Shown here piece after piece: positions 1 to 64,000 of a stretch of 64,000 nucleotides of DNA. Positions within the stretch are counted from its first letter, which is position 1; every line of letters starts with the position of its first letter. Position numbers and translations under genes: made by a program. This DNA is from a phage, in sequence record PZ151149.1. The stretch is one strand, 5' to 3'. The notes beneath the pieces were generated by a model. It saw only the letters and a program-made list of their open reading frames with translations. It did not search any database and was not told the DNA's origin.

Positions 1-1122
1 TTACGCAATACTGGAATAAAATTTGCGCATTTCGATGAGGACTCCGCGACATTTACCAGCATTTCAGAAAACAACTCTGTGATGTATAAGCTGGAAGTGC
101 GCGGGTCTAATGCGGATTCGACCAAACCAGCAAGGATTAGATTTAATGGAGTGGAGATCGTCGGGACTGGTTATGAAACTGGCCTAAACTTTAAAGTTCT
201 TACTCCAACTGGACAATTGCACGAAGAAAAGGTATTCTATGGTCGTGGTGCTGTATTGGCAATGCGTGATTATCTTTCTTTGCTGAAAGGTGATTATATT
301 ATTGCAATGGCATCACATGGAGAACTATTTGCAGATGTTATAAGTGATGACATCTTCGCAAAATTGGGTTCGGTGTCTTTCCCTAACCATATTTTGTTAC
401 AGCAAATGCCTCGCGTATCATATGCCGCAATTTATTCTACTAAAATGGGTAAAATTGTTTGTGAGGGTATGCAAGCGACCCACGGGGAAGGACAAGATTC
501 GTCTATACAAATTGAGAAGGTTTATGATACTATAGATGATCTTGCGATCACAGGAACACCACAACGATTTTTAGATTATCCGGTTGAGTATGTTAGCGAA
601 GATGCCGAACATTTCGAGCTAATACAATGGCCTCATGATGAGATAAGCGCACCACTTGAAGATTTTAACATAAAGGCAGGTGACAAACTATCAATATCTT
701 TTGAATTGTTCCGTGATAGTGCCGCAGCCGCAGCAAACGTAACAGCGCGATTCTTCCATAACTATTTTATGGAGGGGCAATATAAAACAGGTGTTCGTTA
801 CAATGCCAGCCAGAAAGATCAATGGGAAAAGTTCGAAGCTGTTTATACTGTACCGGAAGGTGTCGATAGTGTAGTGACTGGTTGTATCAGATATCCGACC
901 AACTCCAATGAAGGTGTTGTTAAGGTTAGAAACATACTAATAACGCCGATCAGTGGAGTAGTCAAAACTACTGGTCCTACTTCATTTGGTGTTAATGGTG
1001 TTAGAACAACTCACATTCAGGATAACGGTGATTTTACTAACCCTGTAATGAGTCTTCTTAAACTGCCTAGAGATAATAAACACATCACATCCAACAACTT
1101 TAAAGAGTTCGATGTTGATTAA
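1..1122 (+). CDS. tail fibre protein, 3' portion (gene probably starts upstream of window)
   Basis: Frame of ORF 79..1122 is open back to nt 1 with no in-frame stop; sits directly upstream of the tail-fibre genes; by T4 gene order gp34/gp35-like. Confidence 0.55.
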   Translation, partial: LRNTGIKFAHFDEDSATFTSISENNSVMYKLEVRGSNADSTKPARIRFNGVEIVGTGYETGLNFKVLTPTGQLHEEKVFYGRGAVLAMRDYLSLLKGDYIIAMASHGELFADVISDDIFAKLGSVSFPNHILLQQMPRVSYAAIYSTKMGKIVCEGMQATHGEGQDSSIQIEKVYDTIDDLAITGTPQRFLDYPVEYVSEDAEHFELIQWPHDEISAPLEDFNIKAGDKLSISFELFRDSAAAAANVTARFFHNYFMEGQYKTGVRYNASQKDQWEKFEAVYTVPEGVDSVVTGCIRYPTNSNEGVVKVRNILITPISGVVKTTGPTSFGVNGVRTTHIQDNGDFTNPVMSLLKLPRDNKHITSNNFKEFDVD

Positions 1123-1132
1123 CATTTTTAAC

Positions 1133-1164
1133 AAGCCGATCCTCGTGGTCGGCTTTATTTTTAT
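1133..1164 (+). terminator. rho-independent terminator
   Basis: Inverted repeat AAGCCGA / TCGGCTT followed by TATTTTTAT, just after the stop at 1122. Confidence 0.6.
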
Positions 1165-1283
1165 ACAGTTGGTTAAAACATAACCAAAACGAAGAAAGAT
1201 CTTTAGAATAATAGAAAATTTGTTTCGGTTAAAAAATAGTCAGTGCCTACGGCACGTCGCGAAGCGATATTTTGTTAACATTC

Positions 1284-1291
1284 TATAAATA
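1284..1291 (+). promoter_or_regulatory. T4-type late promoter TATAAATA
   Basis: Exact TATAAATA about 34 nt upstream of the ATG at 1325, which has a GAGG Shine-Dalgarno. Confidence 0.55.
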
Positions 1292-1324
1292 CTCGGAACT
1301 ATAACTAATTTTTGAGGTTACTTT

Positions 1325-2815
1325 ATGGCAGATTTGAAACATGGATCTACTGTAGGCGGATCTCCCATTTGGACGCAAGGAAACTTGACGATCCAGCCAG
1401 CGGGGGATCAGCTTTTCTACAAAGGTCATAAAATCTATACCGCTTTTGATAAACCTTCGGCTGCCGATTTTGATGCTGTTAGTGCTAAAGACGGTGGCAC
1501 ATTTCAAAAGCAGGTCCATTTTGAGGAAGGTTTAAGCGTCGGTAGTGCATCGGCTGGAGAAACCAAAAAGAACGGGATCTTTAAAGGAAATAGTGATGCG
1601 GCTAACTTTGATGGTGTAAGTTGGGGTTTGCATTCGTGGAAATCTATTGGTTTTGTTAATGCTCGTGATGATGTTATCATGGCTTATATTGACACTACCA
1701 CAGGTGATTTTAAAACTAAAGGGACTATCGAAGGGACAGCCATTAAAGACACAGGTCAACGCGTCTATAGCCCTGTTAATAAACCAACGAATAATGATTT
1801 AGATTTGGTGTCTCGTCGCGGTGATACCCTCACAGGAACATATAATTTAAACACTGTCACTGTTAAACTATCGGTTGATTCGAAATTAATTGCAAGGGAA
1901 CGTGATTTAATTAATTTTGATGCGACTAAGATCTATTATGGTAACGTTCTTGATACGTTGGTCTTCCGAAGTAAAGATGAGCCTACCATTTTTGTTAATG
2001 GTAAAGAAGGTCGTTTTTATCACACCAACAATAAACCAACTAAAGCCGATGTGGGACTAGGCAATGTCACCAATGATGCACAGGTTAAACGTGCTGGTGA
2101 TATTATGGAAGGTAACTTGCAAGCGCCTAGAATGTTGGCGACAAACGATCCGGCTGGACCTAATGAATTGGTTCGTTTGAGCTACTTTGAGAAAAAATCA
2201 ATGGTAGCAAATCCAACCATCATTGGAAACGTTGATTGGAACACTCTTATTAATCGCGGTATCTATCGTGTGGAAAATGCTGGGTCAGGTACTAATAAGC
2301 CGTCTGATAGCTATTATAACGGCGTTTTGATGGTATATCGCCCAGAAGATGCGGTCGGTACTCGTCGAATTGTTCAGGTGTATTATCCTGAATCTATTGA
2401 TCATCCGATGTGCTGGCGTTCGTGTTCTAATGAATCATGGACTGCATGGAACTATGTAGATCACCGTAAATTGGCTGATATTCGCTATGTTAACGTAACT
2501 GGCGATACCATGACAGGACCGTTAACTGTTCCGGCTGCAAACGGTGTTAGAACAGCTAGAGGTGCATATAATGGTGATAACTACTATGCTGGGTTAAATA
2601 GTGCCGATGGTACGGCTATGATTCACCGTATAAGCGATATTAAAGCCACCGAAAAATTGGGTATTACCCATGATTCTAAGGCTGTTTTCATCAAATCGCG
2701 TGGAAATACTCAGGACACCGACCGTTATGAACTTTATCACGAAGGGCATAAACCTACCCCTGCCGAAGTTGGCGCGGTTCCACTTAATGCGGTGATTGAT
2801 TTTGGTACTTTCTAA
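1325..2815 (+). CDS. tail fibre protein (gp36-like position)
   Basis: 496 aa; GDTMTGPL and HEGHKPTPAEVGA fibre-type motifs also found in the adjacent 1018-aa fibre; late promoter and SD upstream. Confidence 0.75.
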   Translation: MADLKHGSTVGGSPIWTQGNLTIQPAGDQLFYKGHKIYTAFDKPSAADFDAVSAKDGGTFQKQVHFEEGLSVGSASAGETKKNGIFKGNSDAANFDGVSWGLHSWKSIGFVNARDDVIMAYIDTTTGDFKTKGTIEGTAIKDTGQRVYSPVNKPTNNDLDLVSRRGDTLTGTYNLNTVTVKLSVDSKLIARERDLINFDATKIYYGNVLDTLVFRSKDEPTIFVNGKEGRFYHTNNKPTKADVGLGNVTNDAQVKRAGDIMEGNLQAPRMLATNDPAGPNELVRLSYFEKKSMVANPTIIGNVDWNTLINRGIYRVENAGSGTNKPSDSYYNGVLMVYRPEDAVGTRRIVQVYYPESIDHPMCWRSCSNESWTAWNYVDHRKLADIRYVNVTGDTMTGPLTVPAANGVRTARGAYNGDNYYAGLNSADGTAMIHRISDIKATEKLGITHDSKAVFIKSRGNTQDTDRYELYHEGHKPTPAEVGAVPLNAVIDFGTF

Positions 2816-2821
2816 TTTTAT

Positions 2822-2846
2822 GCGGGGTTCTCTCCCCGCTTTTCTA
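2822..2846 (+). terminator. rho-independent terminator
   Basis: GCGGGG-ttctct-CCCCGC hairpin followed by TTTTCT after the stop at 2815. Confidence 0.5.
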
Positions 2847-2885
2847 AATAATATTATTCTAATAACCGTTTAAGGATTTTATAAA

Positions 2886-5800
2886 ATGGCAGATTTAAGC
2901 AGAATCCAATTTAAACGCACTAGCACTAAAGGTCGTAAACCTGATGCTAGTACGATGTATCCGGGGGAATTAGCAATCAACCTTGCGGATCAATACATGT
3001 TTACTAAAAATGATTCGGGGACTCTCATCAATTTAAGTTGTCCTCCGGTGTATAACCGTGACGTTGTAATGGCGGGTAAGGTTAAAGGAAATGATTATAT
3101 TTTAAGCAAAACCGCTAATTATTTTGAAGACCAAACCGCGCGAGATCTTAATTATTTTGGTGCGTTTCGACCGAATAATGCTGATGGTTGGTCTAACTTG
3201 ATTCTGAACATTCCTCACCCCAGCGGTAAAGCACACGGTCGCGGGTTTGAATTTCAATATGGTTCTAGTTCCTCTCAGGTTAAAACCTATGGCTTTGATA
3301 AAGATGGTGCTAAGCGATTCAGCTTTCGCATGTATCATGAAGGTGATAAACCTACCCCATCGGAATTGAACGTTTACAGCAAACAAGAAGTTGATCGCAT
3401 GTTTGTTAAAAACGTTAAAATGTCAACTCCTAGCAGTGCAACAGGGTATTTCAAAATTGCTACCGCTATGATCCCACAGCAAGGAAAAATGGTATTTATT
3501 CGTATCTATGGTGGTAATGGATACAACGTTAACTCTCCGACTCAAGTTGATTTTGTAGAAATCGTGATTCTTGGTGGGAATGGAAATCCTAAAGGTGTTA
3601 CTGTTGCTGCATATCGAAGAAATTCTTTAAATCAACTTGAAGTGTTTGCTATTAATACATCCGGTGACAACTATGATATCTACGTAAAATATGGTCGGTA
3701 TACCGATAATGTTATTGTAGAATTTGGTAAAACGGTTGGTGTTAATTTAACTGTTCATGATGTTCCAGATTTTTCGGAAGCAAAACCTGCTGGTACTACC
3801 TTTGAAGGTCGTATTATTACCATGTTTAATACTGAAAATAAACGAGGTTCTTTGTATTTCGATCAAAACACGCAAGAGACTTATGATATTATCAGTTTGT
3901 GTGACTATTCAGGTACTGGCAAAAAATATATTCGTAAATTCCGCAGTGGACCAAGCTACGCAATCTGGCATGAAACTGTTCAAGACGACACATATCGTCT
4001 ATCAACTGGTACTACCGATTCTAACGAAGTTCTACGAATCACAGGTCGTACCATGTATACCGGAAAACTGGTAGTGGATGCAGGAAGTAATGCTATTCGT
4101 ATGCTGCGACCTACCGGACAAAGTAACTATCTGGAATATGTGGATAATCGCAACGGTGCTAGCAAGCGTCAAGGATGGATCGGTTTTGGTAGTATTGAAA
4201 ATGATAACTTCCAATGGTATAGCGACGTAGGTAAAAACTCATTACAGTTAGATACTACTGGTCAAATATCATTAACCACAGGTGCAACAAAAATTGTATA
4301 CGCTAATGGTCAATATGTATCGGCTAACTCTGATGCGTATCGTATGATCTACGGTAATTATGGTGCATTCTGGCGTAATGATGGTGCTAGCGTTTATCTT
4401 CTGTCTACTGCTGAAAATGACAAATTTGGTGCTTGGAATACCTACCGACCGTTTATCTATAATTTAGTATCTGGAGACGTTAAATTAGGTGGTACTAACA
4501 CCGCATGTTGTTTGTATCTGGGAATTGATGGTAGTACCCGTATCGAGGATAAATTAGTTTTCAGGGCGGGATCTCGTCAATCAATGGACTACTTAGAATT
4601 TGTTCATTGGGGGGCAAGCAATACAGGTCGAAATAACGTTTTAAGTCTTCGTGACTCAAAAGGATTTTTAGCAGAATTTGAGCGTAAAGGTGATAACACC
4701 ATTCAAAATACATTCTTCGGAAGATTTAAAGTCAATGGTGATTCTAACGCTATTACCATTAATGCTCCTACTGATTCTGATGCTGTTTATGTGAAAGGTA
4801 CTTGTAATGATGTAGATAACTGGTATATCGGTAAAGGTGGTGCTGGTAATGGATTAGTTTTTTGTAGTTATAAGACTAATGCGGCTGTTCATCTCACAGA
4901 TAATGGTGAGGTTTTATTAGCCCCACAAAACACCGCAATTGTTAACATCAATCGCGACCGTATACACATCAACGGTACACAGTGGGTGGCAAATCAGCCA
5001 CATGGCTGGGGTAATCAGTGGCTGTCCGAAGCTCCTATATTCGTTGATTTTGGTACTGGTGTTCCATATGATACCTATATGCCAATCATTAAAGCCCGTA
5101 GCCAAACTGCTGGCGGTTATGCAACTAAGGCCGATTTTGGTATATATCGTCGTGGTGCTGGTGATAATTGGGGTTGGGGTGATGCTGTTATTCGTGTCGG
5201 TTCTGCCGAAAGTGCCGATTCTTCACATCCAAATGCTAGATTCATGTTCCAAGCAAATGGAGATTTTAGAGCACCTGCTGGCCTCCGTGCTGGTGTTAAC
5301 TTGGGTGTTGGTACTGATCCTGCATTGGGTGGACATTCTATTGCTATCGGTGATAATGACACTGGCTTAATGTGGGGTGGTGATGGTCGTATTAACCTGC
5401 TTGCTAACGGACAGCATATTGCGTCATGGGGTGTTTTCCATCAAGAACATCCTGGGCTATGGTCTGTCGGTGCTGGGTTCTGGACAGAAGTCGATAAAGC
5501 GATTATTTCTCACGGTCACTTGATTCAGGCGAATGACAGCTATTCTACATATGTTCGTGACATTTATATCCGTTCGGATATTCGCGTGAAGAAAGACCTA
5601 GTTAAATTTGAAAATGCATCTAAGACACTTTCAAAAATTAACGGTTACAAATATCTTCAAAAGCGCGGGACCAATGAAGACGGTAGCGAACGTTGGGAAG
5701 AAAACGCTGGTTTGATTGCTCAGGAAGTTCAAGCTATTTTGCCGGAATTGGTTGAAGGCGATCCAGATAGCGAAAACCTTCTTCGTTTGAACTATAACGG

Positions 5801-5942
5801 TGTTGTTGGTTTAAATACTGCTGCGATCAACGAACACACCGAAGAAATTGCACTTCTTAAAGAAGAAAATAACCGTCTGAAAGAAGAAAATAAAATTCTT
5901 CATGATCGTCTTGCTGCAATTGAAGCAAAATTATTTGGTTAA
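2886..5942 (+). CDS. 37: long tail fibre distal subunit (gp37-like) with C-terminal intramolecular chaperone domain
   Basis: 1018 aa, beta-rich Gly/Asn/Thr fibre composition; shares YHEGDKPTP motif with the upstream gene; last ~122 aa match the S74-type chaperone pattern. Confidence 0.85.
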   Translation: MADLSRIQFKRTSTKGRKPDASTMYPGELAINLADQYMFTKNDSGTLINLSCPPVYNRDVVMAGKVKGNDYILSKTANYFEDQTARDLNYFGAFRPNNADGWSNLILNIPHPSGKAHGRGFEFQYGSSSSQVKTYGFDKDGAKRFSFRMYHEGDKPTPSELNVYSKQEVDRMFVKNVKMSTPSSATGYFKIATAMIPQQGKMVFIRIYGGNGYNVNSPTQVDFVEIVILGGNGNPKGVTVAAYRRNSLNQLEVFAINTSGDNYDIYVKYGRYTDNVIVEFGKTVGVNLTVHDVPDFSEAKPAGTTFEGRIITMFNTENKRGSLYFDQNTQETYDIISLCDYSGTGKKYIRKFRSGPSYAIWHETVQDDTYRLSTGTTDSNEVLRITGRTMYTGKLVVDAGSNAIRMLRPTGQSNYLEYVDNRNGASKRQGWIGFGSIENDNFQWYSDVGKNSLQLDTTGQISLTTGATKIVYANGQYVSANSDAYRMIYGNYGAFWRNDGASVYLLSTAENDKFGAWNTYRPFIYNLVSGDVKLGGTNTACCLYLGIDGSTRIEDKLVFRAGSRQSMDYLEFVHWGASNTGRNNVLSLRDSKGFLAEFERKGDNTIQNTFFGRFKVNGDSNAITINAPTDSDAVYVKGTCNDVDNWYIGKGGAGNGLVFCSYKTNAAVHLTDNGEVLLAPQNTAIVNINRDRIHINGTQWVANQPHGWGNQWLSEAPIFVDFGTGVPYDTYMPIIKARSQTAGGYATKADFGIYRRGAGDNWGWGDAVIRVGSAESADSSHPNARFMFQANGDFRAPAGLRAGVNLGVGTDPALGGHSIAIGDNDTGLMWGGDGRINLLANGQHIASWGVFHQEHPGLWSVGAGFWTEVDKAIISHGHLIQANDSYSTYVRDIYIRSDIRVKKDLVKFENASKTLSKINGYKYLQKRGTNEDGSERWEENAGLIAQEVQAILPELVEGDPDSENLLRLNYNGVVGLNTAAINEHTEEIALLKEENNRLKEENKILHDRLAAIEAKLFG
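5574..5939 (+). other. intramolecular chaperone (S74-like autoproteolytic) domain of the fibre
   Basis: SDIRVKKD...GLIAQEVQAILPELV...heptad C-terminus, the pattern of T5 pb1 / K1F endosialidase chaperone domains; predicted cleavage before Ser at 5574. Confidence 0.65.
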
Positions 5943-5950
5943 TTTAAATG

Positions 5951-5968
5951 GCGGGGAGAAATCCCCGC
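5951..5968 (+). promoter_or_regulatory. GC-rich hairpin between fibre gene and first Gly-rich gene
   Basis: GCGGGGA-gaa-ATCCCCGC stem-loop with no T-run; nearly identical to the stem of the cassette at 43652..43667 on the other strand. Confidence 0.35.
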
Positions 5969-5980
5969 TAAGGATCTTAA

Positions 5981-6277
5981 ATGGGCTATTGGGTAAGTAA
6001 TGAACAAGGCACTAAAATAGATGCTGTAAAATGGCATGTTTTTGATATTCCTAATGGATATGTCCCCGGTCGTGCTGGTGTTGCCGTTTTGCGGCATACT
6101 GCTAATGATGTTTGGGGTGATATTCATATTTCCGTTGACGGTGTGGTCGCCGCGCGTCGTCGTGGTGGTGGGGATTGGGGATTTACGGTTAATGCGTTTG
6201 TTCCTGCTGGATGTACTGTCACCTTTGGTCATGGTGGTGGCGGTGGTATTGAATACTTTAAATTTATGGAGTTTTAA
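5981..6277 (+). CDS. glycine-rich small protein, paralog 1 of 3
   Basis: 98 aa; AAGGA SD; MGYWV start, FDIPNGY and GGGGG motifs shared with the next two ORFs. Confidence 0.6.
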   Translation: MGYWVSNEQGTKIDAVKWHVFDIPNGYVPGRAGVAVLRHTANDVWGDIHISVDGVVAARRRGGGDWGFTVNAFVPAGCTVTFGHGGGGGIEYFKFMEF

Positions 6278-6279
6278 TT

Positions 6280-6585
6280 ATGGCTGGATGGGTTGCGGGA
6301 AGAATGGCTAATGCTATTAGCATTTATGCTAATGGTGGGTGGTTTGGTATCCCTAATGGTTGGGTGGCTGATTCATGCGGTATTGTGTCTGTTCATGCCG
6401 AAGCAGTTGGCGGTGGAGGTGACTTGGACGCCGAATTATATGTAAACGGTACTCTCGAATCAGGTCATCACGCTGGTAATGCCGGAAGTTGGGGAGCTAG
6501 TTCTTTAGTTGGTGTTGGCGCTACTGTCAGTTTTAGCATTGGTAAAGGAAGTTTACATCACTTCCAATTTAGGAGAATGCATTAA
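6280..6585 (+). CDS. glycine-rich small protein, paralog 2 of 3
   Basis: 101 aa; GGAG SD; WFGIPNGW and GGGGD motifs; starts 3 nt after paralog 1 stop. Confidence 0.6.
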   Translation: MAGWVAGRMANAISIYANGGWFGIPNGWVADSCGIVSVHAEAVGGGGDLDAELYVNGTLESGHHAGNAGSWGASSLVGVGATVSFSIGKGSLHHFQFRRMH

Positions 6586-6887
6586 TGGGATATTGGGTGT
6601 ATGGCGTTTTAGACAATAAAGCCGGTAAAGCGAATCAGGGATGGTTTGATATTCCTAACGGGTGGACGCCTGACGCTTTCGGTACGGTTTCATTTGGTGC
6701 TAGTTCTGCTGGTGGTGGCGGTGGTGACTCAGAATTGCTTTTGCATGGCTTTTGTGTGTCTGGAAGTCATAAGGGTCATGATTGGGGACAGATCCATTCT
6801 TGTATTGTGCCGCAGGGAGTAACGATCACGGTAACTACAAACAGGGGTATTTCCCATCTTCGTTATAGACGCTTGAGCAACCGTTAA
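6585..6887 (+). CDS. glycine-rich small protein, paralog 3 of 3
   Basis: 100 aa; AGGAGA SD; WFDIPNGW and GGGGGD motifs; start overlaps paralog 2 stop (TAATG). Confidence 0.6.
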   Translation: MGYWVYGVLDNKAGKANQGWFDIPNGWTPDAFGTVSFGASSAGGGGGDSELLLHGFCVSGSHKGHDWGQIHSCIVPQGVTITVTTNRGISHLRYRRLSNR

Positions 6888-6940
6888 AAAAAGAATTAAG
6901 GAAAACTCCCAGGGAAGGGAACTACTAAGGAGAAACGGCT

Positions 6941-7180
6941 ATGGTCTATAATATCGTCATGGGTGCTTTGTCTAATTTCGGAATGAAACTATTGTCAAAG
7001 TTAATTAGTGAAAAGATGCTCACTAAAATTTTCTTCTATTGCGCTCGTCGTCTTGCGGCTTATACTAATACGCCAATTGATGATCGTTTTGTGGAAGAAC
7101 TTTATAAGGAGTTTAATAAAGATCAGTCAGAAGATAGTAACGAGCAAGATAAACCTAGTGATAGTCAACTACCTAAATAA
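6941..7180 (+). CDS. hypothetical protein with hydrophobic N-terminus
   Basis: 79 aa; AAGGAG SD 7 nt upstream; lies between the Gly-rich genes and holin. Confidence 0.5.
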   Translation: MVYNIVMGALSNFGMKLLSKLISEKMLTKIFFYCARRLAAYTNTPIDDRFVEELYKEFNKDQSEDSNEQDKPSDSQLPK

Positions 7181-7213
7181 GAGTACACTGTCATAGTTAT
7201 CTTAGGGCATTAT

Positions 7214-7870
7214 ATGCAAGTTTCTGAAAAAGGGAAAGACTTTGCTATCTCAAATGTCCTGCGCGCTATTTTCACAACTAAAAGCACGGAGTTGCTCGTA
7301 CTTCGTGTTTTTGCTGCCGTCGTGTTGTCTATATTAGCATTTGTCGTTTATAGTAAAAACGAGTTATTTGCGCTTTATAAAGAGACTCGTTATGAGACTT
7401 ATGCTCACGTTCTCCAGGTAGAGAAAGACCGCAATTTTGATAATGCAGCACAGGAGCAGTTACAGATAGTTCATGTGTCGGCTGATGCCGATTTTTCTGC
7501 TGTTTTTAGTTTTCGTCCGAAAAACCTAAACTATTTTGTTGATTTGGTGGCATATGAAGGAAAGCTACCGCATACAATCGATGAAAAAAATTTAGGCGGA
7601 TTCCCTATCAATAAAACGAGTGAAGAATATCGTAGGCATCTTTTAGGTAAATCCTATTTTACCGATAAAGATTTCCAGTATATTCCATCAAGAGAAAAGA
7701 AATTAGAGAGTATCGATATAGGGGTTATGTATTCTTGTCCTATATTCAATCTCGACAATGTCTATTCTGGTAGTATCTCCATTGCATGGAAGAATAAACC
7801 GGATATTGACATTGAGAATTTAGATACTCTTTGCAATCAATCTGCCAGAATCCTCGGAAGGATTAGATAA
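7214..7870 (+). CDS. t: holin (T4 gene t family)
   Basis: 218 aa, same length as T4 holin T; conserved blocks LEQLQIVH, SADADFSAV, FRPKNLNYFVD, AYEGKLP, ARILGR. Confidence 0.9.
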   Translation: MQVSEKGKDFAISNVLRAIFTTKSTELLVLRVFAAVVLSILAFVVYSKNELFALYKETRYETYAHVLQVEKDRNFDNAAQEQLQIVHVSADADFSAVFSFRPKNLNYFVDLVAYEGKLPHTIDEKNLGGFPINKTSEEYRRHLLGKSYFTDKDFQYIPSREKKLESIDIGVMYSCPIFNLDNVYSGSISIAWKNKPDIDIENLDTLCNQSARILGRIR

Positions 7871-7874
7871 CTTA

Positions 7875-7909
7875 AAGGGGAAGCCTTTCGGCCTCCCCTT
7901 CTTTTTATT
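7875..7909. terminator. bidirectional terminator between convergent genes
   Basis: AAGGGGAAGCC-tttc-GGCCTCCCCTT hairpin (one mismatch) followed by CTTTTTATT; lies between plus-strand t and minus-strand ORF 7905..8153. Confidence 0.5.
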
Positions 7910-8153
7910 GGCGCATAGAAGCCCCTGAATCGCATTTTGACGCTGTATGATGAAAACATGTAGCGTACCAGTCATCTGCTTGTTTGTCTTCGTCAGAAAA
8001 CGCGTAATTTCGTTGTACGCCGTTTTCTACTTTGACCAGTGCAATAGCTGTTTCTGGAAGATCAATCAATCGAACAAAATCACCATCTTCCCACTCTACA
8101 CGAGCAATATCATAACCCATCTCAAAATATACAATCGCTTGCTCTAATTTCAT
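7905..8153 (-). CDS. hypothetical protein
   Basis: 82 aa ORF, first gene of the minus-strand array. Confidence 0.5.
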   Translation of the reverse strand: MKLEQAIVYFEMGYDIARVEWEDGDFVRLIDLPETAIALVKVENGVQRNYAFSDEDKQADDWYATCFHHTASKCDSGASMRQ

Positions 8154-8434
8154 TCTGGAAACTTCCCGTAAATGTTCTCTGCCAGCTTACGTGCATCGCT
8201 AATAATATCTTTCATGTGATGGTCGTATTGCTTTGCCATAATAAGAATACAATCAATGAAGAATGAATAACGTCTAGAATTTACTAAAAAGTTTTTACCT
8301 AGTGAATCAAACGGATCTGGATCATCAAGTTCGATAGATTCTCTAACTTTAGACAATTCTTTCATTACAAGGTTTACATCGTTTATAATATCTTTTGATT
8401 TATATGCGCCTTTCTTTAACAATGTGGCGGTCAA
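8150..8434 (-). CDS. hypothetical protein
   Basis: 94 aa; track start is TTG, an internal ATG start is possible. Confidence 0.45.
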   Translation of the reverse strand: MTATLLKKGAYKSKDIINDVNLVMKELSKVRESIELDDPDPFDSLGKNFLVNSRRYSFFIDCILIMAKQYDHHMKDIISDARKLAENIYGKFPE

Positions 8435-8506
8435 TTCTGACGCAGTTTCTTGAAATTCTTTCTGATAAGCTGAGTTTACATCATCGATATTAAAAATAAT
8501 CGCCTC

Positions 8507-8839
8507 TCAAATATTGCCGTAAATGTTTTCGGTCATGGTTCTTGCTTCTTCCAGCATTTTGGTCATGCTCATAGTGTAGTTGTTATCTCGTACAGACTTA
8601 ATAACGACAAGCAAGGAATCTAGAAAAACTTTATAAGCTCTCCATTCTACTCCATTGCCGAACAGTTTTAGATCTTCCACTTTATCGATCAGATAACCTA
8701 AAACAGATAGCGCCTCGTTTACTTCTTCCGTTACTTTACTGCCACTAAACCAGATAGGGTAAAGCTGGATTGACAGCGACCGCGCTGCCTCTTTCAATTC
8801 GGTCGCTTTCCATGATTCATATTTGTCATAATTAAACAT
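8507..8839 (-). CDS. hypothetical protein
   Basis: 110 aa ORF in tight array. Confidence 0.5.
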   Translation of the reverse strand: MFNYDKYESWKATELKEAARSLSIQLYPIWFSGSKVTEEVNEALSVLGYLIDKVEDLKLFGNGVEWRAYKVFLDSLLVVIKSVRDNNYTMSMTKMLEEARTMTENIYGNI

Positions 8840-8851
8840 TGTATAATGTCC

Positions 8852-9184
8852 TTACAGATGAAAACCTGTTACAATCACCGCATCGATCATACCGCTAGGA
8901 ATAAACGGTTCACCCTCTTTTATTTCAACTTTGAATTGATGCCATTTCGCTAATACTTCTTCCGGTACACCCAGCGATTCGGCGTCTGCTTTAGTTTCAT
9001 CCATAATCCAACTAGGCTGCATGAGAGCATAGTTTACATAGTCCATTTCTGGGGTCATGTCATCAATGTTAATATATTTGCAGTTGACGCGTTTCAGAAT
9101 TTCAAATTCTTTATTGTCAACCTGTACCATGTATAATTCAGTAGTTTCTGGAATCAGTTCCCACACAATCAGTACATTTTTCAT
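8852..9184 (-). CDS. hypothetical protein
   Basis: 110 aa ORF in tight array. Confidence 0.5.
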   Translation of the reverse strand: MKNVLIVWELIPETTELYMVQVDNKEFEILKRVNCKYINIDDMTPEMDYVNYALMQPSWIMDETKADAESLGVPEEVLAKWHQFKVEIKEGEPFIPSGMIDAVIVTGFHL

Positions 9185-9192
9185 AGTTCACC

Positions 9193-9561
9193 TCACTTAA
9201 CAAAGATTTTCTTTAATGCTTTCAGGATCGTTGCTTCCGGCGCTTCTTCCGGTGGAGGAAGCAATTCTACAACTTCCTCTTCCAACTCGATATAGTCTAC
9301 CAGATATTCTACATAGAATGCAAGTGCTTCCATGAAATTAGATGCTACATCCGATTCGCCACACGCGCCTACATGCATTGTATAAACATCACTGCGATCA
9401 AGTTTGTGAATACTCCCCAGATAGTTCCGGTTATACCAGACTTCCCACACTTTCAGCTTTCCGGTTTTGGTTGATGTTTTATAATCGGTTTCGTAATGAT
9501 GCAATTGACGTTGCAGATCATTGATAATAACACATTTTTCGTAATTGTTTTGAATTTCCAT
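9193..9561 (-). CDS. hypothetical protein
   Basis: 122 aa ORF with acidic proline-rich C-terminal tail. Confidence 0.5.
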   Translation of the reverse strand: MEIQNNYEKCVIINDLQRQLHHYETDYKTSTKTGKLKVWEVWYNRNYLGSIHKLDRSDVYTMHVGACGESDVASNFMEALAFYVEYLVDYIELEEEVVELLPPPEEAPEATILKALKKIFVK

Positions 9562-9571
9562 GATGTAATCC

Positions 9572-9763
9572 TCACTTATCGTTAAGAAGTTCTAAAACTT
9601 TCTGTCGTACTTTGTCAATATTAGTTGATTCAAAAACTGTACGGTATCCCCAGCTTTGACCGTATGATCGCGAGCAATCCCCATATCCCCATTGTTCAAC
9701 CTGATAGTATTCAAGGAATGGGTGTTGCCGAACTATGATACCATCGCGATTAAAAATTACCAT
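9572..9763 (-). CDS. hypothetical protein
   Basis: 63 aa ORF. Confidence 0.4.
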   Translation of the reverse strand: MVIFNRDGIIVRQHPFLEYYQVEQWGYGDCSRSYGQSWGYRTVFESTNIDKVRQKVLELLNDK

Positions 9764-9786
9764 AATATAATCCTCACGTCAACAAA

Positions 9787-10065
9787 CTATTTTCGGTTAT
9801 ACTTCTGCCACTTTCGGTAATACTGCTTGTAATATTGTTTAATGTTTGGTGGTTCGTCACTATACATGTTATCGACCATCATGTCAATAAGACCTTCCGG
9901 TGTTTGATAATTACCCGCTCTGATAAGTTCTTTAATCAAAAGATCTTGTGGTTCTTTGTATTTGACAATAACAACTGTCGTTTCTGCCTTTCCAATTCCG
10001 ATCCTGTCGTTAGCTCTCATCGCGTCCCACCAGTCTTTTGTAATCTTCATGTTATTGAATTGCAT
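9787..10065 (-). CDS. hypothetical protein
   Basis: 92 aa ORF. Confidence 0.5.
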   Translation of the reverse strand: MQFNNMKITKDWWDAMRANDRIGIGKAETTVVIVKYKEPQDLLIKELIRAGNYQTPEGLIDMMVDNMYSDEPPNIKQYYKQYYRKWQKYNRK

Positions 10066-10068
10066 AAT

Positions 10069-10869
10069 TTAACCCTTCTTATATTCGCAAACATATTGAG
10101 TACCATAATCATAGCTAATGCGGCCTTTCTCGATGACCTCAAAGCGGATTTCATCGTTTTCCCCTACCCACATTTTGTACTCGTTGAAGTATCCTGCTAC
10201 ATCCGGTTTGCTCATACCAACAACCATATTTTTATATTGTTTGCTGCGTGTCAGATTTGATTTAAACACTTCGCGCTCATCAACATATACGAAAGAAGAC
10301 AATTCACCTTCGGTCATGGTCATTTTCAGCTTGCCGCCCTTGTTACCATAAGTAGAGTTGCCATACAATGGATCTTTGCGGCTGTCTGTTTCAATACCAT
10401 CAATGATTTTCCATGTAAATTTTGCAATGCACTGATAAGTGATAGATCCAGAGATTTTCTCTTCTTTCTTCTGTTCTTCCACCACTTTTTCTTCCTGTTT
10501 CGGTTGTTCTTCTTCAACCTTCGCAGAAGTCTCTGAATCGCTTTCTGACTCGGTTTCTTCTTTAGGTAATACATTCATCAAGTTTTGGATTTGAGCGTTG
10601 TATACAGCCTCCAGTGGCTGAATCTGCCCGATATTGATCATTGTATCACGAACAGTTTTATTCCAGTTGCGTTGCTCTTGTTTCAGAGACGGATCAATCT
10701 TAACAGCTTGAACATATACTTCATGAAGTTTAGAATCCAGTGCGGAGATAGACTCATTAGCACAAATAAACTTCTCTGATTTGGTAGTGGCTTTAGCGCA
10801 ATCAAAGGACGCAGCGTTAGCACCGAAAGCAGTAGCAGAAAGAACGATAGCAGCGATAATGTTTTTCAT
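10069..10869 (-). CDS. secreted protein with DUF1311 / LprI-like N-terminal domain
   Basis: 266 aa; signal peptide MKNIIAAIVLSATAFGANA; FDCAKA...EKFICAN...LDSKL...VY...QRNW pattern typical of DUF1311; acidic E/K linker; separate C-terminal domain. Confidence 0.7.
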   Translation of the reverse strand: MKNIIAAIVLSATAFGANAASFDCAKATTKSEKFICANESISALDSKLHEVYVQAVKIDPSLKQEQRNWNKTVRDTMINIGQIQPLEAVYNAQIQNLMNVLPKEETESESDSETSAKVEEEQPKQEEKVVEEQKKEEKISGSITYQCIAKFTWKIIDGIETDSRKDPLYGNSTYGNKGGKLKMTMTEGELSSFVYVDEREVFKSNLTRSKQYKNMVVGMSKPDVAGYFNEYKMWVGENDEIRFEVIEKGRISYDYGTQYVCEYKKG

Positions 10870-10894
10870 AATATATTCCTCAATGTTTTTCTTG

Positions 10895-10933
10895 ATGGGA
10901 GTATCTTACTACTCCCTTAATCCGGTGTCAACT
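10895..10933 (-). promoter_or_regulatory. early promoter with stem-loop (PeSL-like cassette)
   Basis: Minus strand TTGACA, 17-nt spacer, TAAGAT; inverted repeat GGGAGTA/TACTCCC flanks the -10; ~20 nt upstream of the ATG at 10869. Confidence 0.6.
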
Positions 10934-10938
10934 ACTTT

Positions 10939-11151
10939 TTAATTTTTACCCGCTCGTGCATTAATACGCATTTTCTGCATAGCCATGATCTGGTTTACTG
11001 CTTCTTCTTTACGTTCTTGCGTGATAACGTGACCAGATTCCGCAAACTCTCCAGAGACCTCTTCCACGATCTCGCGAACTTGAGAACGTCCAAAGATGCG
11101 GTTTCCTTCGTAGCTCATAAACTCTGTTACTACTTGCTCGATAGATTTCAT
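10939..11151 (-). CDS. hypothetical protein
   Basis: 70 aa ORF behind a PeSL-like cassette and AGGAGAATCA SD. Confidence 0.5.
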   Translation of the reverse strand: MKSIEQVVTEFMSYEGNRIFGRSQVREIVEEVSGEFAESGHVITQERKEEAVNQIMAMQKMRINARAGKN

Positions 11152-11172
11152 GTGATTCTCCTTTCGTTTGGT

Positions 11173-11211
11173 ATGGGAGTATCTTACTACTCCCGTTTCT
11201 TTACGTCAACT
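11173..11211 (-). promoter_or_regulatory. early promoter with stem-loop (PeSL-like cassette)
   Basis: GTTGAC -35, GGGAGTA...TACTCCC hairpin around the -10, then AGGAGAATCAC SD and ATG. Confidence 0.6.
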
Positions 11212-11216
11212 GGTTT

Positions 11217-11717
11217 TTAGAAATTTTTCGCTTCTTCTTCGGTCATCATAACCGCGCATTCGTGCATAACTTTGAAAACCGGATCAATCATGTCGAATGC
11301 TTCGCGAGACAGTTTACGAGAAGCGATTTTGATTGCTTCAACGTCTTCTACTACAGGAACAAAAACAGTTTTCAGTTCATCGAGCACGGCAGCTTCTTTT
11401 TCATTCAGGAAGATTCCAGCGTCGTACAGTGCAACTTCGATAACATTAACTTTAACCATTTTTATTTCCTCCAGTTCGTTTCGGTATGGGAGTATAATAC
11501 TACCGATGACCTTTGGCGTCAACTGCTTTTTATTATTTTCGTGAAAATTTTTCGTTGCCTCTAGGTTCTTTTCGACCTTCATCCATTCCGCGTATTCTTG
11601 CGCGGCTACTTTCGGATTTAGTCCGTCTTCGTACATTGCTTCAAGTAATTCTTCGTCGGTGGGCTTATACCCTAAATAAGCCTCCACCTGATTTTTCCAA
11701 ATTTTATACCAGTTCAT
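11217..11717 (-). CDS. hypothetical protein; may be two genes, with a second start at 11459
   Basis: Single open frame, but a complete PeSL-like promoter and a GGAGGAAATAAAA-ATG start (11459) lie inside it in frame; first ATG at 11717 has a GGTGA SD. Confidence 0.45.
   Translation of the reverse strand: MNWYKIWKNQVEAYLGYKPTDEELLEAMYEDGLNPKVAAQEYAEWMKVEKNLEATKNFHENNKKQLTPKVIGSIILPYRNELEEIKMVKVNVIEVALYDAGIFLNEKEAAVLDELKTVFVPVVEDVEAIKIASRKLSREAFDMIDPVFKVMHECAVMMTEEEAKNF
11480..11523 (-). promoter_or_regulatory. early promoter with stem-loop, embedded in the ORF
   Basis: TTGACG, 17 nt, TATTAT; stem CGGTA/TACCG; followed by strong SD and ATG at 11459. Confidence 0.55.
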
Positions 11718-11721
11718 ATTA

Positions 11722-11994
11722 TCACCAATCAAGAGCGCGTGTCTCTGCGTCTTCCCATGCTTGATTCATAACAGCATTGAAAACATATTCTAAAGTATCA
11801 TCTTTAGAGAATCCGAAGATTTTAGACGGAATATCTTCAATTGCTACTCCCGCAACTTCTGCATTACGTGCTTGGCAATAATGCAACTCTAAGTTATCGA
11901 GATAGCGACCGCCTAATTTCTCCATATCATCCCAGCATTTCCAGTAACCTACTTTATTTGCAATTGCTAACACTTTGCTGTTTTCGTTGCTCAT
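11722..11994 (-). CDS. hypothetical protein
   Basis: 90 aa; AGGAGAATCAAAG SD; PeSL-like cassette upstream. Confidence 0.5.
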   Translation of the reverse strand: MSNENSKVLAIANKVGYWKCWDDMEKLGGRYLDNLELHYCQARNAEVAGVAIEDIPSKIFGFSKDDTLEYVFNAVMNQAWEDAETRALDW

Positions 11995-12014
11995 CTTTGA
12001 TTCTCCTGTTGTTT

Positions 12015-12057
12015 CGGTATGGGAGTATTATGCGGTGCTGGATTATGGAAGTCAACA
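12015..12057 (-). promoter_or_regulatory. early promoter (PeSL-like)
   Basis: GTTGAC, ~18-nt spacer, CATAAT, then ACTCCCATAC and SD; A-tract upstream. Confidence 0.6.
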
Positions 12058-12061
12058 ACTT

Positions 12062-12095
12062 TTTAAAATAAAAAGCCGACCACAAGGATCGGCTT
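12062..12095 (-). terminator. rho-independent terminator
   Basis: Minus strand AAGCCGA-tccttgtgg-TCGGCTT then TTTATTTT; same stem as the plus-strand terminator at 1133. Confidence 0.6.
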
Positions 12096-12104
12096 AATAA
12101 TCAG

Positions 12105-12500
12105 TTACTTACTAAATTTCTTTTTGGCTTCGTCTACTGCATGAGATGCTAGTACCGCTGCCGCATGTGCACTTTTATCTGTGTTGCAGAGAACACCCAG
12201 ATAAACATCACGCCAAAGTTTAATCATCTCATAGATCATATCAATATCATTTTCTTGTTTGTTGGTGATGCTATTCGTTGTTATCTGGTAAGGTAACGGC
12301 TTAATCTGTACTGGTTCCGCCATCGGGCTACTCGGTTTCGGATCAGTCATAATAGGTGCTGTTGTGTGTGGTGTTTTCCATACGCCATTATTCCACGGTT
12401 TAATCGTTGTATCGTAAAGTTTATAAGGATTTTTGTCTGGGTCAACCATCCATGCATGATGAGTACCCAAACCATTTGAAGTGATGCGTCGTTCAGTCAT
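12105..12500 (-). CDS. hypothetical protein
   Basis: 131 aa ORF. Confidence 0.5.
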   Translation of the reverse strand: MTERRITSNGLGTHHAWMVDPDKNPYKLYDTTIKPWNNGVWKTPHTTAPIMTDPKPSSPMAEPVQIKPLPYQITTNSITNKQENDIDMIYEMIKLWRDVYLGVLCNTDKSAHAAAVLASHAVDEAKKKFSK

Positions 12501-12503
12501 AAT

Positions 12504-12707
12504 TTATTTCCTCTCTGAAAATTCTTTCATCAAGCTGTCGATCTTTGCTCTGTGTTCTGGCGTGTTTGTCATCTCTGCTAATTTACTCAGAGATTCACTG
12601 GTGATCCGGTTGGATTCTTCCAGTGTTTCAACGACAATTGGCACAATCTTTTTATTGTTGTACAGAAATGCAATATAACCGCCTTCTGGATATTCTTTCA
12701 TAATCAA
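12504..12707 (-). CDS. hypothetical protein
   Basis: 67 aa ORF; its start overlaps the gp52 stop. Confidence 0.45.
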   Translation of the reverse strand: MIMKEYPEGGYIAFLYNNKKIVPIVVETLEESNRITSESLSKLAEMTNTPEHRAKIDSLMKEFSERK

Positions 12708-14065
12708 CCCTTCTTAAGTTCTTTAAGATCTTTCTTATATTCCTTCATTGCGGTCGTCTTTGTCCAATACTCATATTCACTATGATGTTTATCGGCATCT
12801 TTGACCAGTCGATCATACTCTTCTTGAGTAACGCTATACAATGGCATAGAAACTAGCTTATCGGCGTATGGACGCAGTTTTTCATGTCCATTGATGGATT
12901 GCATTACCTCGGCCTTTTTCTTTCCCTGTAGCTCGATTTCGCCCTTAATTACGCGATCGATAAATTCGGCTTTAGCCATTGCATAATTGTATGCTTCCAG
13001 CGTTTCCGCTTGCATCAATTCAATGCGTTTATCGACATACCCTAATCGGATTTCGACGAATCGACGGATCAGATCGCTCGCTTTCTCGAATACTTCTACT
13101 AAACCACGTTCGTTAACTACTACGATATTCTGGGCTACTAACTGCGTTAGTTTAAAATCCTTCATTATTTGCTCATGTCGAGCGGATTCATCTTCGCTTT
13201 TGAAATAATCGCGTTTCAGTGTTACTTCAAATCTGAATCCGTCCTTAGAGCAACGATCATTATATGAGACAATCAGATCTTTTTCTTCCAGTGCATCCAG
13301 TACCGCTACATATTCTTCACGGTCGAACTTATAAGGAACTTCTGATATTGTCAGTTTAGTCTTGCCGTTTAGTTCATATGTACCCTCAAGAATCACACCA
13401 TCGCGATCATCTCGCGGGATAACTTTACCAGTGAATTTTGGGAATTGAACACTAGGTTCTTTATCCAGTTTTCCGGCAAGTGCTAGCTCTGTGCATTCAA
13501 TAAGGCTTTCCAGTGAATGCGGTAAAATGTCAGTTTTATACCCTGTAGCAATACCACTAATACCATTAGCCAATACCATTGGCACAACCGGCAAGTAGAA
13601 CGCTGGCGGGATGTGTTCCAGATCTTCGTGCTTAGGTGCGCAATTCATATCTTTATAGATTTTAAAGAAGTTTTCATGCACACGAGCAAAGATATAACGT
13701 GCCGCACCTGCTTTCTGGACTAAACGCGATCCGAAGTTACCTTGACCGTCAAGCAGTGGAGTATTATTGCTCCATGTATTCGCCATGAGTGATCCGGCTT
13801 CTACGGCATTAGTTTCCCCGTGGTGATAACCCAACTCAGCGACACCAGATCCAATATCTGCCATCTTACGGAATTTCTTACGGTCGCCTTTACTCTTTTG
13901 CAAAGCACATTCCATAACAAAGCGTTGCACTGGTTTAAGTCCATCCACCAATTGAGGAATCCCGCGTTCCTCGGCAGAATAGATCGCATATTCCTTAGCT
14001 TCATTATGTACAATGCTTTCAAGGCTACGGTAAGTAACTGATTTATTCATCTTCACCTCATACAC
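12704..14065 (-). CDS. 52: DNA topoisomerase II medium subunit (GyrA-like)
   Basis: 453 aa; active-site region GAARYIF and GLKPVQRF block as in T4 gp52 (442 aa). Confidence 0.9.
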   Translation of the reverse strand: MYEVKMNKSVTYRSLESIVHNEAKEYAIYSAEERGIPQLVDGLKPVQRFVMECALQKSKGDRKKFRKMADIGSGVAELGYHHGETNAVEAGSLMANTWSNNTPLLDGQGNFGSRLVQKAGAARYIFARVHENFFKIYKDMNCAPKHEDLEHIPPAFYLPVVPMVLANGISGIATGYKTDILPHSLESLIECTELALAGKLDKEPSVQFPKFTGKVIPRDDRDGVILEGTYELNGKTKLTISEVPYKFDREEYVAVLDALEEKDLIVSYNDRCSKDGFRFEVTLKRDYFKSEDESARHEQIMKDFKLTQLVAQNIVVVNERGLVEVFEKASDLIRRFVEIRLGYVDKRIELMQAETLEAYNYAMAKAEFIDRVIKGEIELQGKKKAEVMQSINGHEKLRPYADKLVSMPLYSVTQEEYDRLVKDADKHHSEYEYWTKTTAMKEYKKDLKELKKG

Positions 14066-14420
14066 GCTTACAAATCACATTCTTTACTTTATCAGATTTA
14101 TCAGCCCAATCCAATAGCCATTTTAACGGAAGGATTGAAACAATAAACGGGGCAGCAATCAAAGCAAACATGATACACCGGATAATCAGGAAAGCGCAAG
14201 TAACAAAGCTAGCGATCGTGATCCCGACAAAACAAAATACCATAGAAAACAGAGTAATGATATAGAAAGGCCAGAATACCCACTCCCGCATCTTAACGCC
14301 TTTGTATTCTCTGAATTGCTTAAAATCTACAAACAACTCTCGGATAGACGCATACAGGACCGAAAAATCATCTTTCATTGCTCTGAATGAGCAATCTTCT
14401 ATTTTAGAATGACCTAGCAT
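14058..14420 (-). CDS. hypothetical membrane protein
   Basis: 120 aa with long hydrophobic segments. Confidence 0.5.
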   Translation of the reverse strand: MLGHSKIEDCSFRAMKDDFSVLYASIRELFVDFKQFREYKGVKMREWVFWPFYIITLFSMVFCFVGITIASFVTCAFLIIRCIMFALIAAPFIVSILPLKWLLDWADKSDKVKNVICKRV

Positions 14421-14422
14421 TA

Positions 14423-14716
14423 TTAACCGCCTTTCATCATTGATACTGGAATTGTTTTCTGATTTGTGTATAATTGTCCTACTTCAATTTTTTCTTGAAT
14501 CACCACGACGTTACAATATCCACTGTCTTTAAGTTTTCTGATAATGACTCGCTTTTGTTCGTCGGTGATAGGATTGACTGTTCTCACCAATTCACCGCAA
14601 ATAATAGCACCATCTTTACAATTACCAGTAACTTTCATGCTACGACCGTGAACAACAACCACATCACCGTAAATCACATTTTCGTCGTCGTATTTGGTAA
14701 TAACCGTGACCGTCAT
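14423..14716 (-). CDS. hypothetical protein
   Basis: 97 aa ORF. Confidence 0.5.
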   Translation of the reverse strand: MTVTVITKYDDENVIYGDVVVVHGRSMKVTGNCKDGAIICGELVRTVNPITDEQKRVIIRKLKDSGYCNVVVIQEKIEVGQLYTNQKTIPVSMMKGG

Positions 14717-14736
14717 AATATATTCCCTCTAAGAAA

Positions 14737-14753
14737 GGCCGCGCAAAGCGGCC
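14737..14753 (-). terminator. intergenic hairpin (possible terminator or attenuator)
   Basis: GGCCGC-gcaaa-GCGGCC after the stop at 14762; weak T-run. Confidence 0.35.
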
Positions 14754-14761
14754 TATGTTGA

Positions 14762-15085
14762 TTATTGTTCTACAGTATAACCGTTGTTTTCAAGCCATGC
14801 AATAACAATCTTTTCGCCAATTTCATCGAGCATTTCATCAGCGCCATATTCTTTAATGAAAGTCGATGGATCATTATTGCTTACTACATGCTGAATAACA
14901 ACATGTTCAGGGATTGCATCTAACAGTTCATCATGGTCATACTCGTTAGCAATATCTTCAACGGTAACATTATTAGCCAGATCCACCTCGTCTAAAGTCA
15001 CCGTAACGCGTCGAGTTGGATATGATCCCTGTTCTACTTCAACCTGTGCACTTTCGCAAGTAACCTTCATATCAATCATAATCAA
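14762..15085 (-). CDS. hypothetical highly acidic protein
   Basis: 107 aa, strongly D/E-rich. Confidence 0.5.
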   Translation of the reverse strand: MIMIDMKVTCESAQVEVEQGSYPTRRVTVTLDEVDLANNVTVEDIANEYDHDELLDAIPEHVVIQHVVSNNDPSTFIKEYGADEMLDEIGEKIVIAWLENNGYTVEQ

Positions 15086-15093
15086 TTCCTCTG

Positions 15094-16086
15094 TTAGTAA
15101 TGGCTAAAACCTTCGGTTACATCTTCAACCACATAGTAACGATGACAGCGCATTTTAGCATTCGCATAATCTTTCGGGATACTTACAACGTGACGCGGAT
15201 CAACTTTGCATTTAATGATTCGGCCTCGTCCACCGCCATAGTGCGGAATGTAGTGTTTCGCTGCAACGTGGAGGCCATTAGAGCAAGTGCGATCATCATC
15301 TGGGTCCACGTCTTTACGTTTCATTTTAACCGTGCGCCCTGGGCTATTATCAAATGTATGCGTAAAGAAATCTTTATAATCAACATCAACACGTTTCCAT
15401 GCATAGAAACAACCATCTTCCCCGATCTCAATGTCGTTGTGCTCTAAGAAGTCAAACAGACGATCTACCGCCTTACGGCTAGGGTTTTTCTTGCACTTCT
15501 CAAAGAAGTTCAGATAGTGCGTATATGGCTTATTCTCTTTAATCGATTCCACAACTCGGCGAGTCAGATTATTATCAAGAACAATATTATGATAATACAC
15601 AATACCATTTTCGATACGGAAAGCGCCGTGATAATATACTTCAACCGCTTTCTTAATGTCAATCAGCGTAATAGCTTTGATGAAATCATTATGTTTAATC
15701 GCTTCCAGTGCTTCATTAAAGTTAACATGCGACGGATCAGCAGTATAAACAATGTCACCACATGTAATAGTAATAAACTTAGTTGAGGCTATTGCTACGA
15801 TTTTTGAGGAAGTAGTCACGGGCTTTTTTGCGCGTTCACCGCCTTTTCCTTTACTGGTTTTACGGCGTGCTTTACGTTTTTCTAGTGCCTTGCGACCTTC
15901 CGCTACTGCGTCTTTCTGAATCAGTAATACACGGGAGGCAGTGCGACGAGATACACCAAATGCTGCCGCAAGTGCTTCGCGGGTAGTAAACTTACCTTCG
16001 CCCCACTGTTTAGCCAGTTTGATTTGTTTTTCAGAATCCAGGCATTGAACGTTACGGTCAGAGACGGTGATTTTTGCTTTAGTCAT
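15094..16086 (-). CDS. rIIB: rIIB protein
   Basis: Blocks QKAV.RLFDFL, DIEI.EDG.FYAWK, HTFDNSPG, DDD.TCS.GLHV, VHPR.VVSIP.DYNDAKMR match remembered T4 rIIB; start taken at second ATG (16086) with GAGGA SD. Confidence 0.85.
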   Translation of the reverse strand: MTKAKITVSDRNVQCLDSEKQIKLAKQWGEGKFTTREALAAAFGVSRRTASRVLLIQKDAVAEGRKALEKRKARRKTSKGKGGERAKKPVTTSSKIVAIASTKFITITCGDIVYTADPSHVNFNEALEAIKHNDFIKAITLIDIKKAVEVYYHGAFRIENGIVYYHNIVLDNNLTRRVVESIKENKPYTHYLNFFEKCKKNPSRKAVDRLFDFLEHNDIEIGEDGCFYAWKRVDVDYKDFFTHTFDNSPGRTVKMKRKDVDPDDDRTCSNGLHVAAKHYIPHYGGGRGRIIKCKVDPRHVVSIPKDYANAKMRCHRYYVVEDVTEGFSHY

Positions 16087-16148
16087 AGTATTCATTCCTC
16101 TATTAGTTGGGCGACTATCGCCGCCCGATTCACATCATTATACCAGAA

Positions 16149-16280
16149 TTATTTTGCTTCTACAACCTTGCGGATTGTGCGGTCTGATACATTATAGATT
16201 CGTGCCAGTTCGCCTTTAGTCAAGCCGCGAGCGTATTGTTTACGGATGGTTTCTTTCTGGATAGCGGTCAGTTTAGTCAT
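16149..16280 (-). CDS. small helix-turn-helix-like protein (43 aa), paralog of the rIIB N-terminus
   Basis: Not in ORF track (under 60 aa); AGAGGTGA SD; MTKLTAIQKETIRKQYARGLTKGELARIYNVSDRTIRKVVEAK resembles rIIB residues ~20-60. Confidence 0.5.
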   Translation of the reverse strand: MTKLTAIQKETIRKQYARGLTKGELARIYNVSDRTIRKVVEAK

Positions 16281-16291
16281 AATATCACCTC

Positions 16292-18400
16292 TTAAAATTT
16301 AACATTCTTAACCAGTTTCATAAAGTCTTGTGCGCGTTTGTCGTTATGCAGAATACGATACCAGTTATCTACAATATCATACAGTAACGGGCTATTCTCT
16401 TTAAACTTCGCACAAACTGCTTTAATTCGTTCGTTTGCTGCCGTGAATTTTTCATCACAGATCTTTTTAGTTTCTTCGTCCATAATCCAACGAGTACGAA
16501 GGAGTAACTTGGAAACCTCTTTATTATAATGACGACCGTACAGTCTGTCAATAAATTCTGGAACACAGCGTTCTAGTTCATCGTCATGAAACAACATAGT
16601 GATCACACCCAGATATTCGCCATACCCCAGATGATTGGTCTTAACCTTCTTAGCCAGACCAGCCAGCTTACCGCGAACAAATTCTAGCGCACATTCCAAT
16701 TGTTCGTCAACGAGATATTTTTGTGTCTCGTTACGGGTAATAATATACTTTGTTACCCCGAAGTAGTCAAGCGCCGTGTGTAATGTATTTTCACTATGGA
16801 TCGATTTACGACTACGGCTTTCGAATGCATCACCTACGCGGAACATGTGCAAGCCTGATAACTCGCGAATCTCTGCCGCTTTCATGTGATGGCTGGTTTT
16901 ATGCCAACTGTCACCAATCTTTTCCATGATATACACGTTAGGCAGCTTAGGAGTCGCTTCACGTTGTGTACGCTCGGTCTTCTCCGGTTTAACTGCTTTA
17001 GCACGCAGATCATCGGCCTCAGACACTTTAATCACGGTCATTTCAGAATCATCATAATACTGTTTGATGTACTCGAAAGTCTCCATATGTTTTTCGTTGC
17101 GCTGACGGAACACAAGTACCTTTTTATTGATTCCGTATTCCTGGACCATGCCGTTAAGAGTCAGTGCACGCAGTTTCGGTTTATCGGTATCATCAATTAC
17201 ACACAGAATATCTTCTTTATGCATCCATACAAAATGCGTAATGTTGTATTGACTGCTAACGAAAGCAGGGCGCAATTTACTGATTGTGTGACGAGTACGA
17301 CACAGAGTATACACCTGACCTTCTACGTCATTAGGCGAATCTTTACCCGCATTCACAAACTTATTATAGATTGCTACCGGATCATCCCATTGTCCGATCT
17401 TACCCATCTTGCTAATAATATTGCGTTGAGTCGATGAATACTCGCTCATAAATTGCGCAAGTTTACGCTCTGTTTTAATGTTGGCGATCTTTTCTTTAAC
17501 CTTTTCCAACATCATTTCATTGATTTCTGCAATGCGTTTTTCGATGTTCGCTTTAGTCTCAATTGACAAGTGAACTTCTTCACGCGATGGCATCAGGTCC
17601 AGATCACCCAACTCAAAATTAATGTAAATGGTCTGGCGCTGGCGGTTTACAGCTTCTAACCATGTTCCGCGAACATATTCATACGGGATCGGATACTGGA
17701 TCTTACCCATGATTGCATATACTACATAGGAATCGTTATCACGCCCATTACAAACATAATAATTATCAAAGCTAGGGAAATAATTAATTTCGATTGCATT
17801 GATATTAGGTTTGTGTTCCCCAAAATGACGCAGTACAAATTGCGCTTCTCGATGCCATGTCTGAATGTCTTTTTCTTTCACCGGAATAGTGATTTTCAGA
17901 CCATTGTCTTCATAGGTCGGTTCGTCGAAAATCTGCACCATTTTCGGCATAGAGTTTTGCACGAATGCAGTAAATCCATAAGCGCGACCATTGTAATAGT
18001 TTACGATTGTAAAGGTGTCGGTATAGCTATAAGCAGACTTCGCACCTAAACCAAAAGATCCGATATAGTCATTAGTCTGGTCTTTTGTTGATTCAAAGTA
18101 AACCGTAAACAGTTGTTCTAATTCTTTCTTAGACGGAATACCCGTACCATAATCACGCACAGAAAAATACGGTTCGATTGCAGTCGGTAAATGAATATCA
18201 AACGGACGGTCTAAGGTTCCGGCTTCTTTGTGAGTGTCGGTAGCATTGCACGAATACTCACGGACGCAAGCACGCTCACAATATTGATAGGTATTCTTAG
18301 AAAGCACCATAAAAGCCTTGCTACTTGCTTTCAGTGAAAAATCAACCGCACCGCTCAGATCACTACCAAATACTTCTTCATTATCGATATGCATTTTCAT
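16292..18400 (-). CDS. rIIA: rIIA protein
   Basis: 702 aa (T4 rIIA 725); N-terminal GHKL-type ATPase motif VRDYGTGIP; lies directly upstream of rIIB as in T4. Confidence 0.85.
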   Translation of the reverse strand: MKMHIDNEEVFGSDLSGAVDFSLKASSKAFMVLSKNTYQYCERACVREYSCNATDTHKEAGTLDRPFDIHLPTAIEPYFSVRDYGTGIPSKKELEQLFTVYFESTKDQTNDYIGSFGLGAKSAYSYTDTFTIVNYYNGRAYGFTAFVQNSMPKMVQIFDEPTYEDNGLKITIPVKEKDIQTWHREAQFVLRHFGEHKPNINAIEINYFPSFDNYYVCNGRDNDSYVVYAIMGKIQYPIPYEYVRGTWLEAVNRQRQTIYINFELGDLDLMPSREEVHLSIETKANIEKRIAEINEMMLEKVKEKIANIKTERKLAQFMSEYSSTQRNIISKMGKIGQWDDPVAIYNKFVNAGKDSPNDVEGQVYTLCRTRHTISKLRPAFVSSQYNITHFVWMHKEDILCVIDDTDKPKLRALTLNGMVQEYGINKKVLVFRQRNEKHMETFEYIKQYYDDSEMTVIKVSEADDLRAKAVKPEKTERTQREATPKLPNVYIMEKIGDSWHKTSHHMKAAEIRELSGLHMFRVGDAFESRSRKSIHSENTLHTALDYFGVTKYIITRNETQKYLVDEQLECALEFVRGKLAGLAKKVKTNHLGYGEYLGVITMLFHDDELERCVPEFIDRLYGRHYNKEVSKLLLRTRWIMDEETKKICDEKFTAANERIKAVCAKFKENSPLLYDIVDNWYRILHNDKRAQDFMKLVKNVKF

Positions 18401-18414
18401 AATATAATCCTCAA

Positions 18415-18672
18415 TTAACCTTCTACATCGCCTATGTCAGTTTCTGCGTAGATTACATACCACGCCCATAAATCAATAAACGCATTATATGTCACGGTGC
18501 AATCGTTGTCAATCACTTCTTTCGCATATTTCTTGATGTTTTCGTAGGAAACTTGCGAATCAATTTTGTGTTTCCGTAGGTGTGCATATTCATACCTCAA
18601 ACATTTCATAAACAGATCAATCGATTTCTTGTCTGTTCCCACCGAAGAAATATAATCAAACAATAGACTCAT
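18415..18672 (-). CDS. hypothetical protein
   Basis: 85 aa ORF. Confidence 0.5.
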   Translation of the reverse strand: MSLLFDYISSVGTDKKSIDLFMKCLRYEYAHLRKHKIDSQVSYENIKKYAKEVIDNDCTVTYNAFIDLWAWYVIYAETDIGDVEG

Positions 18673-18683
18673 TTTTCTACTCC

Positions 18684-18878
18684 TTATACATTTTCAATCA
18701 ACCATTGCAGGTGGGCTTCTTCGGCAACCAGTTCAGCGCGGCTTTTCTCTAAGCACTTGCTATATTCTTTACGTTCCCAGTCAGCAATTTCGTTTTTCAG
18801 GACTTCTTCATAGTAAGCAATTACGCCTTTCAGGTCTGAAACTTTACGGCTTGTCAGTTCGATGTAATGGTTACGCAT
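18684..18878 (-). CDS. hypothetical protein
   Basis: 64 aa; AAGGAGAATCAAA SD. Confidence 0.5.
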   Translation of the reverse strand: MRNHYIELTSRKVSDLKGVIAYYEEVLKNEIADWERKEYSKCLEKSRAELVAEEAHLQWLIENV

Positions 18879-18973
18879 TTTGATTCTCCTTTGTTACTAG
18901 ATAACGAATTTGGTCTTGCATTGCAATCAGTTCCCAGCGTGCTACTTTCATCATGGAAACTGTCTCTTTGAAC

Positions 18974-19006
18974 ATAATATTAGCCCTTTCCTTCTCTCCT
19001 GTCAAG
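18974..19006 (-). promoter_or_regulatory. early promoter (sigma70-like)
   Basis: TTGACA, 17 nt, TAATAT on minus strand. Confidence 0.45.
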
Positions 19007-19088
19007 TAGATTTCTGCAATTTTTTTCACAAAATTTTTGGGTTTCTTCATTCTTAAACGGTTTCATATAAGTCAACCTTTTGTTTTCG

Positions 19089-19126
19089 ATGGGGATATTA
19101 TGCTATATCCCCGATCTGGTGTCAAT
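19089..19126 (-). promoter_or_regulatory. early promoter with stem-loop (PeSL-like)
   Basis: TTGACA, 17 nt, CATAAT; stem GGGGATAT/ATATCCCC, a compensatory variant of the GGGAGTA stem. Confidence 0.55.
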
Positions 19127-19134
19127 AACTTTTT

Positions 19135-19434
19135 TTAATCTTTTTTCAGTGCATCCATTACTCGCTCTGCGATCAGTTCTCTTAAGCACTGATAACCATG
19201 ATATTTGATGGCAATGTCACGCAGATCATTAACCAGTTCCCGTACTTCATGGTCTTTCAAATCGTCTCTGTATTTCGATTTAACCGTGTCTTTAGGTGGA
19301 TTGCGGATAACCTGAAAACCTTGTTCTGCAATCACTGCGGCTTCTCGCTGACGTTCATGCTGTACGGTGTTTTTGATCAGGTCCGCTTCCATGAACTTTG
19401 CCATGCTCATCATCATGTTATTCTTTTTGCTCAT
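19135..19434 (-). CDS. hypothetical protein
   Basis: ORF 19135..19470 trimmed to the ATG at 19434 (GAGGA SD), because the track start lies inside the promoter hairpin. Confidence 0.5.
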   Translation of the reverse strand: MSKKNNMMMSMAKFMEADLIKNTVQHERQREAAVIAEQGFQVIRNPPKDTVKSKYRDDLKDHEVRELVNDLRDIAIKYHGYQCLRELIAERVMDALKKD

Positions 19435-19455
19435 TATTAAATCCTCATAAAAGAA

Positions 19456-19497
19456 AAGGGAGACTCCCATTATAGAGAATCTCCCTTGTATGTCAAG
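19456..19497 (-). promoter_or_regulatory. early promoter with stem-loop (PeSL-like)
   Basis: TTGACA, 16-17 nt, TATAAT; stem GGGAGA/TCTCCC. Confidence 0.55.
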
Positions 19498-19501
19498 TGT
19501 T

Positions 19502-21325
19502 TTAGCTACACATCCACTCTTTACGGCGGTCTGAATCTTCGCTATAGAGCAAATCGAATAGCTCTTTATAGTTTTCTGGTAACGTGATGATCTCCATTAC
19601 AGGATCGTTGATAACGCGATGATAATCTGATTCTGTAAGCGATGCTAACCCTTTAATATATCGAATGTTATAACCTTTGATATTATCTCGATCGTTCTCG
19701 AAATCTTCTAGGTCATAATACCATCGAACATCATCACCTTTCTTTGGTTCCGCAATGATAATAGGTGTTTTGATAAACCGGATTCGTCCATCTTCGAACA
19801 ATTCAGGCCAACGTGCAAAGAAAGAGATCAGACTAGGTTTAATAGACCCGATCCCGTCGGTATCCGCGTCGGTCATAATCGCAATATTTTTGTATTGCAT
19901 AACTTCCAATGCATCAACACCAAATTGCAAGCCAGTGATCGCCATGATGTTAAAAATTTCGGCGTTCTTAACGATCTTTGCCTCCGGTTGTTCCCACGTT
20001 GTAAGAGTTTTGCCTCGCAACGGGAAACCTCCATGTAAATCTTGATCACGTACAGAGATCAGATAGTTGATCGCGGAATCACCTTCCGTCAAAAACAGGG
20101 TAGTTTCTGCGTCAGTTCCAATAAGGTTAGCTTTAACGTGTTTTGCTACCTTAGCCCGTTTTGCTGCCTTTGCTGCCTTAGTCGCTGCCGCTTTATCTGC
20201 TGCCTCTTTGCGTGCCAGGACTACAGCAATAATAGGCATGATAATGTTTTCTTTCTTCGCAATGACTTTAGCCAGCTTTTTAAAATCAAGATCAATATGA
20301 CGCTTGATATCACCAGTTGGATTAGTCAATCGTTCTTTTGTCTGTGAATCAAAACGAAGGTTAGGCAATTCACGAACAATAAGAATACAGGTCAATCCAG
20401 ACTTAACCGCAGCTTTAGTAACATCAACCTTATATTCTTTCTTGATTCGTTTTACAATCTCTTCACAAAGATCATCTGTCACGTAGTCTACGTGGGTTCC
20501 CCCGTTTTTGGTAAACAGACCATTAGCAAAGGATACTGATTTAAAACCTTCACCCTCAACCGCAGGAACTAGAGCAAGTGAAAAGTTTTTATCTTCGATG
20601 ACAAACGGATCATCATTGTATAGTTTAGCATAGTCCTTGAACTTGCTGGTTATCTTTTTGCCATTAAACTTAAACGTGATCTTAGGAAAGATTACACTTA
20701 AGGAATACATACGGTCACAAATTACATCTGAAATTTCTTGTGACATGATCATGCCTTCAAAATGATCGAAATCAGGGCAGAATGTAACCTTAGTCCCTTT
20801 CAGCTTTGATGGTTTAGATGACCAACTAATATTTTCAGCACCATTGGTGCATTGTACGGTCAATTCATTCTCACCATCGCATGTCACACCAGTAAACCAC
20901 GATGAGAAAAATGATGTGAGAGCGCTTCCTATCCCATTCATCCCCATAGTGACACGATTTGTATCATCAAAGTTAGATCCTGCTTTAGCTCGTGTCCATG
21001 CAGCCACTGGTTGGGGAATCTGTTTCCCTTCTGGTGTAGTGACTATATGTTGTGGAATGCCGCGACCGTTATCTGTTACCGACACAATGTTATCTTTGAT
21101 ATCTACGCTAATAACATTAGCGTATTCAAAATTAGTGCGGATCGCTTCGTCTACCGAGTTGTCGATAATCTCATCAATAATTTTAACTAGACCTGGAACA
21201 TATGATACTTTGGTCCATTTTCCAAAAAGGAAACGATTATGTGATTCATAAGTCGTTGACCCGATGTACATTGAAGGTCTTTTAAGACAGTGAGCGCGAT
21301 CATCTAACAGCAAAAATTCACTCAT
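19502..21325 (-). CDS. 39: DNA topoisomerase II large subunit (GyrB-like, genes 39 and 60 fused)
   Basis: 607 aa, single uninterrupted ORF; GHKL ATPase motif DNGRGIP; roughly T4 gp39 (516) plus gp60 (160). Confidence 0.9.
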   Translation of the reverse strand: MSEFLLLDDRAHCLKRPSMYIGSTTYESHNRFLFGKWTKVSYVPGLVKIIDEIIDNSVDEAIRTNFEYANVISVDIKDNIVSVTDNGRGIPQHIVTTPEGKQIPQPVAAWTRAKAGSNFDDTNRVTMGMNGIGSALTSFFSSWFTGVTCDGENELTVQCTNGAENISWSSKPSKLKGTKVTFCPDFDHFEGMIMSQEISDVICDRMYSLSVIFPKITFKFNGKKITSKFKDYAKLYNDDPFVIEDKNFSLALVPAVEGEGFKSVSFANGLFTKNGGTHVDYVTDDLCEEIVKRIKKEYKVDVTKAAVKSGLTCILIVRELPNLRFDSQTKERLTNPTGDIKRHIDLDFKKLAKVIAKKENIIMPIIAVVLARKEAADKAAATKAAKAAKRAKVAKHVKANLIGTDAETTLFLTEGDSAINYLISVRDQDLHGGFPLRGKTLTTWEQPEAKIVKNAEIFNIMAITGLQFGVDALEVMQYKNIAIMTDADTDGIGSIKPSLISFFARWPELFEDGRIRFIKTPIIIAEPKKGDDVRWYYDLEDFENDRDNIKGYNIRYIKGLASLTESDYHRVINDPVMEIITLPENYKELFDLLYSEDSDRRKEWMCS

Positions 21326-21424
21326 TATTAAACCTCTTCATAACATAACCATAACTTACTGCAACCGCCACAAAGACGGCTGCAACAATCATATTAAAAA
21401 TTGAGTGATTGTCAAGTATATGAC

Positions 21425-21598
21425 TCATGACACGCGCACATTTTTATCATAATACCCGCCATTAATCCCGCGCGGGGCAGTTAATCCCTGTTTACATTCT
21501 TTCCCACATTCAGGACATTCTGCCTTTTCACGCTCGGAAATTTTGCGGATTTTCTGAAATTGACCGTGTTCTTCACAAGAATAATCATATAATGGCAT
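21425..21598 (-). CDS. zinc-ribbon protein (FmdB-like)
   Basis: 57 aa from the ATG at 21598 (AAGGGG SD); YDYSCEEHG...CPECG pattern. Confidence 0.55.
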   Translation of the reverse strand: MPLYDYSCEEHGQFQKIRKISEREKAECPECGKECKQGLTAPRGINGGYYDKNVRVS

Positions 21599-21599
21599 A

Positions 21600-22268
21600 T
21601 TATCCCCTTTGTTTCTTAACTGAATTTGGATCTGGATTTTCTGGCAAGTCTTCCAGACCCATAGCATAACGTTGTGCATAGATTAGCATAAGAATATCGC
21701 GAGCGCAATCATGAATTGCATCATGCGCTATAAATCCGTCTAGCGTACCCATTGGTAACGGGCATTCACACATACCGCGATGCATCAATGTACGCTCAAT
21801 GGCGGTACGAACATCTCGGATGTTCCAGAATCGCACAGGTTCAAGATTGAACGTCTCACGGGTATTATGAGCACGTCGAATCATATCAACCAGCAACGGA
21901 ATATCAAACGCATTACCGCGTGACCACATTACTGATTTAACCGGATCTACTCCTACAGATTCACAGAATGCGTTAAAACGCGCTAAACCTTCTTTAGTTG
22001 ATACTTCCGTACCATTTGTGATTAATTGCTTTCTCATGCCTTCTGAGGCGGTATTCTTCCACCATTCAACCACACCATGATCAAACACCCTTACACCTTT
22101 CTGGGAAGGAATATCAAATTTTACCAGAAAGGAATTGTCAACCAGTTCTTTAAATGTAGGTGGATTGTGCGGATCTTCTTTAAATCCGATTGCCGCCATA
22201 TTGATCACCGCCCCATCAGGCGGATAACCTAAACTTTCAAAGTCAATCATTAAATCCACTGGAAGCAT
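21600..22268 (-). CDS. dexA: exonuclease A
   Basis: Start at internal ATG 22268 (GGAGGA SD); blocks DFE..G, EWWKN, LEP.KFWN.RD.RT, CPLP.GTLDGF.AHD.IHDCA.DILM..YA.RYAMGLED match remembered T4 DexA. Confidence 0.85.
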   Translation of the reverse strand: MLPVDLMIDFESLGYPPDGAVINMAAIGFKEDPHNPPTFKELVDNSFLVKFDIPSQKGVRVFDHGVVEWWKNTASEGMRKQLITNGTEVSTKEGLARFNAFCESVGVDPVKSVMWSRGNAFDIPLLVDMIRRAHNTRETFNLEPVRFWNIRDVRTAIERTLMHRGMCECPLPMGTLDGFIAHDAIHDCARDILMLIYAQRYAMGLEDLPENPDPNSVKKQRG

Positions 22269-22269
22269 T

Positions 22270-22512
22270 TTAAATATCCTCCGCGATATGCCGGAACAAA
22301 TCCAGATCGTTTTTATCCAGAATGAAACCGCTACAATCAATAATCCCGTTACCGTAATTATCGGTTAACAGTCGGTCCGTTGCCATGTATGCGCGTACTT
22401 TGTTGTTAAAATTAATTACATGTTGTGCATAGTCACAATGAATCTTTTGACGGTTCCACGCGACAATTGATTGTAGATGTATTACATTAGCAATATTATT
22501 AATAACAACCAT
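22270..22512 (-). CDS. hypothetical protein
   Basis: 80 aa ORF. Confidence 0.5.
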   Translation of the reverse strand: MVVINNIANVIHLQSIVAWNRQKIHCDYAQHVINFNNKVRAYMATDRLLTDNYGNGIIDCSGFILDKNDLDLFRHIAEDI

Positions 22513-22513
22513 A

Positions 22514-22681
22514 TCAAAAACCTCGCTTAGTGAAATGCTCGATCATTTTATTGATACATGCAGCTTCACTATCGCCGGACACGTTCCAGCCGTATAGACC
22601 CCATCTAAAGCACATGGTAACAGTTCCATTGTGACGGCTTACCGTCACATCATTAAATTCTGGGATACTTCGCATAATCAT
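22514..22681 (-). CDS. hypothetical small protein
   Basis: 55-aa ORF found by hand between dda and the next gene; GAGGA SD. Confidence 0.35.
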   Translation of the reverse strand: MIMRSIPEFNDVTVSRHNGTVTMCFRWGLYGWNVSGDSEAACINKMIEHFTKRGF

Positions 22682-22691
22682 AATAATTTCC

Positions 22692-24083
22692 TCAAATATA
22701 GTCTACTCGATACCTCGCACGGGTAACACCCACATATAATAACTGCATTGCCAATTCAAAGTCAACATTGTCTGTACACATGCAAGGAGTATACAGGAAC
22801 ACGCGGTCTACGCTGATCCCTTGTGACTTATGAATGGTGCAAGCTGGTAATGCTTTTACATTCAAGAACATACGCTTCATCGTCCAGAATGAATCCCAAT
22901 CTGGTTTAAATTTTGGATTCTCTTTCTTCATTTCGCGATATTGTCCGGCGACCGTATTCAGATAGATAGAGAAAATGTTCTTCTGACGTTGTTCTGTCAG
23001 AATGTTGATTTCTACTAAATCCGGTTTATCTGTAGTGATTCCGACTGCATCTAAACCGACTTTCTGATTTAGGATTTCTTTGTCTTCGTCATCATCGACG
23101 CTTTCCACTTTCAGAGTATAGCCTAAAACTGGTTGCGGATCGACCCCCGTGCAACGTAATATAAATTCACGCGGGATGACCTCTTTAACTCGGATCATCT
23201 CACCATTGTTAAAAATAACATTGGGAATCTTCTTCCCGCGTTCATCTCGCAGATATTCGATCAATGGTTCCTGAGTAACCAGAATTTCATCTACAATCAC
23301 TGGTTCATCGGTGTTATAAACGCGCTTACGTACAATTTCATTGAGTTTTTCGACGCTCTTGTTAGTGTAGGCCAGAATACGGTTTTCTAGAAGGTCTTCC
23401 GGCGTTTTAACGGTTTCGAAATAATGCTTCATAAATTCCGGCAGAGTTGAGCTATGGAATACACCCTCGTTACCGCACTGCTTTTCGAATACCCATTTAC
23501 CGTTACGGACAGCGGTCGCCACATCAATGATCGGTGCATTAGATCGTTTAATTTCTGTCAACTCCACGTTTTGAAAATTTTCATCCGTGAAGAAAGGAGA
23601 AATTGACGTTGCACCGCTCGGATCAACTGGTCGTAACTGGTGCGGATCGCCAACTGCAATAACAACAATTCGACCGTTGATACTCTTCATGAGAATATCA
23701 AATAACTTCTTATCGACCATACTCGCTTCATCAACAATGATGATCTGAACATCATCTAGCTTAGGAGTATCTTTTTGCTCAAATACTTGAGTATCTTCAT
23801 AGTTGGTCGGGTTTAGTCGCAGTAGTGCATGTAAAGTAAATGCTTGACGACCTACCGCTTTACTCAAAACTTTTTTAGCTTGGTGGGTAGGCGTTGCCAA
23901 AACCACACCAGTTACACCACGGCGGACCATTTCCTGAACAATGAATTTCATCATTGCGGTTTTACCAGTACCCGCCGCACCACGGACAGTTGTATGCTTC
24001 TTTTGTTCAATGCGTTTCATTAGAACATCAAAAGCATGTTTTTGCCCGTCTGTCAACATATCGAAAGTTAATACTCTGCTCAT
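22692..24083 (-). CDS. dda: DNA helicase Dda (SF1)
   Basis: 463 aa; Walker A GAAGTGKT; blocks TFD.LT.GQK.AF, ILA.PTH.AKK.LSK, RSNAPIIDVAT.VRNGKW, LYVGVTR match T4 Dda. Confidence 0.9.
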   Translation of the reverse strand: MSRVLTFDMLTDGQKHAFDVLMKRIEQKKHTTVRGAAGTGKTAMMKFIVQEMVRRGVTGVVLATPTHQAKKVLSKAVGRQAFTLHALLRLNPTNYEDTQVFEQKDTPKLDDVQIIIVDEASMVDKKLFDILMKSINGRIVVIAVGDPHQLRPVDPSGATSISPFFTDENFQNVELTEIKRSNAPIIDVATAVRNGKWVFEKQCGNEGVFHSSTLPEFMKHYFETVKTPEDLLENRILAYTNKSVEKLNEIVRKRVYNTDEPVIVDEILVTQEPLIEYLRDERGKKIPNVIFNNGEMIRVKEVIPREFILRCTGVDPQPVLGYTLKVESVDDDEDKEILNQKVGLDAVGITTDKPDLVEINILTEQRQKNIFSIYLNTVAGQYREMKKENPKFKPDWDSFWTMKRMFLNVKALPACTIHKSQGISVDRVFLYTPCMCTDNVDFELAMQLLYVGVTRARYRVDYI

Positions 24084-24397
24084 TATCCTAAAATCCTCAC
24101 CTTGCGAACACAGATAGTATTGAGTTCTCGCCGTACCCGTTCTTTTTCATATTCAGGAATTTTATATTCGATACCATCCCGAACAATTTCAGAAGACCGG
24201 ATTATGCCAAATTTTCGTTTAGGTACAACCTTGTATTTCGGTTCACCTGCCAATAGACTCTCACAATAATCTATCTGATCACACATTGACGCTAACGCAG
24301 CATCATGTGTTTCGCAAGTTAGGACGCGACCTTTCGCGTCCACTGAGTATTGAAAGAATCCGTCTTTATCACGATAACATACAGCAAATACATGCAT
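24083..24397 (-). CDS. hypothetical protein
   Basis: 104 aa; start overlaps the dda stop region. Confidence 0.5.
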   Translation of the reverse strand: MHVFAVCYRDKDGFFQYSVDAKGRVLTCETHDAALASMCDQIDYCESLLAGEPKYKVVPKRKFGIIRSSEIVRDGIEYKIPEYEKERVRRELNTICVRKVRILG

Positions 24398-25152
24398 TAT
24401 AAACCTACCTTCGCTTTCATCAATTCAATCCACGACGCATCAATCGGAAGCCCGTATTTCACGCGTTCTTTTTGTGCTGGCGTTAAGTTCTCATACTTAG
24501 AAAGAGATTCAATCAAAACGCTGGTATATTTTAGCACGATTTCGGTATTGTTTGCAATAGCCTTAAGTTTTTCTTCTTTCTTGTTGATTTCGCTAAGGGC
24601 TTGCTTGAGATCTGCAATTTTCTGATAACGTTCTTCCATACGGAAGAGAGTATTTTTAATCGCTCTCTCGGCTGCCTCTGCTTTCTCCGGTTCGTTGTGC
24701 TTTTTGTGGCGCTCGATTGCTAATTTCTTTTCTTCGATTGCCATTTCCTGATTTTTGATGCGATTCTCGTTAAGTTCGATCCACTCGATGTACTTCGCAC
24801 GTAGGGCAATTTCATCATCAGAAAGTTTACCGTTAGTTCCTAGTTCCTGGATCTCTTTAAGAGATTCGATAGTGTGATTACCACGGAAAGAATTGTATTT
24901 CAGTTTAACTGGAATCACATTGCCATCAACATATCCCAGATTGCAATCAATACGCTCTAAGGAGAGTCCATCATCACCTTCACCAAACTCCTCACCTGAA
25001 TATGCGCAATGAGTCTGGCGATAGATGTTACGCACAGTGACTAAGCTCATAGAGAAGTCTTTGTTACGACGAGAAGCGCCAGCCATGATAGAGTTCAGAC
25101 GGAAAACAACCAGCGCCAATTCTTCGTTAGATTTAAAAGCAAACAGTTTCAT
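24397..25152 (-). CDS. hypothetical protein with C-terminal coiled coil (Srd-like by position and size)
   Basis: 251 aa; N-terminal Cys/Gly-rich segment, C-terminal E/K-rich heptads; position corresponds to T4 srd; no sequence match verified. Confidence 0.5.
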   Translation of the reverse strand: MKLFAFKSNEELALVVFRLNSIMAGASRRNKDFSMSLVTVRNIYRQTHCAYSGEEFGEGDDGLSLERIDCNLGYVDGNVIPVKLKYNSFRGNHTIESLKEIQELGTNGKLSDDEIALRAKYIEWIELNENRIKNQEMAIEEKKLAIERHKKHNEPEKAEAAERAIKNTLFRMEERYQKIADLKQALSEINKKEEKLKAIANNTEIVLKYTSVLIESLSKYENLTPAQKERVKYGLPIDASWIELMKAKVGL

Positions 25153-25179
25153 AATTGATTCTCCTTAGTTGGTATGTGT

Positions 25180-25211
25180 GTATTATTGTCTATCTGGTTT
25201 GTGTTGTCAAC
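25180..25211 (-). promoter_or_regulatory. early promoter (sigma70-like)
   Basis: TTGACA, 17 nt, AATAAT/TAATAC; followed by AAGGAGAATCAATT-ATG. Confidence 0.5.
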
Positions 25212-25213
25212 AC

Positions 25214-25717
25214 TTAAATTAAAGAAAATTTGTAAATCTCTATCAGGTCGCCATTGCACGCGTAAACTTCCTCAATCTCATCAAGGATCATGGTCGTCCC
25301 TGTCTTGTATATGCACTCGCGCTCATCCGCCAACATAGCATACAAAGACAGTCGAGTAGTCGGATTGTCATATTCTTTAGACACCACTCGGTCAATAGCA
25401 TGTTCGTAATAATTCATGCAAGGCTTGGTGGGTTTTATTGCAATAATCTTTCCTGTTGCATAAACATCGGTTGCAAAGTCCTCTGCTGTTGATTGCAGTG
25501 GCGTAAAGCTCATAGGACGCTCTACAACGAAAGAATCGCCTACAATTAAGGTATCCAGCTTACGACCTTCTCTTTTGCTCACACCGCGATACAAGGCTTC
25601 GTGATGCACTAACCGCTCAGTCTTTTCAATCAATCCATTAAGGATCGACATATCGATATTTTCTTTAGAGTTCATCACTTCATCAATGATGTTAAGTTCT
25701 TCTGGTGTGAATTGCAT
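25214..25717 (-). CDS. hypothetical protein, possible ADP-ribosyltransferase (Mod/Alt-like)
   Basis: 167 aa; candidate R-S-E triad (YRG, QST, ERE) and position next to dda as for T4 modA/modB; motif-level only. Confidence 0.5.
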   Translation of the reverse strand: MQFTPEELNIIDEVMNSKENIDMSILNGLIEKTERLVHHEALYRGVSKREGRKLDTLIVGDSFVVERPMSFTPLQSTAEDFATDVYATGKIIAIKPTKPCMNYYEHAIDRVVSKEYDNPTTRLSLYAMLADERECIYKTGTTMILDEIEEVYACNGDLIEIYKFSLI

Positions 25718-25724
25718 AATAAAA

Positions 25725-25780
25725 AAGCCTCCAATCTTTCGACGGGAGGCATAATAAAACCATGATAGAGTAGTGTCAAC
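25725..25780 (-). promoter_or_regulatory. early promoter plus 5'-UTR hairpin containing the SD
   Basis: TTGACA (25774-25779), 17 nt, TATTAT; then GCCTCC-cgtcgaaagatt-GGAGGC hairpin whose 3' arm is the GGAGG SD of the gene starting at 25717. Confidence 0.45.
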
Positions 25781-25798
25781 TATAAAGTGTATGTGATC

Positions 25799-25806
25799 TA
25801 TAAATA
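25799..25806 (+). promoter_or_regulatory. T4-type late promoter TATAAATA
   Basis: Exact TATAAATA about 30 nt upstream of the endonuclease ATG at 25837. Confidence 0.5.
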
Positions 25807-25836
25807 AGTTTGTCAGAACTAAAAGGAGATCACAAA

Positions 25837-26766
25837 ATGAACTATAAACGTATTTATGATAACCTGATTGAACGTGCTAAGACTAGAACTATCGACGGAT
25901 ATACAGAAAAGCATCACATCATACCACGTTGTATGAATGGAAGCGATGATGATAGCAATCTAGTTAGACTCACCCCAGAGGAACATTACATTGCTCACCT
26001 TCTGTTAGTTAAGATTTACCCAGATAACAGTAAATTGGTTTATGCTGCAAATATGATGTGCGTTTCTTCTGATTCACATAATGGAGAAAGACAGTCAAAT
26101 AAACGTCATGGTTGGTTGCGTAGAAAAATGGCTGAGGCACATAGTAAAAGAATCCGCGATAGAATGGAGAACGATCCTGAATATAGAGCTAAGGTTTCGG
26201 AATGGGCTAGAAAAATGGGTAAAGCCATGAAAGGAGTTAAGCGAGGACCGGAATTTAGCAGAAAGTTGGCAGAAAGAAACAGAAATACCGTGATGAAAGA
26301 AGAAACTAAACGTAAAATCGGGGAAGCCAACAAAGGAAGGAAACGTACAGAAGAATATAAAAGAAAACATAGTGAGCGGTATAAGGGTGAAGGTAATCCG
26401 ATGTATGGTAAACGAGGAAAGGACCATCCGGCATATGGTACTAAACCGTGGAACAACCAAACATCATTTGTTGAGCAGAAAGCATGGTGGCGGTTCGCTG
26501 GCATGTTCTATGACTGGTATCAGATGGATATTGACCGTGGGAAACATAAACGCCACGGTCATAAAAGAATGCTTGATGAATTGGGTTTTGTTGGTTGGCG
26601 AGAAAAAGAGCCAGCCGCAGCAAGACGATCAATTGAAATGTTTGCTAAAGGCTGGAATCCTTATGAAGACCAAGAATGGTTAGATTATATTAATACCCGC
26701 TTTCCAAACGACGATAGTTTTCCGCGTTCTTCAACATATACAAAACAAACAAATCCTTTGCAGTAA
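25837..26766 (+). CDS. free-standing HNH homing endonuclease
   Basis: 309 aa; AAGGAG SD; HNH core KHHIIPRCMNGSDDDSNLVRLTPEEHYIAH; repeated basic GK/RG segments; only plus-strand gene inside the minus-strand array. Confidence 0.8.
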   Translation: MNYKRIYDNLIERAKTRTIDGYTEKHHIIPRCMNGSDDDSNLVRLTPEEHYIAHLLLVKIYPDNSKLVYAANMMCVSSDSHNGERQSNKRHGWLRRKMAEAHSKRIRDRMENDPEYRAKVSEWARKMGKAMKGVKRGPEFSRKLAERNRNTVMKEETKRKIGEANKGRKRTEEYKRKHSERYKGEGNPMYGKRGKDHPAYGTKPWNNQTSFVEQKAWWRFAGMFYDWYQMDIDRGKHKRHGHKRMLDELGFVGWREKEPAAARRSIEMFAKGWNPYEDQEWLDYINTRFPNDDSFPRSSTYTKQTNPLQ

Positions 26767-27214
26767 GACCTAATGCTAGGAATTTACACATAATAAAATG
26801 GAGTTGGTCCACCGCCTCTAGGTATGTTTCTAGACGATCCGCCTCTGGCAAATCACTAAAGAGGCGGTTTCGTGCTTCCATGTGATTTGCTTTCCAGTGT
26901 TTCCATACCGCGCTCGCGTCCTTCCCGTTAGACATTCCACCTAATGAAGTATACAATTCTCGTGTTTCGTCGTCAAGAGCATTATCATTCGCTCGAATAA
27001 AATCTAAAATTTCTCCACACGTTTTCAATTCGTCAATTTTTGCCACCCACGGACGGTCCTTAGACACCTGATCCTGTAACGCTTTTTGCATATTCATCAT
27101 GTGTTGGAACGGGTTATCACCGTTGGCGATGATTTCTTTATATTTTTCTTCTGCAAAATTCAGAGTTTCCGCATTTACTAAGTGTGCACAAGAATTAAAT
27201 TCTGACATATTCAC
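26690..27214 (-). CDS. probable nucleotide pyrophosphatase (gene 56-like, MazG-type)
   Basis: 174 aa (T4 gp56 171); N-terminal EFNSCAHL block resembles remembered gp56 start; position between 61 and mod-like gene fits T4; 3' end overlaps the endonuclease 3' end by 77 nt. Confidence 0.45.
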   Translation of the reverse strand: MNMSEFNSCAHLVNAETLNFAEEKYKEIIANGDNPFQHMMNMQKALQDQVSKDRPWVAKIDELKTCGEILDFIRANDNALDDETRELYTSLGGMSNGKDASAVWKHWKANHMEARNRLFSDLPEADRLETYLEAVDQLHFIMCKFLALGLTAKDLFVLYMLKNAENYRRLESGY

Positions 27215-27222
27215 CTCATTAA

Positions 27223-28251
27223 TTAAAATTTACAATATTTCATAAACCGCATTTTAGCCATCAGACCTTGTACGGTGTTTTCTTTGATGTATTCCATGAT
27301 CTGGTCGCGTGTAGCTCCCTCGTCCTGAATCATGGCGTTAACGTCTTTAGAATGCCACGGGCAACGGTCCCACAAAACAATCTTTTCCCCTGCATTGATA
27401 AACTTTTCCAGTCGGTGCATTGTATCGGCAGACCGTGGTTCGGCGTCAAGTACAAACACTCGCTGGTCTGGGAAAGGGATTTCATCTAATCCCAAAGTAC
27501 CGCCAGTAATTGCACACCCGTTATCAATAAACAATGAATCGATCGGACCTTCTAAGAAATACACTGGTTTACTCGGATCAGCACGTTCAAGACCGTAGAC
27601 CTTACTCGCTAACTCATGAGTTTTAATCGTCATATATTTGGTCTTTCCGTAATCCTTTCTCAACGCTCGCCCCTGAATGGATTCTATCTTGTTCTCGCGG
27701 TTAAAGATAGGAATCACTAAACGCGGTTCAGGTTGTGGATTCTTGAAGGTATCAGCTTTAATGTGATTTGCTACCTTTTGCCATTCTCTCGTGAAATACA
27801 GAAGATCCCATTTATCGTGAGGGATGCAACGATCACTGACATACTTTATTATAGGATGATTAGCCGGAAGAGTATCTAATCTCTCGCAGAAAGGCAATGT
27901 TTGCACTTTCTTAATCTCCGGCTTTTCTACCTTTTTCAGTGGCTTAAACGTGGTGTTCTTGTGGTCGCCTTGTTCCTTCCGTCGTTCCATAAGCCATTCC
28001 CTGAATAGGTCCGGCTTATATTGTTTAAGAAATTCACCTAACGGCTGATTGTAGTTACAGTTGAAACAACCACAACGCAAACTATCTTTGTAGGTATAGA
28101 TACGGAATCGCGCTTGAGTATGATTTTTCTTTGAGTCACCGCAGATCGGACAACTACAGACCAGCGTAAATGAGCTAGTATGCAACCGTTTAAAATTTCG
28201 TTCGCCGTATATGGCTTTTTCCGCTATTTCATAATCTGCGTAGTAAATCAT
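27223..28251 (-). CDS. 61: DNA primase
   Basis: 342 aa, same length as T4 gp61; N-terminal zinc ribbon CSCPICGDS...CFNC; TOPRIM-like acidic motifs. Confidence 0.85.
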   Translation of the reverse strand: MIYYADYEIAEKAIYGERNFKRLHTSSFTLVCSCPICGDSKKNHTQARFRIYTYKDSLRCGCFNCNYNQPLGEFLKQYKPDLFREWLMERRKEQGDHKNTTFKPLKKVEKPEIKKVQTLPFCERLDTLPANHPIIKYVSDRCIPHDKWDLLYFTREWQKVANHIKADTFKNPQPEPRLVIPIFNRENKIESIQGRALRKDYGKTKYMTIKTHELASKVYGLERADPSKPVYFLEGPIDSLFIDNGCAITGGTLGLDEIPFPDQRVFVLDAEPRSADTMHRLEKFINAGEKIVLWDRCPWHSKDVNAMIQDEGATRDQIMEYIKENTVQGLMAKMRFMKYCKF

Positions 28252-28260
28252 AATAACCTC

Positions 28261-28464
28261 TTATAGCTCAAATTTCATGAAAGTTCCAACACTTTCATTT
28301 TCATTCTCTCCGTTTTCATCTAAGCCAAATTTGTAGACACTACCATCTGGCGATGTGTAAGAGAATACACGAAAACGGCCTACCGGATCAAGTTCTGTAA
28401 ATTCATATTCTTTTCCGGCTTCAAAAAGTGCATATGTGCTTTTAAGACATTTCATCGTAATCAT
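28261..28464 (-). CDS. hypothetical protein
   Basis: 67 aa ORF. Confidence 0.45.
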   Translation of the reverse strand: MITMKCLKSTYALFEAGKEYEFTELDPVGRFRVFSYTSPDGSVYKFGLDENGENENESVGTFMKFEL

Positions 28465-28784
28465 TTAATCGCCACCGATAACAGAATGAGAACTACACCA
28501 ACATACATTGTGATCTCGGATAACTTTTCTGTTTTTGTTTTGTGTCCAGATAATCCGAAAACAACAACACCGATAATAGCGGACAGCAAGCCAACGATAA
28601 ACATGATGATACTAAGCACCGTCTTTCTCCTTCTTGCGTTTTTCTTTACCCACTACGCTAGGTCCACGATTGGTAATAGATCCGCTCGTTTCCCCTGCTG
28701 CGATCTTCTCAGGATTGCCGCCAGCATCGCCAGCGGTCATATCTTCTTTGAGTTTATTTTCTTCAACAAACTGTTTAAAGCCAA

Positions 28785-29162
28785 TCATAGAATAATCTCT
28801 TTCAGTAGGTCAACAATCTGGTCTTTCGTCAGTTTATCCTGATTCTCTACAATCTTGATAACACAAGCATTAACATCTTTTCGAGTAACGCGGGAGATCG
28901 TTTTAATACGATGAAACGGTTCGTAGAAATATACTGCTTCATTATAGAGCGCAGCAATTTTTCGACGCATTTGATCTTTATCTGACAAGAAAACAAGTGC
29001 TGTTTTATGACCTTCTACACCCGCCACGTTATATAGTTCAGCAACACCCCAGCGACCTTCCGGTTCAATCATTCCGGCGTGTTTACCGTCGATAAAAATA
29101 AGAATATCTCCGTTGAATGCGGTTTTGAATGCTACATCTTCCGGCGTAATCATATTTTTCAT
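28785..29162 (-). CDS. hypothetical protein
   Basis: 125 aa ORF. Confidence 0.5.
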   Translation of the reverse strand: MKNMITPEDVAFKTAFNGDILIFIDGKHAGMIEPEGRWGVAELYNVAGVEGHKTALVFLSDKDQMRRKIAALYNEAVYFYEPFHRIKTISRVTRKDVNACVIKIVENQDKLTKDQIVDLLKEIIL

Positions 29163-29192
29163 AATATAGTCTCCTTAGAGTTTCATTATAGA

Positions 29193-29828
29193 TCAAGCGA
29201 ATGTAGAAAGCAAATGTTTTGTTTCTTTCAGTTGTCGTTCAAGATCTTTGCGTTTCTCTTTAAGTTGCATTTTAGCATTATTTCGCTGTTTTTCAACATC
29301 TTTATCAATACTCTTATTCCAGTTATCAATATCAGAATAAGTTGGCATACCCAATTCTAGACCTAATGCGGTTGGATACAAGGTAACAGTCCATAAACCG
29401 CTAATCTTCTTAAATAGGTCGGGGTGTAGTGTACTATCTACATCTTCCGGTGTCAACTCTTTTTCTTCTTTCAGTGGTGGGATCTCGTCATATGGTTCCA
29501 GTGCATTTACTTTAATGTCAGATACCTCATCAAAGAATCCGCGTACATCCGCAGGAAATACACAAGCAATTTCCCAACCGTGATCACGCAGAGAAGTAAT
29601 ATTTTTCACTCCCCCACCATGTGTGATGATTGATGTGACATTGCCATCAAGGTCCACCGAATTTACGAGAAATGGCTTATCGTCTGTCAGATCATTATAA
29701 AACTGTGCTTCGGCTGTAGTCATCTCCAGAAACAGATCTCGGATCGGACGACCATCAGGTGCGTTACCTTCCTTGAGAGTATAAAAGCGACTTACGATCC
29801 ATTTTGGCGGTAAAGCATTAGCGATCAT
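29193..29828 (-). CDS. hypothetical protein
   Basis: 211 aa ORF between primase and helicase genes. Confidence 0.5.
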   Translation of the reverse strand: MIANALPPKWIVSRFYTLKEGNAPDGRPIRDLFLEMTTAEAQFYNDLTDDKPFLVNSVDLDGNVTSIITHGGGVKNITSLRDHGWEIACVFPADVRGFFDEVSDIKVNALEPYDEIPPLKEEKELTPEDVDSTLHPDLFKKISGLWTVTLYPTALGLELGMPTYSDIDNWNKSIDKDVEKQRNNAKMQLKEKRKDLERQLKETKHLLSTFA

Positions 29829-29878
29829 GTTATATCTCCTATCAAATCATTCACCAGCGCCCCGCAGGGCGCATTTTA

Positions 29879-31291
29879 TTAGAAAGTCATGTTATTTGCT
29901 AGCTCGTCGAGTTTTTCTCTTTTCTCGGCTTGCTGTGCGCTTTGTGGTTTAACTTGTGCATTCTCCTGATCTGCGATCTGGTTTGGTACTTCATACCAAC
30001 GCTGATTGCCTTTCTTCACACCAACGTTAAACCGTGAATAATAGTTCTTATCACCGTAACGAGACTTGATCTGCTTCATGAGTTGGACGCCCATTTTAGC
30101 CAGGTCTTCGGTTTCGATAACACCCAACATAAAGTCGGCAGTAGCCGGAAGACCTGCTGATTCAGCGGTATCACTCATGTTAAGGTCGGAAGCATCCCAA
30201 CCCGCGCGGGTAGTCTGTGCCGCAGTCCAACCAACAACATCCCACTTAACAAAAAATCCTCGCAGTTCTTCCGCAATCGCCTTAACTAGTGTGTAACTAT
30301 TTTCAGAGTATACACGCAAGCGAGACGATGCGCAAATCCCCAGATAGTCAACAATCACAACATCAGGTTTAAACTGTTTCTTGAGTCGCAATTCATTCAT
30401 TAACGCCTCAAAGTGATTGGAGTTTGCGCCACCCGTCGGATACTGCTTGATCATCAATTTTCCAACCGGACGATCTCCGATCTTCTTATTCTTAACACGC
30501 TTCATACGTGCGGAATATTCCGCAAAAGAAACATTACCATTATCCAATTCATCTAATGTAATGTCAAGCAAGTTTGCGTCGATACGTTTGGCTACGACAT
30601 GCTCTGCCATCTCCATTGAGATATACAATACATCATAACCACATTCCATATAATCCGCAGCAAGAGAACACAAGCCCAATGATTTGCCAACGTTTACACC
30701 AGCAAGCAACACATTTAGCGTTTTTCTTTCCGCACCTCCTTTCGTGATTTTATTCAACATCGGCAGCTTAAACGGGATCTTATTCGCCTTAGTCTGATAT
30801 AGCAAGAATCGTTTTTCAAAGTCATTAAACCAGTCATGACCTACATCAGAATCAAACGTAATGGATAGTGCTTCCTGCATGATCTCAGGAATAGCACCCT
30901 CACTCGGCAATTTCTTATTCTGTTTCTCTTTTGGTAGTTGTGCGTTCGCCTGAATCTCTAGCGCCCGTGACATTGCATTATACATAGCGCGGTCACGAAT
31001 AAATTTTTCGGTTTCCTTCATTAACCAATCAAGGTCTTCCGGCGTATTCTCCAGCGAATCGAGAAGAGTTTTAGCCCCTTCATATGTTGTCTGATTGCCT
31101 CTCTCCTTGTCTAAAGCAATCTGTAATGCAGTTGGCGTAGGAATATTGGAATATTCGTCTACGTGCTTTTTAATCAGCTTATAAATCAGTTTTTCTTCGT
31201 CTTCGGTGAAGTAGTCCGCTTTAAGATGAGGCCATACATTCGTAAAGAATGCGCCATTGTAAATCAACTGTGAAAAGATAGTTTTAATCAT
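29879..31291 (-). CDS. 41: replicative DNA helicase (DnaB-like)
   Basis: 470 aa; Walker A LLAGVNVGKSLGL; RecA-like C-terminal domain; order 61-41-uvsX as in T4. Confidence 0.9.
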   Translation of the reverse strand: MIKTIFSQLIYNGAFFTNVWPHLKADYFTEDEEKLIYKLIKKHVDEYSNIPTPTALQIALDKERGNQTTYEGAKTLLDSLENTPEDLDWLMKETEKFIRDRAMYNAMSRALEIQANAQLPKEKQNKKLPSEGAIPEIMQEALSITFDSDVGHDWFNDFEKRFLLYQTKANKIPFKLPMLNKITKGGAERKTLNVLLAGVNVGKSLGLCSLAADYMECGYDVLYISMEMAEHVVAKRIDANLLDITLDELDNGNVSFAEYSARMKRVKNKKIGDRPVGKLMIKQYPTGGANSNHFEALMNELRLKKQFKPDVVIVDYLGICASSRLRVYSENSYTLVKAIAEELRGFFVKWDVVGWTAAQTTRAGWDASDLNMSDTAESAGLPATADFMLGVIETEDLAKMGVQLMKQIKSRYGDKNYYSRFNVGVKKGNQRWYEVPNQIADQENAQVKPQSAQQAEKREKLDELANNMTF

Positions 31292-31605
31292 ACATAGCCC
31301 CCGACTACACGCATAACAAAGGTCTTGAGTTTATACCAGAAAGTTTCCTTTTTCAACTTTTCTTCTGCTTCTTTGATCTGCGCGGTTAACGCCTTAATGA
31401 CGTGAGGATATACCACATCACGATCTGACGGCGTGGAGTAGTCGACCACAATACCTTTAGTGTCTGGATCGTATTCAACATTATGAATATAGACAATATG
31501 ATGCTCTCCCTCTTCATCAACAATTATCAATTCCTGAATAACTGTCTTCATTGCTTCTTGAATCAAGCTGTGTGCTTCTTCTAAACTTGTTGGTTTCTTA
31601 TCCAT
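31288..31605 (-). CDS. hypothetical protein (gene 40 position)
   Basis: 105 aa; start overlaps gp41 stop (ATGA). Confidence 0.5.
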   Translation of the reverse strand: MDKKPTSLEEAHSLIQEAMKTVIQELIIVDEEGEHHIVYIHNVEYDPDTKGIVVDYSTPSDRDVVYPHVIKALTAQIKEAEEKLKKETFWYKLKTFVMRVVGGYV

Positions 31606-31625
31606 AATATAATCCTCTCTAGATA

Positions 31626-31650
31626 TGAAAAAGGGGCACGTAGCCCCTTT
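31626..31650 (-). terminator. rho-independent terminator after uvsX
   Basis: Minus strand AAAGGGGC-tacg-TGCCCCTT then TTTTTCA. Confidence 0.55.
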
Positions 31651-31660
31651 ACTACCATTG

Positions 31661-32731
31661 TTATGCTAACATATCTTCGATTTCTTTGTCAACTGCTTCG
31701 TCGCTGATCACTTGCCCCAGCTTATAATGATCGTTGATTGCTTCGTTGAACTTATCGTTTGTCAGAAGTGGTTTCCAGAACTCAATGCTATTGGTTTCTT
31801 TAGCACGGAACTTGCGTTCTTCGGTTTCCATCTCTCCGGTCTCAATATTCAGGATTGAACGAGAATACCAGCCGTTTGACGGTTTCACTACCCAACCTAA
31901 CTCTACAGCCAATTCCAGCAAGCCAGAATAAGGATCGATACCACCGCTAAATGTTACGCTAATCGGGAACTTAGATTTTTCTTTAACGGTTCGTGATTTT
32001 TCCGCATTCAGGATAAAATCATAGCCAGTAATTTCGGTTCCTTCTTTCTGCTGACGACGACCAATAATGAAAACTTCATTGGCTGAATACATCGCGCCCG
32101 TACCGCCGGACATAACGGTCTTACTAAACATTTCTTGCGTTTCGTAAGTGTGGTTAATAGCGATGCACGGGATATCATTCATAGTCAGATACGGCGTAAC
32201 CATACGGAACAAGCCTTTAAGTGCTTTCGCTCGCGTCATATCCTGTGCGGATTTCTCATTAATCGCGTCTTCAACTTCTTTTTTACTTGCTAAGTTACCG
32301 ATTGAGTCAATAAAGATGATCACTTTATCTTCACGGGTAATTTGCTCAAGCTGGTTCATGATTTCAAATTTAAGTTCTTCGATGTTCTTGATTGGAACAT
32401 GCACTACGCGATCAGGATCTACACCCATAGATTCAAGATAAGCGGGTGTAATACCGAACTCAGAATCAAAGAACAAACAAGCCGCATCTGTATTCTGTTT
32501 CATGTATGCACTAACACAAGTTAATCCCATGTTTGATTTAAAGTGCTTAGACGGACCAGCAAAGAAAATCAGACCAGATTGAAAGCCCTTTTTAAGATCA
32601 CCTGAAAACGCAATATTCAGCATCGGGATCTTAGTGCGAGTATTTGTTTTTTCGTTAAAGAAGCTGGATTTAGACAGTACCGCAGTAGTTTTCAGGGTAG
32701 AGTTCTTTTTCAGTTTTTCCAGTACAGACAT
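31661..32731 (-). CDS. uvsX: recombinase UvsX (RecA-like)
   Basis: 356 aa; Walker A GPSKHFKS; long blocks FDSEFGITPAYL.SMGVDP.RV, NHTYETQEMFSKTVM.GGTG, KSRTVKEKSKF match T4 UvsX. Confidence 0.9.
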   Translation of the reverse strand: MSVLEKLKKNSTLKTTAVLSKSSFFNEKTNTRTKIPMLNIAFSGDLKKGFQSGLIFFAGPSKHFKSNMGLTCVSAYMKQNTDAACLFFDSEFGITPAYLESMGVDPDRVVHVPIKNIEELKFEIMNQLEQITREDKVIIFIDSIGNLASKKEVEDAINEKSAQDMTRAKALKGLFRMVTPYLTMNDIPCIAINHTYETQEMFSKTVMSGGTGAMYSANEVFIIGRRQQKEGTEITGYDFILNAEKSRTVKEKSKFPISVTFSGGIDPYSGLLELAVELGWVVKPSNGWYSRSILNIETGEMETEERKFRAKETNSIEFWKPLLTNDKFNEAINDHYKLGQVISDEAVDKEIEDMLA

Positions 32732-32742
32732 TATTAATACCT

Positions 32743-32970
32743 CTATTCAGTTAATCCGTAATACTTTAATTGCTTCATTGTTATTCGATCTTTGTAGTGC
32801 TCTTGAATTAACTTTTTCATCGCACCAACATCGATCGTCACAAATACTTCGTTGCTGTGATTTCCGTGAACTTTCTTGAAATGCTCTATGCCTTCCTCAC
32901 GTTCACGTTTAATCTTTTCAATGTCTCTCATCGTATATTTCTCACAACGGCGGGTATCGTCACCCAACAC
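32743..32970 (-). CDS. hypothetical protein
   Basis: 75 aa; the only ORF between uvsX and gene 43. Confidence 0.45.
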   Translation of the reverse strand: MLGDDTRRCEKYTMRDIEKIKREREEGIEHFKKVHGNHSNEVFVTIDVGAMKKLIQEHYKDRITMKQLKYYGLTE

Positions 32971-32992
32971 CCGCCATTATACACACTTTATC

Positions 32993-34469
32993 TTAAATGT
33001 CAAACAGGTCTGTAAGAGATGCCACTTTTTCATATTGCAGCTTTGCAGCCGTGGTAATGTTCTCCAGTGGTTTGACGAAAGTCTTATTAAACAACAAAGG
33101 CCAGTCTAACCACTTTAACACCTCTGATTCAATTTCTGGTGGAATACGAGTACCAGACAACCAGCCAAAACAGATTTCTCCAAACGGATTTCGATCTTTC
33201 AGCGGTACGATCATAACTTTCTCGCCTTCGCGGATCGGATCTAGTCCATATTTGCGAGCATTGCGATTATAGCACAATACACTCTTAACCGCATACGGAC
33301 AACCCTTAATCGGATACCCGTTTGAATCGCTGTATTTCTGTAGGTTGTTTGCAGATGACACCGCAGCAACCTCAAGATAGTCAAGTTTTCTAAATTCTTG
33401 CTCAAAAATACCGTAGTATTCCTGCAATGACTCTTCACCTTCCTGCAACATACGACGAATACATTCTTTCAGTGATTTCTGACATGCTTTAGGGGTGGAG
33501 CTACGTTGCGTTTCCAAGCCCATGATTTTTAGCTTAGGTTCAGCAAAGCGCGTTCCTTCCATATCCCAAACATTAAGAGCATAACGCTTTTTACCAGTCC
33601 AGAATCCACCGATACCCGCAGATTTCAACGGAGGACCAGCAATTGCCTCGCGGTCCATAAACATCAAGTGCTCATAATTGTTCATGTACTCGCATAACTC
33701 GCGATATCCTTTGTCGATAATCGGTTCCATTCTATGTTTACCGAAATTATCAAGGAAGTCAACAAGTTTTTCGGTATCGTCGAAACGATCTTCCCCGCCA
33801 ACCTTATCAACAACATTGTTAACCAGCACATAAACGGAGTCAGTATCACAATAACGAACATATGCAAAATCGGTTGTTCCGCAAAGCTCGTTTAAGTATT
33901 CGTTAATCTTACGCTCAATCCACTGAATTGCAAGCTGACCGAACAAGGTGATCGCACTAGCGTTACGGAGATCATAAAAACGGAATTTAGGATTCCCCAA
34001 CGCACCATAAAGGGAGTTGATCAAAACTTTTCGAGAAAGCTGGTTTGTATTGCACAAGATCGACTCGTCTTTACATTCTTCCAGCAATTTCTCTAAGGCA
34101 TCTTTGCTTAATTCCGAAAGCATCGATTTAAACGCTTCATCGAAGTCATGACGCACTTCAACGCTATAGCTAATGGTTCCCCCATAAACATGATTTTCAT
34201 CGTGTAGAATCGCTTTACATAGTTCAGCATTGCGATCACATGCCAACATCATGTTTTTGTACTGCTTACGCTGATCGAATACCTTTTTAATCTCAATCGG
34301 TACGATACCATGAATATCTTTTCTATACATCCATCCGTTAGGCGAGCAAGAATACTCATCACTCGGACGTGGTGCAGTTTTATTGATATACTCGTGCATC
34401 GGTGCAGCATCAAAAGATCCAGCGATTGTTTCCGGCGAAATGTTAACCTGACGGATGATTGATGGATAC
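32993..34469 (-). CDS. 43: DNA polymerase gp43, exon 2 (C-terminal part)
   Basis: Homology to T4 gp43 runs upstream of the track ATG through YPSIIRQVNISPET to the proposed 3' splice site at 34469/34470; C-terminal clamp-binding tail SLTDLFDI. Confidence 0.8.
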
Positions 34470-35583
34470 CATTATGTTCAGCGCGGTTCGCTACTCCCGC
34501 GCCCGTTCTCTTGCGAACTGCTACATGTCACCATGTAGATCAGACTATATCACATTCTCATAGAGAATCCTGCCATTTCGAATCGCTTGATTCTACTCTA
34601 CTCGGTTCGTTACCCTTTCGATAGTCGTTGAACAACTGCATCTTTAAGCTCATTTTGATCAAACGGTGTTCTCTTACAGTATCCGCTATAATTCTTAGCA
34701 AAAGGTTTCTTCTTACCAAAAATCTCTTTTCCTGAATTGTGTGCTTCAACAAGAAAATTCACCATTTCATCAAATGTGAAACTTGCAAATTTAGCATAAG
34801 TTTCATTACGTTTTGACATTATTTTACTCATAACTTCCGGTCGTTTAGACGCTGAATTTTCGCGTTTCTCGCCAGTATTAAATGATACCAACTCACCGGA
34901 AACATATCTAGGATCATCACAACTAACTCTAAACCGATTTCCTTCCTTATCCTTAACGATAACAGTATTCTTTAGCTTTTCTGCCATAGAATCAAGACCT
35001 TTTCGTATAGTGTCCTCATCAGCCCCGAAATATTTCTTTCCGCTCATATCGGTTCTGGCTTTTCCGGTCTTGTTTTCGGATATTTTCAGTCTAACTTCCT
35101 CTCGCTTGGCTGGGTTATTGTCTCCAGCGAATGCATCTTTGGTTAACGCCTTCACTTTATCGTCATAAGATCCTCTAGAGATGAAAGCATATGCTCTCTT
35201 GCATTCACCGTTATTGAATATTAAGCACAATAACCGATGCGCCTCGACGTGGTCTTCAAACTTAAGCCTAACAAGATTCCATTTATCTAACCGATATTCA
35301 GGGAACATTGACTTCGGGCATATATGATGCACCTCGGAATATTCTTCACCCTGATACGGATTAGACACCAGTTTAATGTAGTCGTTTAATGCTTCCTCGT
35401 TATGTATTTCGTACTTTCTTAAAATGTCTTTCATCTCGCGCCTCCAATGTATATCAATATCTATATACATTATAAGACACGTTAGCTCAAAATGCAACTG
35501 CTGCTGATTGTCTCCTTAGAGATTTCCCAGCAATTAAGCAGGTTATTCGATCACTGTCACCAGTGAAAGCCCCATATCAGTTT
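34470..35583 (-). mobile_element. probable group I intron in gene 43 carrying an HNH endonuclease ORF
   Basis: 1114 nt between residues that are contiguous in T4 gp43 (LTSL|YPS, polymerase motif A); stop codons in the gp43 frame; 5' exon ends in U, insert ends in G; GGGG 10 nt into the insert can pair with exon CCCU (P1-like). Confidence 0.6.
34610..35434 (-). CDS. intron-encoded HNH homing endonuclease
   Basis: 274 aa from the ATG at 35434 (GGAGG SD); HNH core EVHHICPKS...WNLVRL...EDHVEAHRLL; GDNNPAKR motif. Confidence 0.75.
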   Translation of the reverse strand: MKDILRKYEIHNEEALNDYIKLVSNPYQGEEYSEVHHICPKSMFPEYRLDKWNLVRLKFEDHVEAHRLLCLIFNNGECKRAYAFISRGSYDDKVKALTKDAFAGDNNPAKREEVRLKISENKTGKARTDMSGKKYFGADEDTIRKGLDSMAEKLKNTVIVKDKEGNRFRVSCDDPRYVSGELVSFNTGEKRENSASKRPEVMSKIMSKRNETYAKFASFTFDEMVNFLVEAHNSGKEIFGKKKPFAKNYSGYCKRTPFDQNELKDAVVQRLSKG

Positions 35584-36785
35584 AGGGAAGTAAGGTCAAA
35601 GCTCATCATCCAACGGTAAGCATTCGGCACAGGTTCTTTTACAAATGCGCCTGGATACGTCTGCTTAGGCTGTATCTTATTTTCCGGTACTACTTTACCC
35701 TCTGCTTTCAGAGATCCGAAGATAATAGCATCCCATACTTTCATCGGATTATAAACATGGTTAAATTTAATCTTTGCATAGAAACATAGGCTATACACCA
35801 GATCAATAAAACCACGCTTTTTATCAATCGCCAGCACACGGTCAACGTCGCCGATGTTATAATCGATGTAAAGTTGATGGTTGTCATCACGCAATTTCTT
35901 TAATGGACCATCATAATCAACCTTACCGATTCCTGTCTCATATTCAGCAACATAATCTAATGCATATGTTGGTTGAGTCGTAAAGCTAAATTTCTTGTAC
36001 AGGTCAATATAATCAAGGCTTTCGATCCCCATGATCGTAAATGCTTCACGCTCATTGCCAAAATCATCCTGTGAGATTCGGGATTTAATCTTACCGCACG
36101 GGCTTAATCGGTTTGCCGTTCGACTTCCAAACTTATTACTGATACGCTTAATGATATACGGGATATCGAATGTTTCTGTGTTCCAGCCAGTGAAGCCAAC
36201 TGGTCGGTTTTCCTCAAAGAATCGGATGTATTCTAATAGCAATTCATCTTCTGTATCATAGACGTTATAAACAACGCGCTCTACAATATCAGGTCGAAGA
36301 ATAGATTTGTTTGCTTCCCAGATTTCACCGTTTTTTCCTTTCAAATCAAATACAAAGAAACGATCATGTACGGAATCATAATGCGTAATTGCATCGATAG
36401 GATATTTCGCCTCTTCTGGTTTAGGAAATTCCGGTGCGGTGACCTCAATATCAACCCACGCTACACGGATTTTATTTCGGTCATATCGAATCTCACCTTT
36501 ATATGCATCAGACAGATAGGAGATGATAAAATCATCCATACCTAGTGCCTCTTGCCCCATTTCCCCCATCCTTTTACGCCATTTGTTGGCCTCGTTCATA
36601 GATGGGAATTTTTTAGCAATGCAAGGCTTGCCATAGATATCTTTATAATTTGTAACCATACCAGGCGCGGCATGATGAAATAATGTTGGCGTATATTCAA
36701 CGTAACGCTCTTGTTCTTGTCCAGCATCATCAATATAACGCTCGTAGATCTTATCACCTACTCGCTCACATGACAGAAAATACAT
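35584..36785 (-). CDS. 43: DNA polymerase gp43, exon 1 (N-terminal exonuclease and start of polymerase domain)
   Basis: Start at ATG 36785 (AAGGAG SD; track start was GTG 36815); MYFLSCERVGDKIYERYIDD aligns with the T4 gp43 N-terminus; ends in motif A ...FDLTSL. Confidence 0.8.
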
Positions 36786-36817
36786 AATATAAACTCCTTC
36801 ACTTACGAAAGACACTC

Positions 36818-36856
36818 ATTATAGGGGAATCGACTTAGTTTGTCAATACCCCTATC
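36818..36856 (-). promoter_or_regulatory. promoter upstream of gene 43 with the -35 inside a hairpin loop
   Basis: TTGACA, 17 nt, TATAAT on minus strand; inverted repeat ATAGGGG/CCCCTAT encloses the -35 and spacer. Confidence 0.5.
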
Positions 36857-36867
36857 CCATCAGTATC

Positions 36868-37230
36868 TTATCGCCCGATCTGATATTTCTCGATCAGAGT
36901 CCACTCTTCTTTCTGTTTAAAAGACAGTACACGGAAATTATTAACTTCGGTAGTTTCAAAATCACTATCAATCAGGGTACACAGATTCCACTGCGCAAGA
37001 AGTTTTGCAATGTTATTACGGCGCAATTCATCTTCCCACGTCATCTTAACACTACGACCATCTAATTTCAACAACTCCTTGAAATGAACGATGTAATAAC
37101 GCCCCTTCTTCTGGAGAATATGACAAGACTGATACAGCGTCTTGTCTCGATTGTTGGCAATGCCGCAGCGGGTTAAAGTCTCCTTAATTTTAAGGAAGTT
37201 TTCAGGATTAATCAAATTAATTTCAATCAT
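36868..37230 (-). CDS. regA: translational repressor RegA
   Basis: 120 aa (T4 122); near-identical blocks MIEI.L..PE.FLK.KETLTR.GIANN.DK.LYQSCHILQKKG.YYIVHFKE. Confidence 0.9.
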   Translation of the reverse strand: MIEINLINPENFLKIKETLTRCGIANNRDKTLYQSCHILQKKGRYYIVHFKELLKLDGRSVKMTWEDELRRNNIAKLLAQWNLCTLIDSDFETTEVNNFRVLSFKQKEEWTLIEKYQIGR

Positions 37231-37231
37231 T

Positions 37232-37810
37232 TTACCACCTTTCTATAATCTTTTTAAGTCGTTTCCTTTCTGTCTGATTCTTAGTAACACCCGCCAAAAG
37301 TTCATCGGTCGCATACGGTTTAATGTGCTTCAATAACTTGTCCATATATCCCTTTTCATTAGCCAAATCGAGATAAAATCGGGCGTCATCCATATTTACA
37401 CAATATGCTTTCGCCACTGCCATTAAAACCAATTTTTGGTCCAATTCTTCTGTTAGTTTAGCCCATTTACCGTATCGTTTCCCCTTAGAAATACTCTGTA
37501 AGAGATAATCAAAGTGCATTTGATCTGGGAGGCCATGACCGATTAAATTCATCACATACGCGCTATATAGACAATCTGCGTGCTGGGAAAGAGCGGTGTT
37601 AATCCATCTCTGGTTATATGCAGAATTGTTTCCCACATTAACGCGCTGTTTATCTAAGGTGATATGATCCATCAGAGCAAATAATGCATTGTCGGTTTTC
37701 TCGGTGAATGTGTCCGCTAATTCAGACACTTTTTCCCAATCACGAGAGCGCCATGCAATTTCATGCTCGTTTAATTGTGTATCATCTTCACCGAAAAATT
37801 GACCTAACAT
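37232..37810 (-). CDS. 62: clamp loader small subunit
   Basis: 192 aa (T4 gp62 187); immediately downstream of gene 44. Confidence 0.8.
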   Translation of the reverse strand: MLGQFFGEDDTQLNEHEIAWRSRDWEKVSELADTFTEKTDNALFALMDHITLDKQRVNVGNNSAYNQRWINTALSQHADCLYSAYVMNLIGHGLPDQMHFDYLLQSISKGKRYGKWAKLTEELDQKLVLMAVAKAYCVNMDDARFYLDLANEKGYMDKLLKHIKPYATDELLAGVTKNQTERKRLKKIIERW

Positions 37811-38799
37811 TATACGAACTCCAATTCAACCATTAATTGCATTAACAAAAAGACAATGTGAATCTCTTTATCAGCCGCGTGTGCAAACATCTGATTATTT
37901 TCACCGATGATCTCAGTGAGACGAATAATCGACGCTGGCTTAACTTGAGTATATAACTCATTATAAAGTTTCTTGACAAATTGAGCGTATGTATTGGTAT
38001 ATCGTGGCGCAAGTTTACGCACATTAGCAAACTGTTTAGTTTTAAGTGCTTCCACCACATCGGTTACTTCGGTATTGCTACTTTCGATAACCATGCTCAA
38101 TACGCCAGCATCAATTTTACCGTGTTTTGCGTAACGGTCCAAAAGTTTCATTACGCGCCGGAAGTCTGGGAAATTTTGCTTAACCAGTTCCGCTAATACT
38201 CGCATCTCTTCTACTGGCACACCTTCTTTATCAAGAATTGCTTTACACCGGACGATCATTTCTTTCATCATGCGAAGCTGATCATCTTTAGTCGGAGATC
38301 CAAACGTGATGGGGTCAAATCTAGATCGCAACGCTGGGATAATACCTTCTAGATCATTTGCTGTAATGATGAACGTCACATTGTTTGAGTATGCCTCAGA
38401 GAAACTACGCAAGTGTCTTTGAGCATCAGCCAGCCCCGCTCGGTCATACTCATCGATAATAACAACTTTGCCTTTTTCTCTTTTTTCTTCATCGAGCGAT
38501 ACACTCTGCGCAAAGCGTGTAATCTCATCGCGGATAAAATCAATCTTACAATCTGCGCCGTTAACAAACAGATAATCAACACCCACATCTTCGCAAAGCG
38601 CCTTAGCAACGGTTGTTTTACCAGTACCCGGCGATGGGCTATGCAGGATCATAGAAGGGATTCGGCCTTGCTTAACAATCTGCGCGAAGATCTTTTTATC
38701 TGCTTCCGGCAGAATACATTCAGAAATTGATTTCGGACGGTATTTCTGTTCCCACTGAAACTCATTTTCATTAACACTCAGCATATAATCACCTCTCAC
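37810..38799 (-). CDS. 44: clamp loader large subunit (AAA+)
   Basis: 329 aa; Walker A SPSPGTGKTTVAKAL; blocks EQKYRP, IIDE.DR.GLA..QRHLRSF.EAYS match T4 gp44. Confidence 0.9.
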   Translation of the reverse strand: MRGDYMLSVNENEFQWEQKYRPKSISECILPEADKKIFAQIVKQGRIPSMILHSPSPGTGKTTVAKALCEDVGVDYLFVNGADCKIDFIRDEITRFAQSVSLDEEKREKGKVVIIDEYDRAGLADAQRHLRSFSEAYSNNVTFIITANDLEGIIPALRSRFDPITFGSPTKDDQLRMMKEMIVRCKAILDKEGVPVEEMRVLAELVKQNFPDFRRVMKLLDRYAKHGKIDAGVLSMVIESSNTEVTDVVEALKTKQFANVRKLAPRYTNTYAQFVKKLYNELYTQVKPASIIRLTEIIGENNQMFAHAADKEIHIVFLLMQLMVELEFV

Positions 38800-38850
38800 A
38801 AATTACATCATTAAAACGGGGAGTATTTACACTCCCCCACAAACATTATA

Positions 38851-39543
38851 TTAGTCGGTGTAGCTGGAGTCAAGGTCACACGCGATCATATAAGATACGG
38901 TTTCACTTGCCAGCCATACAGCTTTACGGCGAGTGAAGCTCAATTTGTAATCGCCGAAGTCAGTAGCAACCAGTTTCATATTATCTTTACGAATAAAGAA
39001 ATGGAAGTCGGCGGTTCCGGCATATTCGCCCATGTCAAGACAAAACATCTCATTAGGATTATTTTTGTCAATCTCTTCCCAACCTTTGATCATCAGACGA
39101 CCATCAATCGGTAGAAACTCAAGGCGATCCACTTTAAGCTGATTGCTCATTTTCATAAGCTGTTTCAGATCGTCGTTGCTCAGTTCGTAATCTACATCGC
39201 TTGCAGGTGGAGTAACTCGGCCTTTCGGTGATACGATAGCAGCAGCACTAGCACCAGGGTAATTAATTTTCAGACGATCATTAGACACACGAATGTTACC
39301 AGTGCGGTCATCAACCGTAATATCTGCTTCATCGCCTACCAGATTCAGAATACCCAGGAAAGAGTTAAGATCATAGATCCCGATTTCGTGTTCCAGTTCT
39401 TGATTCAGAGTCGCTTCACCATATACAACGTTTGTCATGTTTTTGGTGATCAGGACGTTTCCTTTTTTCAGGATGATACCTGGGTTAATAGCGGAAAAGT
39501 TTTTAAGGATCGCAACAGTTTCTTTAGTTAGTTTCATATTCAA
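38851..39543 (-). CDS. 45: sliding clamp
   Basis: 230 aa (T4 gp45 228); N-terminal MKL.K.T.A.LKNF..IN.GI.LK and IYDLN.FLGIL.LV blocks. Confidence 0.85.
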   Translation of the reverse strand: MNMKLTKETVAILKNFSAINPGIILKKGNVLITKNMTNVVYGEATLNQELEHEIGIYDLNSFLGILNLVGDEADITVDDRTGNIRVSNDRLKINYPGASAAAIVSPKGRVTPPASDVDYELSNDDLKQLMKMSNQLKVDRLEFLPIDGRLMIKGWEEIDKNNPNEMFCLDMGEYAGTADFHFFIRKDNMKLVATDFGDYKLSFTRRKAVWLASETVSYMIACDLDSSYTD

Positions 39544-39577
39544 ATCACCTTATCATGTTAATCAATTAATCAATTAA

Positions 39578-39976
39578 TTATGGGTTTACTGCGTGTTCGT
39601 TACGAATCTTGAGCATTTTGTTTTGGAAGTTTTCCGCAGCTTGCTCATCAATAGCATGAGTATACTTAAATCCAATGTATGCTGTCAAGTATTGTTGCAG
39701 AGCATAGACAGTAACAGGATTCTTTGCGGTCTTCTTACCTTCGAGATATACCAGATCACCACGAACATCAAACGCAAGTTTACGACGAATCACATTATCA
39801 ACAAACTCATCAACAACAAAATGCCAAATGTTGCTATCGGTTCCAATATCAAAATTAACCACACAACCATGTTTGACATAATCAAACGGTATCGGGAATA
39901 GTTTATAGTCAAGTTCGATAAACATTAATTGTTCTTTTAAGCTCATACGTTTCATTCTATCACTTCCCATCAGCAA
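39578..39976 (-). CDS. hypothetical protein
   Basis: 132 aa; true start may be an internal ATG near 39955. Confidence 0.45.
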   Translation of the reverse strand: MLMGSDRMKRMSLKEQLMFIELDYKLFPIPFDYVKHGCVVNFDIGTDSNIWHFVVDEFVDNVIRRKLAFDVRGDLVYLEGKKTAKNPVTVYALQQYLTAYIGFKYTHAIDEQAAENFQNKMLKIRNEHAVNP

Positions 39977-40352
39977 TTGCGATCAGACGAGTTACTACTA
40001 CGCTAGCGGCTTCAATCAGCAGTTCATCAGTGTCAATCTGATAACCCTTTTCGAGAATATCTTTACCTCGAATAGTTTTAGCGCCTTTAGCAATTGAATC
40101 ATCGTAATATTTGCGCATTGCCGCGATCCATTCTTTTTGCACCATATCATCAATATGCGCGTACAGTTCAAAGCGTGCTTGCTGCGGGATAACCTTCATT
40201 TTAGCTTTCTCGCTTTCCGGCATTTGTAGTACCCACGCTTTACGGATCTTGTTCATTGCTCGGTCAAATTCGAGACTGGTTTTCTTGTTCTGAATGTCTG
40301 CTACAGTAATTTTAGCCAGGTTTGCGGAAGTAGTCATAATATTAATCTCCAA
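39960..40352 (-). CDS. hypothetical protein (RpbA-like by size and position)
   Basis: 130 aa between genes 46 and 45, where T4 has rpbA (129 aa); no sequence match verified. Confidence 0.45.
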   Translation of the reverse strand: MEINIMTTSANLAKITVADIQNKKTSLEFDRAMNKIRKAWVLQMPESEKAKMKVIPQQARFELYAHIDDMVQKEWIAAMRKYYDDSIAKGAKTIRGKDILEKGYQIDTDELLIEAASVVVTRLIAIADGK

Positions 40353-40367
40353 AATAAAATCAGTATA

Positions 40368-40598
40368 TCACGTTCTAAAGTTTGTTGCAACCCCAGCATC
40401 AGGGTAATCAAGTTTATCAAAGTTGGGGACCAGCATAAACTCATGATGACGACAAGACAACATTTTTGTTATGTCTTCATCGCTGTATATGCTGTTTTTC
40501 ATATCCCCCATACTAACTACATATTCTTCACCGGAATATAGATTGATTAAGGTATACAATTCTAACTCCGGCTGCGTTACTCTGTCAAATGTTAACAT
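40368..40598 (-). CDS. hypothetical protein
   Basis: 76 aa ORF overlapping the gp46 stop. Confidence 0.4.
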   Translation of the reverse strand: MLTFDRVTQPELELYTLINLYSGEEYVVSMGDMKNSIYSDEDITKMLSCRHHEFMLVPNFDKLDYPDAGVATNFRT

Positions 40599-42282
40599 TC
40601 ATTTCAGTGAATCGCCCACGTTTAACCATCTTGAGATGACGGCTAAAATCATCAGGGTTATGGTCACGATGGCTGATAATATACACGTTATCATCTAACT
40701 TGTCAATGATGGAATCAAGTGCTTTTACGCCTTGAACGTCCGTAGCCCCATCATAAATTTCGTCGAGTACCAACAAAGAAATATTAGTACCAGATACTTT
40801 ACCAGCAACATCACGCCATGTAAAGAGCATCGCAAGGTCAATACGTGCTTTTTCGCCTTGACTGAATGATGTATACGAAAACGATTCACGCCCCCGTGAT
40901 TTGATTGTTTCATTAAACTCTTCATCTAGCGTAAAGATATAATCCGCTTCCATGATATCAAGATAATATGCAATCCGATCATTGAAATATGGAATATATT
41001 TCTTGACGATAGACGCCTTAACACCGGAATCCTTCAACATTTCTGTTACAAATCCACGGTGATATTTTTCAAGAACTAGCTTTGATTTTTCGTTAGTGAT
41101 CTCTACCAGTTCGTGTTCCAGTTTAGCAAGTTCTTCGGAATTGTCAACCCTTTCTTTTTGTAATTCCTGAATTGCTTTCTGGATCTGTTTAGCACGACCT
41201 ACAGATGCCGTTAAATTCGCTCTCTGTGACTCTATAGCGCGTTTAATTTCCAAGACCTTAGTTTGTGCTGTCTGAAAAGAATTGGCCTTCTCTGCGTATT
41301 CTACGCGTTTCTCGTCAATCAGAGACAGTTTATGTTCTGCTTGTGCTTTTTGTTCGCGTACAGCCTGATCATTACCCTGAATGATCGGTTGTGTACACGT
41401 CGGACAAACCCCGCCTTTCTCGTGCATATGGATAACACGATCAAAGTTCTGGATCTGTGCCCCAATCTGTGCGATAGCCGTATTAATTTTAGCCAATGCC
41501 GCGCTGGGGTCTTCCGGCATAACAACAGCCAATAGCTCATCGGTCAAGCGCGTTTCTTCGGCTTTAAATGCTTTAGCCGATTCTACCTCTTTATCATACA
41601 TATTCTGTAAACGCTGGAGATTCTCGGCACTCGCCTTGCTAGCGTCTTCTATGTACTTTTTATGAGTGTTGATTTGTTGCTGAACGTGATTAGCTTTCAT
41701 TTCCTGCATTTGGATATTCTGGGTAATCTCGCGCACATATGCTTTATTCAGTTTATCCATTTCGCCTAGCGTAGCAATATCAAGCAAATCCTCGACCAGC
41801 TTACGGCGACCCGCTGCCGGAAGACTCATAAACGGAACATAACCAGCAGTGCCTAAAACAACGATCTGTTTGAAGCTGGCTAGATTCATGCCTATGATAC
41901 CTTCAAAATATTCCTGAAAGTCTTTGGTGCTTGCGCTCTCGTCGATCTTTTGACCGTCGCGATACACTTCGAATACTTCCGGCTTTTGTCCACGTTTAAT
42001 ATAAAATTCTTTCCCATCCAGTTCAAACCAGACTTCGACTAACAGTTTCTTTTTGTTGACGCTGTTAATCAATTGGCCTTTCTTGATACTACGAAACGGT
42101 TTACCGAACAACACAAAGCAAAGCGCCTCGATCATTGTTGATTTACCAGCACCGTTAACACCAGTGATTAGTGTCTTTTTGAATCCGTCTAGCTGAATCT
42201 CTACAGGTTCAGCACCTACGCTCATTATATTTTGATAGCGCAAGGTTTTAAAATTTAACTTTGCCATTAAGCCACTCCGCAA
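40585..42282 (-). CDS. 46: recombination endonuclease subunit (Rad50/SbcC-like)
   Basis: 565 aa; Walker A GVNGAGKST; coiled-coil middle with CPTC hook; C-terminal FTLDEEFNETIKSRGRE.FSY.SFS.GEKARID.A.LFTWRD as in T4 gp46. Confidence 0.9.
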   Translation of the reverse strand: MRSGLMAKLNFKTLRYQNIMSVGAEPVEIQLDGFKKTLITGVNGAGKSTMIEALCFVLFGKPFRSIKKGQLINSVNKKKLLVEVWFELDGKEFYIKRGQKPEVFEVYRDGQKIDESASTKDFQEYFEGIIGMNLASFKQIVVLGTAGYVPFMSLPAAGRRKLVEDLLDIATLGEMDKLNKAYVREITQNIQMQEMKANHVQQQINTHKKYIEDASKASAENLQRLQNMYDKEVESAKAFKAEETRLTDELLAVVMPEDPSAALAKINTAIAQIGAQIQNFDRVIHMHEKGGVCPTCTQPIIQGNDQAVREQKAQAEHKLSLIDEKRVEYAEKANSFQTAQTKVLEIKRAIESQRANLTASVGRAKQIQKAIQELQKERVDNSEELAKLEHELVEITNEKSKLVLEKYHRGFVTEMLKDSGVKASIVKKYIPYFNDRIAYYLDIMEADYIFTLDEEFNETIKSRGRESFSYTSFSQGEKARIDLAMLFTWRDVAGKVSGTNISLLVLDEIYDGATDVQGVKALDSIIDKLDDNVYIISHRDHNPDDFSRHLKMVKRGRFTEMNVNI

Positions 42283-42511
42283 TCACACATTCCATAATAT
42301 TAAATGCTAACACATCTTCATCAATGTTGTAAACACTTGCCGCCTTCACTTTAACTAATGTGTCTCTGCGATCTGGCAACATGATCACATAATCCAGTGT
42401 CGCCGGATCATATGTCATAAAGGGATCAACATAAATCCCTTTATTCAATGCCAGATATTCGCGAAGACCTTCTATAACCCTGTGTCTAAGGTAGGTCATC
42501 GATAGAATCAT
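42248..42511 (-). CDS. hypothetical protein
   Basis: 87 aa ORF. Confidence 0.45.
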   Translation of the reverse strand: MILSMTYLRHRVIEGLREYLALNKGIYVDPFMTYDPATLDYVIMLPDRRDTLVKVKAASVYNIDEDVLAFNIMECVIAEWLNGKVKF

Positions 42512-43104
42512 TTTAGTTTATGTTCCTCTAAAAATTCTTCAATTTCACCTTGCAGGTCTTCCGCTTGTTGTTCCAGAATATCGCGAAATTCACCTACCGT
42601 CAAGCGGTGATCACATTTCACCAGTCGATGCGGGAGAATATACCCTTTATACATTGTCTCTGACGCTTCCAGGAATACCCCACTATGCATGACAGAGATC
42701 CAACCTGTTAACGTCAATGGAGTATTCGGAAAATAATACTTGCTGGATTGTTTCCACTGTACGAAAGCACCATATACAATCGGATTATATTCACCAACCA
42801 CACTCTTAATAATGGATTCTACTTTGTCTTTTACAAAGTCGCCAATGTCCATAGTTACCATCAAATCCTGTGGATGAATCACTTTAAGGTAACGACGATA
42901 ACCGTCATCATACCACATCTTAACCACTGGCTGACCCCACATTTTAGCAATACGCGCTTTCAGATAGCCATAGATCGGATTCTTGCAATGTGATTGTTTT
43001 AGTGTGTATGTGTGCACCAATTTAATAAAATGTTCCATTACCAACCAATCAGAATCAGCCGCGACCATAGTCGTATTCATAATATGTTCCTCGTTCAATC
43101 TCAT
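42508..43104 (-). CDS. hypothetical protein
   Basis: 198 aa; true start is probably an internal ATG, since the track start overlaps the upstream ORF by 50 nt. Confidence 0.45.
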   Translation of the reverse strand: MRLNEEHIMNTTMVAADSDWLVMEHFIKLVHTYTLKQSHCKNPIYGYLKARIAKMWGQPVVKMWYDDGYRRYLKVIHPQDLMVTMDIGDFVKDKVESIIKSVVGEYNPIVYGAFVQWKQSSKYYFPNTPLTLTGWISVMHSGVFLEASETMYKGYILPHRLVKCDHRLTVGEFRDILEQQAEDLQGEIEEFLEEHKLK

Positions 43105-43372
43105 ATTGTTTCAGGTCTTCTAAAAGTTCATCCACTGCTTGTTTCAGCACATGACGCAGCGTAAAGTAATAGCTTTCATCAAATTCTATTTCCGCGCGAG
43201 GAATAGAGCGAATCTTACACTTAACAGTAGTATCGGTGAGTCGCTTTTCGACCATCATCCGAACTTCTTCATGCTCTTTAGAATACCATACATCAACGGA
43301 GATCCCCTTACGTCGAGCAAACATAGGCAAAGCTGCATTAAATTCTACTACTTTTTGTGCAAGTGTTTTCAT
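43055..43372 (-). CDS. hypothetical protein
   Basis: Start taken at ATG 43372 (MKTLAQK...), which removes the overlap with the upstream ORF. Confidence 0.45.
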   Translation of the reverse strand: MKTLAQKVVEFNAALPMFARRKGISVDVWYSKEHEEVRMMVEKRLTDTTVKCKIRSIPRAEIEFDESYYFTLRHVLKQAVDELLEDLKQYEIERGTYYEYDYGRG

Positions 43373-43373
43373 T

Positions 43374-43619
43374 TTACATACTCCACGATTCACGAGCAAT
43401 AACATTCTGGGTAATATCAGCAACCTTACGGGATACGATGTTTGTTAGCCCCTCTTTGGTGATATTTTCACGATCAAATGGGATTTCGTCATGAGTCCAT
43501 AAACCATAGTTAGACCGAAATGATAGCATATACTGACCATCTCGCACAACCTCAAATACATGGATCTTAGTGAATTTCGACAAACCTTCGTTGATTTCTT
43601 TCAGTGCATTAGTAATCAT
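43374..43619 (-). CDS. hypothetical protein
   Basis: Start taken at ATG 43619 with GGAGG SD (track start was TTG 43631). Confidence 0.45.
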   Translation of the reverse strand: MITNALKEINEGLSKFTKIHVFEVVRDGQYMLSFRSNYGLWTHDEIPFDRENITKEGLTNIVSRKVADITQNVIARESWSM

Positions 43620-43642
43620 AACAACCTCCAATCAATTTTTAG

Positions 43643-43674
43643 AGAGTATAACGGGGATTTCTCCCCGCGTCAAC
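43643..43674 (-). promoter_or_regulatory. early promoter with stem-loop (PeSL-like)
   Basis: TTGACG, hairpin CGGGGA-gaaa-TCCCCG in the spacer, TATACT; the -35 overlaps the gp47 stop. Confidence 0.55.
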
Positions 43675-44699
43675 TAACTTTTTGCGTTATTTACTTCGGC
43701 TAAAAGTTCATCAGAAATACGCTTGACCGCCGCAAGTTCTTCCGGTTCTAGGTTTTGTTCTTCCAGATATTCATAGACCATCTGAATAGTGCTTTTAACT
43801 TCAATAACACCTGTTTCCTGTGATGCGCTACTCTCCAGCTTATGGACCACTTTTAGCTTGTGTACAACGGCCTCTAACGCGCTTTCTAACTTAGTTAATC
43901 CATTATCAGCGACCGTTGCGATAAGACGCACACTAAGCCCTTTAAAGCGTTCTACATCGATTTTATCATCTGACGGGTAAGTGATACGCACATGATAAGT
44001 TTTGTCATTCTGAATAAACTCTTTTTTGTGTGTATCGGTATCGAATACCCAAAAACCACGCGGATCGTTTTCGTCACCCGCCGTTAGTGTGTATGGTGTA
44101 CCAATATATGTTACGTTACCGCCATCACTGATAGTATGAAAGTGACCCGAAAACACTTCACGGTATTTCTTTAGGAAGTCCGCGCTATAACCTTCGGATT
44201 TTAACCCTTTATAGAAATAGTAGCCAGACAATTCCCAATGGCCTACACAATATTCGCTGAATGAATTTTGAATAAACTCTAAAACCTCTGATTTATTATC
44301 ATCACAAAACCACGGGAACAGATCGAACGATACCCCATCAAAGGTAACTGTTTCCGGCTTATCAATGACCTTAATGCAATCATACTGGCTTAACACTTCA
44401 CGCGGCGCGTTAGGCTGGATCTTATTGCGCTTAAACATATCATGATTCCCGACCGTGATATAACAAGTAATGCCAGCCTCTTCCAGTAATGGGATGACCT
44501 TAGTACGGTTAAATTTCATGGTTTCATGGGTAATTGCTTTTCGGCAATCAAACCAATCCCCTGTTTGAATCCATGTCTTAATATTATGCTCTTTGGAGTA
44601 TTCAACCGCTTTCTTGATGGTATCAAGAATATACTCATGCACCCACGGATCATCGCCACCGATACCAGTATGCAGATCACCTAAAAGCAAAATTTTCAT
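43674..44699 (-). CDS. 47: recombination endonuclease subunit (Mre11/SbcD-like)
   Basis: 341 aa (T4 gp47 339); MKIL.LGD.H.G, VGNHD, CVGHWEL.G.YFYKG, GHFHTIS, GDENDPRGFW blocks. Confidence 0.9.
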   Translation of the reverse strand: MKILLLGDLHTGIGGDDPWVHEYILDTIKKAVEYSKEHNIKTWIQTGDWFDCRKAITHETMKFNRTKVIPLLEEAGITCYITVGNHDMFKRNKIQPNAPREVLSQYDCIKVIDKPETVTFDGVSFDLFPWFCDDNKSEVLEFIQNSFSEYCVGHWELSGYYFYKGLKSEGYSADFLKKYREVFSGHFHTISDGGNVTYIGTPYTLTAGDENDPRGFWVFDTDTHKKEFIQNDKTYHVRITYPSDDKIDVERFKGLSVRLIATVADNGLTKLESALEAVVHKLKVVHKLESSASQETGVIEVKSTIQMVYEYLEEQNLEPEELAAVKRISDELLAEVNNAKS

Positions 44700-44739
44700 A
44701 GTCTCTTCCTCTCTTCGTTTTCGATGCTCTCACTATATC

Positions 44740-44767
44740 ACAGAAAAATAAAAAGGGAAACCCTTTT
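44740..44767 (-). terminator. rho-independent terminator
   Basis: Minus strand AAAGGG-ttt-CCCTTT followed by TTATTTTT. Confidence 0.5.
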
Positions 44768-44789
44768 CAGAGTCTCCCTTATAAAGCCA

Positions 44790-45077
44790 TTACAGCATAC
44801 TTAATACCGTTTGCCGTGTACTAATCCACATAGCAGAAAGCAGTTCTGGCGTGTGTGGCTGTTTGTAGATATCACGTAATTTTCCGATAGCGTAGATATA
44901 CGCATCACGATTATCATCGATGATAGCTTGTTCAGCCCACCGCTTAAGGCGTGCAATCTCTCGCGAGTTCTTACGCAAGATCTTTTCCGCTTTCTTAGCG
45001 GCTTTAGCCTCTAGTTCTGCTTGAACTTTGTCTACTTCATTCACTGCAATCTGGTCATGCTGTTCATTGCAAGTCAT
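44790..45077 (-). CDS. hypothetical protein
   Basis: 95 aa, coiled-coil-like, basic. Confidence 0.5.
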   Translation of the reverse strand: MTCNEQHDQIAVNEVDKVQAELEAKAAKKAEKILRKNSREIARLKRWAEQAIIDDNRDAYIYAIGKLRDIYKQPHTPELLSAMWISTRQTVLSML

Positions 45078-45078
45078 A

Positions 45079-45312
45079 TTATTTTACCTCTGGGATATAA
45101 TCAATTATTAAAGAAAATTCATCTTCTGATACATTATAGCTATGTGAGATTGTACCCGTAAAGACCTCAAGATCCGGTGATTTGATATTGCAAGGATCGA
45201 TAATCACCGGAACGCCGCAATCTCTCAAAAATAATTTGGCGAAATACGGCACGAGGTCAGTTTCAAACTCTGCTTCTTCCAGCAAACGGGAAATGTTAAT
45301 TTTCAATCTCAT
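45079..45312 (-). CDS. hypothetical protein
   Basis: 77 aa ORF. Confidence 0.45.
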
Positions 45313-45829
45313 AAAATTGGTCCAGGCTAGGCAATTCCTCGGTCAATACATCTTCAACCTTTGGCGCTTTCGGTTTATTGACCGATTCCTCGTAGTTGTT
45401 GATTTTATCGTAAATGTCCTGTATGAATGCCTCATCCGCAATCTGGCACATATCAGCGTCGCGTTCGTCATATACATGATGCACAAAATATTTGTATTTT
45501 GCGGCTGTCGCTGTTCTCTCTTTTTTAATGCGCTGTACAAAAGCATTAAAGCACGCTTGCGTGATGTAAGCATGAGGATTTTTATACTTTGTCTCGTCAA
45601 AATTAATCAAACCCTTGACCGCCGCTTCGATTCCGTCGTCGATCATTTCTTCGCGCCATGTTTGACTATAACCAGAAAAGTTAAAACGACGTGATAGATT
45701 TTTAGAGATTTGCATAATTGCTAGGCCGATTTGATCGCTCATTGGAACTTGCCGACCTTCTGCTGCAATTTGTTGTTTCCAACGGCAAATTTCTTCGTAA
45801 AGCTCTTTATTGTTTACATAATCAGACAC
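45296..45829 (-). CDS. 55: late-transcription sigma factor
   Basis: 177 aa, GTG start with GAGGG SD; long blocks [51 protein letters not shown] and FIQDIYDK...YEES match T4 gp55. Confidence 0.9.
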
Positions 45830-45869
45830 TTCGCACCCTCGCTATTATTTAGGAAATAACCCTTTCGGG

Positions 45870-47339
45870 CTATTCCCCATTACCATTATACTTTCTTTGC
45901 TTAGTTATCCACACTCTAACCATCTCTACTGATTCACCGTCAGACGGATCAAGAGTTTTTCCTTTTTTCTTCATGCGATACTTAAATCCGTTAAATCTTG
46001 CATTCTCTTGCTCGTTAAAGTCGAACATCTTTTTAAATGATTTTCGCCCTTTACGCTCACCACATTCTAGCGGAATCATTCGGTCTGTTATTACATTGGC
46101 ATTAGGTAGAAACGTTTTTAGATAATCCACCAAAGCCCAATCAGGAACATATAGATTAACATTCTCCTTGCTATCGTTGTCTCTCAGGTTACAACGCAAA
46201 CATAATTGAAATGCTGGTTCCAGATAATCAGACACATGACGCGCTTTCAAAAACTCGTTTGTCGGGAGATCACAACTATTAGCAAGACCTTTTAAAATAT
46301 CAATCTCCCATCGTTGAGGGTTAAAGCTGAACATCACAGCAACATTTTTATGATGAATGTAAGAGTTAAGACCATAAGATCCGTAAGGTATCCGCTCACC
46401 AATACCATTTGTGCACGCTTCACGGTCCCGATTCACTGTATAAATGAAGTTATCACCACATTCATTTTTAACCATATCAACAAGACGTTCAAAGGTATTG
46501 TTTGTTTCTGACTGGTGACGCGACCATCGTTCGGAGTCCGTCATAAGGATGATGTTAACTCTATCTGTATTTTTATACTCTTTGAAATATAGTCTGGATT
46601 CTAGCGCACTCGGAACAAAATCGCAATTTGCATAGTATCGTAGATACTTCCCACTATATGTATCAAAGAGATTTGCACATGCTATCGTAACCTTTTTAAA
46701 GTCTCCCCATGTACCGTGTTTGTTATCGTTCAAGAAAACAATTTTCGACCCATTCTTCCGGTGTCCTTCGTTATGTTTTACCATAACGTTGATTTTCTTC
46801 TCTAATAACGCCTCATAAAGCCCTCTAAGAGAAGAATCGATCATATCAGTACCATCCTTTGCACTTTCTATCTTTTCTTTGATAGCGGCCTTCTCGGAGT
46901 CTTTTAGAACTAAGTTCTGTAGACATTCCGATTCGTCGGCGATTGGTTCGCAATGCTTCGTGATAAGTTCAAGATTAGACTTAAACGGATACTCATTAAA
47001 TTCAACCAGTTGAGGAACTTCATCAATGTAAAGCGCATAATCACCAAACATTTTTGAACGTTCCATATTAGATAACGCTGTATGTGTAATGAATATCACA
47101 TCAGCACCATCTTTAACTGATTGCATTATCGACGCTTGCACTGTCTTAAGGCTTCTTAGTCTTGTGCTATCAATCAAGACAGCACGACCGCCCATTCTTT
47201 TAAACTTATTGTAAGATTGTTCACTTAAAACACGAGATGGCGAAGCAATAACCGCTTTTTCTTTTGTCTCTAGGACGTGGGAAAGTATAGCATCAGTTTT
47301 CCCCGCCGCTGGCAATGCGATTAATGTTTCAATCTTCAT
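45870..47339 (-). CDS. P-loop ATPase, function unknown
   Basis: 489 aa; Walker A LPAAGKT near the N-terminus and Walker B-like LYIDEV about 90 aa later; no T4 counterpart recognised. Confidence 0.55.
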   Translation of the reverse strand: MKIETLIALPAAGKTDAILSHVLETKEKAVIASPSRVLSEQSYNKFKRMGGRAVLIDSTRLRSLKTVQASIMQSVKDGADVIFITHTALSNMERSKMFGDYALYIDEVPQLVEFNEYPFKSNLELITKHCEPIADESECLQNLVLKDSEKAAIKEKIESAKDGTDMIDSSLRGLYEALLEKKINVMVKHNEGHRKNGSKIVFLNDNKHGTWGDFKKVTIACANLFDTYSGKYLRYYANCDFVPSALESRLYFKEYKNTDRVNIILMTDSERWSRHQSETNNTFERLVDMVKNECGDNFIYTVNRDREACTNGIGERIPYGSYGLNSYIHHKNVAVMFSFNPQRWEIDILKGLANSCDLPTNEFLKARHVSDYLEPAFQLCLRCNLRDNDSKENVNLYVPDWALVDYLKTFLPNANVITDRMIPLECGERKGRKSFKKMFDFNEQENARFNGFKYRMKKKGKTLDPSDGESVEMVRVWITKQRKYNGNGE

Positions 47340-47644
47340 TAGAAACCCTTACGTCGTGCTTTCTGGCATTTCTTGATCATTTTATCAGAAATTTCGCGCT
47401 TAGGTGCAATCTCTTTCACACCGAAAGCACTAATGCCAAATTCAGAGAGAATATATTCAACCAACAATTCACGCACACGCGTTTTACCGATATTCACGCC
47501 GTTATTTTTCAGATATGTCTGGCCTTCGACTTGCATCAGATCTAAATCTGCGTCGGTAATATTGATTTCTTCCATGCGCCCAAATCGAGAATAAACCATG
47601 TGTGCGATTGCATTGTGTACTAACATAATATATTCCTCACTCAA
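47339..47644 (-). CDS. hypothetical protein
   Basis: 101 aa ORF. Confidence 0.5.
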   Translation of the reverse strand: MSEEYIMLVHNAIAHMVYSRFGRMEEINITDADLDLMQVEGQTYLKNNGVNIGKTRVRELLVEYILSEFGISAFGVKEIAPKREISDKMIKKCQKARRKGF

Positions 47645-47795
47645 GAATTACTTAATGATACTTACTTTACCAGATCCATGACAATGAGCGCAACACCCAT
47701 CACCACGCAATCCTGTTCCGTTACAGTGTTTACACTTCTTCAACGGTAAAGTCATTATAGCAAATAAAGCAATAATGAACACCGAAACTAAATTC

Positions 47796-48065
47796 TCAAT
47801 AATCATAAATCGCCCTCAGTTCTTTATAGCCTCCAATGTGCTCGTTGTCAATGAATATCTGGGGGTATACAAACCGGAGGCTCTTTGAGTTTAGCCTCCC
47901 CGCCAGTTCTTCAATCATATCACGGTCGGGAATAATGTCAACCCCGACCTGCTTGAATACTGGTTTAAGTGTATACGGAATACCCAGATCATCCAGTAGC
48001 TTCATTGCACCAATACAACCATAACAATGATAAGCCTCTTTCGGTATGCCGTATATCTCGATCAT
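47796..48065 (-). CDS. glutaredoxin-like protein (NrdH-like)
   Basis: 89 aa; CYGC redox motif near the N-terminus; C-terminal YPQIFID...IGGY glutaredoxin-fold pattern. Confidence 0.7.
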   Translation of the reverse strand: MIEIYGIPKEAYHCYGCIGAMKLLDDLGIPYTLKPVFKQVGVDIIPDRDMIEELAGRLNSKSLRFVYPQIFIDNEHIGGYKELRAIYDY

Positions 48066-48562
48066 TTCTCAGCCTTTAATCTTTCTAGTTCTTCTTCCAG
48101 TTCCTTGATCCGTTGGTCACGTTCAAAGTCACGCTGTAGCTTAGTGGCAAATACTCGCTTAAACTGATTGTAATCATCGATTTTAAACACTTCTTCTTCG
48201 CCATAGCGACGCACAGAAACTTCGTAGTTATTGAAGAATTGTTGCATCATTGCTTCGGATGATAGCTCTGCTGATACCACTTTAAAATATTGATCTTCTG
48301 TAGGCGAAAACCAATTACAAGCATAAAGATAAACCTTTTCATTGTCTGGACACTGGTAAGCCTTACCATCGATTTCAATCACAGAAACATATTCAGGTAT
48401 ACTAGATGAATCAATAGCTAAGACTTTAAACGCACGGTCCCCGATAAACTCGGAGATCACACGATTCGCATCACTGGTTGCAAATGCTTTACGCGCTTGT
48501 TCGTTTTTCCACTGATAGGTCATACCAACAACAAACATATTACCAACCTCGCTCTTTACCAA
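48062..48562 (-). CDS. modular paralog family member A
   Basis: 166 aa; W/Y..GKTY..., ...IEIDG..., ...FF/YFK.V module plus C-terminal coiled coil ELEEELERLKAEK. Confidence 0.55.
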   Translation of the reverse strand: MVKSEVGNMFVVGMTYQWKNEQARKAFATSDANRVISEFIGDRAFKVLAIDSSSIPEYVSVIEIDGKAYQCPDNEKVYLYACNWFSPTEDQYFKVVSAELSSEAMMQQFFNNYEVSVRRYGEEEVFKIDDYNQFKRVFATKLQRDFERDQRIKELEEELERLKAEK

Positions 48563-49364
48563 TCAAAAATTCAACTTCACGACGTTTAATGTCTTCTTGA
48601 AGGTCTTTAATCTTCTGGCGATCTTGCATGATTTCATCCATCTTGTCAAGTGCTGTAATGAAGTCATCGAAACGTTCAAAGGTTTTACCTTCATTTGCTT
48701 CGCCAAATTTAACCATTGTCAGGCCGTAACGACTACTAAACAGACGTTTCAACTGTCCAACGATTTTAGAATCAGTGGTTATAACTTCCAATTCTTCTAC
48801 TTCACGAAAGAATTTTCTATCAGAATCAATAAACCAGCTAGTTCCTTTATGGTCTCTATCTTCGGTTGCGCTCATTAGAGTATGGTCTTTACCATCAATT
48901 TCAATTACATCAATTTGCCCACATGGACTAACATTTTTAACAGTAAAAGGTCTATAATTTATTGCTCGTGCAATAACATAATTAAGGTTAGATACGTTTT
49001 CAGCATAATGACAGAAGTCGGTCATAGCCTTATCATCTTTCCAAGTATAAGTTTTACCAACTTCCCATTTCTGGGGAACTTCTTCAACTTCACGAAAGAA
49101 TTTTCTATCAAATGGACTAAACAAATATGTTGACTTCCAAATGTCTTTTCCTGTAGCAGTTTTCGCCGTATGATAAACACCGTCTAGCTCTATTGCATCA
49201 ATCCAACCGTTACCCTCGATCTCGATGATGGTAAATGGCTTGTCACCAATAGCTGCACTAATATCGCTGTTAAGTGGAGAAAGAACACCTTCTCCGTTAG
49301 TAATAAACTCAGTTTTAGCGTTTTCGTCTTTCCAAGTGTAAGTTTTACCAATTTCCCATTTCAT
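48540..49364 (-). CDS. modular paralog family member B (two tandem modules)
   Basis: 274 aa; two copies of WE.GKTYTWKD...IEIDG...RKFFREVEE, then coiled coil. Confidence 0.55.
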   Translation of the reverse strand: MKWEIGKTYTWKDENAKTEFITNGEGVLSPLNSDISAAIGDKPFTIIEIEGNGWIDAIELDGVYHTAKTATGKDIWKSTYLFSPFDRKFFREVEEVPQKWEVGKTYTWKDDKAMTDFCHYAENVSNLNYVIARAINYRPFTVKNVSPCGQIDVIEIDGKDHTLMSATEDRDHKGTSWFIDSDRKFFREVEELEVITTDSKIVGQLKRLFSSRYGLTMVKFGEANEGKTFERFDDFITALDKMDEIMQDRQKIKDLQEDIKRREVEFLIGKERGW

Positions 49365-49376
49365 AATATATTCCCC

Positions 49377-49877
49377 TTAACCGATTTTATCAAGTTCGTT
49401 TAACGCTTTCTCTGCTTCCTGTATAGCTTGCACCCTTTCCGGCATTTTGTCAAGAAAATCTTTCAACTCTTCAAAACTGGAGATATGACGCAAGGCGTTA
49501 GCACCGATAGCCGCATGTGATTTGCATTCAAAGCGGATTTTATAATTATCCATAGCCAATTTGAGAAGATCAATTAGATCATGTTCATGACCAGGCAATA
49601 AAACTTCTTTGAAGCACGCTCGGTCGGCATCGGAAAACCATATATTATCACCAACATCGATAGAACTAATATAATCCCCTTCGTGATTATAGATTGAACG
49701 TACATTACCCCAACGGTCTACCGTAGCGACAGTAAATGGTTTATCTAGATATGTAAACACACCATCAATATTAGGTTTTTGTTCGTAACGCCAACCATCA
49801 CGCAAAATACGCTTTTCGTCCTCACCAACCAACTTATATGTCTTCCCTTCTTCCCATTTCATAATATCATCTCTCAT
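49377..49877 (-). CDS. modular paralog family member C
   Basis: 166 aa; MKWEEGKTYKL start, same module architecture. Confidence 0.55.
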   Translation of the reverse strand: MRDDIMKWEEGKTYKLVGEDEKRILRDGWRYEQKPNIDGVFTYLDKPFTVATVDRWGNVRSIYNHEGDYISSIDVGDNIWFSDADRACFKEVLLPGHEHDLIDLLKLAMDNYKIRFECKSHAAIGANALRHISSFEELKDFLDKMPERVQAIQEAEKALNELDKIG

Positions 49878-50403
49878 TTTTGATACGTGATTCTAATTGG
49901 ATCATACGGTCGCGCGTTTGCTTATATTCGCGGATAGCACCGATTCGGCTAGGCATACCATCCAGTACGCTCTTAATACCTTCTAGGGTAGTGATTTTAG
50001 CAATGCTATTATGCAATCCTGTCTTATCGATCAACTGAATGTCGTAGGCTTCCATAAGCAGACCCAGACGTTCTAAAGTTAGGTCTTCTTCTTTTTCTTC
50101 CGATTCTGGAATCTTAGGTTCAATAGTAACTTCGGTAAAGAAACGACGCTCACCCGACCAAAACCACACGCCGGAACAGCCAATAGGGGATTCTTTTAAC
50201 GTCATAGAGTCGAAATTACTACCAATAATAGTAATTTCTCTAACATCACCATCATCATCAAGGTCTTCTACCCTAAACGGGCGACCAGCCAACAAGTCAA
50301 CAATACATCTGTTAATAGACGACGAAAATTTAGTCAGTTCGGCTTTCGACGCTTCGCATTCAATCTTGTAAGTTTTACCAACTTCCCATTCCATAATAAT
50401 CAC
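49867..50403 (-). CDS. modular paralog family member D
   Basis: 178 aa; MEWEVGKTYKI start, ...RRFFTEV, C-terminal helical region. Confidence 0.55.
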   Translation of the reverse strand: MIIMEWEVGKTYKIECEASKAELTKFSSSINRCIVDLLAGRPFRVEDLDDDGDVREITIIGSNFDSMTLKESPIGCSGVWFWSGERRFFTEVTIEPKIPESEEKEEDLTLERLGLLMEAYDIQLIDKTGLHNSIAKITTLEGIKSVLDGMPSRIGAIREYKQTRDRMIQLESRIKNER

Positions 50404-50404
50404 C

Positions 50405-50914
50405 TCAAATAATTTTCACTGGAATACTATTAACAATCTTGTATTGTACTTGATTGTCAGACCCCCGCCACGGCTTCTTCGTTGGCATATCTTTAATATA
50501 ACGCCCATCGATGAACATGTCAACTGATTCTACAATTTTTCTTTGCTCATCATTCAATTGGTCAAGGGTATAACCAGACCATAGCCAAATATCTTTATTT
50601 GGCATCCATGATTTTACTTCATCGATGATCCGCTGTACACCCTTTAAATTGCGTTTATACAGTGGATCACCGCCTAAGAATGTTAGCCCCTGAATAAAAT
50701 CAGGTCTAAGCAGATCCAGAATCAATCCCATTGTGTCATCAGTGAATGGTTCCCCGTTCTTAGGATTGAGTAGACTGGAATTAAAGCAACCATCACATGC
50801 GTGTGAACATCCGGTAACGTAAAGGGAGACTCTCACTCCCTCACCGTTAACCATATCACAATCTTTAATATCGGCATAGCGTAGTTTGCCGTATGTATCA
50901 GAACTCATATTCAA
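50405..50914 (-). CDS. nrdG: anaerobic ribonucleotide reductase activating protein (radical SAM)
   Basis: 169 aa; CSHACDGC (CxxxCxxC) cluster motif; downstream of nrdD as in T4. Confidence 0.85.
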   Translation of the reverse strand: MNMSSDTYGKLRYADIKDCDMVNGEGVRVSLYVTGCSHACDGCFNSSLLNPKNGEPFTDDTMGLILDLLRPDFIQGLTFLGGDPLYKRNLKGVQRIIDEVKSWMPNKDIWLWSGYTLDQLNDEQRKIVESVDMFIDGRYIKDMPTKKPWRGSDNQVQYKIVNSIPVKII

Positions 50915-51050
50915 TTACCCCGAACTCGTTTACAATCTGCGCTTTATAGTAACCGCCGCGAGATGCTAATAGATAAGCTGGGCTTAGGTATTCGTATTCA
51001 CGGATTTCTACTTGTGCGTTTTCAGTTTCCCAAATCAGTAAAGTCCACAT
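50898..51050 (-). CDS. hypothetical small protein
   Basis: 50 aa from the ATG at 51050 (AGGAGAATCAAAT SD); the track start lies inside the promoter cassette. Confidence 0.4.
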   Translation of the reverse strand: MWTLLIWETENAQVEIREYEYLSPAYLLASRGGYYKAQIVNEFGVIEYEF

Positions 51051-51089
51051 ATTTGATTCTCCTGTAAAGTTGTATCTCGTCTTGATGAA

Positions 51090-51122
51090 TATAGTATAGG
51101 GGATCTCGCGATCCCCGTCAAG
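51090..51122 (-). promoter_or_regulatory. early promoter with stem-loop (PeSL-like)
   Basis: TTGACG, hairpin GGGGATC-gcga-GATCCCC in the spacer, TATACT. Confidence 0.55.
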
Positions 51123-51125
51123 CAT

Positions 51126-51674
51126 TTATTTTAAATTTTTTCGAATGTATTCAGACCATTCCTTCCCCGTCATTTCGGACCCATTCTGGAAACTGAAATA
51201 TTCATACGGCATCGAGTCAAGATAAAACAGGATCATACATCGCGCCATATAATACCAATCACGATTAAAGTAAACTACGTTATCACCAGTACCATCAACC
51301 CCTTTATCATAACCATCGCGGGTACGGGCTACCCATTGAATAGTATCATTTTTCTCACGGATAGTAACAGGTTCCCAATATCCAGCACATCCAGCATGAC
51401 CACACGAACAAGTAAGGAAGTATTGGCCTTTTGCTTTGTTGTCATCCCATTCACGATGGATTGGTTTGATCTCGTGAAACAGTGCCAAGCAATCATGATT
51501 ATGCAACACTGGCTTACCATCAATCAATGCATGGAATGTATACAAACGACCAGTAGACAAATAGCTATCCTCACGCTCACAGAGTTCAATAGCAATCTTT
51601 TTAGCTTGTTCTTTGTGCCGTTGTGCTTTACGCTTACGGTTTAATGATTTCATATTCACCTCACACATTATCAA
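51126..51674 (-). CDS. hypothetical Cys/His-rich protein
   Basis: 182 aa; CSCGHAGCAGYW segment. Confidence 0.5.
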   Translation of the reverse strand: MIMCEVNMKSLNRKRKAQRHKEQAKKIAIELCEREDSYLSTGRLYTFHALIDGKPVLHNHDCLALFHEIKPIHREWDDNKAKGQYFLTCSCGHAGCAGYWEPVTIREKNDTIQWVARTRDGYDKGVDGTGDNVVYFNRDWYYMARCMILFYLDSMPYEYFSFQNGSEMTGKEWSEYIRKNLK

Positions 51675-52216
51675 AGGTCGCGATATAGCACATTATGAAA
51701 ATGAGAACTTGCATTACCAATATTGTAGATAATAAATTCTTCATCCGGCGCTTGCGCTACAAATTGAGTATGAGCAACCGCTACAACCTTAAAAATACGA
51801 TCCGTAATCTTGTGTTTAATTTCTGCTCCTACTTCCATAGGAACATATTCATGTGTTTCTGTTTCAGTCGCAAAACAGCTATCTTCTTCATAAGCACGAA
51901 CAAATCGATCGCAATCAGTACGCTTAACAAATTCAAGAGTATATAATTCTCGTGAATTGTCGGTATAGACCAATACAGAATTATTCTGATAGCGAATCAC
52001 ATACAGGTTATTATCATCGTCAAGTACACAAAAGCTACGGATTTGTGTTCCTTCGCCTTTACTCCAGCAGATATTAACCACGGTTCCTCTAATAAAAAAA
52101 CTTTCCTTTAAATTAAAACTAGCCAATGTGCTAGCGTGCATTTTAACAACAACACCATCACCAATTTCCAGTTTACGAAGTTTAACTTCTTTGCTCAGTA
52201 CACAAAACATCATCAT
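51671..52216 (-). CDS. hypothetical protein
   Basis: 181 aa; GAGAGGA SD. Confidence 0.5.
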   Translation of the reverse strand: MMMFCVLSKEVKLRKLEIGDGVVVKMHASTLASFNLKESFFIRGTVVNICWSKGEGTQIRSFCVLDDDNNLYVIRYQNNSVLVYTDNSRELYTLEFVKRTDCDRFVRAYEEDSCFATETETHEYVPMEVGAEIKHKITDRIFKVVAVAHTQFVAQAPDEEFIIYNIGNASSHFHNVLYRDL

Positions 52217-52243
52217 GTTGTCCTCTCGTTGTTTTCGATGTGA

Positions 52244-52274
52244 GCATTATACATTAGCTAATCAGGTTGTCAAC
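52244..52274 (-). promoter_or_regulatory. early promoter (sigma70-like)
   Basis: TTGACA, 16 nt, TATAAT on minus strand, just downstream of the nrdD terminator. Confidence 0.5.
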
Positions 52275-52287
52275 ACCCCAAAACGAA

Positions 52288-52312
52288 AAAGCCGACCCTT
52301 TCGGATCGGCTA
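52288..52312 (-). terminator. rho-independent terminator after nrdD
   Basis: Minus strand AGCCGA...TCGGCT hairpin followed by TTTTCGTTTT. Confidence 0.55.
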
Positions 52313-52316
52313 AAAA

Positions 52317-54179
52317 TTACATGTGCTTAACGCGGTTTACCATCTCGGAGTGTTTCCCGTGGTTAAATGGACGCAGATCAACAGATCCAAGATATCCACT
52401 AACGCGACGGATAACATTCATCTTTTCCAGATTGTCGTTGCCGCAATCAGGACAAACAAAACCAGACTCGGTCGCTCTCATTTCCTTATTAGATCCGCAT
52501 ACATGACATACATCAGAAGGAGTATTAACACCGAAGTAGTGCAATTTATCCATTGCATAGTCTACTACAGTTTCAAGACCTTTCAGGTTGTTTTTCATGT
52601 CTGGGAACTCAACATAAGAGATCATGCCACCGGACGCCAGCCAGTGATAATCTTTCTCAAAGTCAATTTTCTCAAATGGAGTGACTTTCCGGTCTACGTC
52701 AAGGTGGAATGAGTTGGTGTACCAGTCTTTATCGGTAGCACCCTTAACAATACCAAATTGCTCTCGGTCCAGTCGATTAAATCGATAGCAAAGGCTCTCG
52801 GCTGGCGTACCGTAAAGACTAAACCCAAGTCCGGTTTCTTCCTTCCATTTGTCAGTATAATGACGCAGGATTTTAAGAATATGTTTACCGTATCGCTGCG
52901 CATCTTCCGAATCAAACGGATGAACACCAAACAGGACGCTCAATACCTCATGTAAACCAATATACCCAAGAGAGATACTAGCGCGACCATCTTTCAACAC
53001 TTCCAAAATTTCATCGTTTTGATGAATACGGAAAAATGCACCTTCTGTATACAGCACCGGAGCAACATTGGCTTTAGCCCCTTTTAAAGCGTCTACGCGA
53101 CTCATGAGCGCATCAAAGCAAATAGGCATACGATTAGCTAGCTCTTGTTCGAATAGCTCAATTCTGCGCATTACAGACGCTTTACCAGCACGACGAGCGG
53201 CAATAAGGGCAATACGCGGAAGATTCAGAGTCACAACACCTAAGTTATTACGTCCGTCTAATACTTCCTCGCCTTTCTCATTATGCCACACACCCAGGAA
53301 GCTACGACAACCCATCGGGCTAACCGGAACACTAGATCCGGTGATACTACGGTTATTCTTCGCAGAGATATAATCAGGGTAAAGACGCTTACTAGAACAT
53401 TCCAATGCAAGTTGCTTAATGTCGTAGTTCGGATCTTCCGGTTTAAGGTTTAATCCTTCTTCTAAGAACATCACCAGCTTAGGAAACACCGGAGTGATAC
53501 CATCTTTACCTAAACCTTTAGTTCGAACTTTCAGGATCGCTTTCTGAATCAGTTTTTCTTCCCAGCTAGTCCCCATACCAAATGTTAAAGTCACAAAAGG
53601 TGTTTGACCGTTGGTGGAGAACAAAGTGTTGATTTCATATTCCAACGCTTGATACCCGTCTAGCGTTTCTTTTTCTGTCTTCTCTTGTGCATAGAGAGTA
53701 TCCGCTTTGATTCCGTAGGTTTCGGCATCAGCAAGGTGTTTATGATATGTTTTCTCAACGTATGGCGCTAAAACCTGATCGATGTTTGCAATTGTGGTCC
53801 CGCCATATTGATGACTTGCCACCTGTGCGATAATTTGAGCGGTTACAGCACAAGCAACGCCGATTGATTTCGGACTTTCGATTTGTGCGCTACCCAATTT
53901 AAAACCATTCTCTAACATGTCTTTGAGATTAACAAGACAGCAGTTAGTAAACGGCATAGCGGGTGCATAATCCATATCATGATAATGAATGTCACCGTCT
54001 ACATGCGCTTTATAGATGTGCTCAGGTAACACGGTTTTAGCAATCTGTTTAGACACAGCACCAGCAATCAGATCTCGACGTGTCGGGAATGTTCGCGCGT
54101 CTTTGTTCGCGTTCTCTTTGCTTACTTCGTTTTCTTTACCCGTTGCGATCTCTGTAATGTCTTTGATTAGTTTTTCCAT
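52317..54179 (-). CDS. nrdD: anaerobic ribonucleoside-triphosphate reductase
   Basis: 620 aa (T4 NrdD 605); C-terminal glycyl-radical region RVSGYLGS and Cys cluster CHVCGS...CPDCG. Confidence 0.9.
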   Translation of the reverse strand: MEKLIKDITEIATGKENEVSKENANKDARTFPTRRDLIAGAVSKQIAKTVLPEHIYKAHVDGDIHYHDMDYAPAMPFTNCCLVNLKDMLENGFKLGSAQIESPKSIGVACAVTAQIIAQVASHQYGGTTIANIDQVLAPYVEKTYHKHLADAETYGIKADTLYAQEKTEKETLDGYQALEYEINTLFSTNGQTPFVTLTFGMGTSWEEKLIQKAILKVRTKGLGKDGITPVFPKLVMFLEEGLNLKPEDPNYDIKQLALECSSKRLYPDYISAKNNRSITGSSVPVSPMGCRSFLGVWHNEKGEEVLDGRNNLGVVTLNLPRIALIAARRAGKASVMRRIELFEQELANRMPICFDALMSRVDALKGAKANVAPVLYTEGAFFRIHQNDEILEVLKDGRASISLGYIGLHEVLSVLFGVHPFDSEDAQRYGKHILKILRHYTDKWKEETGLGFSLYGTPAESLCYRFNRLDREQFGIVKGATDKDWYTNSFHLDVDRKVTPFEKIDFEKDYHWLASGGMISYVEFPDMKNNLKGLETVVDYAMDKLHYFGVNTPSDVCHVCGSNKEMRATESGFVCPDCGNDNLEKMNVIRRVSGYLGSVDLRPFNHGKHSEMVNRVKHM

Positions 54180-54223
54180 TGTATCACCTATGAAAAAGCG
54201 GGATTTCTCCCGCTCGTTGATAG

Positions 54224-54718
54224 TTATTTTACCAGTTCTGCTAATTCTTTTTCCGCCGCTTCCAGTTCAGCTTTCAGTTGTTTGATCTCTTGTCGCTTCT
54301 TATTAGCGGCTTCCTGCTTACTATTTCGGATAATCTGATCTAGATACAACTCCCAATCCTGAATATTTTTGATAATGTAGCCGTCAACATTAATTGGTCG
54401 GAGATTCAGTACAGCTTCCAGTTTAGTTGCAAAAACTTTAATTGCTGGTGTGAAGTATTCATATTCGTTATCTTCAAACCAATAACCTAGACTTGCATTA
54501 TCAATACTAAGACGAAGTTCAAGATCAAGGTCTTTATCTTCGGTGTATAGGTCTTTTACACCCCCCATCGAACCAACAACAACTTTAAAACGAATTTTAT
54601 CAACACCACCAAACACATCAGTAAGGATACCAGCAATTGAGCTATTAGCGCAAGATTGGTCGCTGAATGCGTCAAGGTTTTCTTTAGTTACAGTATACCA
54701 AACATCTTGTTTCCACAT
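54224..54718 (-). CDS. modular paralog family member (divergent)
   Basis: 164 aa; C-terminal coiled coil KQLKAELEAAEKELAEL; PeSL-like cassette upstream. Confidence 0.5.
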   Translation of the reverse strand: MWKQDVWYTVTKENLDAFSDQSCANSSIAGILTDVFGGVDKIRFKVVVGSMGGVKDLYTEDKDLDLELRLSIDNASLGYWFEDNEYEYFTPAIKVFATKLEAVLNLRPINVDGYIIKNIQDWELYLDQIIRNSKQEAANKKRQEIKQLKAELEAAEKELAELVK

Positions 54719-54740
54719 AATATAATCCTCTCGTTGTTAA

Positions 54741-54777
54741 GTGGGAGTATTATAGCATACTCCCTTCGCATGTCAAG
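54741..54777 (-). promoter_or_regulatory. early promoter with stem-loop (PeSL-like)
   Basis: TTGACA, TATAAT inside the loop of GGGAGTA...TACTCCC; then GAGAGGATTATA-ATG. Confidence 0.6.
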
Positions 54778-55951
54778 CACTAACTTTTTTCTTTACTGCT
54801 TTCACCTTCTGGCGAATTGCTCGAATCTCTTCGATCTCTTTTTCAGTCTCTTTAACAATTTCTTTGCGATTCTGAATATCTGTATCGAGATTATCATCAA
54901 GTTTAGGCAGCATGTCAATCAAGAACTTTTTAAAGTCTTTCAGGTTTCGAATAACAGCACCTTCGCCCATTACCGCAACACCCACACCATCCGGCAGATC
55001 ACCAAACAGCTTAACCAGTTCAGACAGATGATCATGATCTTCTAGTGCTTCTTCCGGTTCAGATGGCAGTTCAACAAAGTTATAACGTTCATCATTGCTG
55101 ATCAAGTGATACCAGCAAAGCCCGAAAGATTTCGGTGTATATTCTACACCATCAATTTCAACCGCGTCAACACTTCCATAATCATCTACTTTAGTTACCT
55201 TAAATCCTTGTCCCAGCTTTTGAACAATTTCAACAACATGACTTGATACAGTTTCAGCGGTAAACCAATATGGCAAATTATGCTGATTTGGCTTGTAGCG
55301 TTCACCTACTTTAAATCTCTGACCATCCGCTTGCATAGAATGAAATTGTTGTTTCGTGATTTCCGCGAAGTATTCAAATTCGCCACCATCAAACACACAA
55401 GCCCATTGATCACAAAAACGATCTGCCTTAACAGTTTCACCTTTCGCGGTGATCATGGTAGCTGATCCGTGCAATTCTTCTTCAACTAAAAAGCCATATT
55501 CGACAAAATCAACAAGTTTCATAGCTTCTTTGTGATCTGGATCATGCTCTCCCCAGAATCGCTTAAATTCTTGCAAACCTTCTGGGGTAAACGAATAACA
55601 TTTACCTTTTTCAAAGTAAGTCGGCATTGCATCCTCTTTCTTGTTCATCGCTTCGTATGCCTCTTTTGAGATACGTTTAAAGTATTTGCGCTCATTGTGC
55701 ATAATCATAGTAGACCAATAATAAACGATATCCTCAGCGGAATAAACTACATCTCCAGCTTCAATAGTAATAACATGACCGTGGTCATCTTTTTCTAATA
55801 CTTTAAAGCCCTTTTCTACGATTTCAGCAACCCGAATATGACCACGGCGCGAAGCATCGGTCAGATTAATTGAATAGCGAGAAAAGTCTAGAAACTCATC
55901 TTTACCACCTTCACGGAATGCATAGTAATGACCTTCAAAGAATTTAGCCAT
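54773..55951 (-). CDS. modular paralog family member (three tandem modules)
   Basis: 392 aa; repeated GF.V..VD..G.V..IEIDG...ERKYFKRI modules and C-terminal NLKDFKKFLID coiled-coil region. Confidence 0.55.
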   Translation of the reverse strand: MAKFFEGHYYAFREGGKDEFLDFSRYSINLTDASRRGHIRVAEIVEKGFKVLEKDDHGHVITIEAGDVVYSAEDIVYYWSTMIMHNERKYFKRISKEAYEAMNKKEDAMPTYFEKGKCYSFTPEGLQEFKRFWGEHDPDHKEAMKLVDFVEYGFLVEEELHGSATMITAKGETVKADRFCDQWACVFDGGEFEYFAEITKQQFHSMQADGQRFKVGERYKPNQHNLPYWFTAETVSSHVVEIVQKLGQGFKVTKVDDYGSVDAVEIDGVEYTPKSFGLCWYHLISNDERYNFVELPSEPEEALEDHDHLSELVKLFGDLPDGVGVAVMGEGAVIRNLKDFKKFLIDMLPKLDDNLDTDIQNRKEIVKETEKEIEEIRAIRQKVKAVKKKVSA

Positions 55952-55975
55952 AATATAATCCTCTCGTTGTTTAAA

Positions 55976-56012
55976 TGGGAGTATCTTACTACTCCCGTTT
56001 CATCATGTCAAG
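55976..56012 (-). promoter_or_regulatory. early promoter with stem-loop (PeSL-like)
   Basis: TTGACA, GGGAGTA-gtaaga-TACTCCC, then GAGAGGATTAT SD. Confidence 0.6.
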
Positions 56013-56592
56013 CGTTAAATGACTTTTGGATCTCTTTCAGTTCAGCTACTTTATCGGCGCTGAATTTAGCGTAGGTATCATGTCGAATAATTTCACTTTC
56101 GAGAAAGGTTTCCAGCCGAGATCTATTTTCAATAAGGAACTCTTTCAGGTCTTCCGCGTTCTTGATAAAGATTTTATTGTCAGTAATGTCATCTTCAATC
56201 GCAAAGGAGATCGAGCGAACTTTACCAAACAAGTTAATCAGATCTTCCAGAGATTCTTCTTTCTTAATTGGTTTCATTTCTTCAAACTGCTTTTTAGTGA
56301 TTCGTTTAAAGTATTTGCGCTCGTTTGCAGCAATCAGAACAGATGCACCTTCATACTCATGAGTTTCTACCAGATACACACGCCCCATCGCATCAACAGT
56401 GAGAACTTTAAAGCCGTTACAAAGCACGTCATACAAGAACTTATTATGTTGCGGACATCGTTTGATAAATTCCTCTGCGGACTCAGCATTACGGAAAGTG
56501 TAATAACGACCTCGTTCAAAAACAGCATCAGTTGAAGACTTAGCCGGATACAATTTATACGTTTTCTGTACCATAATATAATCCTCTATCAT
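56008..56592 (-). CDS. modular paralog family member
   Basis: 194 aa; NGFKVLTVD..G.V, ERKYFKRITK, AEDLKEFLIENRS blocks shared with 54773..55951. Confidence 0.55.
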   Translation of the reverse strand: MIEDYIMVQKTYKLYPAKSSTDAVFERGRYYTFRNAESAEEFIKRCPQHNKFLYDVLCNGFKVLTVDAMGRVYLVETHEYEGASVLIAANERKYFKRITKKQFEEMKPIKKEESLEDLINLFGKVRSISFAIEDDITDNKIFIKNAEDLKEFLIENRSRLETFLESEIIRHDTYAKFSADKVAELKEIQKSFNA

Positions 56593-56861
56593 TTCACTAA
56601 TTGAACAGCACGAAACAGAATGCGGTCACACGGAAGAAGCATAAATTCCCAACGCGAATCAAAGTCTTTAGCGGTATATGTTTTCCCATCAACCGAGATT
56701 TCACTTACATAACCAATAGGTGACACTTTAAGAACAGTAAACCCATTCTTGATGACTTCGTAGGTATCTTTCAAACCTTCGTAGTCATCCTCTAGGAAGT
56801 CTTTACGTGCTTGCTCAGATTTAAAAACATAGGCCACACCGGATTTAAACATCTTACGCAT
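56589..56861 (-). CDS. modular paralog family member (single module)
   Basis: 90 aa; KSEQARKDF...NGFTVLKV...SVDGKTY; AAGGAGAATCAACA SD. Confidence 0.5.
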   Translation of the reverse strand: MRKMFKSGVAYVFKSEQARKDFLEDDYEGLKDTYEVIKNGFTVLKVSPIGYVSEISVDGKTYTAKDFDSRWEFMLLPCDRILFRAVQLVK

Positions 56862-56884
56862 TGTTGATTCTCCTTCTTGATTAG

Positions 56885-56922
56885 ATGGGAGTATTTTACT
56901 ACTCCCATTTCATGCTGTCAAC
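56885..56922 (-). promoter_or_regulatory. early promoter with stem-loop (PeSL-like)
   Basis: TTGACA, GGGAGTA...TACTCCC hairpin, then SD. Confidence 0.6.
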
Positions 56923-56924
56923 TA

Positions 56925-57413
56925 CTATCTTAATCTTTGTATAAATTGTTTCTTATACTTCTTCGTGATCTCTTCTCTTGTATCCGCGTCACAATAATCG
57001 AAACCTTCTGCGTCCATAATAGCAACCATCTCCGCGCGTGTCAAGCGTGAAAATCGTTTTACTTTATCAACAGCATATTGAGGATGTAAATGATTGTTGG
57101 TGTAGTCTCCTTTGATGTAATTAACATAGTTTGTAGCCCAAACAACGAAGTCAGCACCTAAAGCACCAACACCAAACCGTTTAAAGTCTCCGGTCAACGA
57201 TCCTTCTAGGCGGTTGCAACACGAATGAAGCAATCCCCTTACGCGGCCTTGCCCTTTCCCATCTAGATCGTGATCATGGTCAAGATGGTTTTTGCTCATA
57301 TCCTCAAAAAGTGGCAATTGACAAAGGGGGCAAATGCCCCCTTGTTTTTCGAATAGTTCTTGTTTGTACTCTTTAGCACTCTTAGCAGTCAGTAACATAA
57401 ATTCACCCTCCAA
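56925..57413 (-). CDS. 49: endonuclease VII (Holliday junction resolvase)
   Basis: 162 aa (T4 157); NHLDHDH.L.G...G.VRGLL...CN..EG, Y..N..HP, FSRL..EM blocks match T4 endo VII. Confidence 0.9.
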   Translation of the reverse strand: MEGEFMLLTAKSAKEYKQELFEKQGGICPLCQLPLFEDMSKNHLDHDHDLDGKGQGRVRGLLHSCCNRLEGSLTGDFKRFGVGALGADFVVWATNYVNYIKGDYTNNHLHPQYAVDKVKRFSRLTRAEMVAIMDAEGFDYCDADTREEITKKYKKQFIQRLR

Positions 57414-57422
57414 AGAAGGTAT

Positions 57423-57716
57423 TTAACCATTAATCTTGTTTTTGACTACAAAGGAACGGAACTCATCAAAACCACCAATATAATCACCATTATAGAAAAT
57501 CTGCGGCATGGTGGCAATAACTTCTACCCCTGCGCGATCCTGAATATCGGCAATGATAGAATCAATCTTTACAGGGCGACCGTTTTCGTCCACACCATCA
57601 TTAACCGGAATGTAGATGTAAGGGATCTTACGCGATTCACAAAGTCGCTTTGCATTCTGGCAATACTTACAGTTGTAACCTTCAAAACCAAAAATTTCTA
57701 CCATGTTATACCTCAA
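57423..57716 (-). CDS. nrdC: glutaredoxin/thioredoxin (NrdC-like)
   Basis: 97 aa; CKYCQNAKRL (T4 CVYCDNAKRL) and MPQ.F...IGGFD blocks. Confidence 0.8.
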   Translation of the reverse strand: MRYNMVEIFGFEGYNCKYCQNAKRLCESRKIPYIYIPVNDGVDENGRPVKIDSIIADIQDRAGVEVIATMPQIFYNGDYIGGFDEFRSFVVKNKING

Positions 57717-58525
57717 TCTACGTTAGTTACATAAACTTCTTGCGTATCAGAAGACTTACCACCTGAACGATCTAGGCAATAGGTCTTATTCAACAGGACG
57801 CAGTTTAAATCATTCCGCTTGATAAAGTCAAGAAGATGATCATTTACCTTTCCCTTATGATGTGTGACATTACTGATACCAAACTGAAAACCACGCGCCA
57901 TAATAGATTCTACCCACTGATAGAATTTAATCTCTTCCTCGTCACTCCAGAACTTATTGTATTCCGCAGAAGTGATAAGGTACGGCGGGTCCAAATAAAC
58001 GAAATCACCTGGCAAGATCTCGATCTCGTCATAGCGACCAGACGTAAAACTGATTCGACCGTCTTTGTTTTCTTCCTTAAAATTCAGGACACGCTCTACC
58101 GCGTTTTCGTTAAAAGTCCGGCGACCAAAATTAGCATTAAATTCGCCCTTCCGGTTATGGCGGTTAATGTTGCTAAAACTATGCTGGATCAGAACAAACA
58201 GAGATAGCGGATCTGGATTCTCGTTATACTTCTTACGGAATGCCATGTAAGCATCTTTATCATCACGAGACAAACCATTCTCGGCAATAATCCGCTTGAT
58301 CGTAGAAACCGGATCAGGACACGCATCAATGGCCTTGTAAGCGTCAATTAAACGATGGTCATAGTCATTAGCCAGCACATCACCTTCAACATACAGAGAC
58401 ACGCTCAAGCCACCGCAAAAGGCATCAACAAAGCGGTTGTAGTGCTTAGGGAAATACTTACTAACACCGGGCAATAACTTTTCCTTATTGCCAGTATAGG
58501 GAATTAAACCTAATGCTTTCTTCAT
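57713..58525 (-). CDS. dam: DNA adenine methyltransferase
   Basis: 270 aa (T4 Dam 259); YTGNK, FPK.YNRFVD.FCGGLSVSL, catalytic DPPY, KFWS.EEE blocks. Confidence 0.9.
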   Translation of the reverse strand: MKKALGLIPYTGNKEKLLPGVSKYFPKHYNRFVDAFCGGLSVSLYVEGDVLANDYDHRLIDAYKAIDACPDPVSTIKRIIAENGLSRDDKDAYMAFRKKYNENPDPLSLFVLIQHSFSNINRHNRKGEFNANFGRRTFNENAVERVLNFKEENKDGRISFTSGRYDEIEILPGDFVYLDPPYLITSAEYNKFWSDEEEIKFYQWVESIMARGFQFGISNVTHHKGKVNDHLLDFIKRNDLNCVLLNKTYCLDRSGGKSSDTQEVYVTNVD

Positions 58526-58956
58526 TATCCCTTCCTTAAATAAGTTCTTTCAGTTTCTACCAGTTCGAAAAATTCATCCCAATCACACGGAAAGTTGCAG
58601 TTTCCAAAATGGTCTTCGTTATAGAGTTCTTTACCGGATGGCAACTTAATATCTGTTACACTATACCAACCGCAGCAATCGCAATCACCCTCAGCAACAG
58701 AAACCTTCGTAGGAATTTGCATCATTGCCAGATAGGTTGGTACGTCAGACTGTTCAAAGATCATGTAACCTTCATGGTCAAACGAGACAAAATTGTCATC
58801 ACCCAAAAAAGGAATGTAATGGTCATAGTCAGTGACAGGTTGACCGTGCAATTCCCATTCTACAATTTTAACAATACCACTAAACTTTATACCCATCATA
58901 TCAACCATAAAATGGGTATCATCAATGTAAATCTTACTAGGAGTTGGATAAACCAT
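58525..58956 (-). CDS. hypothetical Cys-rich protein
   Basis: 143 aa; CDCCGW...CNFPCDW. Confidence 0.5.
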   Translation of the reverse strand: MVYPTPSKIYIDDTHFMVDMMGIKFSGIVKIVEWELHGQPVTDYDHYIPFLGDDNFVSFDHEGYMIFEQSDVPTYLAMMQIPTKVSVAEGDCDCCGWYSVTDIKLPSGKELYNEDHFGNCNFPCDWDEFFELVETERTYLRKG

Positions 58957-58966
58957 TATATAATCC

Positions 58967-59263
58967 TCATATCTCAGAGAATAGAATCTCGGTTAGCTTC
59001 ACTGACTGCTCTCTGAATGTTAGCGTATACTCGAAAGGAAAGTCAACACCTAATTTCAGAAGAGAATAACCTACCGCCTCTTTATGCTTGTCGGTTAGGG
59101 CAATCCTAACCAATTCCCGTTGAATCTCTTTAGGCGGTGAATGGATAGTAACACGGGTATCGTGTAATGTCCAGTCACCATTTCGAATTAAGATTAACGG
59201 TTTATCGTCACTAAAGATCACCGACCCCTTTCCGGTCGGTGAGTGTTTTATACTAATCATCAA
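58967..59263 (-). CDS. hypothetical protein
   Basis: 98 aa ORF. Confidence 0.5.
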   Translation of the reverse strand: MMISIKHSPTGKGSVIFSDDKPLILIRNGDWTLHDTRVTIHSPPKEIQRELVRIALTDKHKEAVGYSLLKLGVDFPFEYTLTFREQSVKLTEILFSEI

Positions 59264-59474
59264 ATTCTAAGAAATATTCTGGAACGATATAACCGTTAAA
59301 GTCATTGCACTTATAAAAATGTGGTGCATTCAATGCTGGATGAGCATTAGTAAAGAGTTTACCCTCTAGAAACAGAATGTAATTAATAGGTCTAATACCG
59401 ACAGAATCAGGATCTAAACCTTTTTCTTTCAGTTCAGCCAGCGTTAAAACTCGTCCAGATCGTAACTTAGCCAT
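59253..59474 (-). CDS. hypothetical protein
   Basis: 73 aa ORF. Confidence 0.45.
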   Translation of the reverse strand: MAKLRSGRVLTLAELKEKGLDPDSVGIRPINYILFLEGKLFTNAHPALNAPHFYKCNDFNGYIVPEYFLEFDD

Positions 59475-59760
59475 GATTTACCCCCAATTCATCAAGATTA
59501 TGTCGCAGCATTTCAGAGTATTTCTCTACTTCCTTAATCTTAGTGTGGATCTCCACGATCTCATCTTCACTATCAGAAAGTTTAATGGCAATCGCGAGCG
59601 TGCTTTTACCAGCTTTCATAGTCTCTTTCAGTTCAACCAACAGATCCGCGTGTTTCAGTAGCAGATCTTCACGTCGAACATAAGCGACGGTCAAAGCCTC
59701 ATCAGCGATTTCTAAAGCGTTTTCAGCGACACCAACAACCATTTTACGAGTAGACAGCAT
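59467..59760 (-). CDS. hypothetical protein
   Basis: 97 aa ORF. Confidence 0.5.
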   Translation of the reverse strand: MLSTRKMVVGVAENALEIADEALTVAYVRREDLLLKHADLLVELKETMKAGKSTLAIAIKLSDSEDEIVEIHTKIKEVEKYSEMLRHNLDELGVNHG

Positions 59761-59774
59761 AAATTCACCTCACA

Positions 59775-60083
59775 TTATTTCACGTTAACGCCGTCATCAA
59801 TCCAGCCGACGCTATTTGGTTTAACAGTTTTACCATAGGATGCATACTTAATCAAGCATGGTTTAACATCATTATCAAATCTTCCTAAGCGTACTCCCAA
59901 ATCAGGAATATCCATGTATGCGGCTTTATATCCCCATGTACAATATTCAGCATCAATCTCAACCGGACGGCCTTTAAAAGCATATACATCACTGTAACGG
60001 TCAACGATAACATAGCGATAGCCAGCCGGAAGATACACAGTTTCGCCGTAAACTTTAACTGGAGTAGCAGAAGAGATAAACAT
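59775..60083 (-). CDS. hypothetical protein
   Basis: 102 aa; GAGGATTATATT SD after a PeSL-like cassette. Confidence 0.5.
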   Translation of the reverse strand: MFISSATPVKVYGETVYLPAGYRYVIVDRYSDVYAFKGRPVEIDAEYCTWGYKAAYMDIPDLGVRLGRFDNDVKPCLIKYASYGKTVKPNSVGWIDDGVNVK

Positions 60084-60109
60084 AATATAATCCTCACATC
60101 GTTCATTTG

Positions 60110-60147
60110 ATGCGGCTATTATAGGATAACCGCATTTTCATGTCAAC
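60110..60147 (-). promoter_or_regulatory. early promoter with stem-loop (PeSL-like)
   Basis: TTGACA, 17 nt, TATAAT inside the loop of ATGCGG...CCGCAT. Confidence 0.55.
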
Positions 60148-60152
60148 AGTTT

Positions 60153-60461
60153 TTAAAAATCTTCTTCCGGTTTATATCGACCGTCGTCTTCTTGTTTTGG
60201 GCTGAATCCGGTATGTTTGCGCGGTTTAGCTTCCGGCTTACCAGCAATTGATAGACCAAAACATTTCAATCCTTTATAGATCATGACAATTTCTACAATA
60301 ATCCACGTTATAGGCCAGACGATCGCAGCAATACAAAATGCTCCTGTATCGACCTCTTTAGTGTCCTTGTCGAATCTGGCATACAAGCAGAATACAAGAT
60401 ACGAGATCATTGCACCTACCGCCCAGATAGAAAGATTTCTGCCTAACGCGTTTAAATCCAT
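60153..60461 (-). CDS. hypothetical membrane protein
   Basis: 102 aa with two hydrophobic helices. Confidence 0.5.
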   Translation of the reverse strand: MDLNALGRNLSIWAVGAMISYLVFCLYARFDKDTKEVDTGAFCIAAIVWPITWIIVEIVMIYKGLKCFGLSIAGKPEAKPRKHTGFSPKQEDDGRYKPEEDF

Positions 60462-60470
60462 AATACCTCC

Positions 60471-60749
60471 TTACATGTCTTGCAGTGCATAAAAGCATTT
60501 TTCTTCGTAGTCGTAGAAAATGTCAAAGTATGCTTTTTCTACATACTCGCCATTGATCCAAGCGGCAGTAACAATCAGGGTAGTCCAGTTAGATCCGCTC
60601 TCAACGGTAAAGGTTTTAATACCCAGCTTCACAGCAAGGTCACGCGCAAACTGGTCGCAACCACGGCAGGAAGTGATATTGGAAGTTTTGATTTTAAAGC
60701 CACCGCGAGTTTTAGAAATTTCTACTTTAGCGAAAGACAGGTTGCTCAT
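60471..60749 (-). CDS. hypothetical protein
   Basis: 92 aa; AAGGAGAATCAAA SD. Confidence 0.5.
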   Translation of the reverse strand: MSNLSFAKVEISKTRGGFKIKTSNITSCRGCDQFARDLAVKLGIKTFTVESGSNWTTLIVTAAWINGEYVEKAYFDIFYDYEEKCFYALQDM

Positions 60750-60788
60750 TTTGATTCTCCTTAAGAAGTGTGTTTCGTTTTGATGTGT

Positions 60789-60820
60789 GTAGTATAGGGG
60801 ATACGTGATCCCCTGTCAAC
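60789..60820 (-). promoter_or_regulatory. early promoter with stem-loop (PeSL-like)
   Basis: TTGACA, hairpin GGGGAT-cacgt-ATCCCC in the spacer, TATACT. Confidence 0.55.
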
Positions 60821-60827
60821 AACTTTT

Positions 60828-61157
60828 TTATGATTTTAGTGAATTAACTACTACATCAAAATGAGGCACAGAGAACACCTTACGAAACACGTATTCATCA
60901 TGTTTAGGAATCGCCCCTAGCCGCTCTATTTCGCTCGCTAACACGATAAACTGTTTATCTGGCGCATCTGTCTTATATGCTTCAACAACGCACGGAAAAC
61001 TCGTTTTAGCGAGTTCGGGATAGTTTTCGGACTCCATCAGGACGATGAATACTCTGTTACATTGATTGTAGAATCCTGTTTTTGATTTCATCAAGTTTTC
61101 TTCTATGTACATTTCGTGCAATCTTCCTTTCATGATTTCGTTGGTTCTTGTCTTCAC
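60828..61157 (-). CDS. hypothetical protein (start uncertain)
   Basis: 109 aa; overlaps the upstream ORF by 100 nt in another frame; an internal ATG start is likely. Confidence 0.4.
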   Translation of the reverse strand: MKTRTNEIMKGRLHEMYIEENLMKSKTGFYNQCNRVFIVLMESENYPELAKTSFPCVVEAYKTDAPDKQFIVLASEIERLGAIPKHDEYVFRKVFSVPHFDVVVNSLKS

Positions 61158-61395
61158 AGTTTACCCATTCAACAAGATCTTTACCTAACTCGAAAGCCCA
61201 TTCTCGGTCTTGCTTTACGTTTTGTAGGTATGGACTTTCCGACACTCGACGAAGTGATGTTGTTGTAACAAGAATGATCCCAGGAATGGTCGGGTGTTCC
61301 TTTCCGTATACAATCGGACGGGAATCACGCTCAACACCTTGTAAGAAGGTATATCCTGAATCATTCAGCAACAAATACATTTTCAGTTCGTTCAT
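61057..61395 (-). CDS. hypothetical protein (3' end uncertain)
   Basis: 112 aa; its C-terminal ~30 codons overlap the next ORF. Confidence 0.4.
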   Translation of the reverse strand: MNELKMYLLLNDSGYTFLQGVERDSRPIVYGKEHPTIPGIILVTTTSLRRVSESPYLQNVKQDREWAFELGKDLVEWVNCEDKNQRNHERKIARNVHRRKLDEIKNRILQSM

Positions 61396-61652
61396 TACAG
61401 CTTCCTCAACCAGTTATTAAAACGAGCAAACAATGATGCTTTTCGTGCTTCTTCTGCTTTACGGGCAAACCTATCCAAGAAACACCATTCATAATCATCA
61501 TTATAAATTCCCTCAAAGGAAGCGCCAGCTTTGCGTAGTTCTCTTGTTGGTATCAAGAAACTATCATAGAAGGGAGTTCCTCTAACAATAATCGGAAGTT
61601 TAACACCTTTCATGAAAGAATATCCGCCATCACCAAAAATTTCAATCTTCAT
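61395..61652 (-). CDS. small protein, tandem paralog 2
   Basis: 85 aa; MKIEIFGDGGYSFMKGVKLPIIV..., paralogous to 61671..61874. Confidence 0.5.
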   Translation of the reverse strand: MKIEIFGDGGYSFMKGVKLPIIVRGTPFYDSFLIPTRELRKAGASFEGIYNDDYEWCFLDRFARKAEEARKASLFARFNNWLRKL

Positions 61653-61670
61653 AATATAATCCTCAATTAA

Positions 61671-61874
61671 TTACACTTCCCAGGCTTCTTTGCTAAGAAA
61701 ACACCATTTATACTCAGGAGAATAACCTTTAATCGGTACGCCAGCTTTGCGTAATTCCTGCGTTTCAACAAGATAATCATGCCCATACGGTCGACCTTCC
61801 ACGATGATAGGAAGTTCAACGCCTTTCATGAAAGAATATCCGCCATTGTCAAAAATTTCAATTTTAATTTTCAT
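61671..61874 (-). CDS. small protein, tandem paralog 1
   Basis: 67 aa; MKIKIEIFDNGGYSFMKGVELPIIV...EYKWCFL. Confidence 0.5.
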   Translation of the reverse strand: MKIKIEIFDNGGYSFMKGVELPIIVEGRPYGHDYLVETQELRKAGVPIKGYSPEYKWCFLSKEAWEV

Positions 61875-62119
61875 TTTACATTATCTCCATAGATCTTTCC
61901 ATCAATATCAATTTCACCAGCGCGAACATCCAGTATAAGATGCGGTAGGTGTATGCAGTTTTCCCAGCCTACGCGCTTCATTTCTTCTACGGTAACGTAA
62001 GCCCATCCGTTCGCTGTAATAAAGTCTACTTCAACCTTAAGAGGAAAGCAAGACTTTTCTATGTCTTCGAATCCAACAATATGTTTTGTTGTTGAATATG
62101 GGATGTATCCGACGATCAT
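61871..62119 (-). CDS. hypothetical protein
   Basis: 82 aa ORF. Confidence 0.5.
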   Translation of the reverse strand: MIVGYIPYSTTKHIVGFEDIEKSCFPLKVEVDFITANGWAYVTVEEMKRVGWENCIHLPHLILDVRAGEIDIDGKIYGDNVK

Positions 62120-62361
62120 TTTGTGATCTCCTTATACTCAACACACCATAAGCGGGTAGCCCATGATAAACGCTCGTAACGCTGGCAGAAATCGGACCAT
62201 AGATATTGTGTGCCGTCCTGCATAGTTGAAATATGCGTTTTCTCTCCCACTTTCACGAAAGAAGTATTAGATTTTGTGATCTCGACCGGAGTATATCCGA
62301 AAGCTGGCGGTATTACTGATTCGTTGGTCTTCATTCTATATTCCTCACTCTTCTGTTTCAT
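62116..62361 (-). CDS. hypothetical protein
   Basis: 81 aa ORF. Confidence 0.5.
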   Translation of the reverse strand: MKQKSEEYRMKTNESVIPPAFGYTPVEITKSNTSFVKVGEKTHISTMQDGTQYLWSDFCQRYERLSWATRLWCVEYKEITK

Positions 62362-62581
62362 TTCTTTTATATGGTACTATAACAGGATTAATACAGCAAG
62401 CACCAATTACGTTATGAGCACCACAATTTAAACATTTATAATCATGGAACTTATTAAGGAATCGACCAAACTCATAACCGACTAACGCCGCATGTACTTG
62501 AGTCTCGATCTCATCCATATCAGCTAATGTTTTAACCTTCATAATATAATCCTCAAATGGTAGTTTTGCGAAGATGGTCAT
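62345..62581 (-). CDS. hypothetical Cys-rich small protein
   Basis: 78 aa; CLNCG...ACC segment. Confidence 0.45.
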   Translation of the reverse strand: MTIFAKLPFEDYIMKVKTLADMDEIETQVHAALVGYEFGRFLNKFHDYKCLNCGAHNVIGACCINPVIVPYKRNETEE

Positions 62582-62843
62582 TACATGCTTTTAATGCATC
62601 AGTCGAGGTGTCATAGCGAGTATTATCATAGCACCAGTAACCATCTGTCAACTGATAAATTAATCCATCCTTTTTAGCTTCGATGAAAGACAATTCTTTG
62701 AAAGTTTCTACTTTCTTTGCTGATACTCCACGATCGCGGCGTTTATACAGTTTAGCTAAAATGCGTTCGGCTTGTTCCTCTTTATCGCCAGACAGATCCC
62801 AGATAATACTGCGGATATGTTTGATTAATTGTTCAGTGGTCAT
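62553..62843 (-). CDS. hypothetical protein
   Basis: Start taken at ATG 62843 (AGGAGAATCAACA SD); the track start 62897 lies inside the promoter cassette. Confidence 0.5.
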   Translation of the reverse strand: MTTEQLIKHIRSIIWDLSGDKEEQAERILAKLYKRRDRGVSAKKVETFKELSFIEAKKDGLIYQLTDGYWCYDNTRYDTSTDALKACNDHLRKTTI

Positions 62844-62881
62844 TGTTGATTCTCCTAGAAAGTGTCGTGCTTCGATGTGTG

Positions 62882-62912
62882 TATTGTGCAATAACACCGG
62901 ATCGCTGTCAAC
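62882..62912 (-). promoter_or_regulatory. early promoter (PeSL-like, weak stem)
   Basis: TTGACA, 17 nt, CACAAT, followed by the conserved SD. Confidence 0.45.
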
Positions 62913-62929
62913 ACTTTCTAAGAAAAATT

Positions 62930-63214
62930 TTAAATTAATCGAATATAGCCCAGAATTTCAGCACTTTTAGCCAGGTCTAAAACTTCCCATTCAAGGTCGC
63001 CGTAGTCATAATTTGCAACCATCAACTGATCATTTTTCATGCAGCAATCATGAGAGAAAATTTGCCCCGCATAAACTACGATAGTGATAAACTTTCCTGA
63101 TTCTGGCGGTGTGGAAGACAAAGCGACCATATGACCATTCAGCTTAGTCACCAGTGATGGAACAATAAAATTCGGGCTTACCTGAATGCTGTTAAATCCG
63201 TTTGTGTCTTTCAT
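62930..63214 (-). CDS. hypothetical protein
   Basis: 94 aa ORF. Confidence 0.5.
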   Translation of the reverse strand: MKDTNGFNSIQVSPNFIVPSLVTKLNGHMVALSSTPPESGKFITIVVYAGQIFSHDCCMKNDQLMVANYDYGDLEWEVLDLAKSAEILGYIRLI

Positions 63215-63561
63215 GCCAGACCTCGCAAAACACTAATAGCATAATCATGCTGGTTATTCATAATATCAATTGCGTTGTGATAGCGAGCTAAACCATCAAG
63301 GATAAATTCTTGTTTATCCTGTTTCAGTTTGGTATCACGCGCAGCCATAAGAGCATCAAGAACAGGTCCAAAGTGATTATCTAATTCATCTTCGGTTGCA
63401 ATGTTTCCTATTGCCTCGTCGATCCGTGATTCTAATGCTTGCTTTTCGTTGATCACTTGCTGGGTATATTCCAACACATCAAGAATATCGCGGGTAACGT
63501 CGCCATGATAAGGTATTCCCGCGTGAATATGATCAATTAATCGCTGAATATCAATGTTCAA
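63211..63561 (-). CDS. hypothetical protein
   Basis: 116 aa; TTG start with GAGGG SD. Confidence 0.45.
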   Translation of the reverse strand: MNIDIQRLIDHIHAGIPYHGDVTRDILDVLEYTQQVINEKQALESRIDEAIGNIATEDELDNHFGPVLDALMAARDTKLKQDKQEFILDGLARYHNAIDIMNNQHDYAISVLRGLA

Positions 63562-63880
63562 TTGTAACCCTCCTCTGAAAGTACATCCCAGATCGTTGCG
63601 TCAAGGTGCATTAAATTCCACATAATAGAGTCATAACTACCGAAGCCAGAAGTAAAAATTACATCACACTGACGATAGGTCTTATGAAAATCGGTAGCTG
63701 TCTCTGCATCAATCGGCATATCGTCACCTGAAAGCACCAGACAGAATCATAACCCTGTTAGCCGTTGGCGCTTGCTTAGTCTTTTCAGCATATTTTTCGA
63801 TGATCCGTTTTGCCTTTTCTTCTTTGATACGTCCAGACCAAATCCGGTTTCGGTATTGATTCATAATAATTTCAATCACA

Positions 63881-64000
63881 TCATTTTGCATTCTTCACGG
63901 TCTCCATAATTGTTTTGTAAGCCAGTTTAAGATGATCACCGAAAAACTTTGCGGTGTTACCCTTCGGATCGCGGAGCATGGTTTCTACGATCTCATCGGC
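63881..64000 (-). CDS. 3' end of a gene that starts beyond the window
   Basis: Minus-strand frame open from nt 64000 down to TGA at 63881; C-terminus ...KTIMETVKNAK. Confidence 0.4.
   Translation of the reverse strand, partial: ADEIVETMLRDPKGNTAKFFGDHLKLAYKTIMETVKNAK

Follow-up and report, generated by a model that had tools for sequence, protein, structure and literature searches.

A probable group I intron with an HNH-type endonuclease gene inside polymerase motif A of gene 43 in a Krischvirus phage

Gene 43 encodes the essential replicative polymerase of T4, and the nrdB intron of T4 and RB3, which carries the gene for I-TevIII, is an established T-even intron of subgroup IA2. Within gene 43, Petrov et al. 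(2010, Virol J 7:292; PMC2993671) flagged 'another putative group I intron' in phage JSE, in which the endonuclease gene is truncated; the intron was mentioned there in a single sentence, without structure or experiment. According to Petrov, Ratnayaka & Karam (2010, J Mol Biol), as cited in PMC2993671 and PMC2988022, Aeromonas phage 25 has a group I intron, 25.g43B, in a gene 43 that is also divided into 43A and 43B. This intron is described as lacking an ORF, and the prediction is that it relies on a free-standing endonuclease encoded next to it. Split versions of gene 43 whose subunits assemble are known in T4 relatives (PMC2988022). Our search of the literature on Krischvirus and JSE introns and on gene 43 group I introns with HNH endonucleases returned the 2010 reviews only, and no report of splicing was found for the intron considered here or for its homologue in Dickeya phage LIMEstone1, both of which are termed 'putative'.

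The element that we analysed lies in 64,000 nucleotides of phage DNA (the window) and is already known, being the intron that Petrov et al. noted in the sister phage JSE. The two interrupt gene 43 at an identical base with matching exon flanks, and their ribozyme parts are identical save for one base of P9.2. The difference is in the ORF, from which 650 nt between AAGAAT repeats are deleted in JSE, whereas that of the window is intact and encodes 274 aa. It is an ordinary, well-known kind of selfish element, which leaves the current view of group I introns unchanged. The gene was laid out as follows.

36818..36846, minus strand: perfect sigma-70 consensus (TTGACA-17-TATAAT) upstream of gene 43
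35584..36785, minus strand: gene 43 exon 1 (DNA polymerase), with a start that agrees with the RB49 gp43 start MYFLSCER
34470..35583, minus strand: putative group I intron, IA2-like, 1114 nt, starting AAACUGAUAUGGGG and ending ...GAACAUAAUG with a terminal G
32993..34469, minus strand: gene 43 exon 2, opening G TAT CCA TCA, which completes the Leu codon, then YPSIIRQVNISPET..., through the stop codon

Read from the sequence, gene 43 is one gene interrupted in polymerase motif A by a probable intron of the self-splicing (group I) type, and the host is an RB49-like phage of the T4 type (Krischvirus). The N-terminal ORF (35577..36815, its true start being the ATG at 36785, which RB49 shares) ended ...MSFDLTSLN*, and the 3′ end of exon 1 was ...GAC CTT ACT TCC CT (FDLTSL), with CT as bases 1 and 2 of the Leu codon. 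Exon 2 translated 5′ of its first ATG (34399) gave L-YPSIIRQVNISPETIAGSFDAAP-M, with a TAA stop immediately 5′. Both readings had been given in a preliminary description of this DNA and were confirmed, and the 1114-nt insert that it had placed at 34470..35583 was exact. Excision of the insert, which falls between bases 2 and 3 of the Leu codon (DLTSL|YPS; gp43 residues 401/402), resulted in 2679 nt and an 893-aa gp43, equal in length to that of intron-less RB49. The proposal that the insert splits motif A held as well, since its removal recreated DLTSLYPS and matched RB49 gp43, which reads ...FDLTSLYPSIIRQ across the junction. The predicted ligated RNA is ...UUCCCU|GUAUCC..., the predicted junction peptide is WMMSFDLTSLYPSIIR and the joined gp43 would be roughly 103 kDa.

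In archaeal polymerases, inteins are known to occupy conserved PolB motifs, a circumstance that would favour an intein or another protein-level insertion in motif A. However, a TGA closes the gp43 frame 5 nt into the insert, a second stop stands immediately before exon 2, and the ORF of the insert occupies another frame, in which it has an ATG and a Shine-Dalgarno sequence of its own. The stops at both ends of the insert and the frame of the endonuclease ORF refute this reading, which was rejected, and bear out the preliminary view that the insert is not an intein.

The locus could also be taken for a split polymerase, with the insert as an intercistronic spacer holding a free-standing endonuclease and with gp43A (∼47 kDa) and gp43B (∼54 kDa) assembling without splicing, as in Aeromonas phages 44RR and 25. 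Besides this precedent in T4 relatives (PMC2988022), the GenBank entries for this locus show two separate 'DNA polymerase' CDSs, together with a 'hypothetical protein' or an 'HNH endonuclease'. A real second split exists downstream in L021 and vB_VmeM-32, at gp43 residues ∼489–510, but the interruption at residues 401/402 differs from that 43A/43B position. A TAA stands directly 5′ of exon 2, no start codon occurs before Met 24, and no Shine-Dalgarno sequence was found before the ATG at 34399. The 23 codons that would be skipped include the Y and P of motif A and show coding-like evolution: in the 69 nt of exon 2 that lie 5′ of the first Met, 4 of the 5 variable sites of intron-bearing alleles were at third codon positions and the peptide was conserved. 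This agrees with the earlier argument that a C-terminal part beginning at the first Met would lose 23 conserved residues. Moreover, the non-coding parts of the insert on either side of the ORF make up a covarying group I core and have changed less than the ORF, and the guide sequence matches the ligated exons. We therefore regard a split polymerase as very improbable, and at least 14 GenBank records, annotated at this locus in the manner given above, should carry one joined gene 43 CDS and an intron feature. For the putative intron itself the following elements were identified, in the order of the transcript.

35570..35578, minus strand: internal guide sequence 5′-GAUAUGGGG-3′, from sequence reading, the Rfam P1 alignment and a shuffle test
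35551..35566, minus strand: P2 hairpin UCACUG-GUGA-CAGUGA, 6/6 pairs with compensatory changes among relatives
35537..35542, minus strand: P3 5′ strand CCUGCU, 100% of cells paired, compensatory changes in 4/6 pairs
35502..35532, minus strand: P4–P5 domain UGCUGG GAAA UCUC UAAG GAGA CAA UCAGCA, from Rfam and the 8-intron alignment
35492..35501, minus strand: P6/P6a 5′ strand GCAGUUGCAU, the endonuclease ORF being looped out of the P6/P6a helix
34632..34641, minus strand: P6/P6a 3′ strand AUGCAGUUGU
34622..34631, minus strand: J6/7 and P7 5′ strand UCAACGACUA, invariant in 8/8 aligned introns
34575..34621, minus strand: P7.1/P7.2 extension, 47 nt, with P7.2 as GAAUC-AAGC-GAUUC
34569..34574, minus strand: P3 3′ strand GGCAGG
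34555..34567, minus strand: P8 hairpin UUCUC-UAU-GAGAA
34543..34554, minus strand: J8/7 and P7 3′ strand UGUGAUAUAGUC
34521..34538, minus strand: P9
34505..34518, minus strand: P9.1
34481..34502, minus strand: P9.2
Closing with the terminal G at 34470, minus strand: 3′ tail UGAACAUAAUG

The boundaries agreed with group I rules as they had been proposed: a U closes the 5′ exon, a G closes the intron (...AUAAUG), and CT|G restores Leu. The guide GAUAUGGGG, present in a single copy in the intron, was complementary to the ligated exons CCCU|GUAUC at 9/9 positions. In P1 the GGGG that the preliminary description had noticed near the start of the insert was found at intron positions 11–14 and pairs with exon CCCU, with a U·G at the splice site; in P10 the guide portion GAUAU, which adjoins the P1 guide, pairs with GUAUC of the 3′ exon. 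When the first 40 nt were shuffled, a 9/9 guide match arose in 58 of 20000 shuffles. Chance was excluded because of this result and because the insert occurs at the identical base in 14 Krischvirus records.

Covariation was assessed in an alignment of 8 introns that included the T4/RB3 nrdB intron. Across 46 pairs from P2 to P9, 96.2% of cells were standard pairs, as compared with 78.6% in shuffles and at most 44% with the partners slid, the slide control favouring the structure since this was derived from the window sequence. Compensatory changes were seen in 29 of the 46 pairs. P1, P6a, P9.1 and P9.2 were out of register in several sequences of the MAFFT alignment (A1) and were left out of the pair count, while P2, out of register in phiAS4 and phiLC, was still counted and was 83% paired. 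The core segments GUUCAACGACUA and GAUAUAGUC showed no variation across the 8 introns. Extra helices P7.1 and P7.2, located between P7 and P3′, are typical of subgroup IA; P7.2 was 100% paired in the alignment, with compensatory changes in 4 of 4 variable pairs, and no convincing pairing could be drawn for P7.1 within 34575..34621.

A covariance-model scan for the core had been proposed as a check in the preliminary description. Rfam model RF00028 aligned over its full length and scored 33.9 bits (E 1.6e-6) for the window intron and 42.9 bits (E 1.4e-9) for the JSE allele with its shortened ORF, in which P1 was placed at the exon junction. Both scores lie below the gathering threshold of 50 bits, at which a scan of the whole window returned no match. 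The RB3 nrdB intron, with its ORF in P6a, reached only 31 bits, and ORF-less relatives 69–102 bits. We attribute the sub-threshold score to the ORF in P6, as for the RB3 nrdB intron, and since that intron fails equally, failure at the Rfam threshold is uninformative; the threshold misses ORF-bearing phage introns. Likewise, an Rfam E-value scan of L021 and L023 yielded no match at E ≤ 0.01, even though inspection by eye shows a clearly homologous intron; this we ascribe to filter loss in the longer input and to the ORF.

The nrdB intron of T4 and RB3 resembled the window intron in several respects. It too has an ORF looped from P6a and the P7.1/P7.2 helices, the 3′ halves are 81% identical, and in RB3 P9.1 and P9.2 are homologous, P9.2 being GCGCGG/CCGCGC in the window and GUUGAG/CUCAAU in RB3, a compensatory difference. 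Ahead of the Shine-Dalgarno sequence of its ORF lie a hairpin and a TATAAATA motif, and the 3′ end of the nrdB ORF overlaps P7 as it does in the window, although the reading frames used over the core differ. The H-N-H motif of I-TevIII aligns with that of the window ORF, but beyond this motif of ∼35 residues no homology was detectable (BLASTP E 0.81, hhalign E 0.045), and the nrdB intron has another host gene and another target site. Intron 25.g43B, judged from that of the close relative phiAS4 (Rfam 69 bits, included in the covariation alignment), has a homologous core but sits in motif B (...NSLYGA|LGN...), whereas the window intron sits in motif A. The pairings of P1 and P10, the U and G ends, the conserved core, the covariation and the coding-type conservation of the 23 codons all agree with the group I reading given earlier. 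Taken together, they indicate that the insert is very probably a mobile T-even IA2-type group I intron, with an HNH-type homing-endonuclease gene looped from P6, inside the motif A Leu codon of gene 43.

Comparison of alleles bears on whether this intron is still active. The insert occurred at the identical site in 14 Krischvirus GenBank records and in none of the remaining ones, a patchy presence among phages that are ∼97% identical. All 33 substitutions among six full-length alleles fell at intron positions 123–917 (P6 loop and ORF), and the 319 nt of ribozyme flanks had none, where an equal rate would predict ∼13. JK32 and the window differed at 22 ORF positions, 19 of them third codon positions, a pattern that points to purifying selection on the JK32 endonuclease ORF. 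Decay of the endonuclease gene is seen in other alleles, namely that of JSE with its 650-nt deletion and that of PTE-Eco09, in which the ORF is broken. The PTE-Eco09 intron has also lost 1 nt located 3 nt before the terminal G. The 5′ exon ended ...TCC CT| in all intron-bearing alleles versus ...AGT (C/T)T| in all intron-less ones. A former group I intron that no longer splices efficiently and leaves gene 43 defective, or an assembly artefact, would fit the sub-threshold Rfam scores and the PTE-Eco09 deletion. However, the structure recurs in no fewer than 11 plaque-forming phages that were isolated independently in several countries, gene 43 is essential in T4 biology, the ribozyme flanks are free of substitutions while the ORF varies, and the RB3 nrdB control scored equally low in Rfam; we hold a dead intron or an assembly artefact to be very improbable. 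The alleles of the mobile intron, found in near-identical phages of which several are therapy candidates, form a natural series of the homing cycle: an empty site in RB49, an intact intron and endonuclease gene in the window, ECD7 and JK32, a nonsense allele in PTE-Eco09 and a deleted endonuclease gene in JSE.

Two further features concern the endonuclease and its expression.

35437..35481, minus strand: hairpin burying the GGAGG Shine-Dalgarno sequence of the endonuclease (−20.1 kcal/mol, z −3.5)
34610..35434, minus strand: putative homing-endonuclease ORF, 274 aa, H-N-H motif (E34, H36, H37, N53, H62, H66)

The ORF starts at the ATG at 35434, preceded by GGAGG, and not at the TTG at 35497 given in the mechanical ORF list, and its last 32 nt overlap P6′, J6/7, P7 and P7.1. 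Among 43 homologues E34, H36, H37, P40, H62 and H66 were invariant and N53 was at least 90% conserved. An AlphaFold2 model (pLDDT 89) placed strands at residues 33–37 and 54–58 and a helix at 59–73, a beta-beta-alpha arrangement, and the ORF matched PHROG 12434 'HNH endonuclease' (E 1e-130) and phrog_655 'homing endonuclease' (E 3e-19). Pfam and NCBIfam searches of the ORF gave no match; one homologue matched HNH_4 in Pfam at E 0.084, with NUMOD3 below threshold. Among solved structures, phmmer and profile searches found matches at chance level only, and Foldseek of the full-length model against the PDB gave nothing significant and a weak structural match only; whole-chain structure searches are weak for this elongated model of several domains (pTM 0.40). 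The earlier assignment as an HNH endonuclease thus stands on the motif, the modelled fold and PHROG, and drew no backing from Pfam, NCBIfam or solved structures. Consequently the label, though supported, is less secure than the intron call, and the activity and target of the enzyme are putative. Such an endonuclease would be a new reagent-grade enzyme for the most conserved PolB motif.

The palindrome reported upstream of the endonuclease Shine-Dalgarno sequence is present at 35481..35437, and its loop holds TATAGATA (35465..35458, minus strand), which has one mismatch to the T4 late-promoter consensus TATAAATA. In ECD7, MIZ4, PTE-Eco09 and JK32 the loop element is TATAAATA itself. Because of the mismatch, expression of the endonuclease in this phage is uncertain.

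These features suggest how the element may work. The sigma-70 consensus is likely the early promoter for the gene 43 pre-mRNA, RB49 being annotated with a 'hypothetical early promoter' at the matching place, and gene 43 and the intron would be co-transcribed from it. On unspliced RNA ribosomes would halt at the UGA present 5 nt into the intron. The structure implies that the RNA would fold from P1 to P9.2, with the guide GAUAUGGGG holding CCCU (P1) and then GUAUC (P10); free guanosine would attack after the U, the terminal G would dock and the exons would be ligated to give CUG (Leu) and a single 893-aa gp43. Translation of the ORF would disturb this folding, since its 3′ end overlaps P6′, P7 and P7.1. 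In long transcripts the hairpin would hide the endonuclease Shine-Dalgarno sequence, and by analogy with I-TevI a T4-type late promoter in the loop may give late transcripts that do not contain the 5′ arm. During mixed infection the endonuclease would cut or nick an intron-less gene 43 near motif A, and repair would copy the intron and a few flanking exon bases, as suggested by the patchy presence of the intron and by the exon changes that go with it. Indirect support for such homing also comes from the use of one target site across phage families and from the purifying selection on the JK32 ORF. After fixation the endonuclease gene decays while the ribozyme is kept, as the JSE and PTE-Eco09 alleles show.

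Putative units of intron and endonuclease at the same DxxSL|YP site were not restricted to Krischvirus. They were found in Vibrio phage vB_VmeM-32, Dickeya phage LIMEstone1 (I-LimII), Acinetobacter phage nACB2 and a metagenomic T4-like contig, and all 4 homologues have the exon end CCCU, the guide GGGG and a terminal G, so that the P1 pairing holds. P10 is strong in the window intron and weak in the LIMEstone1 and L021 homologues. The endonucleases of LIMEstone1, vB_VmeM-32 and nACB2 belong to the same family as that of the window (35–49% identity over the full length), but they come from phages of other families or subfamilies (Ackermannviridae, Emmerichvirinae) and the peripheral helices differ. 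Tentatively, and with somewhat less than even confidence, we suggest that the endonuclease founds an HNH lineage beyond current domain libraries that is specialised on the universal PolB motif A site DxxSL|YP. It may have moved with its IA2 intron between Straboviridae (Krischvirus, Vibrio, metagenomic T4-likes) and Ackermannviridae (Limestonevirus, nACB2), and the linked switch of the Ser codon from AGT to TCC could provide both the P1 partner and immunity to cleavage. I-LimII is listed as GIY-YIG in the table of the paper that reported it (2012, PMC3296691), whereas its GenBank record and its motif indicate HNH.

Gene 43 of the window phage, an RB49-like, T4-type member of the genus Krischvirus, is flanked by uvsX and, at its other end, by regA, gene 62 and gene 44. 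Several Escherichia phages, among them ELT4, G2494, kvi, MIZ4 and ECD7, share 97-98% identity with the region 32993..36815. The preliminary description had placed a split of the gene in motif A at 34470..35583, and both its coordinates and its reading of the site were correct: excision of the insert leaves flanks of 2679 nt, or 893 aa, identical in length to RB49 gp43, and RB49 reads ...FDLTSLYPSIIRQVNISPET... at the same point without an insert. From the sequence, the ligated exons are predicted to read ...ACUUCCCU/GUAUCCAUC... (here and below a slash marks the insertion point), 1114 nt shorter than the unspliced form. A joined gp43 would be roughly 103 kDa and would yield the tryptic peptide WMMSFDLTSLYPSIIR across the predicted exon junction.

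Features of the gene 43 locus
36785..35584, minus strand: gene 43 exon 1; the N-terminal ORF ends ...MSFDLTSLN and a stop
35583..34470, minus strand: insert, 1114 nt
34469..32993, minus strand: gene 43 exon 2
Junctions in gene orientation: ...GAC CTT ACT TCC CT/AAACTGATATGGGG ... GAACATAATG/G TAT CCA TCA ATC ATC CGT...
34610..35434, minus strand: endonuclease ORF, 274 aa, ATG at 35434, GGAGG 6 nt upstream; the ECD7 annotation agrees
36818..36846, minus strand: perfect sigma-70 consensus promoter (TTGACA-17 nt-TATAAT, 12/12) directly upstream of gene 43

An upstream TTG from a mechanical ORF list was rejected as the endonuclease start in favor of ATG 35434 with its GGAGG, as annotated in ECD7; this is the sole amendment to an observation and interpretation that were both right. 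At the place matching the promoter at 36818..36846, RB49 carries an annotated 'hypothetical early promoter'.

An intein was ruled out, as had been argued, because the gp43 frame meets stop codons at either end of the insert. GenBank records of the locus contain separate CDSs only. If gene 43 were a split gene, as in Aeromonas phages 44RR and 25, giving separate 43A and 43B polypeptides of about 47 and 54 kDa, the C-terminal part would need its own start; however, an in-frame TAA precedes exon 2, and the first start codon, ATG 34399, is located 23 codons into the exon, as claimed earlier, and lacks a Shine-Dalgarno sequence (...GATGCTGCACCGATG). Starting there would remove YPSIIRQVNISPETIAGSFDAAP, including part of the catalytic motif A, and the Aeromonas-type 43A/43B split lies at a different place. 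In seven intron-bearing alleles the 69-nt stretch before ATG 34399 contains five variable sites, four of them at third codon positions, and its peptide is kept except for one V to A change in JK32, so the stretch is under coding constraint, and only splicing would allow its translation. The metagenomic T4-like contig L021 and Vibrio phage vB_VmeM-32 have, in addition to the motif-A intron, a 43A/43B-type split at gp43 residues about 489-510. In L021 (5252-7818; Logan SRR30924197 contig) this second gap of about 2.5 kb holds seven same-strand ORFs, including a Macro-domain protein; in vB_VmeM-32 (L010 4335-4983), where the polymerase is annotated in five pieces, it consists of a terminator and one ORF. 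The second interruption looks like the Aeromonas-type split with an unusually large gene cargo.

The insert was considered as a group I intron. The covariance-model scan suggested in the preliminary description succeeded in part: no Rfam model matched the window at the gathering threshold, but with E-value reporting RF00028 aligned to the 3' part of the insert (33.9 bits, E 1.6e-6), with a second fragment, P3-P4, near its 5' end. The JSE allele aligned to the full model (1-253, 42.9 bits, E 1.4e-9); P1 fell on the junction of exon and intron, and relative to the model the allele carried 216 extra nt in P6 and 44 between P7 and P3'. ORF-less relatives scored 69-102 bits, but the control, the RB3 nrdB intron, which is an established T-even group I intron with I-TevIII in P6a, scored only 31; a score below threshold is thus to be expected of a true phage intron that carries an ORF. 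The helices were read from the sequence and then checked by folding.

Predicted structure of the intron
P1: CCCU/AAA with UAUGGGG, U.G at the splice site
P2: UCACUG with CAGUGA
P3: CCUGCU with GGCAGG
P4: UGCUGG with UCAGCA
P5: UCUC with GAGA
P6/P6a: GCAGUUGCAU with AUGCAGUUGU, enclosing the ORF
J6/7-P7: UCAACGACUA
P7.1/P7.2: 47-nt extension, P7 to P3'
P8: UUCUC with GAGAA
J8/7-P7': GAUAUAGUC
P9, P9.1, P9.2: followed by the terminal G

The guide 5'-GAUAUGGGG-3' can pair along its whole length, two of the pairs being wobbles, with the joined exon ends 5'-CCCU/GUAUC-3' (P1 and P10). No other 9-mer of the intron does so, and when the first 40 nt were shuffled 20000 times such a match arose 58 times. 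BLASTN with an ORF-deleted mini-intron returned 892 phage records. Among these were the T4/RB3 nrdB intron, whose 3' half matched at 81%, and the split polymerase of phiAS4, an Aeromonas phage related to phage 25. Relatives lacking an ORF came from phiKZ-like Pseudomonas phages, Acinetobacter phage YMC13/03/R2096, Bacillus phage BSP21 and Vibrio phage D148. Eight introns were aligned and the helices of the window projected onto the alignment. The 46 P2-P9 pairs, including the P7 pseudoknot, showed standard pairs in 96.2% of cells, compared with 78.6 ± 1.3% in column shuffles and 32-44% with partners slid by 1-3 columns, a control in which a structure derived from the window sequence is favored. 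Both sides had changed in 29 of the pairs, mostly in P2, P3, P5, P7.2 and P9 (P9.2 is GCGCGG/CCGCGC in the window and GUUGAG/CUCAAU in nrdB), while P7 was invariant; none of 500 shuffles reached any of these measures. Even for a window-derived structure, 29 compensatory pairs across eight introns would be hard to explain otherwise.

Conservation of the alleles pointed in the same direction. In six full-length alleles (window, ECD7, ELT4, MIZ4, PTE-Eco09 and JK32) all 33 substituted positions fell within intron positions 123-917, that is, the P6 loop and ORF. The 122-nt 5' core and the 197-nt 3' part had no substitution, their sole change being a 1-nt deletion at position 1111 in PTE-Eco09. By our own arithmetic about 13 substitutions were expected in these 319 nt at the rate of the ORF. 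Constraint is thus stronger on the non-coding flanks than on the coding part, which fits a ribozyme needed to work for an essential gene. Together with the guide/exon pairing, core helices and covariation, these conserved flanks bear out the group I reading.

Matches were found in 73 records of the phage collection, 12 with the full insert. Both JSE records hold a 464-nt version, the same element minus a clean 650-nt ORF-internal deletion between AAGAAT repeats, with both intron ends kept and one substitution. The remaining Krischvirus records (95-99% identity, 71% query coverage) have an uninterrupted 2709-nt gene region. The closest annotated ORF homologues, in vB_VmeM-32, LIMEstone1 and nACB2, all lie between two DNA polymerase CDSs, and in these phages and L021 the insertion point in motif A is the same as in the window.

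Introns at the same insertion point
Vibrio phage vB_VmeM-32: 49% ORF identity; junction ...FDLTSL/YPHEI...
Dickeya phage LIMEstone1, I-LimII: 35% ORF identity; junction ...EDLNSL/YPHII...
Acinetobacter phage nACB2: 35% ORF identity; junction ...VDANAL/YPHMA...
Metagenomic T4-like contig L021: endonuclease 65% identical; junction ...FDLTSL/YPSIIRQ

In the window intron and these four, five in all, the 5' exon ends in CCCU, GGGG lies about 10-20 nt into the intron and the last nucleotide is G. I-LimII is listed as GIY-YIG in the table of the paper (PMC3296691) but as HNH in the GenBank record. Every intron-bearing Krischvirus allele ends exon 1 with CTT ACT TCC CT/, whereas every intron-less allele has TTA ACA AGT CT/ or CTC ACG AGT TT/ (RB49-type target ...GACTTAACAAGTCTGTATCCATC..., intron-bearing exon junction ...CTTACTTCCCTGTATCC...). 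The only fixed exon differences, at positions -5 to -3, make up a synonymous Ser change, AGT to TCC. The two C residues of TCC take part in P1 by pairing with the GGGG of the guide, where AGU would pair less well. Co-conversion of donor sequence seems the best explanation of the change, which P1 also requires and which may in addition confer immunity to cleavage.

The claim of an HNH endonuclease held for the H-N-H motif, the topology and the PHROG name, but the 274-aa ORF had no hit in Pfam or NCBIfam. It matched PHROG 12434 'HNH endonuclease' (E 1e-130) and phrog_655 'homing endonuclease' (E 3e-19); solved structures, searched with the ORF as a single sequence and as a profile, gave no significant sequence match. 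A search of 5.8 billion proteins yielded 43 homologues (P0001-P0043) of 26-99% identity, none with a precomputed Pfam domain; PHROGs alone names the family. In their alignment E34, H36, H37, P40, H62 and H66 are invariant and N53 nearly so. An AlphaFold2 model (mean pLDDT 89, pTM 0.40) places the motif residues on strand 33-37, strand 54-58 and helix 59-73, a predicted beta-beta-alpha-metal topology. The motif of I-TevIII can be aligned with it, but the alignment carries no statistical weight (BLASTP E 0.81, hhalign E 0.045). On motif and topology, the enzyme is likely 'HNH-type'. Between JK32 and the window 19 of 22 differing ORF sites (own count) are third codon positions; the protein is thus under purifying selection. 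The ORF is deleted in JSE and broken in PTE-Eco09. In the latter (Escherichia phage vB_EcoM_PTE-Eco09; L015, locus 1382-2353) it is in two pieces, and the 1-nt deletion lies 3 nt before the terminal G of the intron; these changes are either a decaying endonuclease gene and a slightly altered 3' splice region, or sequencing errors.

Upstream of the ORF, a 45-nt stretch is predicted to form a hairpin that takes in the GGAGG (-20.1 kcal/mol, z -3.5; 200 shuffles gave no structure as stable). Its loop contains a late-promoter-like octamer, 35458..35465 on the minus strand: ECD7, MIZ4, PTE-Eco09 and JK32 have the T4 late-promoter consensus TATAAATA, whereas the window, ELT4 and JSE have TATAGATA, a G allele that may lower late expression of the endonuclease. 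In L021 and vB_VmeM-32 TATAAATA likewise lies 5' of the homologous ORF, the I-LimII gene has an annotated 'putative late promoter' before it, and the RB3 nrdB/I-TevIII layout is like that of the window, with a hairpin and promoter motif before the ORF. In the I-TevI and mobE paradigm the ribosome-binding site is sequestered and this is relieved in late transcripts (cf. refs 68, 70 in PMC2993671). The endonuclease gene would be regulated in the same way. The last 32 nt of the ORF overlap P6', J6/7, P7 and P7.1, so limiting its translation on the pre-mRNA would protect splicing.

We conclude that this is an IA2 group I intron of a typical kind, predicted to be mobile, whose ORF encodes a putative homing endonuclease with an H-N-H motif. 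Petrov et al. (2010, PMC2993671) had described a putative group I intron with a truncated endonuclease gene in JSE gene 43, and the window has this intron in intact form. I-LimII was described as a putative intron-encoded enzyme of the LIMEstone1 polymerase gene (Adriaenssens et al. 2012, PMC3296691), and the phage 25 g43B intron differs in lying in motif B. In our literature search no paper turned up that reports either splicing or cleavage by the motif-A element or that describes a Krischvirus allele with the ORF intact. Specialists would find little to surprise them in the element; it is of value for correcting the annotation and because its alleles form a clean natural series of homing-cycle stages at a polymerase motif that is conserved universally. 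Two relatives from the mini-intron search showed further features. In YMC13/03/R2096 two group I introns without ORFs follow one another (L005 442-711 and 827-1049; Rfam 78.8 and 96.6 bits) in DNA that has no annotation, immediately before the CDS annotated as terminase large subunit, which suggests that the terminase gene is mis-annotated and twice interrupted. In phiAS4 (L008 1239-1412) the 'DNA polymerase-like protein' CDS seems to run into a motif-B group I intron: the sequence after ...NSLYGA (F and a stop) looks like intron, with a splice site presumed from comparison with T4 gp43, and the downstream 'split DNA polymerase' CDS starts inside the 3' part of the intron.

Follow-up and report, generated by a model that had tools for sequence, protein, structure and literature searches.

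Nine genes in a 64,000-nucleotide stretch of phage DNA (sequence record PZ151149.1, hereafter the window) are members of the T4 GoF/Frd.2 family of early proteins, which has expanded in Krischvirus. The window is 97.5% identical to RB49 and belongs to a Krischvirus, an RB49-like, T4-type coliphage. GoF has puzzled geneticists since the 1970s; its mutants rescue T4 when the host is a rho mutant. Eight of the genes are minus-strand ORFs that occupy exactly the limits given in the original prediction (48062-50403 and 54224-56861) and are, as described there, interleaved with nrd genes. The ninth member, g9, has the same architecture but lies outside those coordinates, directly downstream of gene 41 (helicase), between gene 41 and primase. 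The genes are as follows:

48062-48538, minus strand: g1 (RB49p048 orthologue), a single barrel (48263-48538), then a C-terminal domain (48065-48262)
48540-49364, minus strand: g2 (RB49p049 orthologue), tandem barrels m1 (49074-49364) and m2 (48780-49073), C-terminal domain (48543-48779)
49377-49862, minus strand: g3 (RB49p050 orthologue), barrel (49578-49862), C-terminal domain (49380-49577)
49867-50394, minus strand: g4 (RB49p051 orthologue), barrel (50104-50394), C-terminal domain (49870-50103)
54224-54718, minus strand: g5 (RB49p057 orthologue), divergent barrel (54434-54718), C-terminal helix domain (54227-54433)
54773-55951, minus strand: g6 (RB49p058 'frd.2'), three tandem barrels (55631-55951, 55325-55630 and 55037-55324), C-terminal domain (54776-55036)
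56008-56574, minus strand: g7 (RB49p059), basic barrel (56263-56574; pI 9.3), C-terminal domain (56011-56262)
56589-56861, minus strand: g8 (RB49p060), a 90-residue barrel alone, without a C-terminal part
29193-29828, minus strand: g9 (RB49 'dc2' orthologue), barrel (about 29499-29804) and a long charged C-terminal helix

In g1, the reading frame is open as far as a TTG at 48562, and the ATG at 48538 is the start used in annotated orthologues. Ten nucleotides separate the stop codon of nrdG from the start of g4. Two ORFs between nrdG and nrdD, orf181 and orf182, were considered as hidden members and rejected. About 14 module copies had originally been estimated; we counted 11 in the eight genes (1+2+1+1 and 1+3+1+1).

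The shared module on which the prediction was built proved to be real. It spans about 90 amino acids, three aromatic positions (Y, F, F) are invariant in it, and the motifs quoted for it (KWEVGKTYTWK; GFKV..VD..G; ERKYFKRI or DRKFFREV) are present. When a profile was built without a given gene and searched against the 661 ORFs of the window, all eight genes were recovered as one family of modular paralogs, with E-values of 1e-26 for g2, 2e-24 for g6, 5e-17 for g8, 4e-15 for g4, 1e-12 for g7, 2e-11 for g1 and 4e-10 for g3. Both domains of g2 were found by profile (iE about 5e-13 each), and g9 was detected at E 3e-9 to 4e-6 by profiles from which it had been omitted. The weakest member, g5 (E 1.3e-3), aligned over the whole module and in register using hhalign (E 1.8e-4). 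The paralogs are old, with pairwise identities of only 17-32%, a level that, together with the weakness of g5 and of the second g6 barrel when taken alone, could be read as chance or compositional similarity rather than a real family. That reading is already refuted by leave-one-out E-values as low as 5e-17, by the hhalign results, by independent PHROG profiles that join the genes and by a common fold predicted with high confidence.

The module, for which no function had been recognized, is the domain that forms the N-terminus of T4 GoF and Frd.2. Using hhalign, the 12 barrels matched T4 GoF with 97% probability (E 1e-10) over its entire N-terminal domain, and T4 Frd.2 with 93.8% (E 1.7e-7). 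The profile phrog_622, which holds both T4 proteins, matches seven of the eight genes (g1-g4 and g6-g8), and phrog_8944 'goF' matches g6 at E 3e-214; g5 is tied to the family only via phrog_3710 (E 5e-4) and the hhalign alignment given above. The family is recognizable because of this homology, because the GoF family was described in 2025 as 'LSm-like' early proteins (PMC12152347) and because g6 and g7 already bear the RefSeq label 'goF mRNA metabolism modulator'. A match to a characterized family, which the prediction had allowed would tell against it, was thus found in part, through that description and the labels on two of the eight genes. Seven 'hypothetical proteins' in about 59 sequenced phages are now linked to a named family.

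T4 GoF (ComC-alpha; 141 residues), an early protein of a T4-type phage, has the same N-terminal barrel, joined by a linker to its C-terminal part; the Krischvirus proteins share this layout and are probably early as well. Unlike them, GoF is a one-barrel protein whose short C-terminal part is devoid of a long charged helix, whereas Krischvirus has nine genes, of which two encode tandem barrels. A full-length Krischvirus profile aligned with GoF residues 4-92 only, and hhalign gave no extension into the C-terminal part of either GoF or Frd.2; phrog_5347, which matches g1 along its full length, extends to GoF residue 137. At the position of T4 goF, RB49 has no gene. T4 Frd.2 (128 residues) carries a homologous barrel, and g6 has been named 'frd.2' in RB49 since 2003. 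However, T4 Frd.2 has a single barrel and adjoins frd, whereas g6 has three barrels and adjoins nrdD and is therefore not its positional orthologue. T4 MotB.1 has been assigned to the same structural family (PMC12152347). We detected no sequence relation between MotB.1 and the Krischvirus barrels (hhalign 23%; separate PHROG 2333), and a search for a MotB.1-type member in RB49 gave no phmmer match. As far as we have checked, the nine genes, compared with three reported in T4 (PMC12152347), the tandem two- and three-barrel proteins and the barrel-sized divergent alleles described below are new.

AF2 predicts the N-terminal module of about 90 residues to be a five-stranded, bent antiparallel barrel of SH3 type (g8 model me1df32b35252, pLDDT 92.9). 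In the g4 model (m44621a618eaf), a barrel (residues 8-89), a low-confidence linker (95-101) and a separate C-terminal domain follow each other, which is the predicted arrangement of the GoF/Frd.2 family. The nearest folds are FeoA, the SH3 domain of DtxR, the Mib repeat, the Tudor domain of UvrD/PcrA and KOW, mainly protein-binding domains; Dc2 is also among the BFVD fold matches. The resemblance to FeoA and to the C-terminal SH3-like domain of DtxR/IdeR is at the level of the fold only (5-16% identity). Unlike FeoA, the Krischvirus barrels have neither a metal-binding His pattern nor a FeoB context, their neighbours being phage nrd genes, and membership of FeoA was rejected given that no Pfam, NCBIfam or PDB sequence match was found.

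Hfq and LSm proteins share with these barrels a small, bent, five-stranded architecture and a proposed link to RNA. It is nevertheless improbable that the proteins are Hfq-like RNA chaperones, that is, true LSm folds forming rings that bind RNA directly, with paralogs differing in RNA preference. The modelled barrel lacks the N-terminal helix that precedes the Sm1/Sm2 barrel, has two helices inserted after b1 and does not show close structural similarity to Hfq/Sm. With a pI of 4.3-6.0, 10 of the 12 barrels are acidic, unlike Hfq (pI about 10); this argues against RNA binding as a general property. For GoF, AlphaFold3 yielded no confident hexamers or other multimers (PMC12152347), and tandem barrels on a single chain are ill-suited to a homo-hexameric ring. 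Some barrels naturally carry Tyr/Phe or Arg at or beside T4 suppressor-mutant positions: Tyr or Phe in the D25 column (4 of 12 barrels) and Arg in the A83 column, which adjoins the G84R suppressor site (9 of 12).

Eight of the nine proteins continue beyond the barrel or barrels with a small alpha/beta unit and then a long charged helix. Of the C-terminal coiled coil originally proposed, only a long, highly charged terminal helix is seen (predicted at residues 148-174 in the g4 model); a crude test of heptad a/d positions against shuffled sequences was significant for g4 (p = 0.004) and g5 (p = 0.022) and for no other member, and g8 lacks this part altogether. In the g4 model, pLDDT is only about 60 over the C-terminal part. 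Since leave-one-out profiling of the C-terminal domain picked up no members but g3 and g6, its homology across the family rests on pairwise alignments and on the coverage by phrog_5347.

Several members had been placed behind PeSL-like cassettes, and three (g5, g6 and g8) indeed are. The regulatory features are as follows:

54743-54776, minus strand: PeSL before g5, TTGACA-16-TATAAT (12/12) with a GGGAGTA/TACTCCC stem around the -10 element; promoter annotated here in GEC-3S
55977-56011, minus strand: PeSL before g6, sequence match to the PeSL cassette
56887-56921, minus strand: PeSL before g8, sequence match; promoter annotated here in GEC-3S
54192-54214, minus strand: intrinsic-terminator-like stem-loop, AGCGGGA-GAAA-TCCCGCT then T5; annotated terminator in GEC-3S and G2248
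51093-51121, minus strand: sigma-70-like promoter upstream of nrdG (10/12); promoter annotated here in GEC-3S

The three cassettes are of identical type (TTGACA, GGGAGTA-loop-TACTCCC, SD, ATG) and lie directly upstream of their genes. Their sigma-70 matches range from 10/12 to 12/12, and the window contains five stems of the GGGAGTA/TACTCCC type, where 0 would be expected. Judged by their sequence, they combine a sigma-70 consensus early promoter with a stable intergenic stem-loop, the two elements of a PeSL, and the genes accordingly look early, as had been suggested. The terminator-like stem-loop closes the g8-g5 block ahead of nrdD. The nrdG promoter probably also serves g4-g1, because the genes are tightly spaced.

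A comparison of 14 Krischvirus genomes (the window and 13 others) revealed the same set of nine genes in the same order throughout. Nucleotide diversity reaches 0.13-0.19 in the barrels, compared with 0.015-0.018 in nrdG and nrdD. Barrel-sized alleles share 42-66% amino acid identity, whereas the attached C-terminal domains are 85-100% and NrdD/NrdG 99-100% identical. Blocks of low identity coincide with the barrel limits in g1, g2 (m2), g3, g4 and g5. A clear case is g3: its C-terminal domain stays at 100% identity across all 13 genomes, but the barrel falls to 42%, the value found against RB49. The C-terminal domain of g7 has a second allele class (63% identity). Barrel number also varies, with one-barrel forms of g2 in relatives. 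In FL04, the core of m2 is replaced; an apparent 51% match to this barrel proved to be barrel 1. In JSE, allele replacement also affects two neighbouring ORFs unrelated to the family, and part of the variability is therefore regional rather than family-specific.

The family had been thought to be rapidly diversifying. It does diversify, as the barrel diversity and divergent alleles attest, but not by rapid mutation in place. The dN/dS ratio is 0.14-0.50 in barrels and 0.00-0.22 in C-terminal domains, thus below 1 everywhere, and the aligned sequences show these genes to be under purifying selection. Because dS is raised together with dN, the diversification is a recombinational import of old, divergent alleles. 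Conversion between paralogs was rejected as their source, because each divergent allele still has its nearest match at its own locus. Homologous recombination between conserved flanks likewise exchanges alleles at the T-even polymorphic internal-protein loci and in the PeSL-ORFan cassettes of RB49/phi1, in which a strong early promoter together with a stem-loop also precedes variable accessory genes (Arbiol et al. 2010, PMC2839356). The exchanged unit in those loci is a whole gene bounded by PeSLs, whereas here it is an intragenic protein domain, with breakpoints in the conserved barrel ends.

Such a plastic region adjoining PeSLs could harbour dispensable cargo, ORFans kept by recombination that contribute nothing to infection. 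The normal laboratory growth of T4 goF and motB.1 knock-outs (PMC12152347) and a broken g2 in one isolate fit this idea, which we nonetheless regard as very unlikely. Nine genes in unchanged order in 13 further genomes, dN/dS well below 1 (with dN 0 and dS 0.13 for the g3 C-terminal domain) and the T4 CRISPRi-ART screen that scored frd.2 as a fitness gene, the only one of unknown function so scored (PMC11879866), all contradict it.

The best overall explanation, to which we assign a probability of about 0.5, is that this expansion of the GoF/Frd.2 family supplies early multivalent adaptors, most likely acting in mRNA control. Targets would be recognized by the barrel, with the C-terminal domain serving as a constant scaffold that probably self-associates; the adaptors would be produced in the first minutes of infection to serve host takeover, different paralogs and alleles covering different targets. 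The most likely process is post-transcriptional mRNA control, with either RNA itself or the host proteins responsible for its termination or decay (Rho, RNases) as the bound partner. We favour it because it is the only process experimentally tied to a family member: GoF(D25Y) prolongs the half-life of mRNA carrying the gene 41 5' UTR (PMC12152347). The Tyr/Phe and Arg residues of the barrels in the D25 and A83 columns and the fitness score of T4 frd.2 also count in favour of a link to RNA. Reporter RNA was little affected by wild-type GoF or MotB.1 (PMC12152347), an observation that weighs against the adaptor and mRNA reading, as do the acidity of the barrels, the restriction of heptads to g4 and g5, the low model confidence and weak profiles of the C-terminal domain, and the regional share of the variability seen in JSE.

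Several of the same observations would suit counter-defence proteins or host-factor inhibitors, in which SH3/Tudor-like barrels each neutralize a variable host protein (for instance a nuclease, toxin or defence system) and take no direct part in RNA metabolism, the allelic barrels being the trace of an arms race. The acidic barrels, the protein-binding character of the nearest folds, the barrel-limited alleles on a constant C-terminal domain, the differences in barrel number between relatives, the PeSL-rich plastic surroundings and the lack of an RNA effect of wild-type GoF are all compatible with this possibility. We consider it the less likely account, given that no target is known, that none of the members corresponds to an anti-defence protein already described, that dN/dS nowhere exceeds 1 and that the sole experimental phenotype of the family concerns mRNA and Rho.

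A bolder version of the adaptor reading, which we put forward only as a long shot, is that the barrels are exchangeable specificity cassettes on a constant oligomerizing scaffold. Each allele or paralog would recognize a different host factor (e.g. variants of Rho, an RNase or a defence protein), host range would be tuned by single-barrel swaps through recombination at the conserved barrel ends, and tandem-barrel proteins would be intermediates. The RB49-like phages amount to a natural experiment, with nine paralogs, tandem-barrel versions, barrels that have Tyr/Phe or Arg where the T4 suppressor mutants are changed, and an invariant C-terminal domain that bears discrete barrel alleles. This arrangement seems to mark out the barrel as the specificity element and offers ready-made allele swaps with which to address whether the barrels bind RNA or host proteins.

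All-against-all BLASTP joined eight minus-strand genes around nrdG and nrdD through a shared unit of ~90 amino acids, and the limits originally predicted for the eight ORFs matched our ORF calls exactly. The alignment of the unit, hereafter called the barrel, contains the motifs quoted in the original prediction together with three invariant aromatic positions (Y, F, F). The genes are arranged in the following order, all on the minus strand, with a ninth member elsewhere in the window:

nrdH (-)
48062-50403 (-): family genes g1, g2, g3 and g4 (RB49 orthologues RB49p048-051)
nrdG (-)
three unrelated small ORFs (-)
nrdD (-)
54224-56861 (-): family genes g5, g6, g7 and g8 (RB49 orthologues RB49p057-060)
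gene 49 (-)
29193-29828 (-), elsewhere: family gene g9, orthologue of RB49 dc2

Because a profile retrieves its own members by construction, we rebuilt it eight times with one gene omitted each time and searched the 661 ORFs of the window. All eight omitted genes were recovered, which establishes the significance of the shared motifs, with E values from 5e-17 (g8) to 4e-10 (g3) and of 1e-26 and 2e-24 for the multi-unit g2 and g6. The weak case is g5, with a leave-one-out E of 1.3e-3; hhalign of its orthologue alignment against the other barrels gave an E of 1.8e-4 along the full length of the barrel, keeping the invariant Y, F and F in register, and phrog_3710 provides a further link. The ~14 module copies first proposed proved too many, as we counted 11 in the eight genes (1+2+1+1 and 1+3+1+1). 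The ninth gene was matched by profiles that never contained it (E 3e-9 to 4e-6) and has the layout of other members, a barrel followed by a charged helix. Its direct upstream neighbour is gene 41 (helicase; 29879-31291), the gene whose mRNA T4 GoF(D25Y) stabilises, an adjacency that may be coincidence. Two ORFs of 181 and 182 aa that separate nrdG from nrdD were tested as members and rejected. A profile of all 12 barrels found nothing beyond the nine genes at E ≤1 in RB49 1-150,000 and the window, and RB49 has no gene at the position of T4 goF, between genes 39 and dexA. RB49p109, which lies outside the window (106 aa; RB49 56409-56741), gave a marginal E of 0.007 with a profile including GoF and Frd.2 and could be a highly divergent tenth member.

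Over the 8.8-kb stretch, identity reaches 97.7% with Escherichia phage kvi and 97.5% with RB49, and all 59 matching phage records belong to Krischvirus, the RB49-like T4-type coliphages. The dam methyltransferase gene found in the window (57713-58525) and in RB49 is replaced in GEC-3S by an HNH homing endonuclease (11149-11804 of the compared locus). No Pfam or NCBIfam match and no related PDB sequence was found for the module. PHROGs joins the genes to one another and to families annotated as goF mRNA metabolism modulator; phrog_622, which contains T4 GoF and Frd.2, matches seven of the eight genes, and MotB.1 falls in a separate PHROG. With hhalign, the 12-barrel profile matched residues 1-91 of T4 GoF (97% probability, E 1e-10) and T4 Frd.2 (93.8%, E 1.7e-7) and gave no alignment with T4 MotB.1 (23%). 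The original prediction had recognised no function. RefSeq calls the RB49 and GEC-3S orthologues of g1-g5 and g8 hypothetical protein and names those of g6 and g7 goF mRNA metabolism modulator (g6 also frd.2); the GoF family and its barrel are already known. The suppressor mutant GoF(D25Y) lengthens the half-life of mRNA carrying the gene 41 5′ UTR, on which wild-type GoF and MotB.1 have little effect, and goF/motB.1 knock-outs grow normally (Kim et al., PMC12152347); that paper makes no mention of RB49, tandem barrels or paralog arrays. Among T4 genes without a known function, frd.2 alone scored as a fitness gene in a CRISPRi-ART screen (PMC11879866).

AlphaFold2 modeled the free-standing barrel of g8 with a pLDDT of 92.9 and a pTM of 0.83, in the order strand, two helices, three strands, short helix and final strand. 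The module is predicted to fold as an SH3-type small barrel, in agreement with the closest group in PMC12152347; a specific LSm assignment was unsupported by the fold comparison. Foldseek was consistent with such a barrel, with no significant match and FeoA at an E of 0.09. All good matches among predicted viral structures (BFVD) were to uncharacterised proteins, from T4-like phages and from some further large phages, or to a protein named GoF and Dc2.

The pairwise alignments g1/g2, g3/g4, g3/g7 and g6/g7 continue through the C-terminal 65-85 residues, and phrog_5347 (165 positions) spans the full length of g1-g4 and, in g6 and g7, most of the final barrel together with the tail. A leave-one-out profile of the tails by themselves recovered g3 and g6 only. 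Charged residues make up 38-55% of the last 40 residues and a charged terminal helix is present in eight of the nine genes, g8 being without any tail. For the g4 tail, AlphaFold2 predicts a helix, two short strands, a helix and a long helix (148-174) with a pLDDT of only ~60. In a crude heptad test against shuffles, significance was confined to g4 (p = 0.004) and g5 (p = 0.022). The predicted C-terminal coiled coil is thus plausible at most.

A common cassette lies directly upstream of g5, g6 and g8. In order, it comprises TTGACA, a spacer of 8-10 nt, GGGAGTA, a loop that includes the greater part of the −10 hexamer, TACTCCC, a Shine-Dalgarno sequence and ATG. Its sigma-70 promoter matches 12/12, 10/12 and 11/12 positions, respectively, and the window contains five copies of its stem, where none would be expected. 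These are PeSL elements (early promoter plus stem-loop) of the type known from RB49 and phi1 (PMC2839356). The placement of members directly behind such cassettes therefore applies to three of the nine genes and not to the remaining six. Genes g4 to g1 follow nrdG without gaps, a promoter ahead of them being annotated in GEC-3S, and a terminator-like hairpin lies 3′ of g5. The two other stems (10897-10916 and 11175-11194) precede ORFs of the minus strand, one of 266 aa with a signal-peptide-like start (10069-10869) and one of 70 aa (10939-11151). At 52246-52311 (-), immediately behind nrdD, a strong T-run hairpin and then a sigma-70 promoter matching all 12/12 positions form what is by sequence a classic terminator-plus-promoter cassette; it precedes the unrelated ORF 51671-52216, and its stem is unlike the three family PeSLs.

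In a comparison of the window with 13 further Krischvirus genomes, the number and order of the genes were constant throughout, with g2 broken in one isolate: in PTE-Eco09 its orthologue is annotated as two CDS with stop codons within the full span (479-1302 of the compared locus), as would follow from a frameshift (pseudogene) or from an error in sequencing. The NrdG and NrdD proteins are 99-100% identical among the compared genomes, and several barrels have sharply different alleles.

Divergent barrel alleles in the compared Krischvirus genomes
g1 barrel: divergent alleles at 56% and 66% identity
g2 barrel 2: core replaced in FL04
g3 barrel: divergent alleles at 42-43% in four genomes
g4 barrel: divergent allele at 47% (FL04)
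g5 barrel: divergent alleles at 52-53% (Brandy, Whisky)
g6 barrel 3: divergent allele at 84%

The attached tails are 85-100% identical (that of g3 100% in 13/13 genomes), except for a 63% allele of the g7 tail. Nucleotide diversity is 0.015-0.018 in nrdG/nrdD, 0.02-0.19 in barrels and 0.02-0.06 in tails, but 0.15 in the g7 tail. The low-identity blocks match the barrel limits, starting just past the conserved N-terminal motif and ending at the FF.EV motif, and every divergent allele has its nearest match in the barrel at the same locus. dS and dN increase in parallel, dN/dS being 0.14-0.50 in barrels, 0.00-0.22 in tails and 0.04-0.08 in nrd genes. The pattern is one of homologous-recombination exchange of old alleles under continued purifying selection, not of in-place hypermutation, and next to this constraint functionless cargo is a very improbable account of the genes. 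The family predicted to be rapidly diversifying is thus diverse among the 14 genomes, but not through change in place. The region is plastic as a whole, since two unrelated neighbouring ORFs are likewise replaced in JSE (divergent alleles between nrdG and nrdD, 49% and 72% amino acid identity); despite this plasticity, most low-identity blocks are barrel cassettes. In JSE, a homing-endonuclease gene also interrupts nrdD (4544-7166 of the compared locus), dividing it into two CDS.

Alongside the observed family membership, predicted fold, promoter context, functional constraint and exchange of the barrel as a unit, we propose, with a probability of about 0.5, that these proteins are multivalent adaptors, made early, that act on mRNA metabolism via RNA or RNA-handling proteins. 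The barrel would be the target-binding part and the tail a constant scaffold, probably self-associating; GoF and MotB.1 are partly dimeric on non-reducing gels (PMC12152347). The sole family phenotype, mRNA stability and Rho, pulls opposite to the acidic barrels and the nearest folds, which are mostly protein-binding modules and would suit a purely protein-directed counter-defence role, a reading we hold to be rather unlikely. A true Hfq-like chaperone is less likely still, 10 of the 12 barrels being acidic (pI 4.3-6.0, versus ~10 for the Hfq core). Returning to adaptors of mRNA metabolism, the residue aligned with GoF D25 in the 12-barrel alignment is Tyr in the second barrel of g2 and the first of g6, and Phe in the g4 barrel and the second of g6; the A83 column has Arg in 9/12 barrels and the G84 column Lys or Arg in 5/12. 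With such residues, the T4 suppressor changes D25Y and G84R would shift GoF towards what is normal in the family, only a lead that depends on aligning a loop region.

As far as we checked, the literature searched does not contain the membership of about six or seven further hypothetical genes and dc2, nine genes with 12 barrels per genome against the three genes published for T4, proteins with two or three barrels, the terminal charged helix, or domain-sized barrel alleles exchanged on a constant tail. The main value of the Krischvirus array is that the long-standing GoF question becomes easier to test. We use "expanded" solely by comparison with the count published for T4, because five BFVD matches have neighbouring UniProt accessions (A0A873WLR0, WI85, WCD6, WSP8 and WCD5), which suggests another phage genome carrying at least five paralogs. 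When 1.84 billion representatives were searched exhaustively with the profile, only 95 clusters came up at E ≤1e-3, mostly proteins of 120-270 aa with an N-terminal barrel, including about a dozen with two barrels and two with three; long repeat proteins among them, matched over short pieces only, are probably noise. At the BLAST level the barrels are limited to Krischvirus. Metagenomic close relatives carry one-barrel versions of g2, resembling its first barrel or its second with a chimeric start, and a close allele of the second barrel is absent in 5 of 59 isolates.
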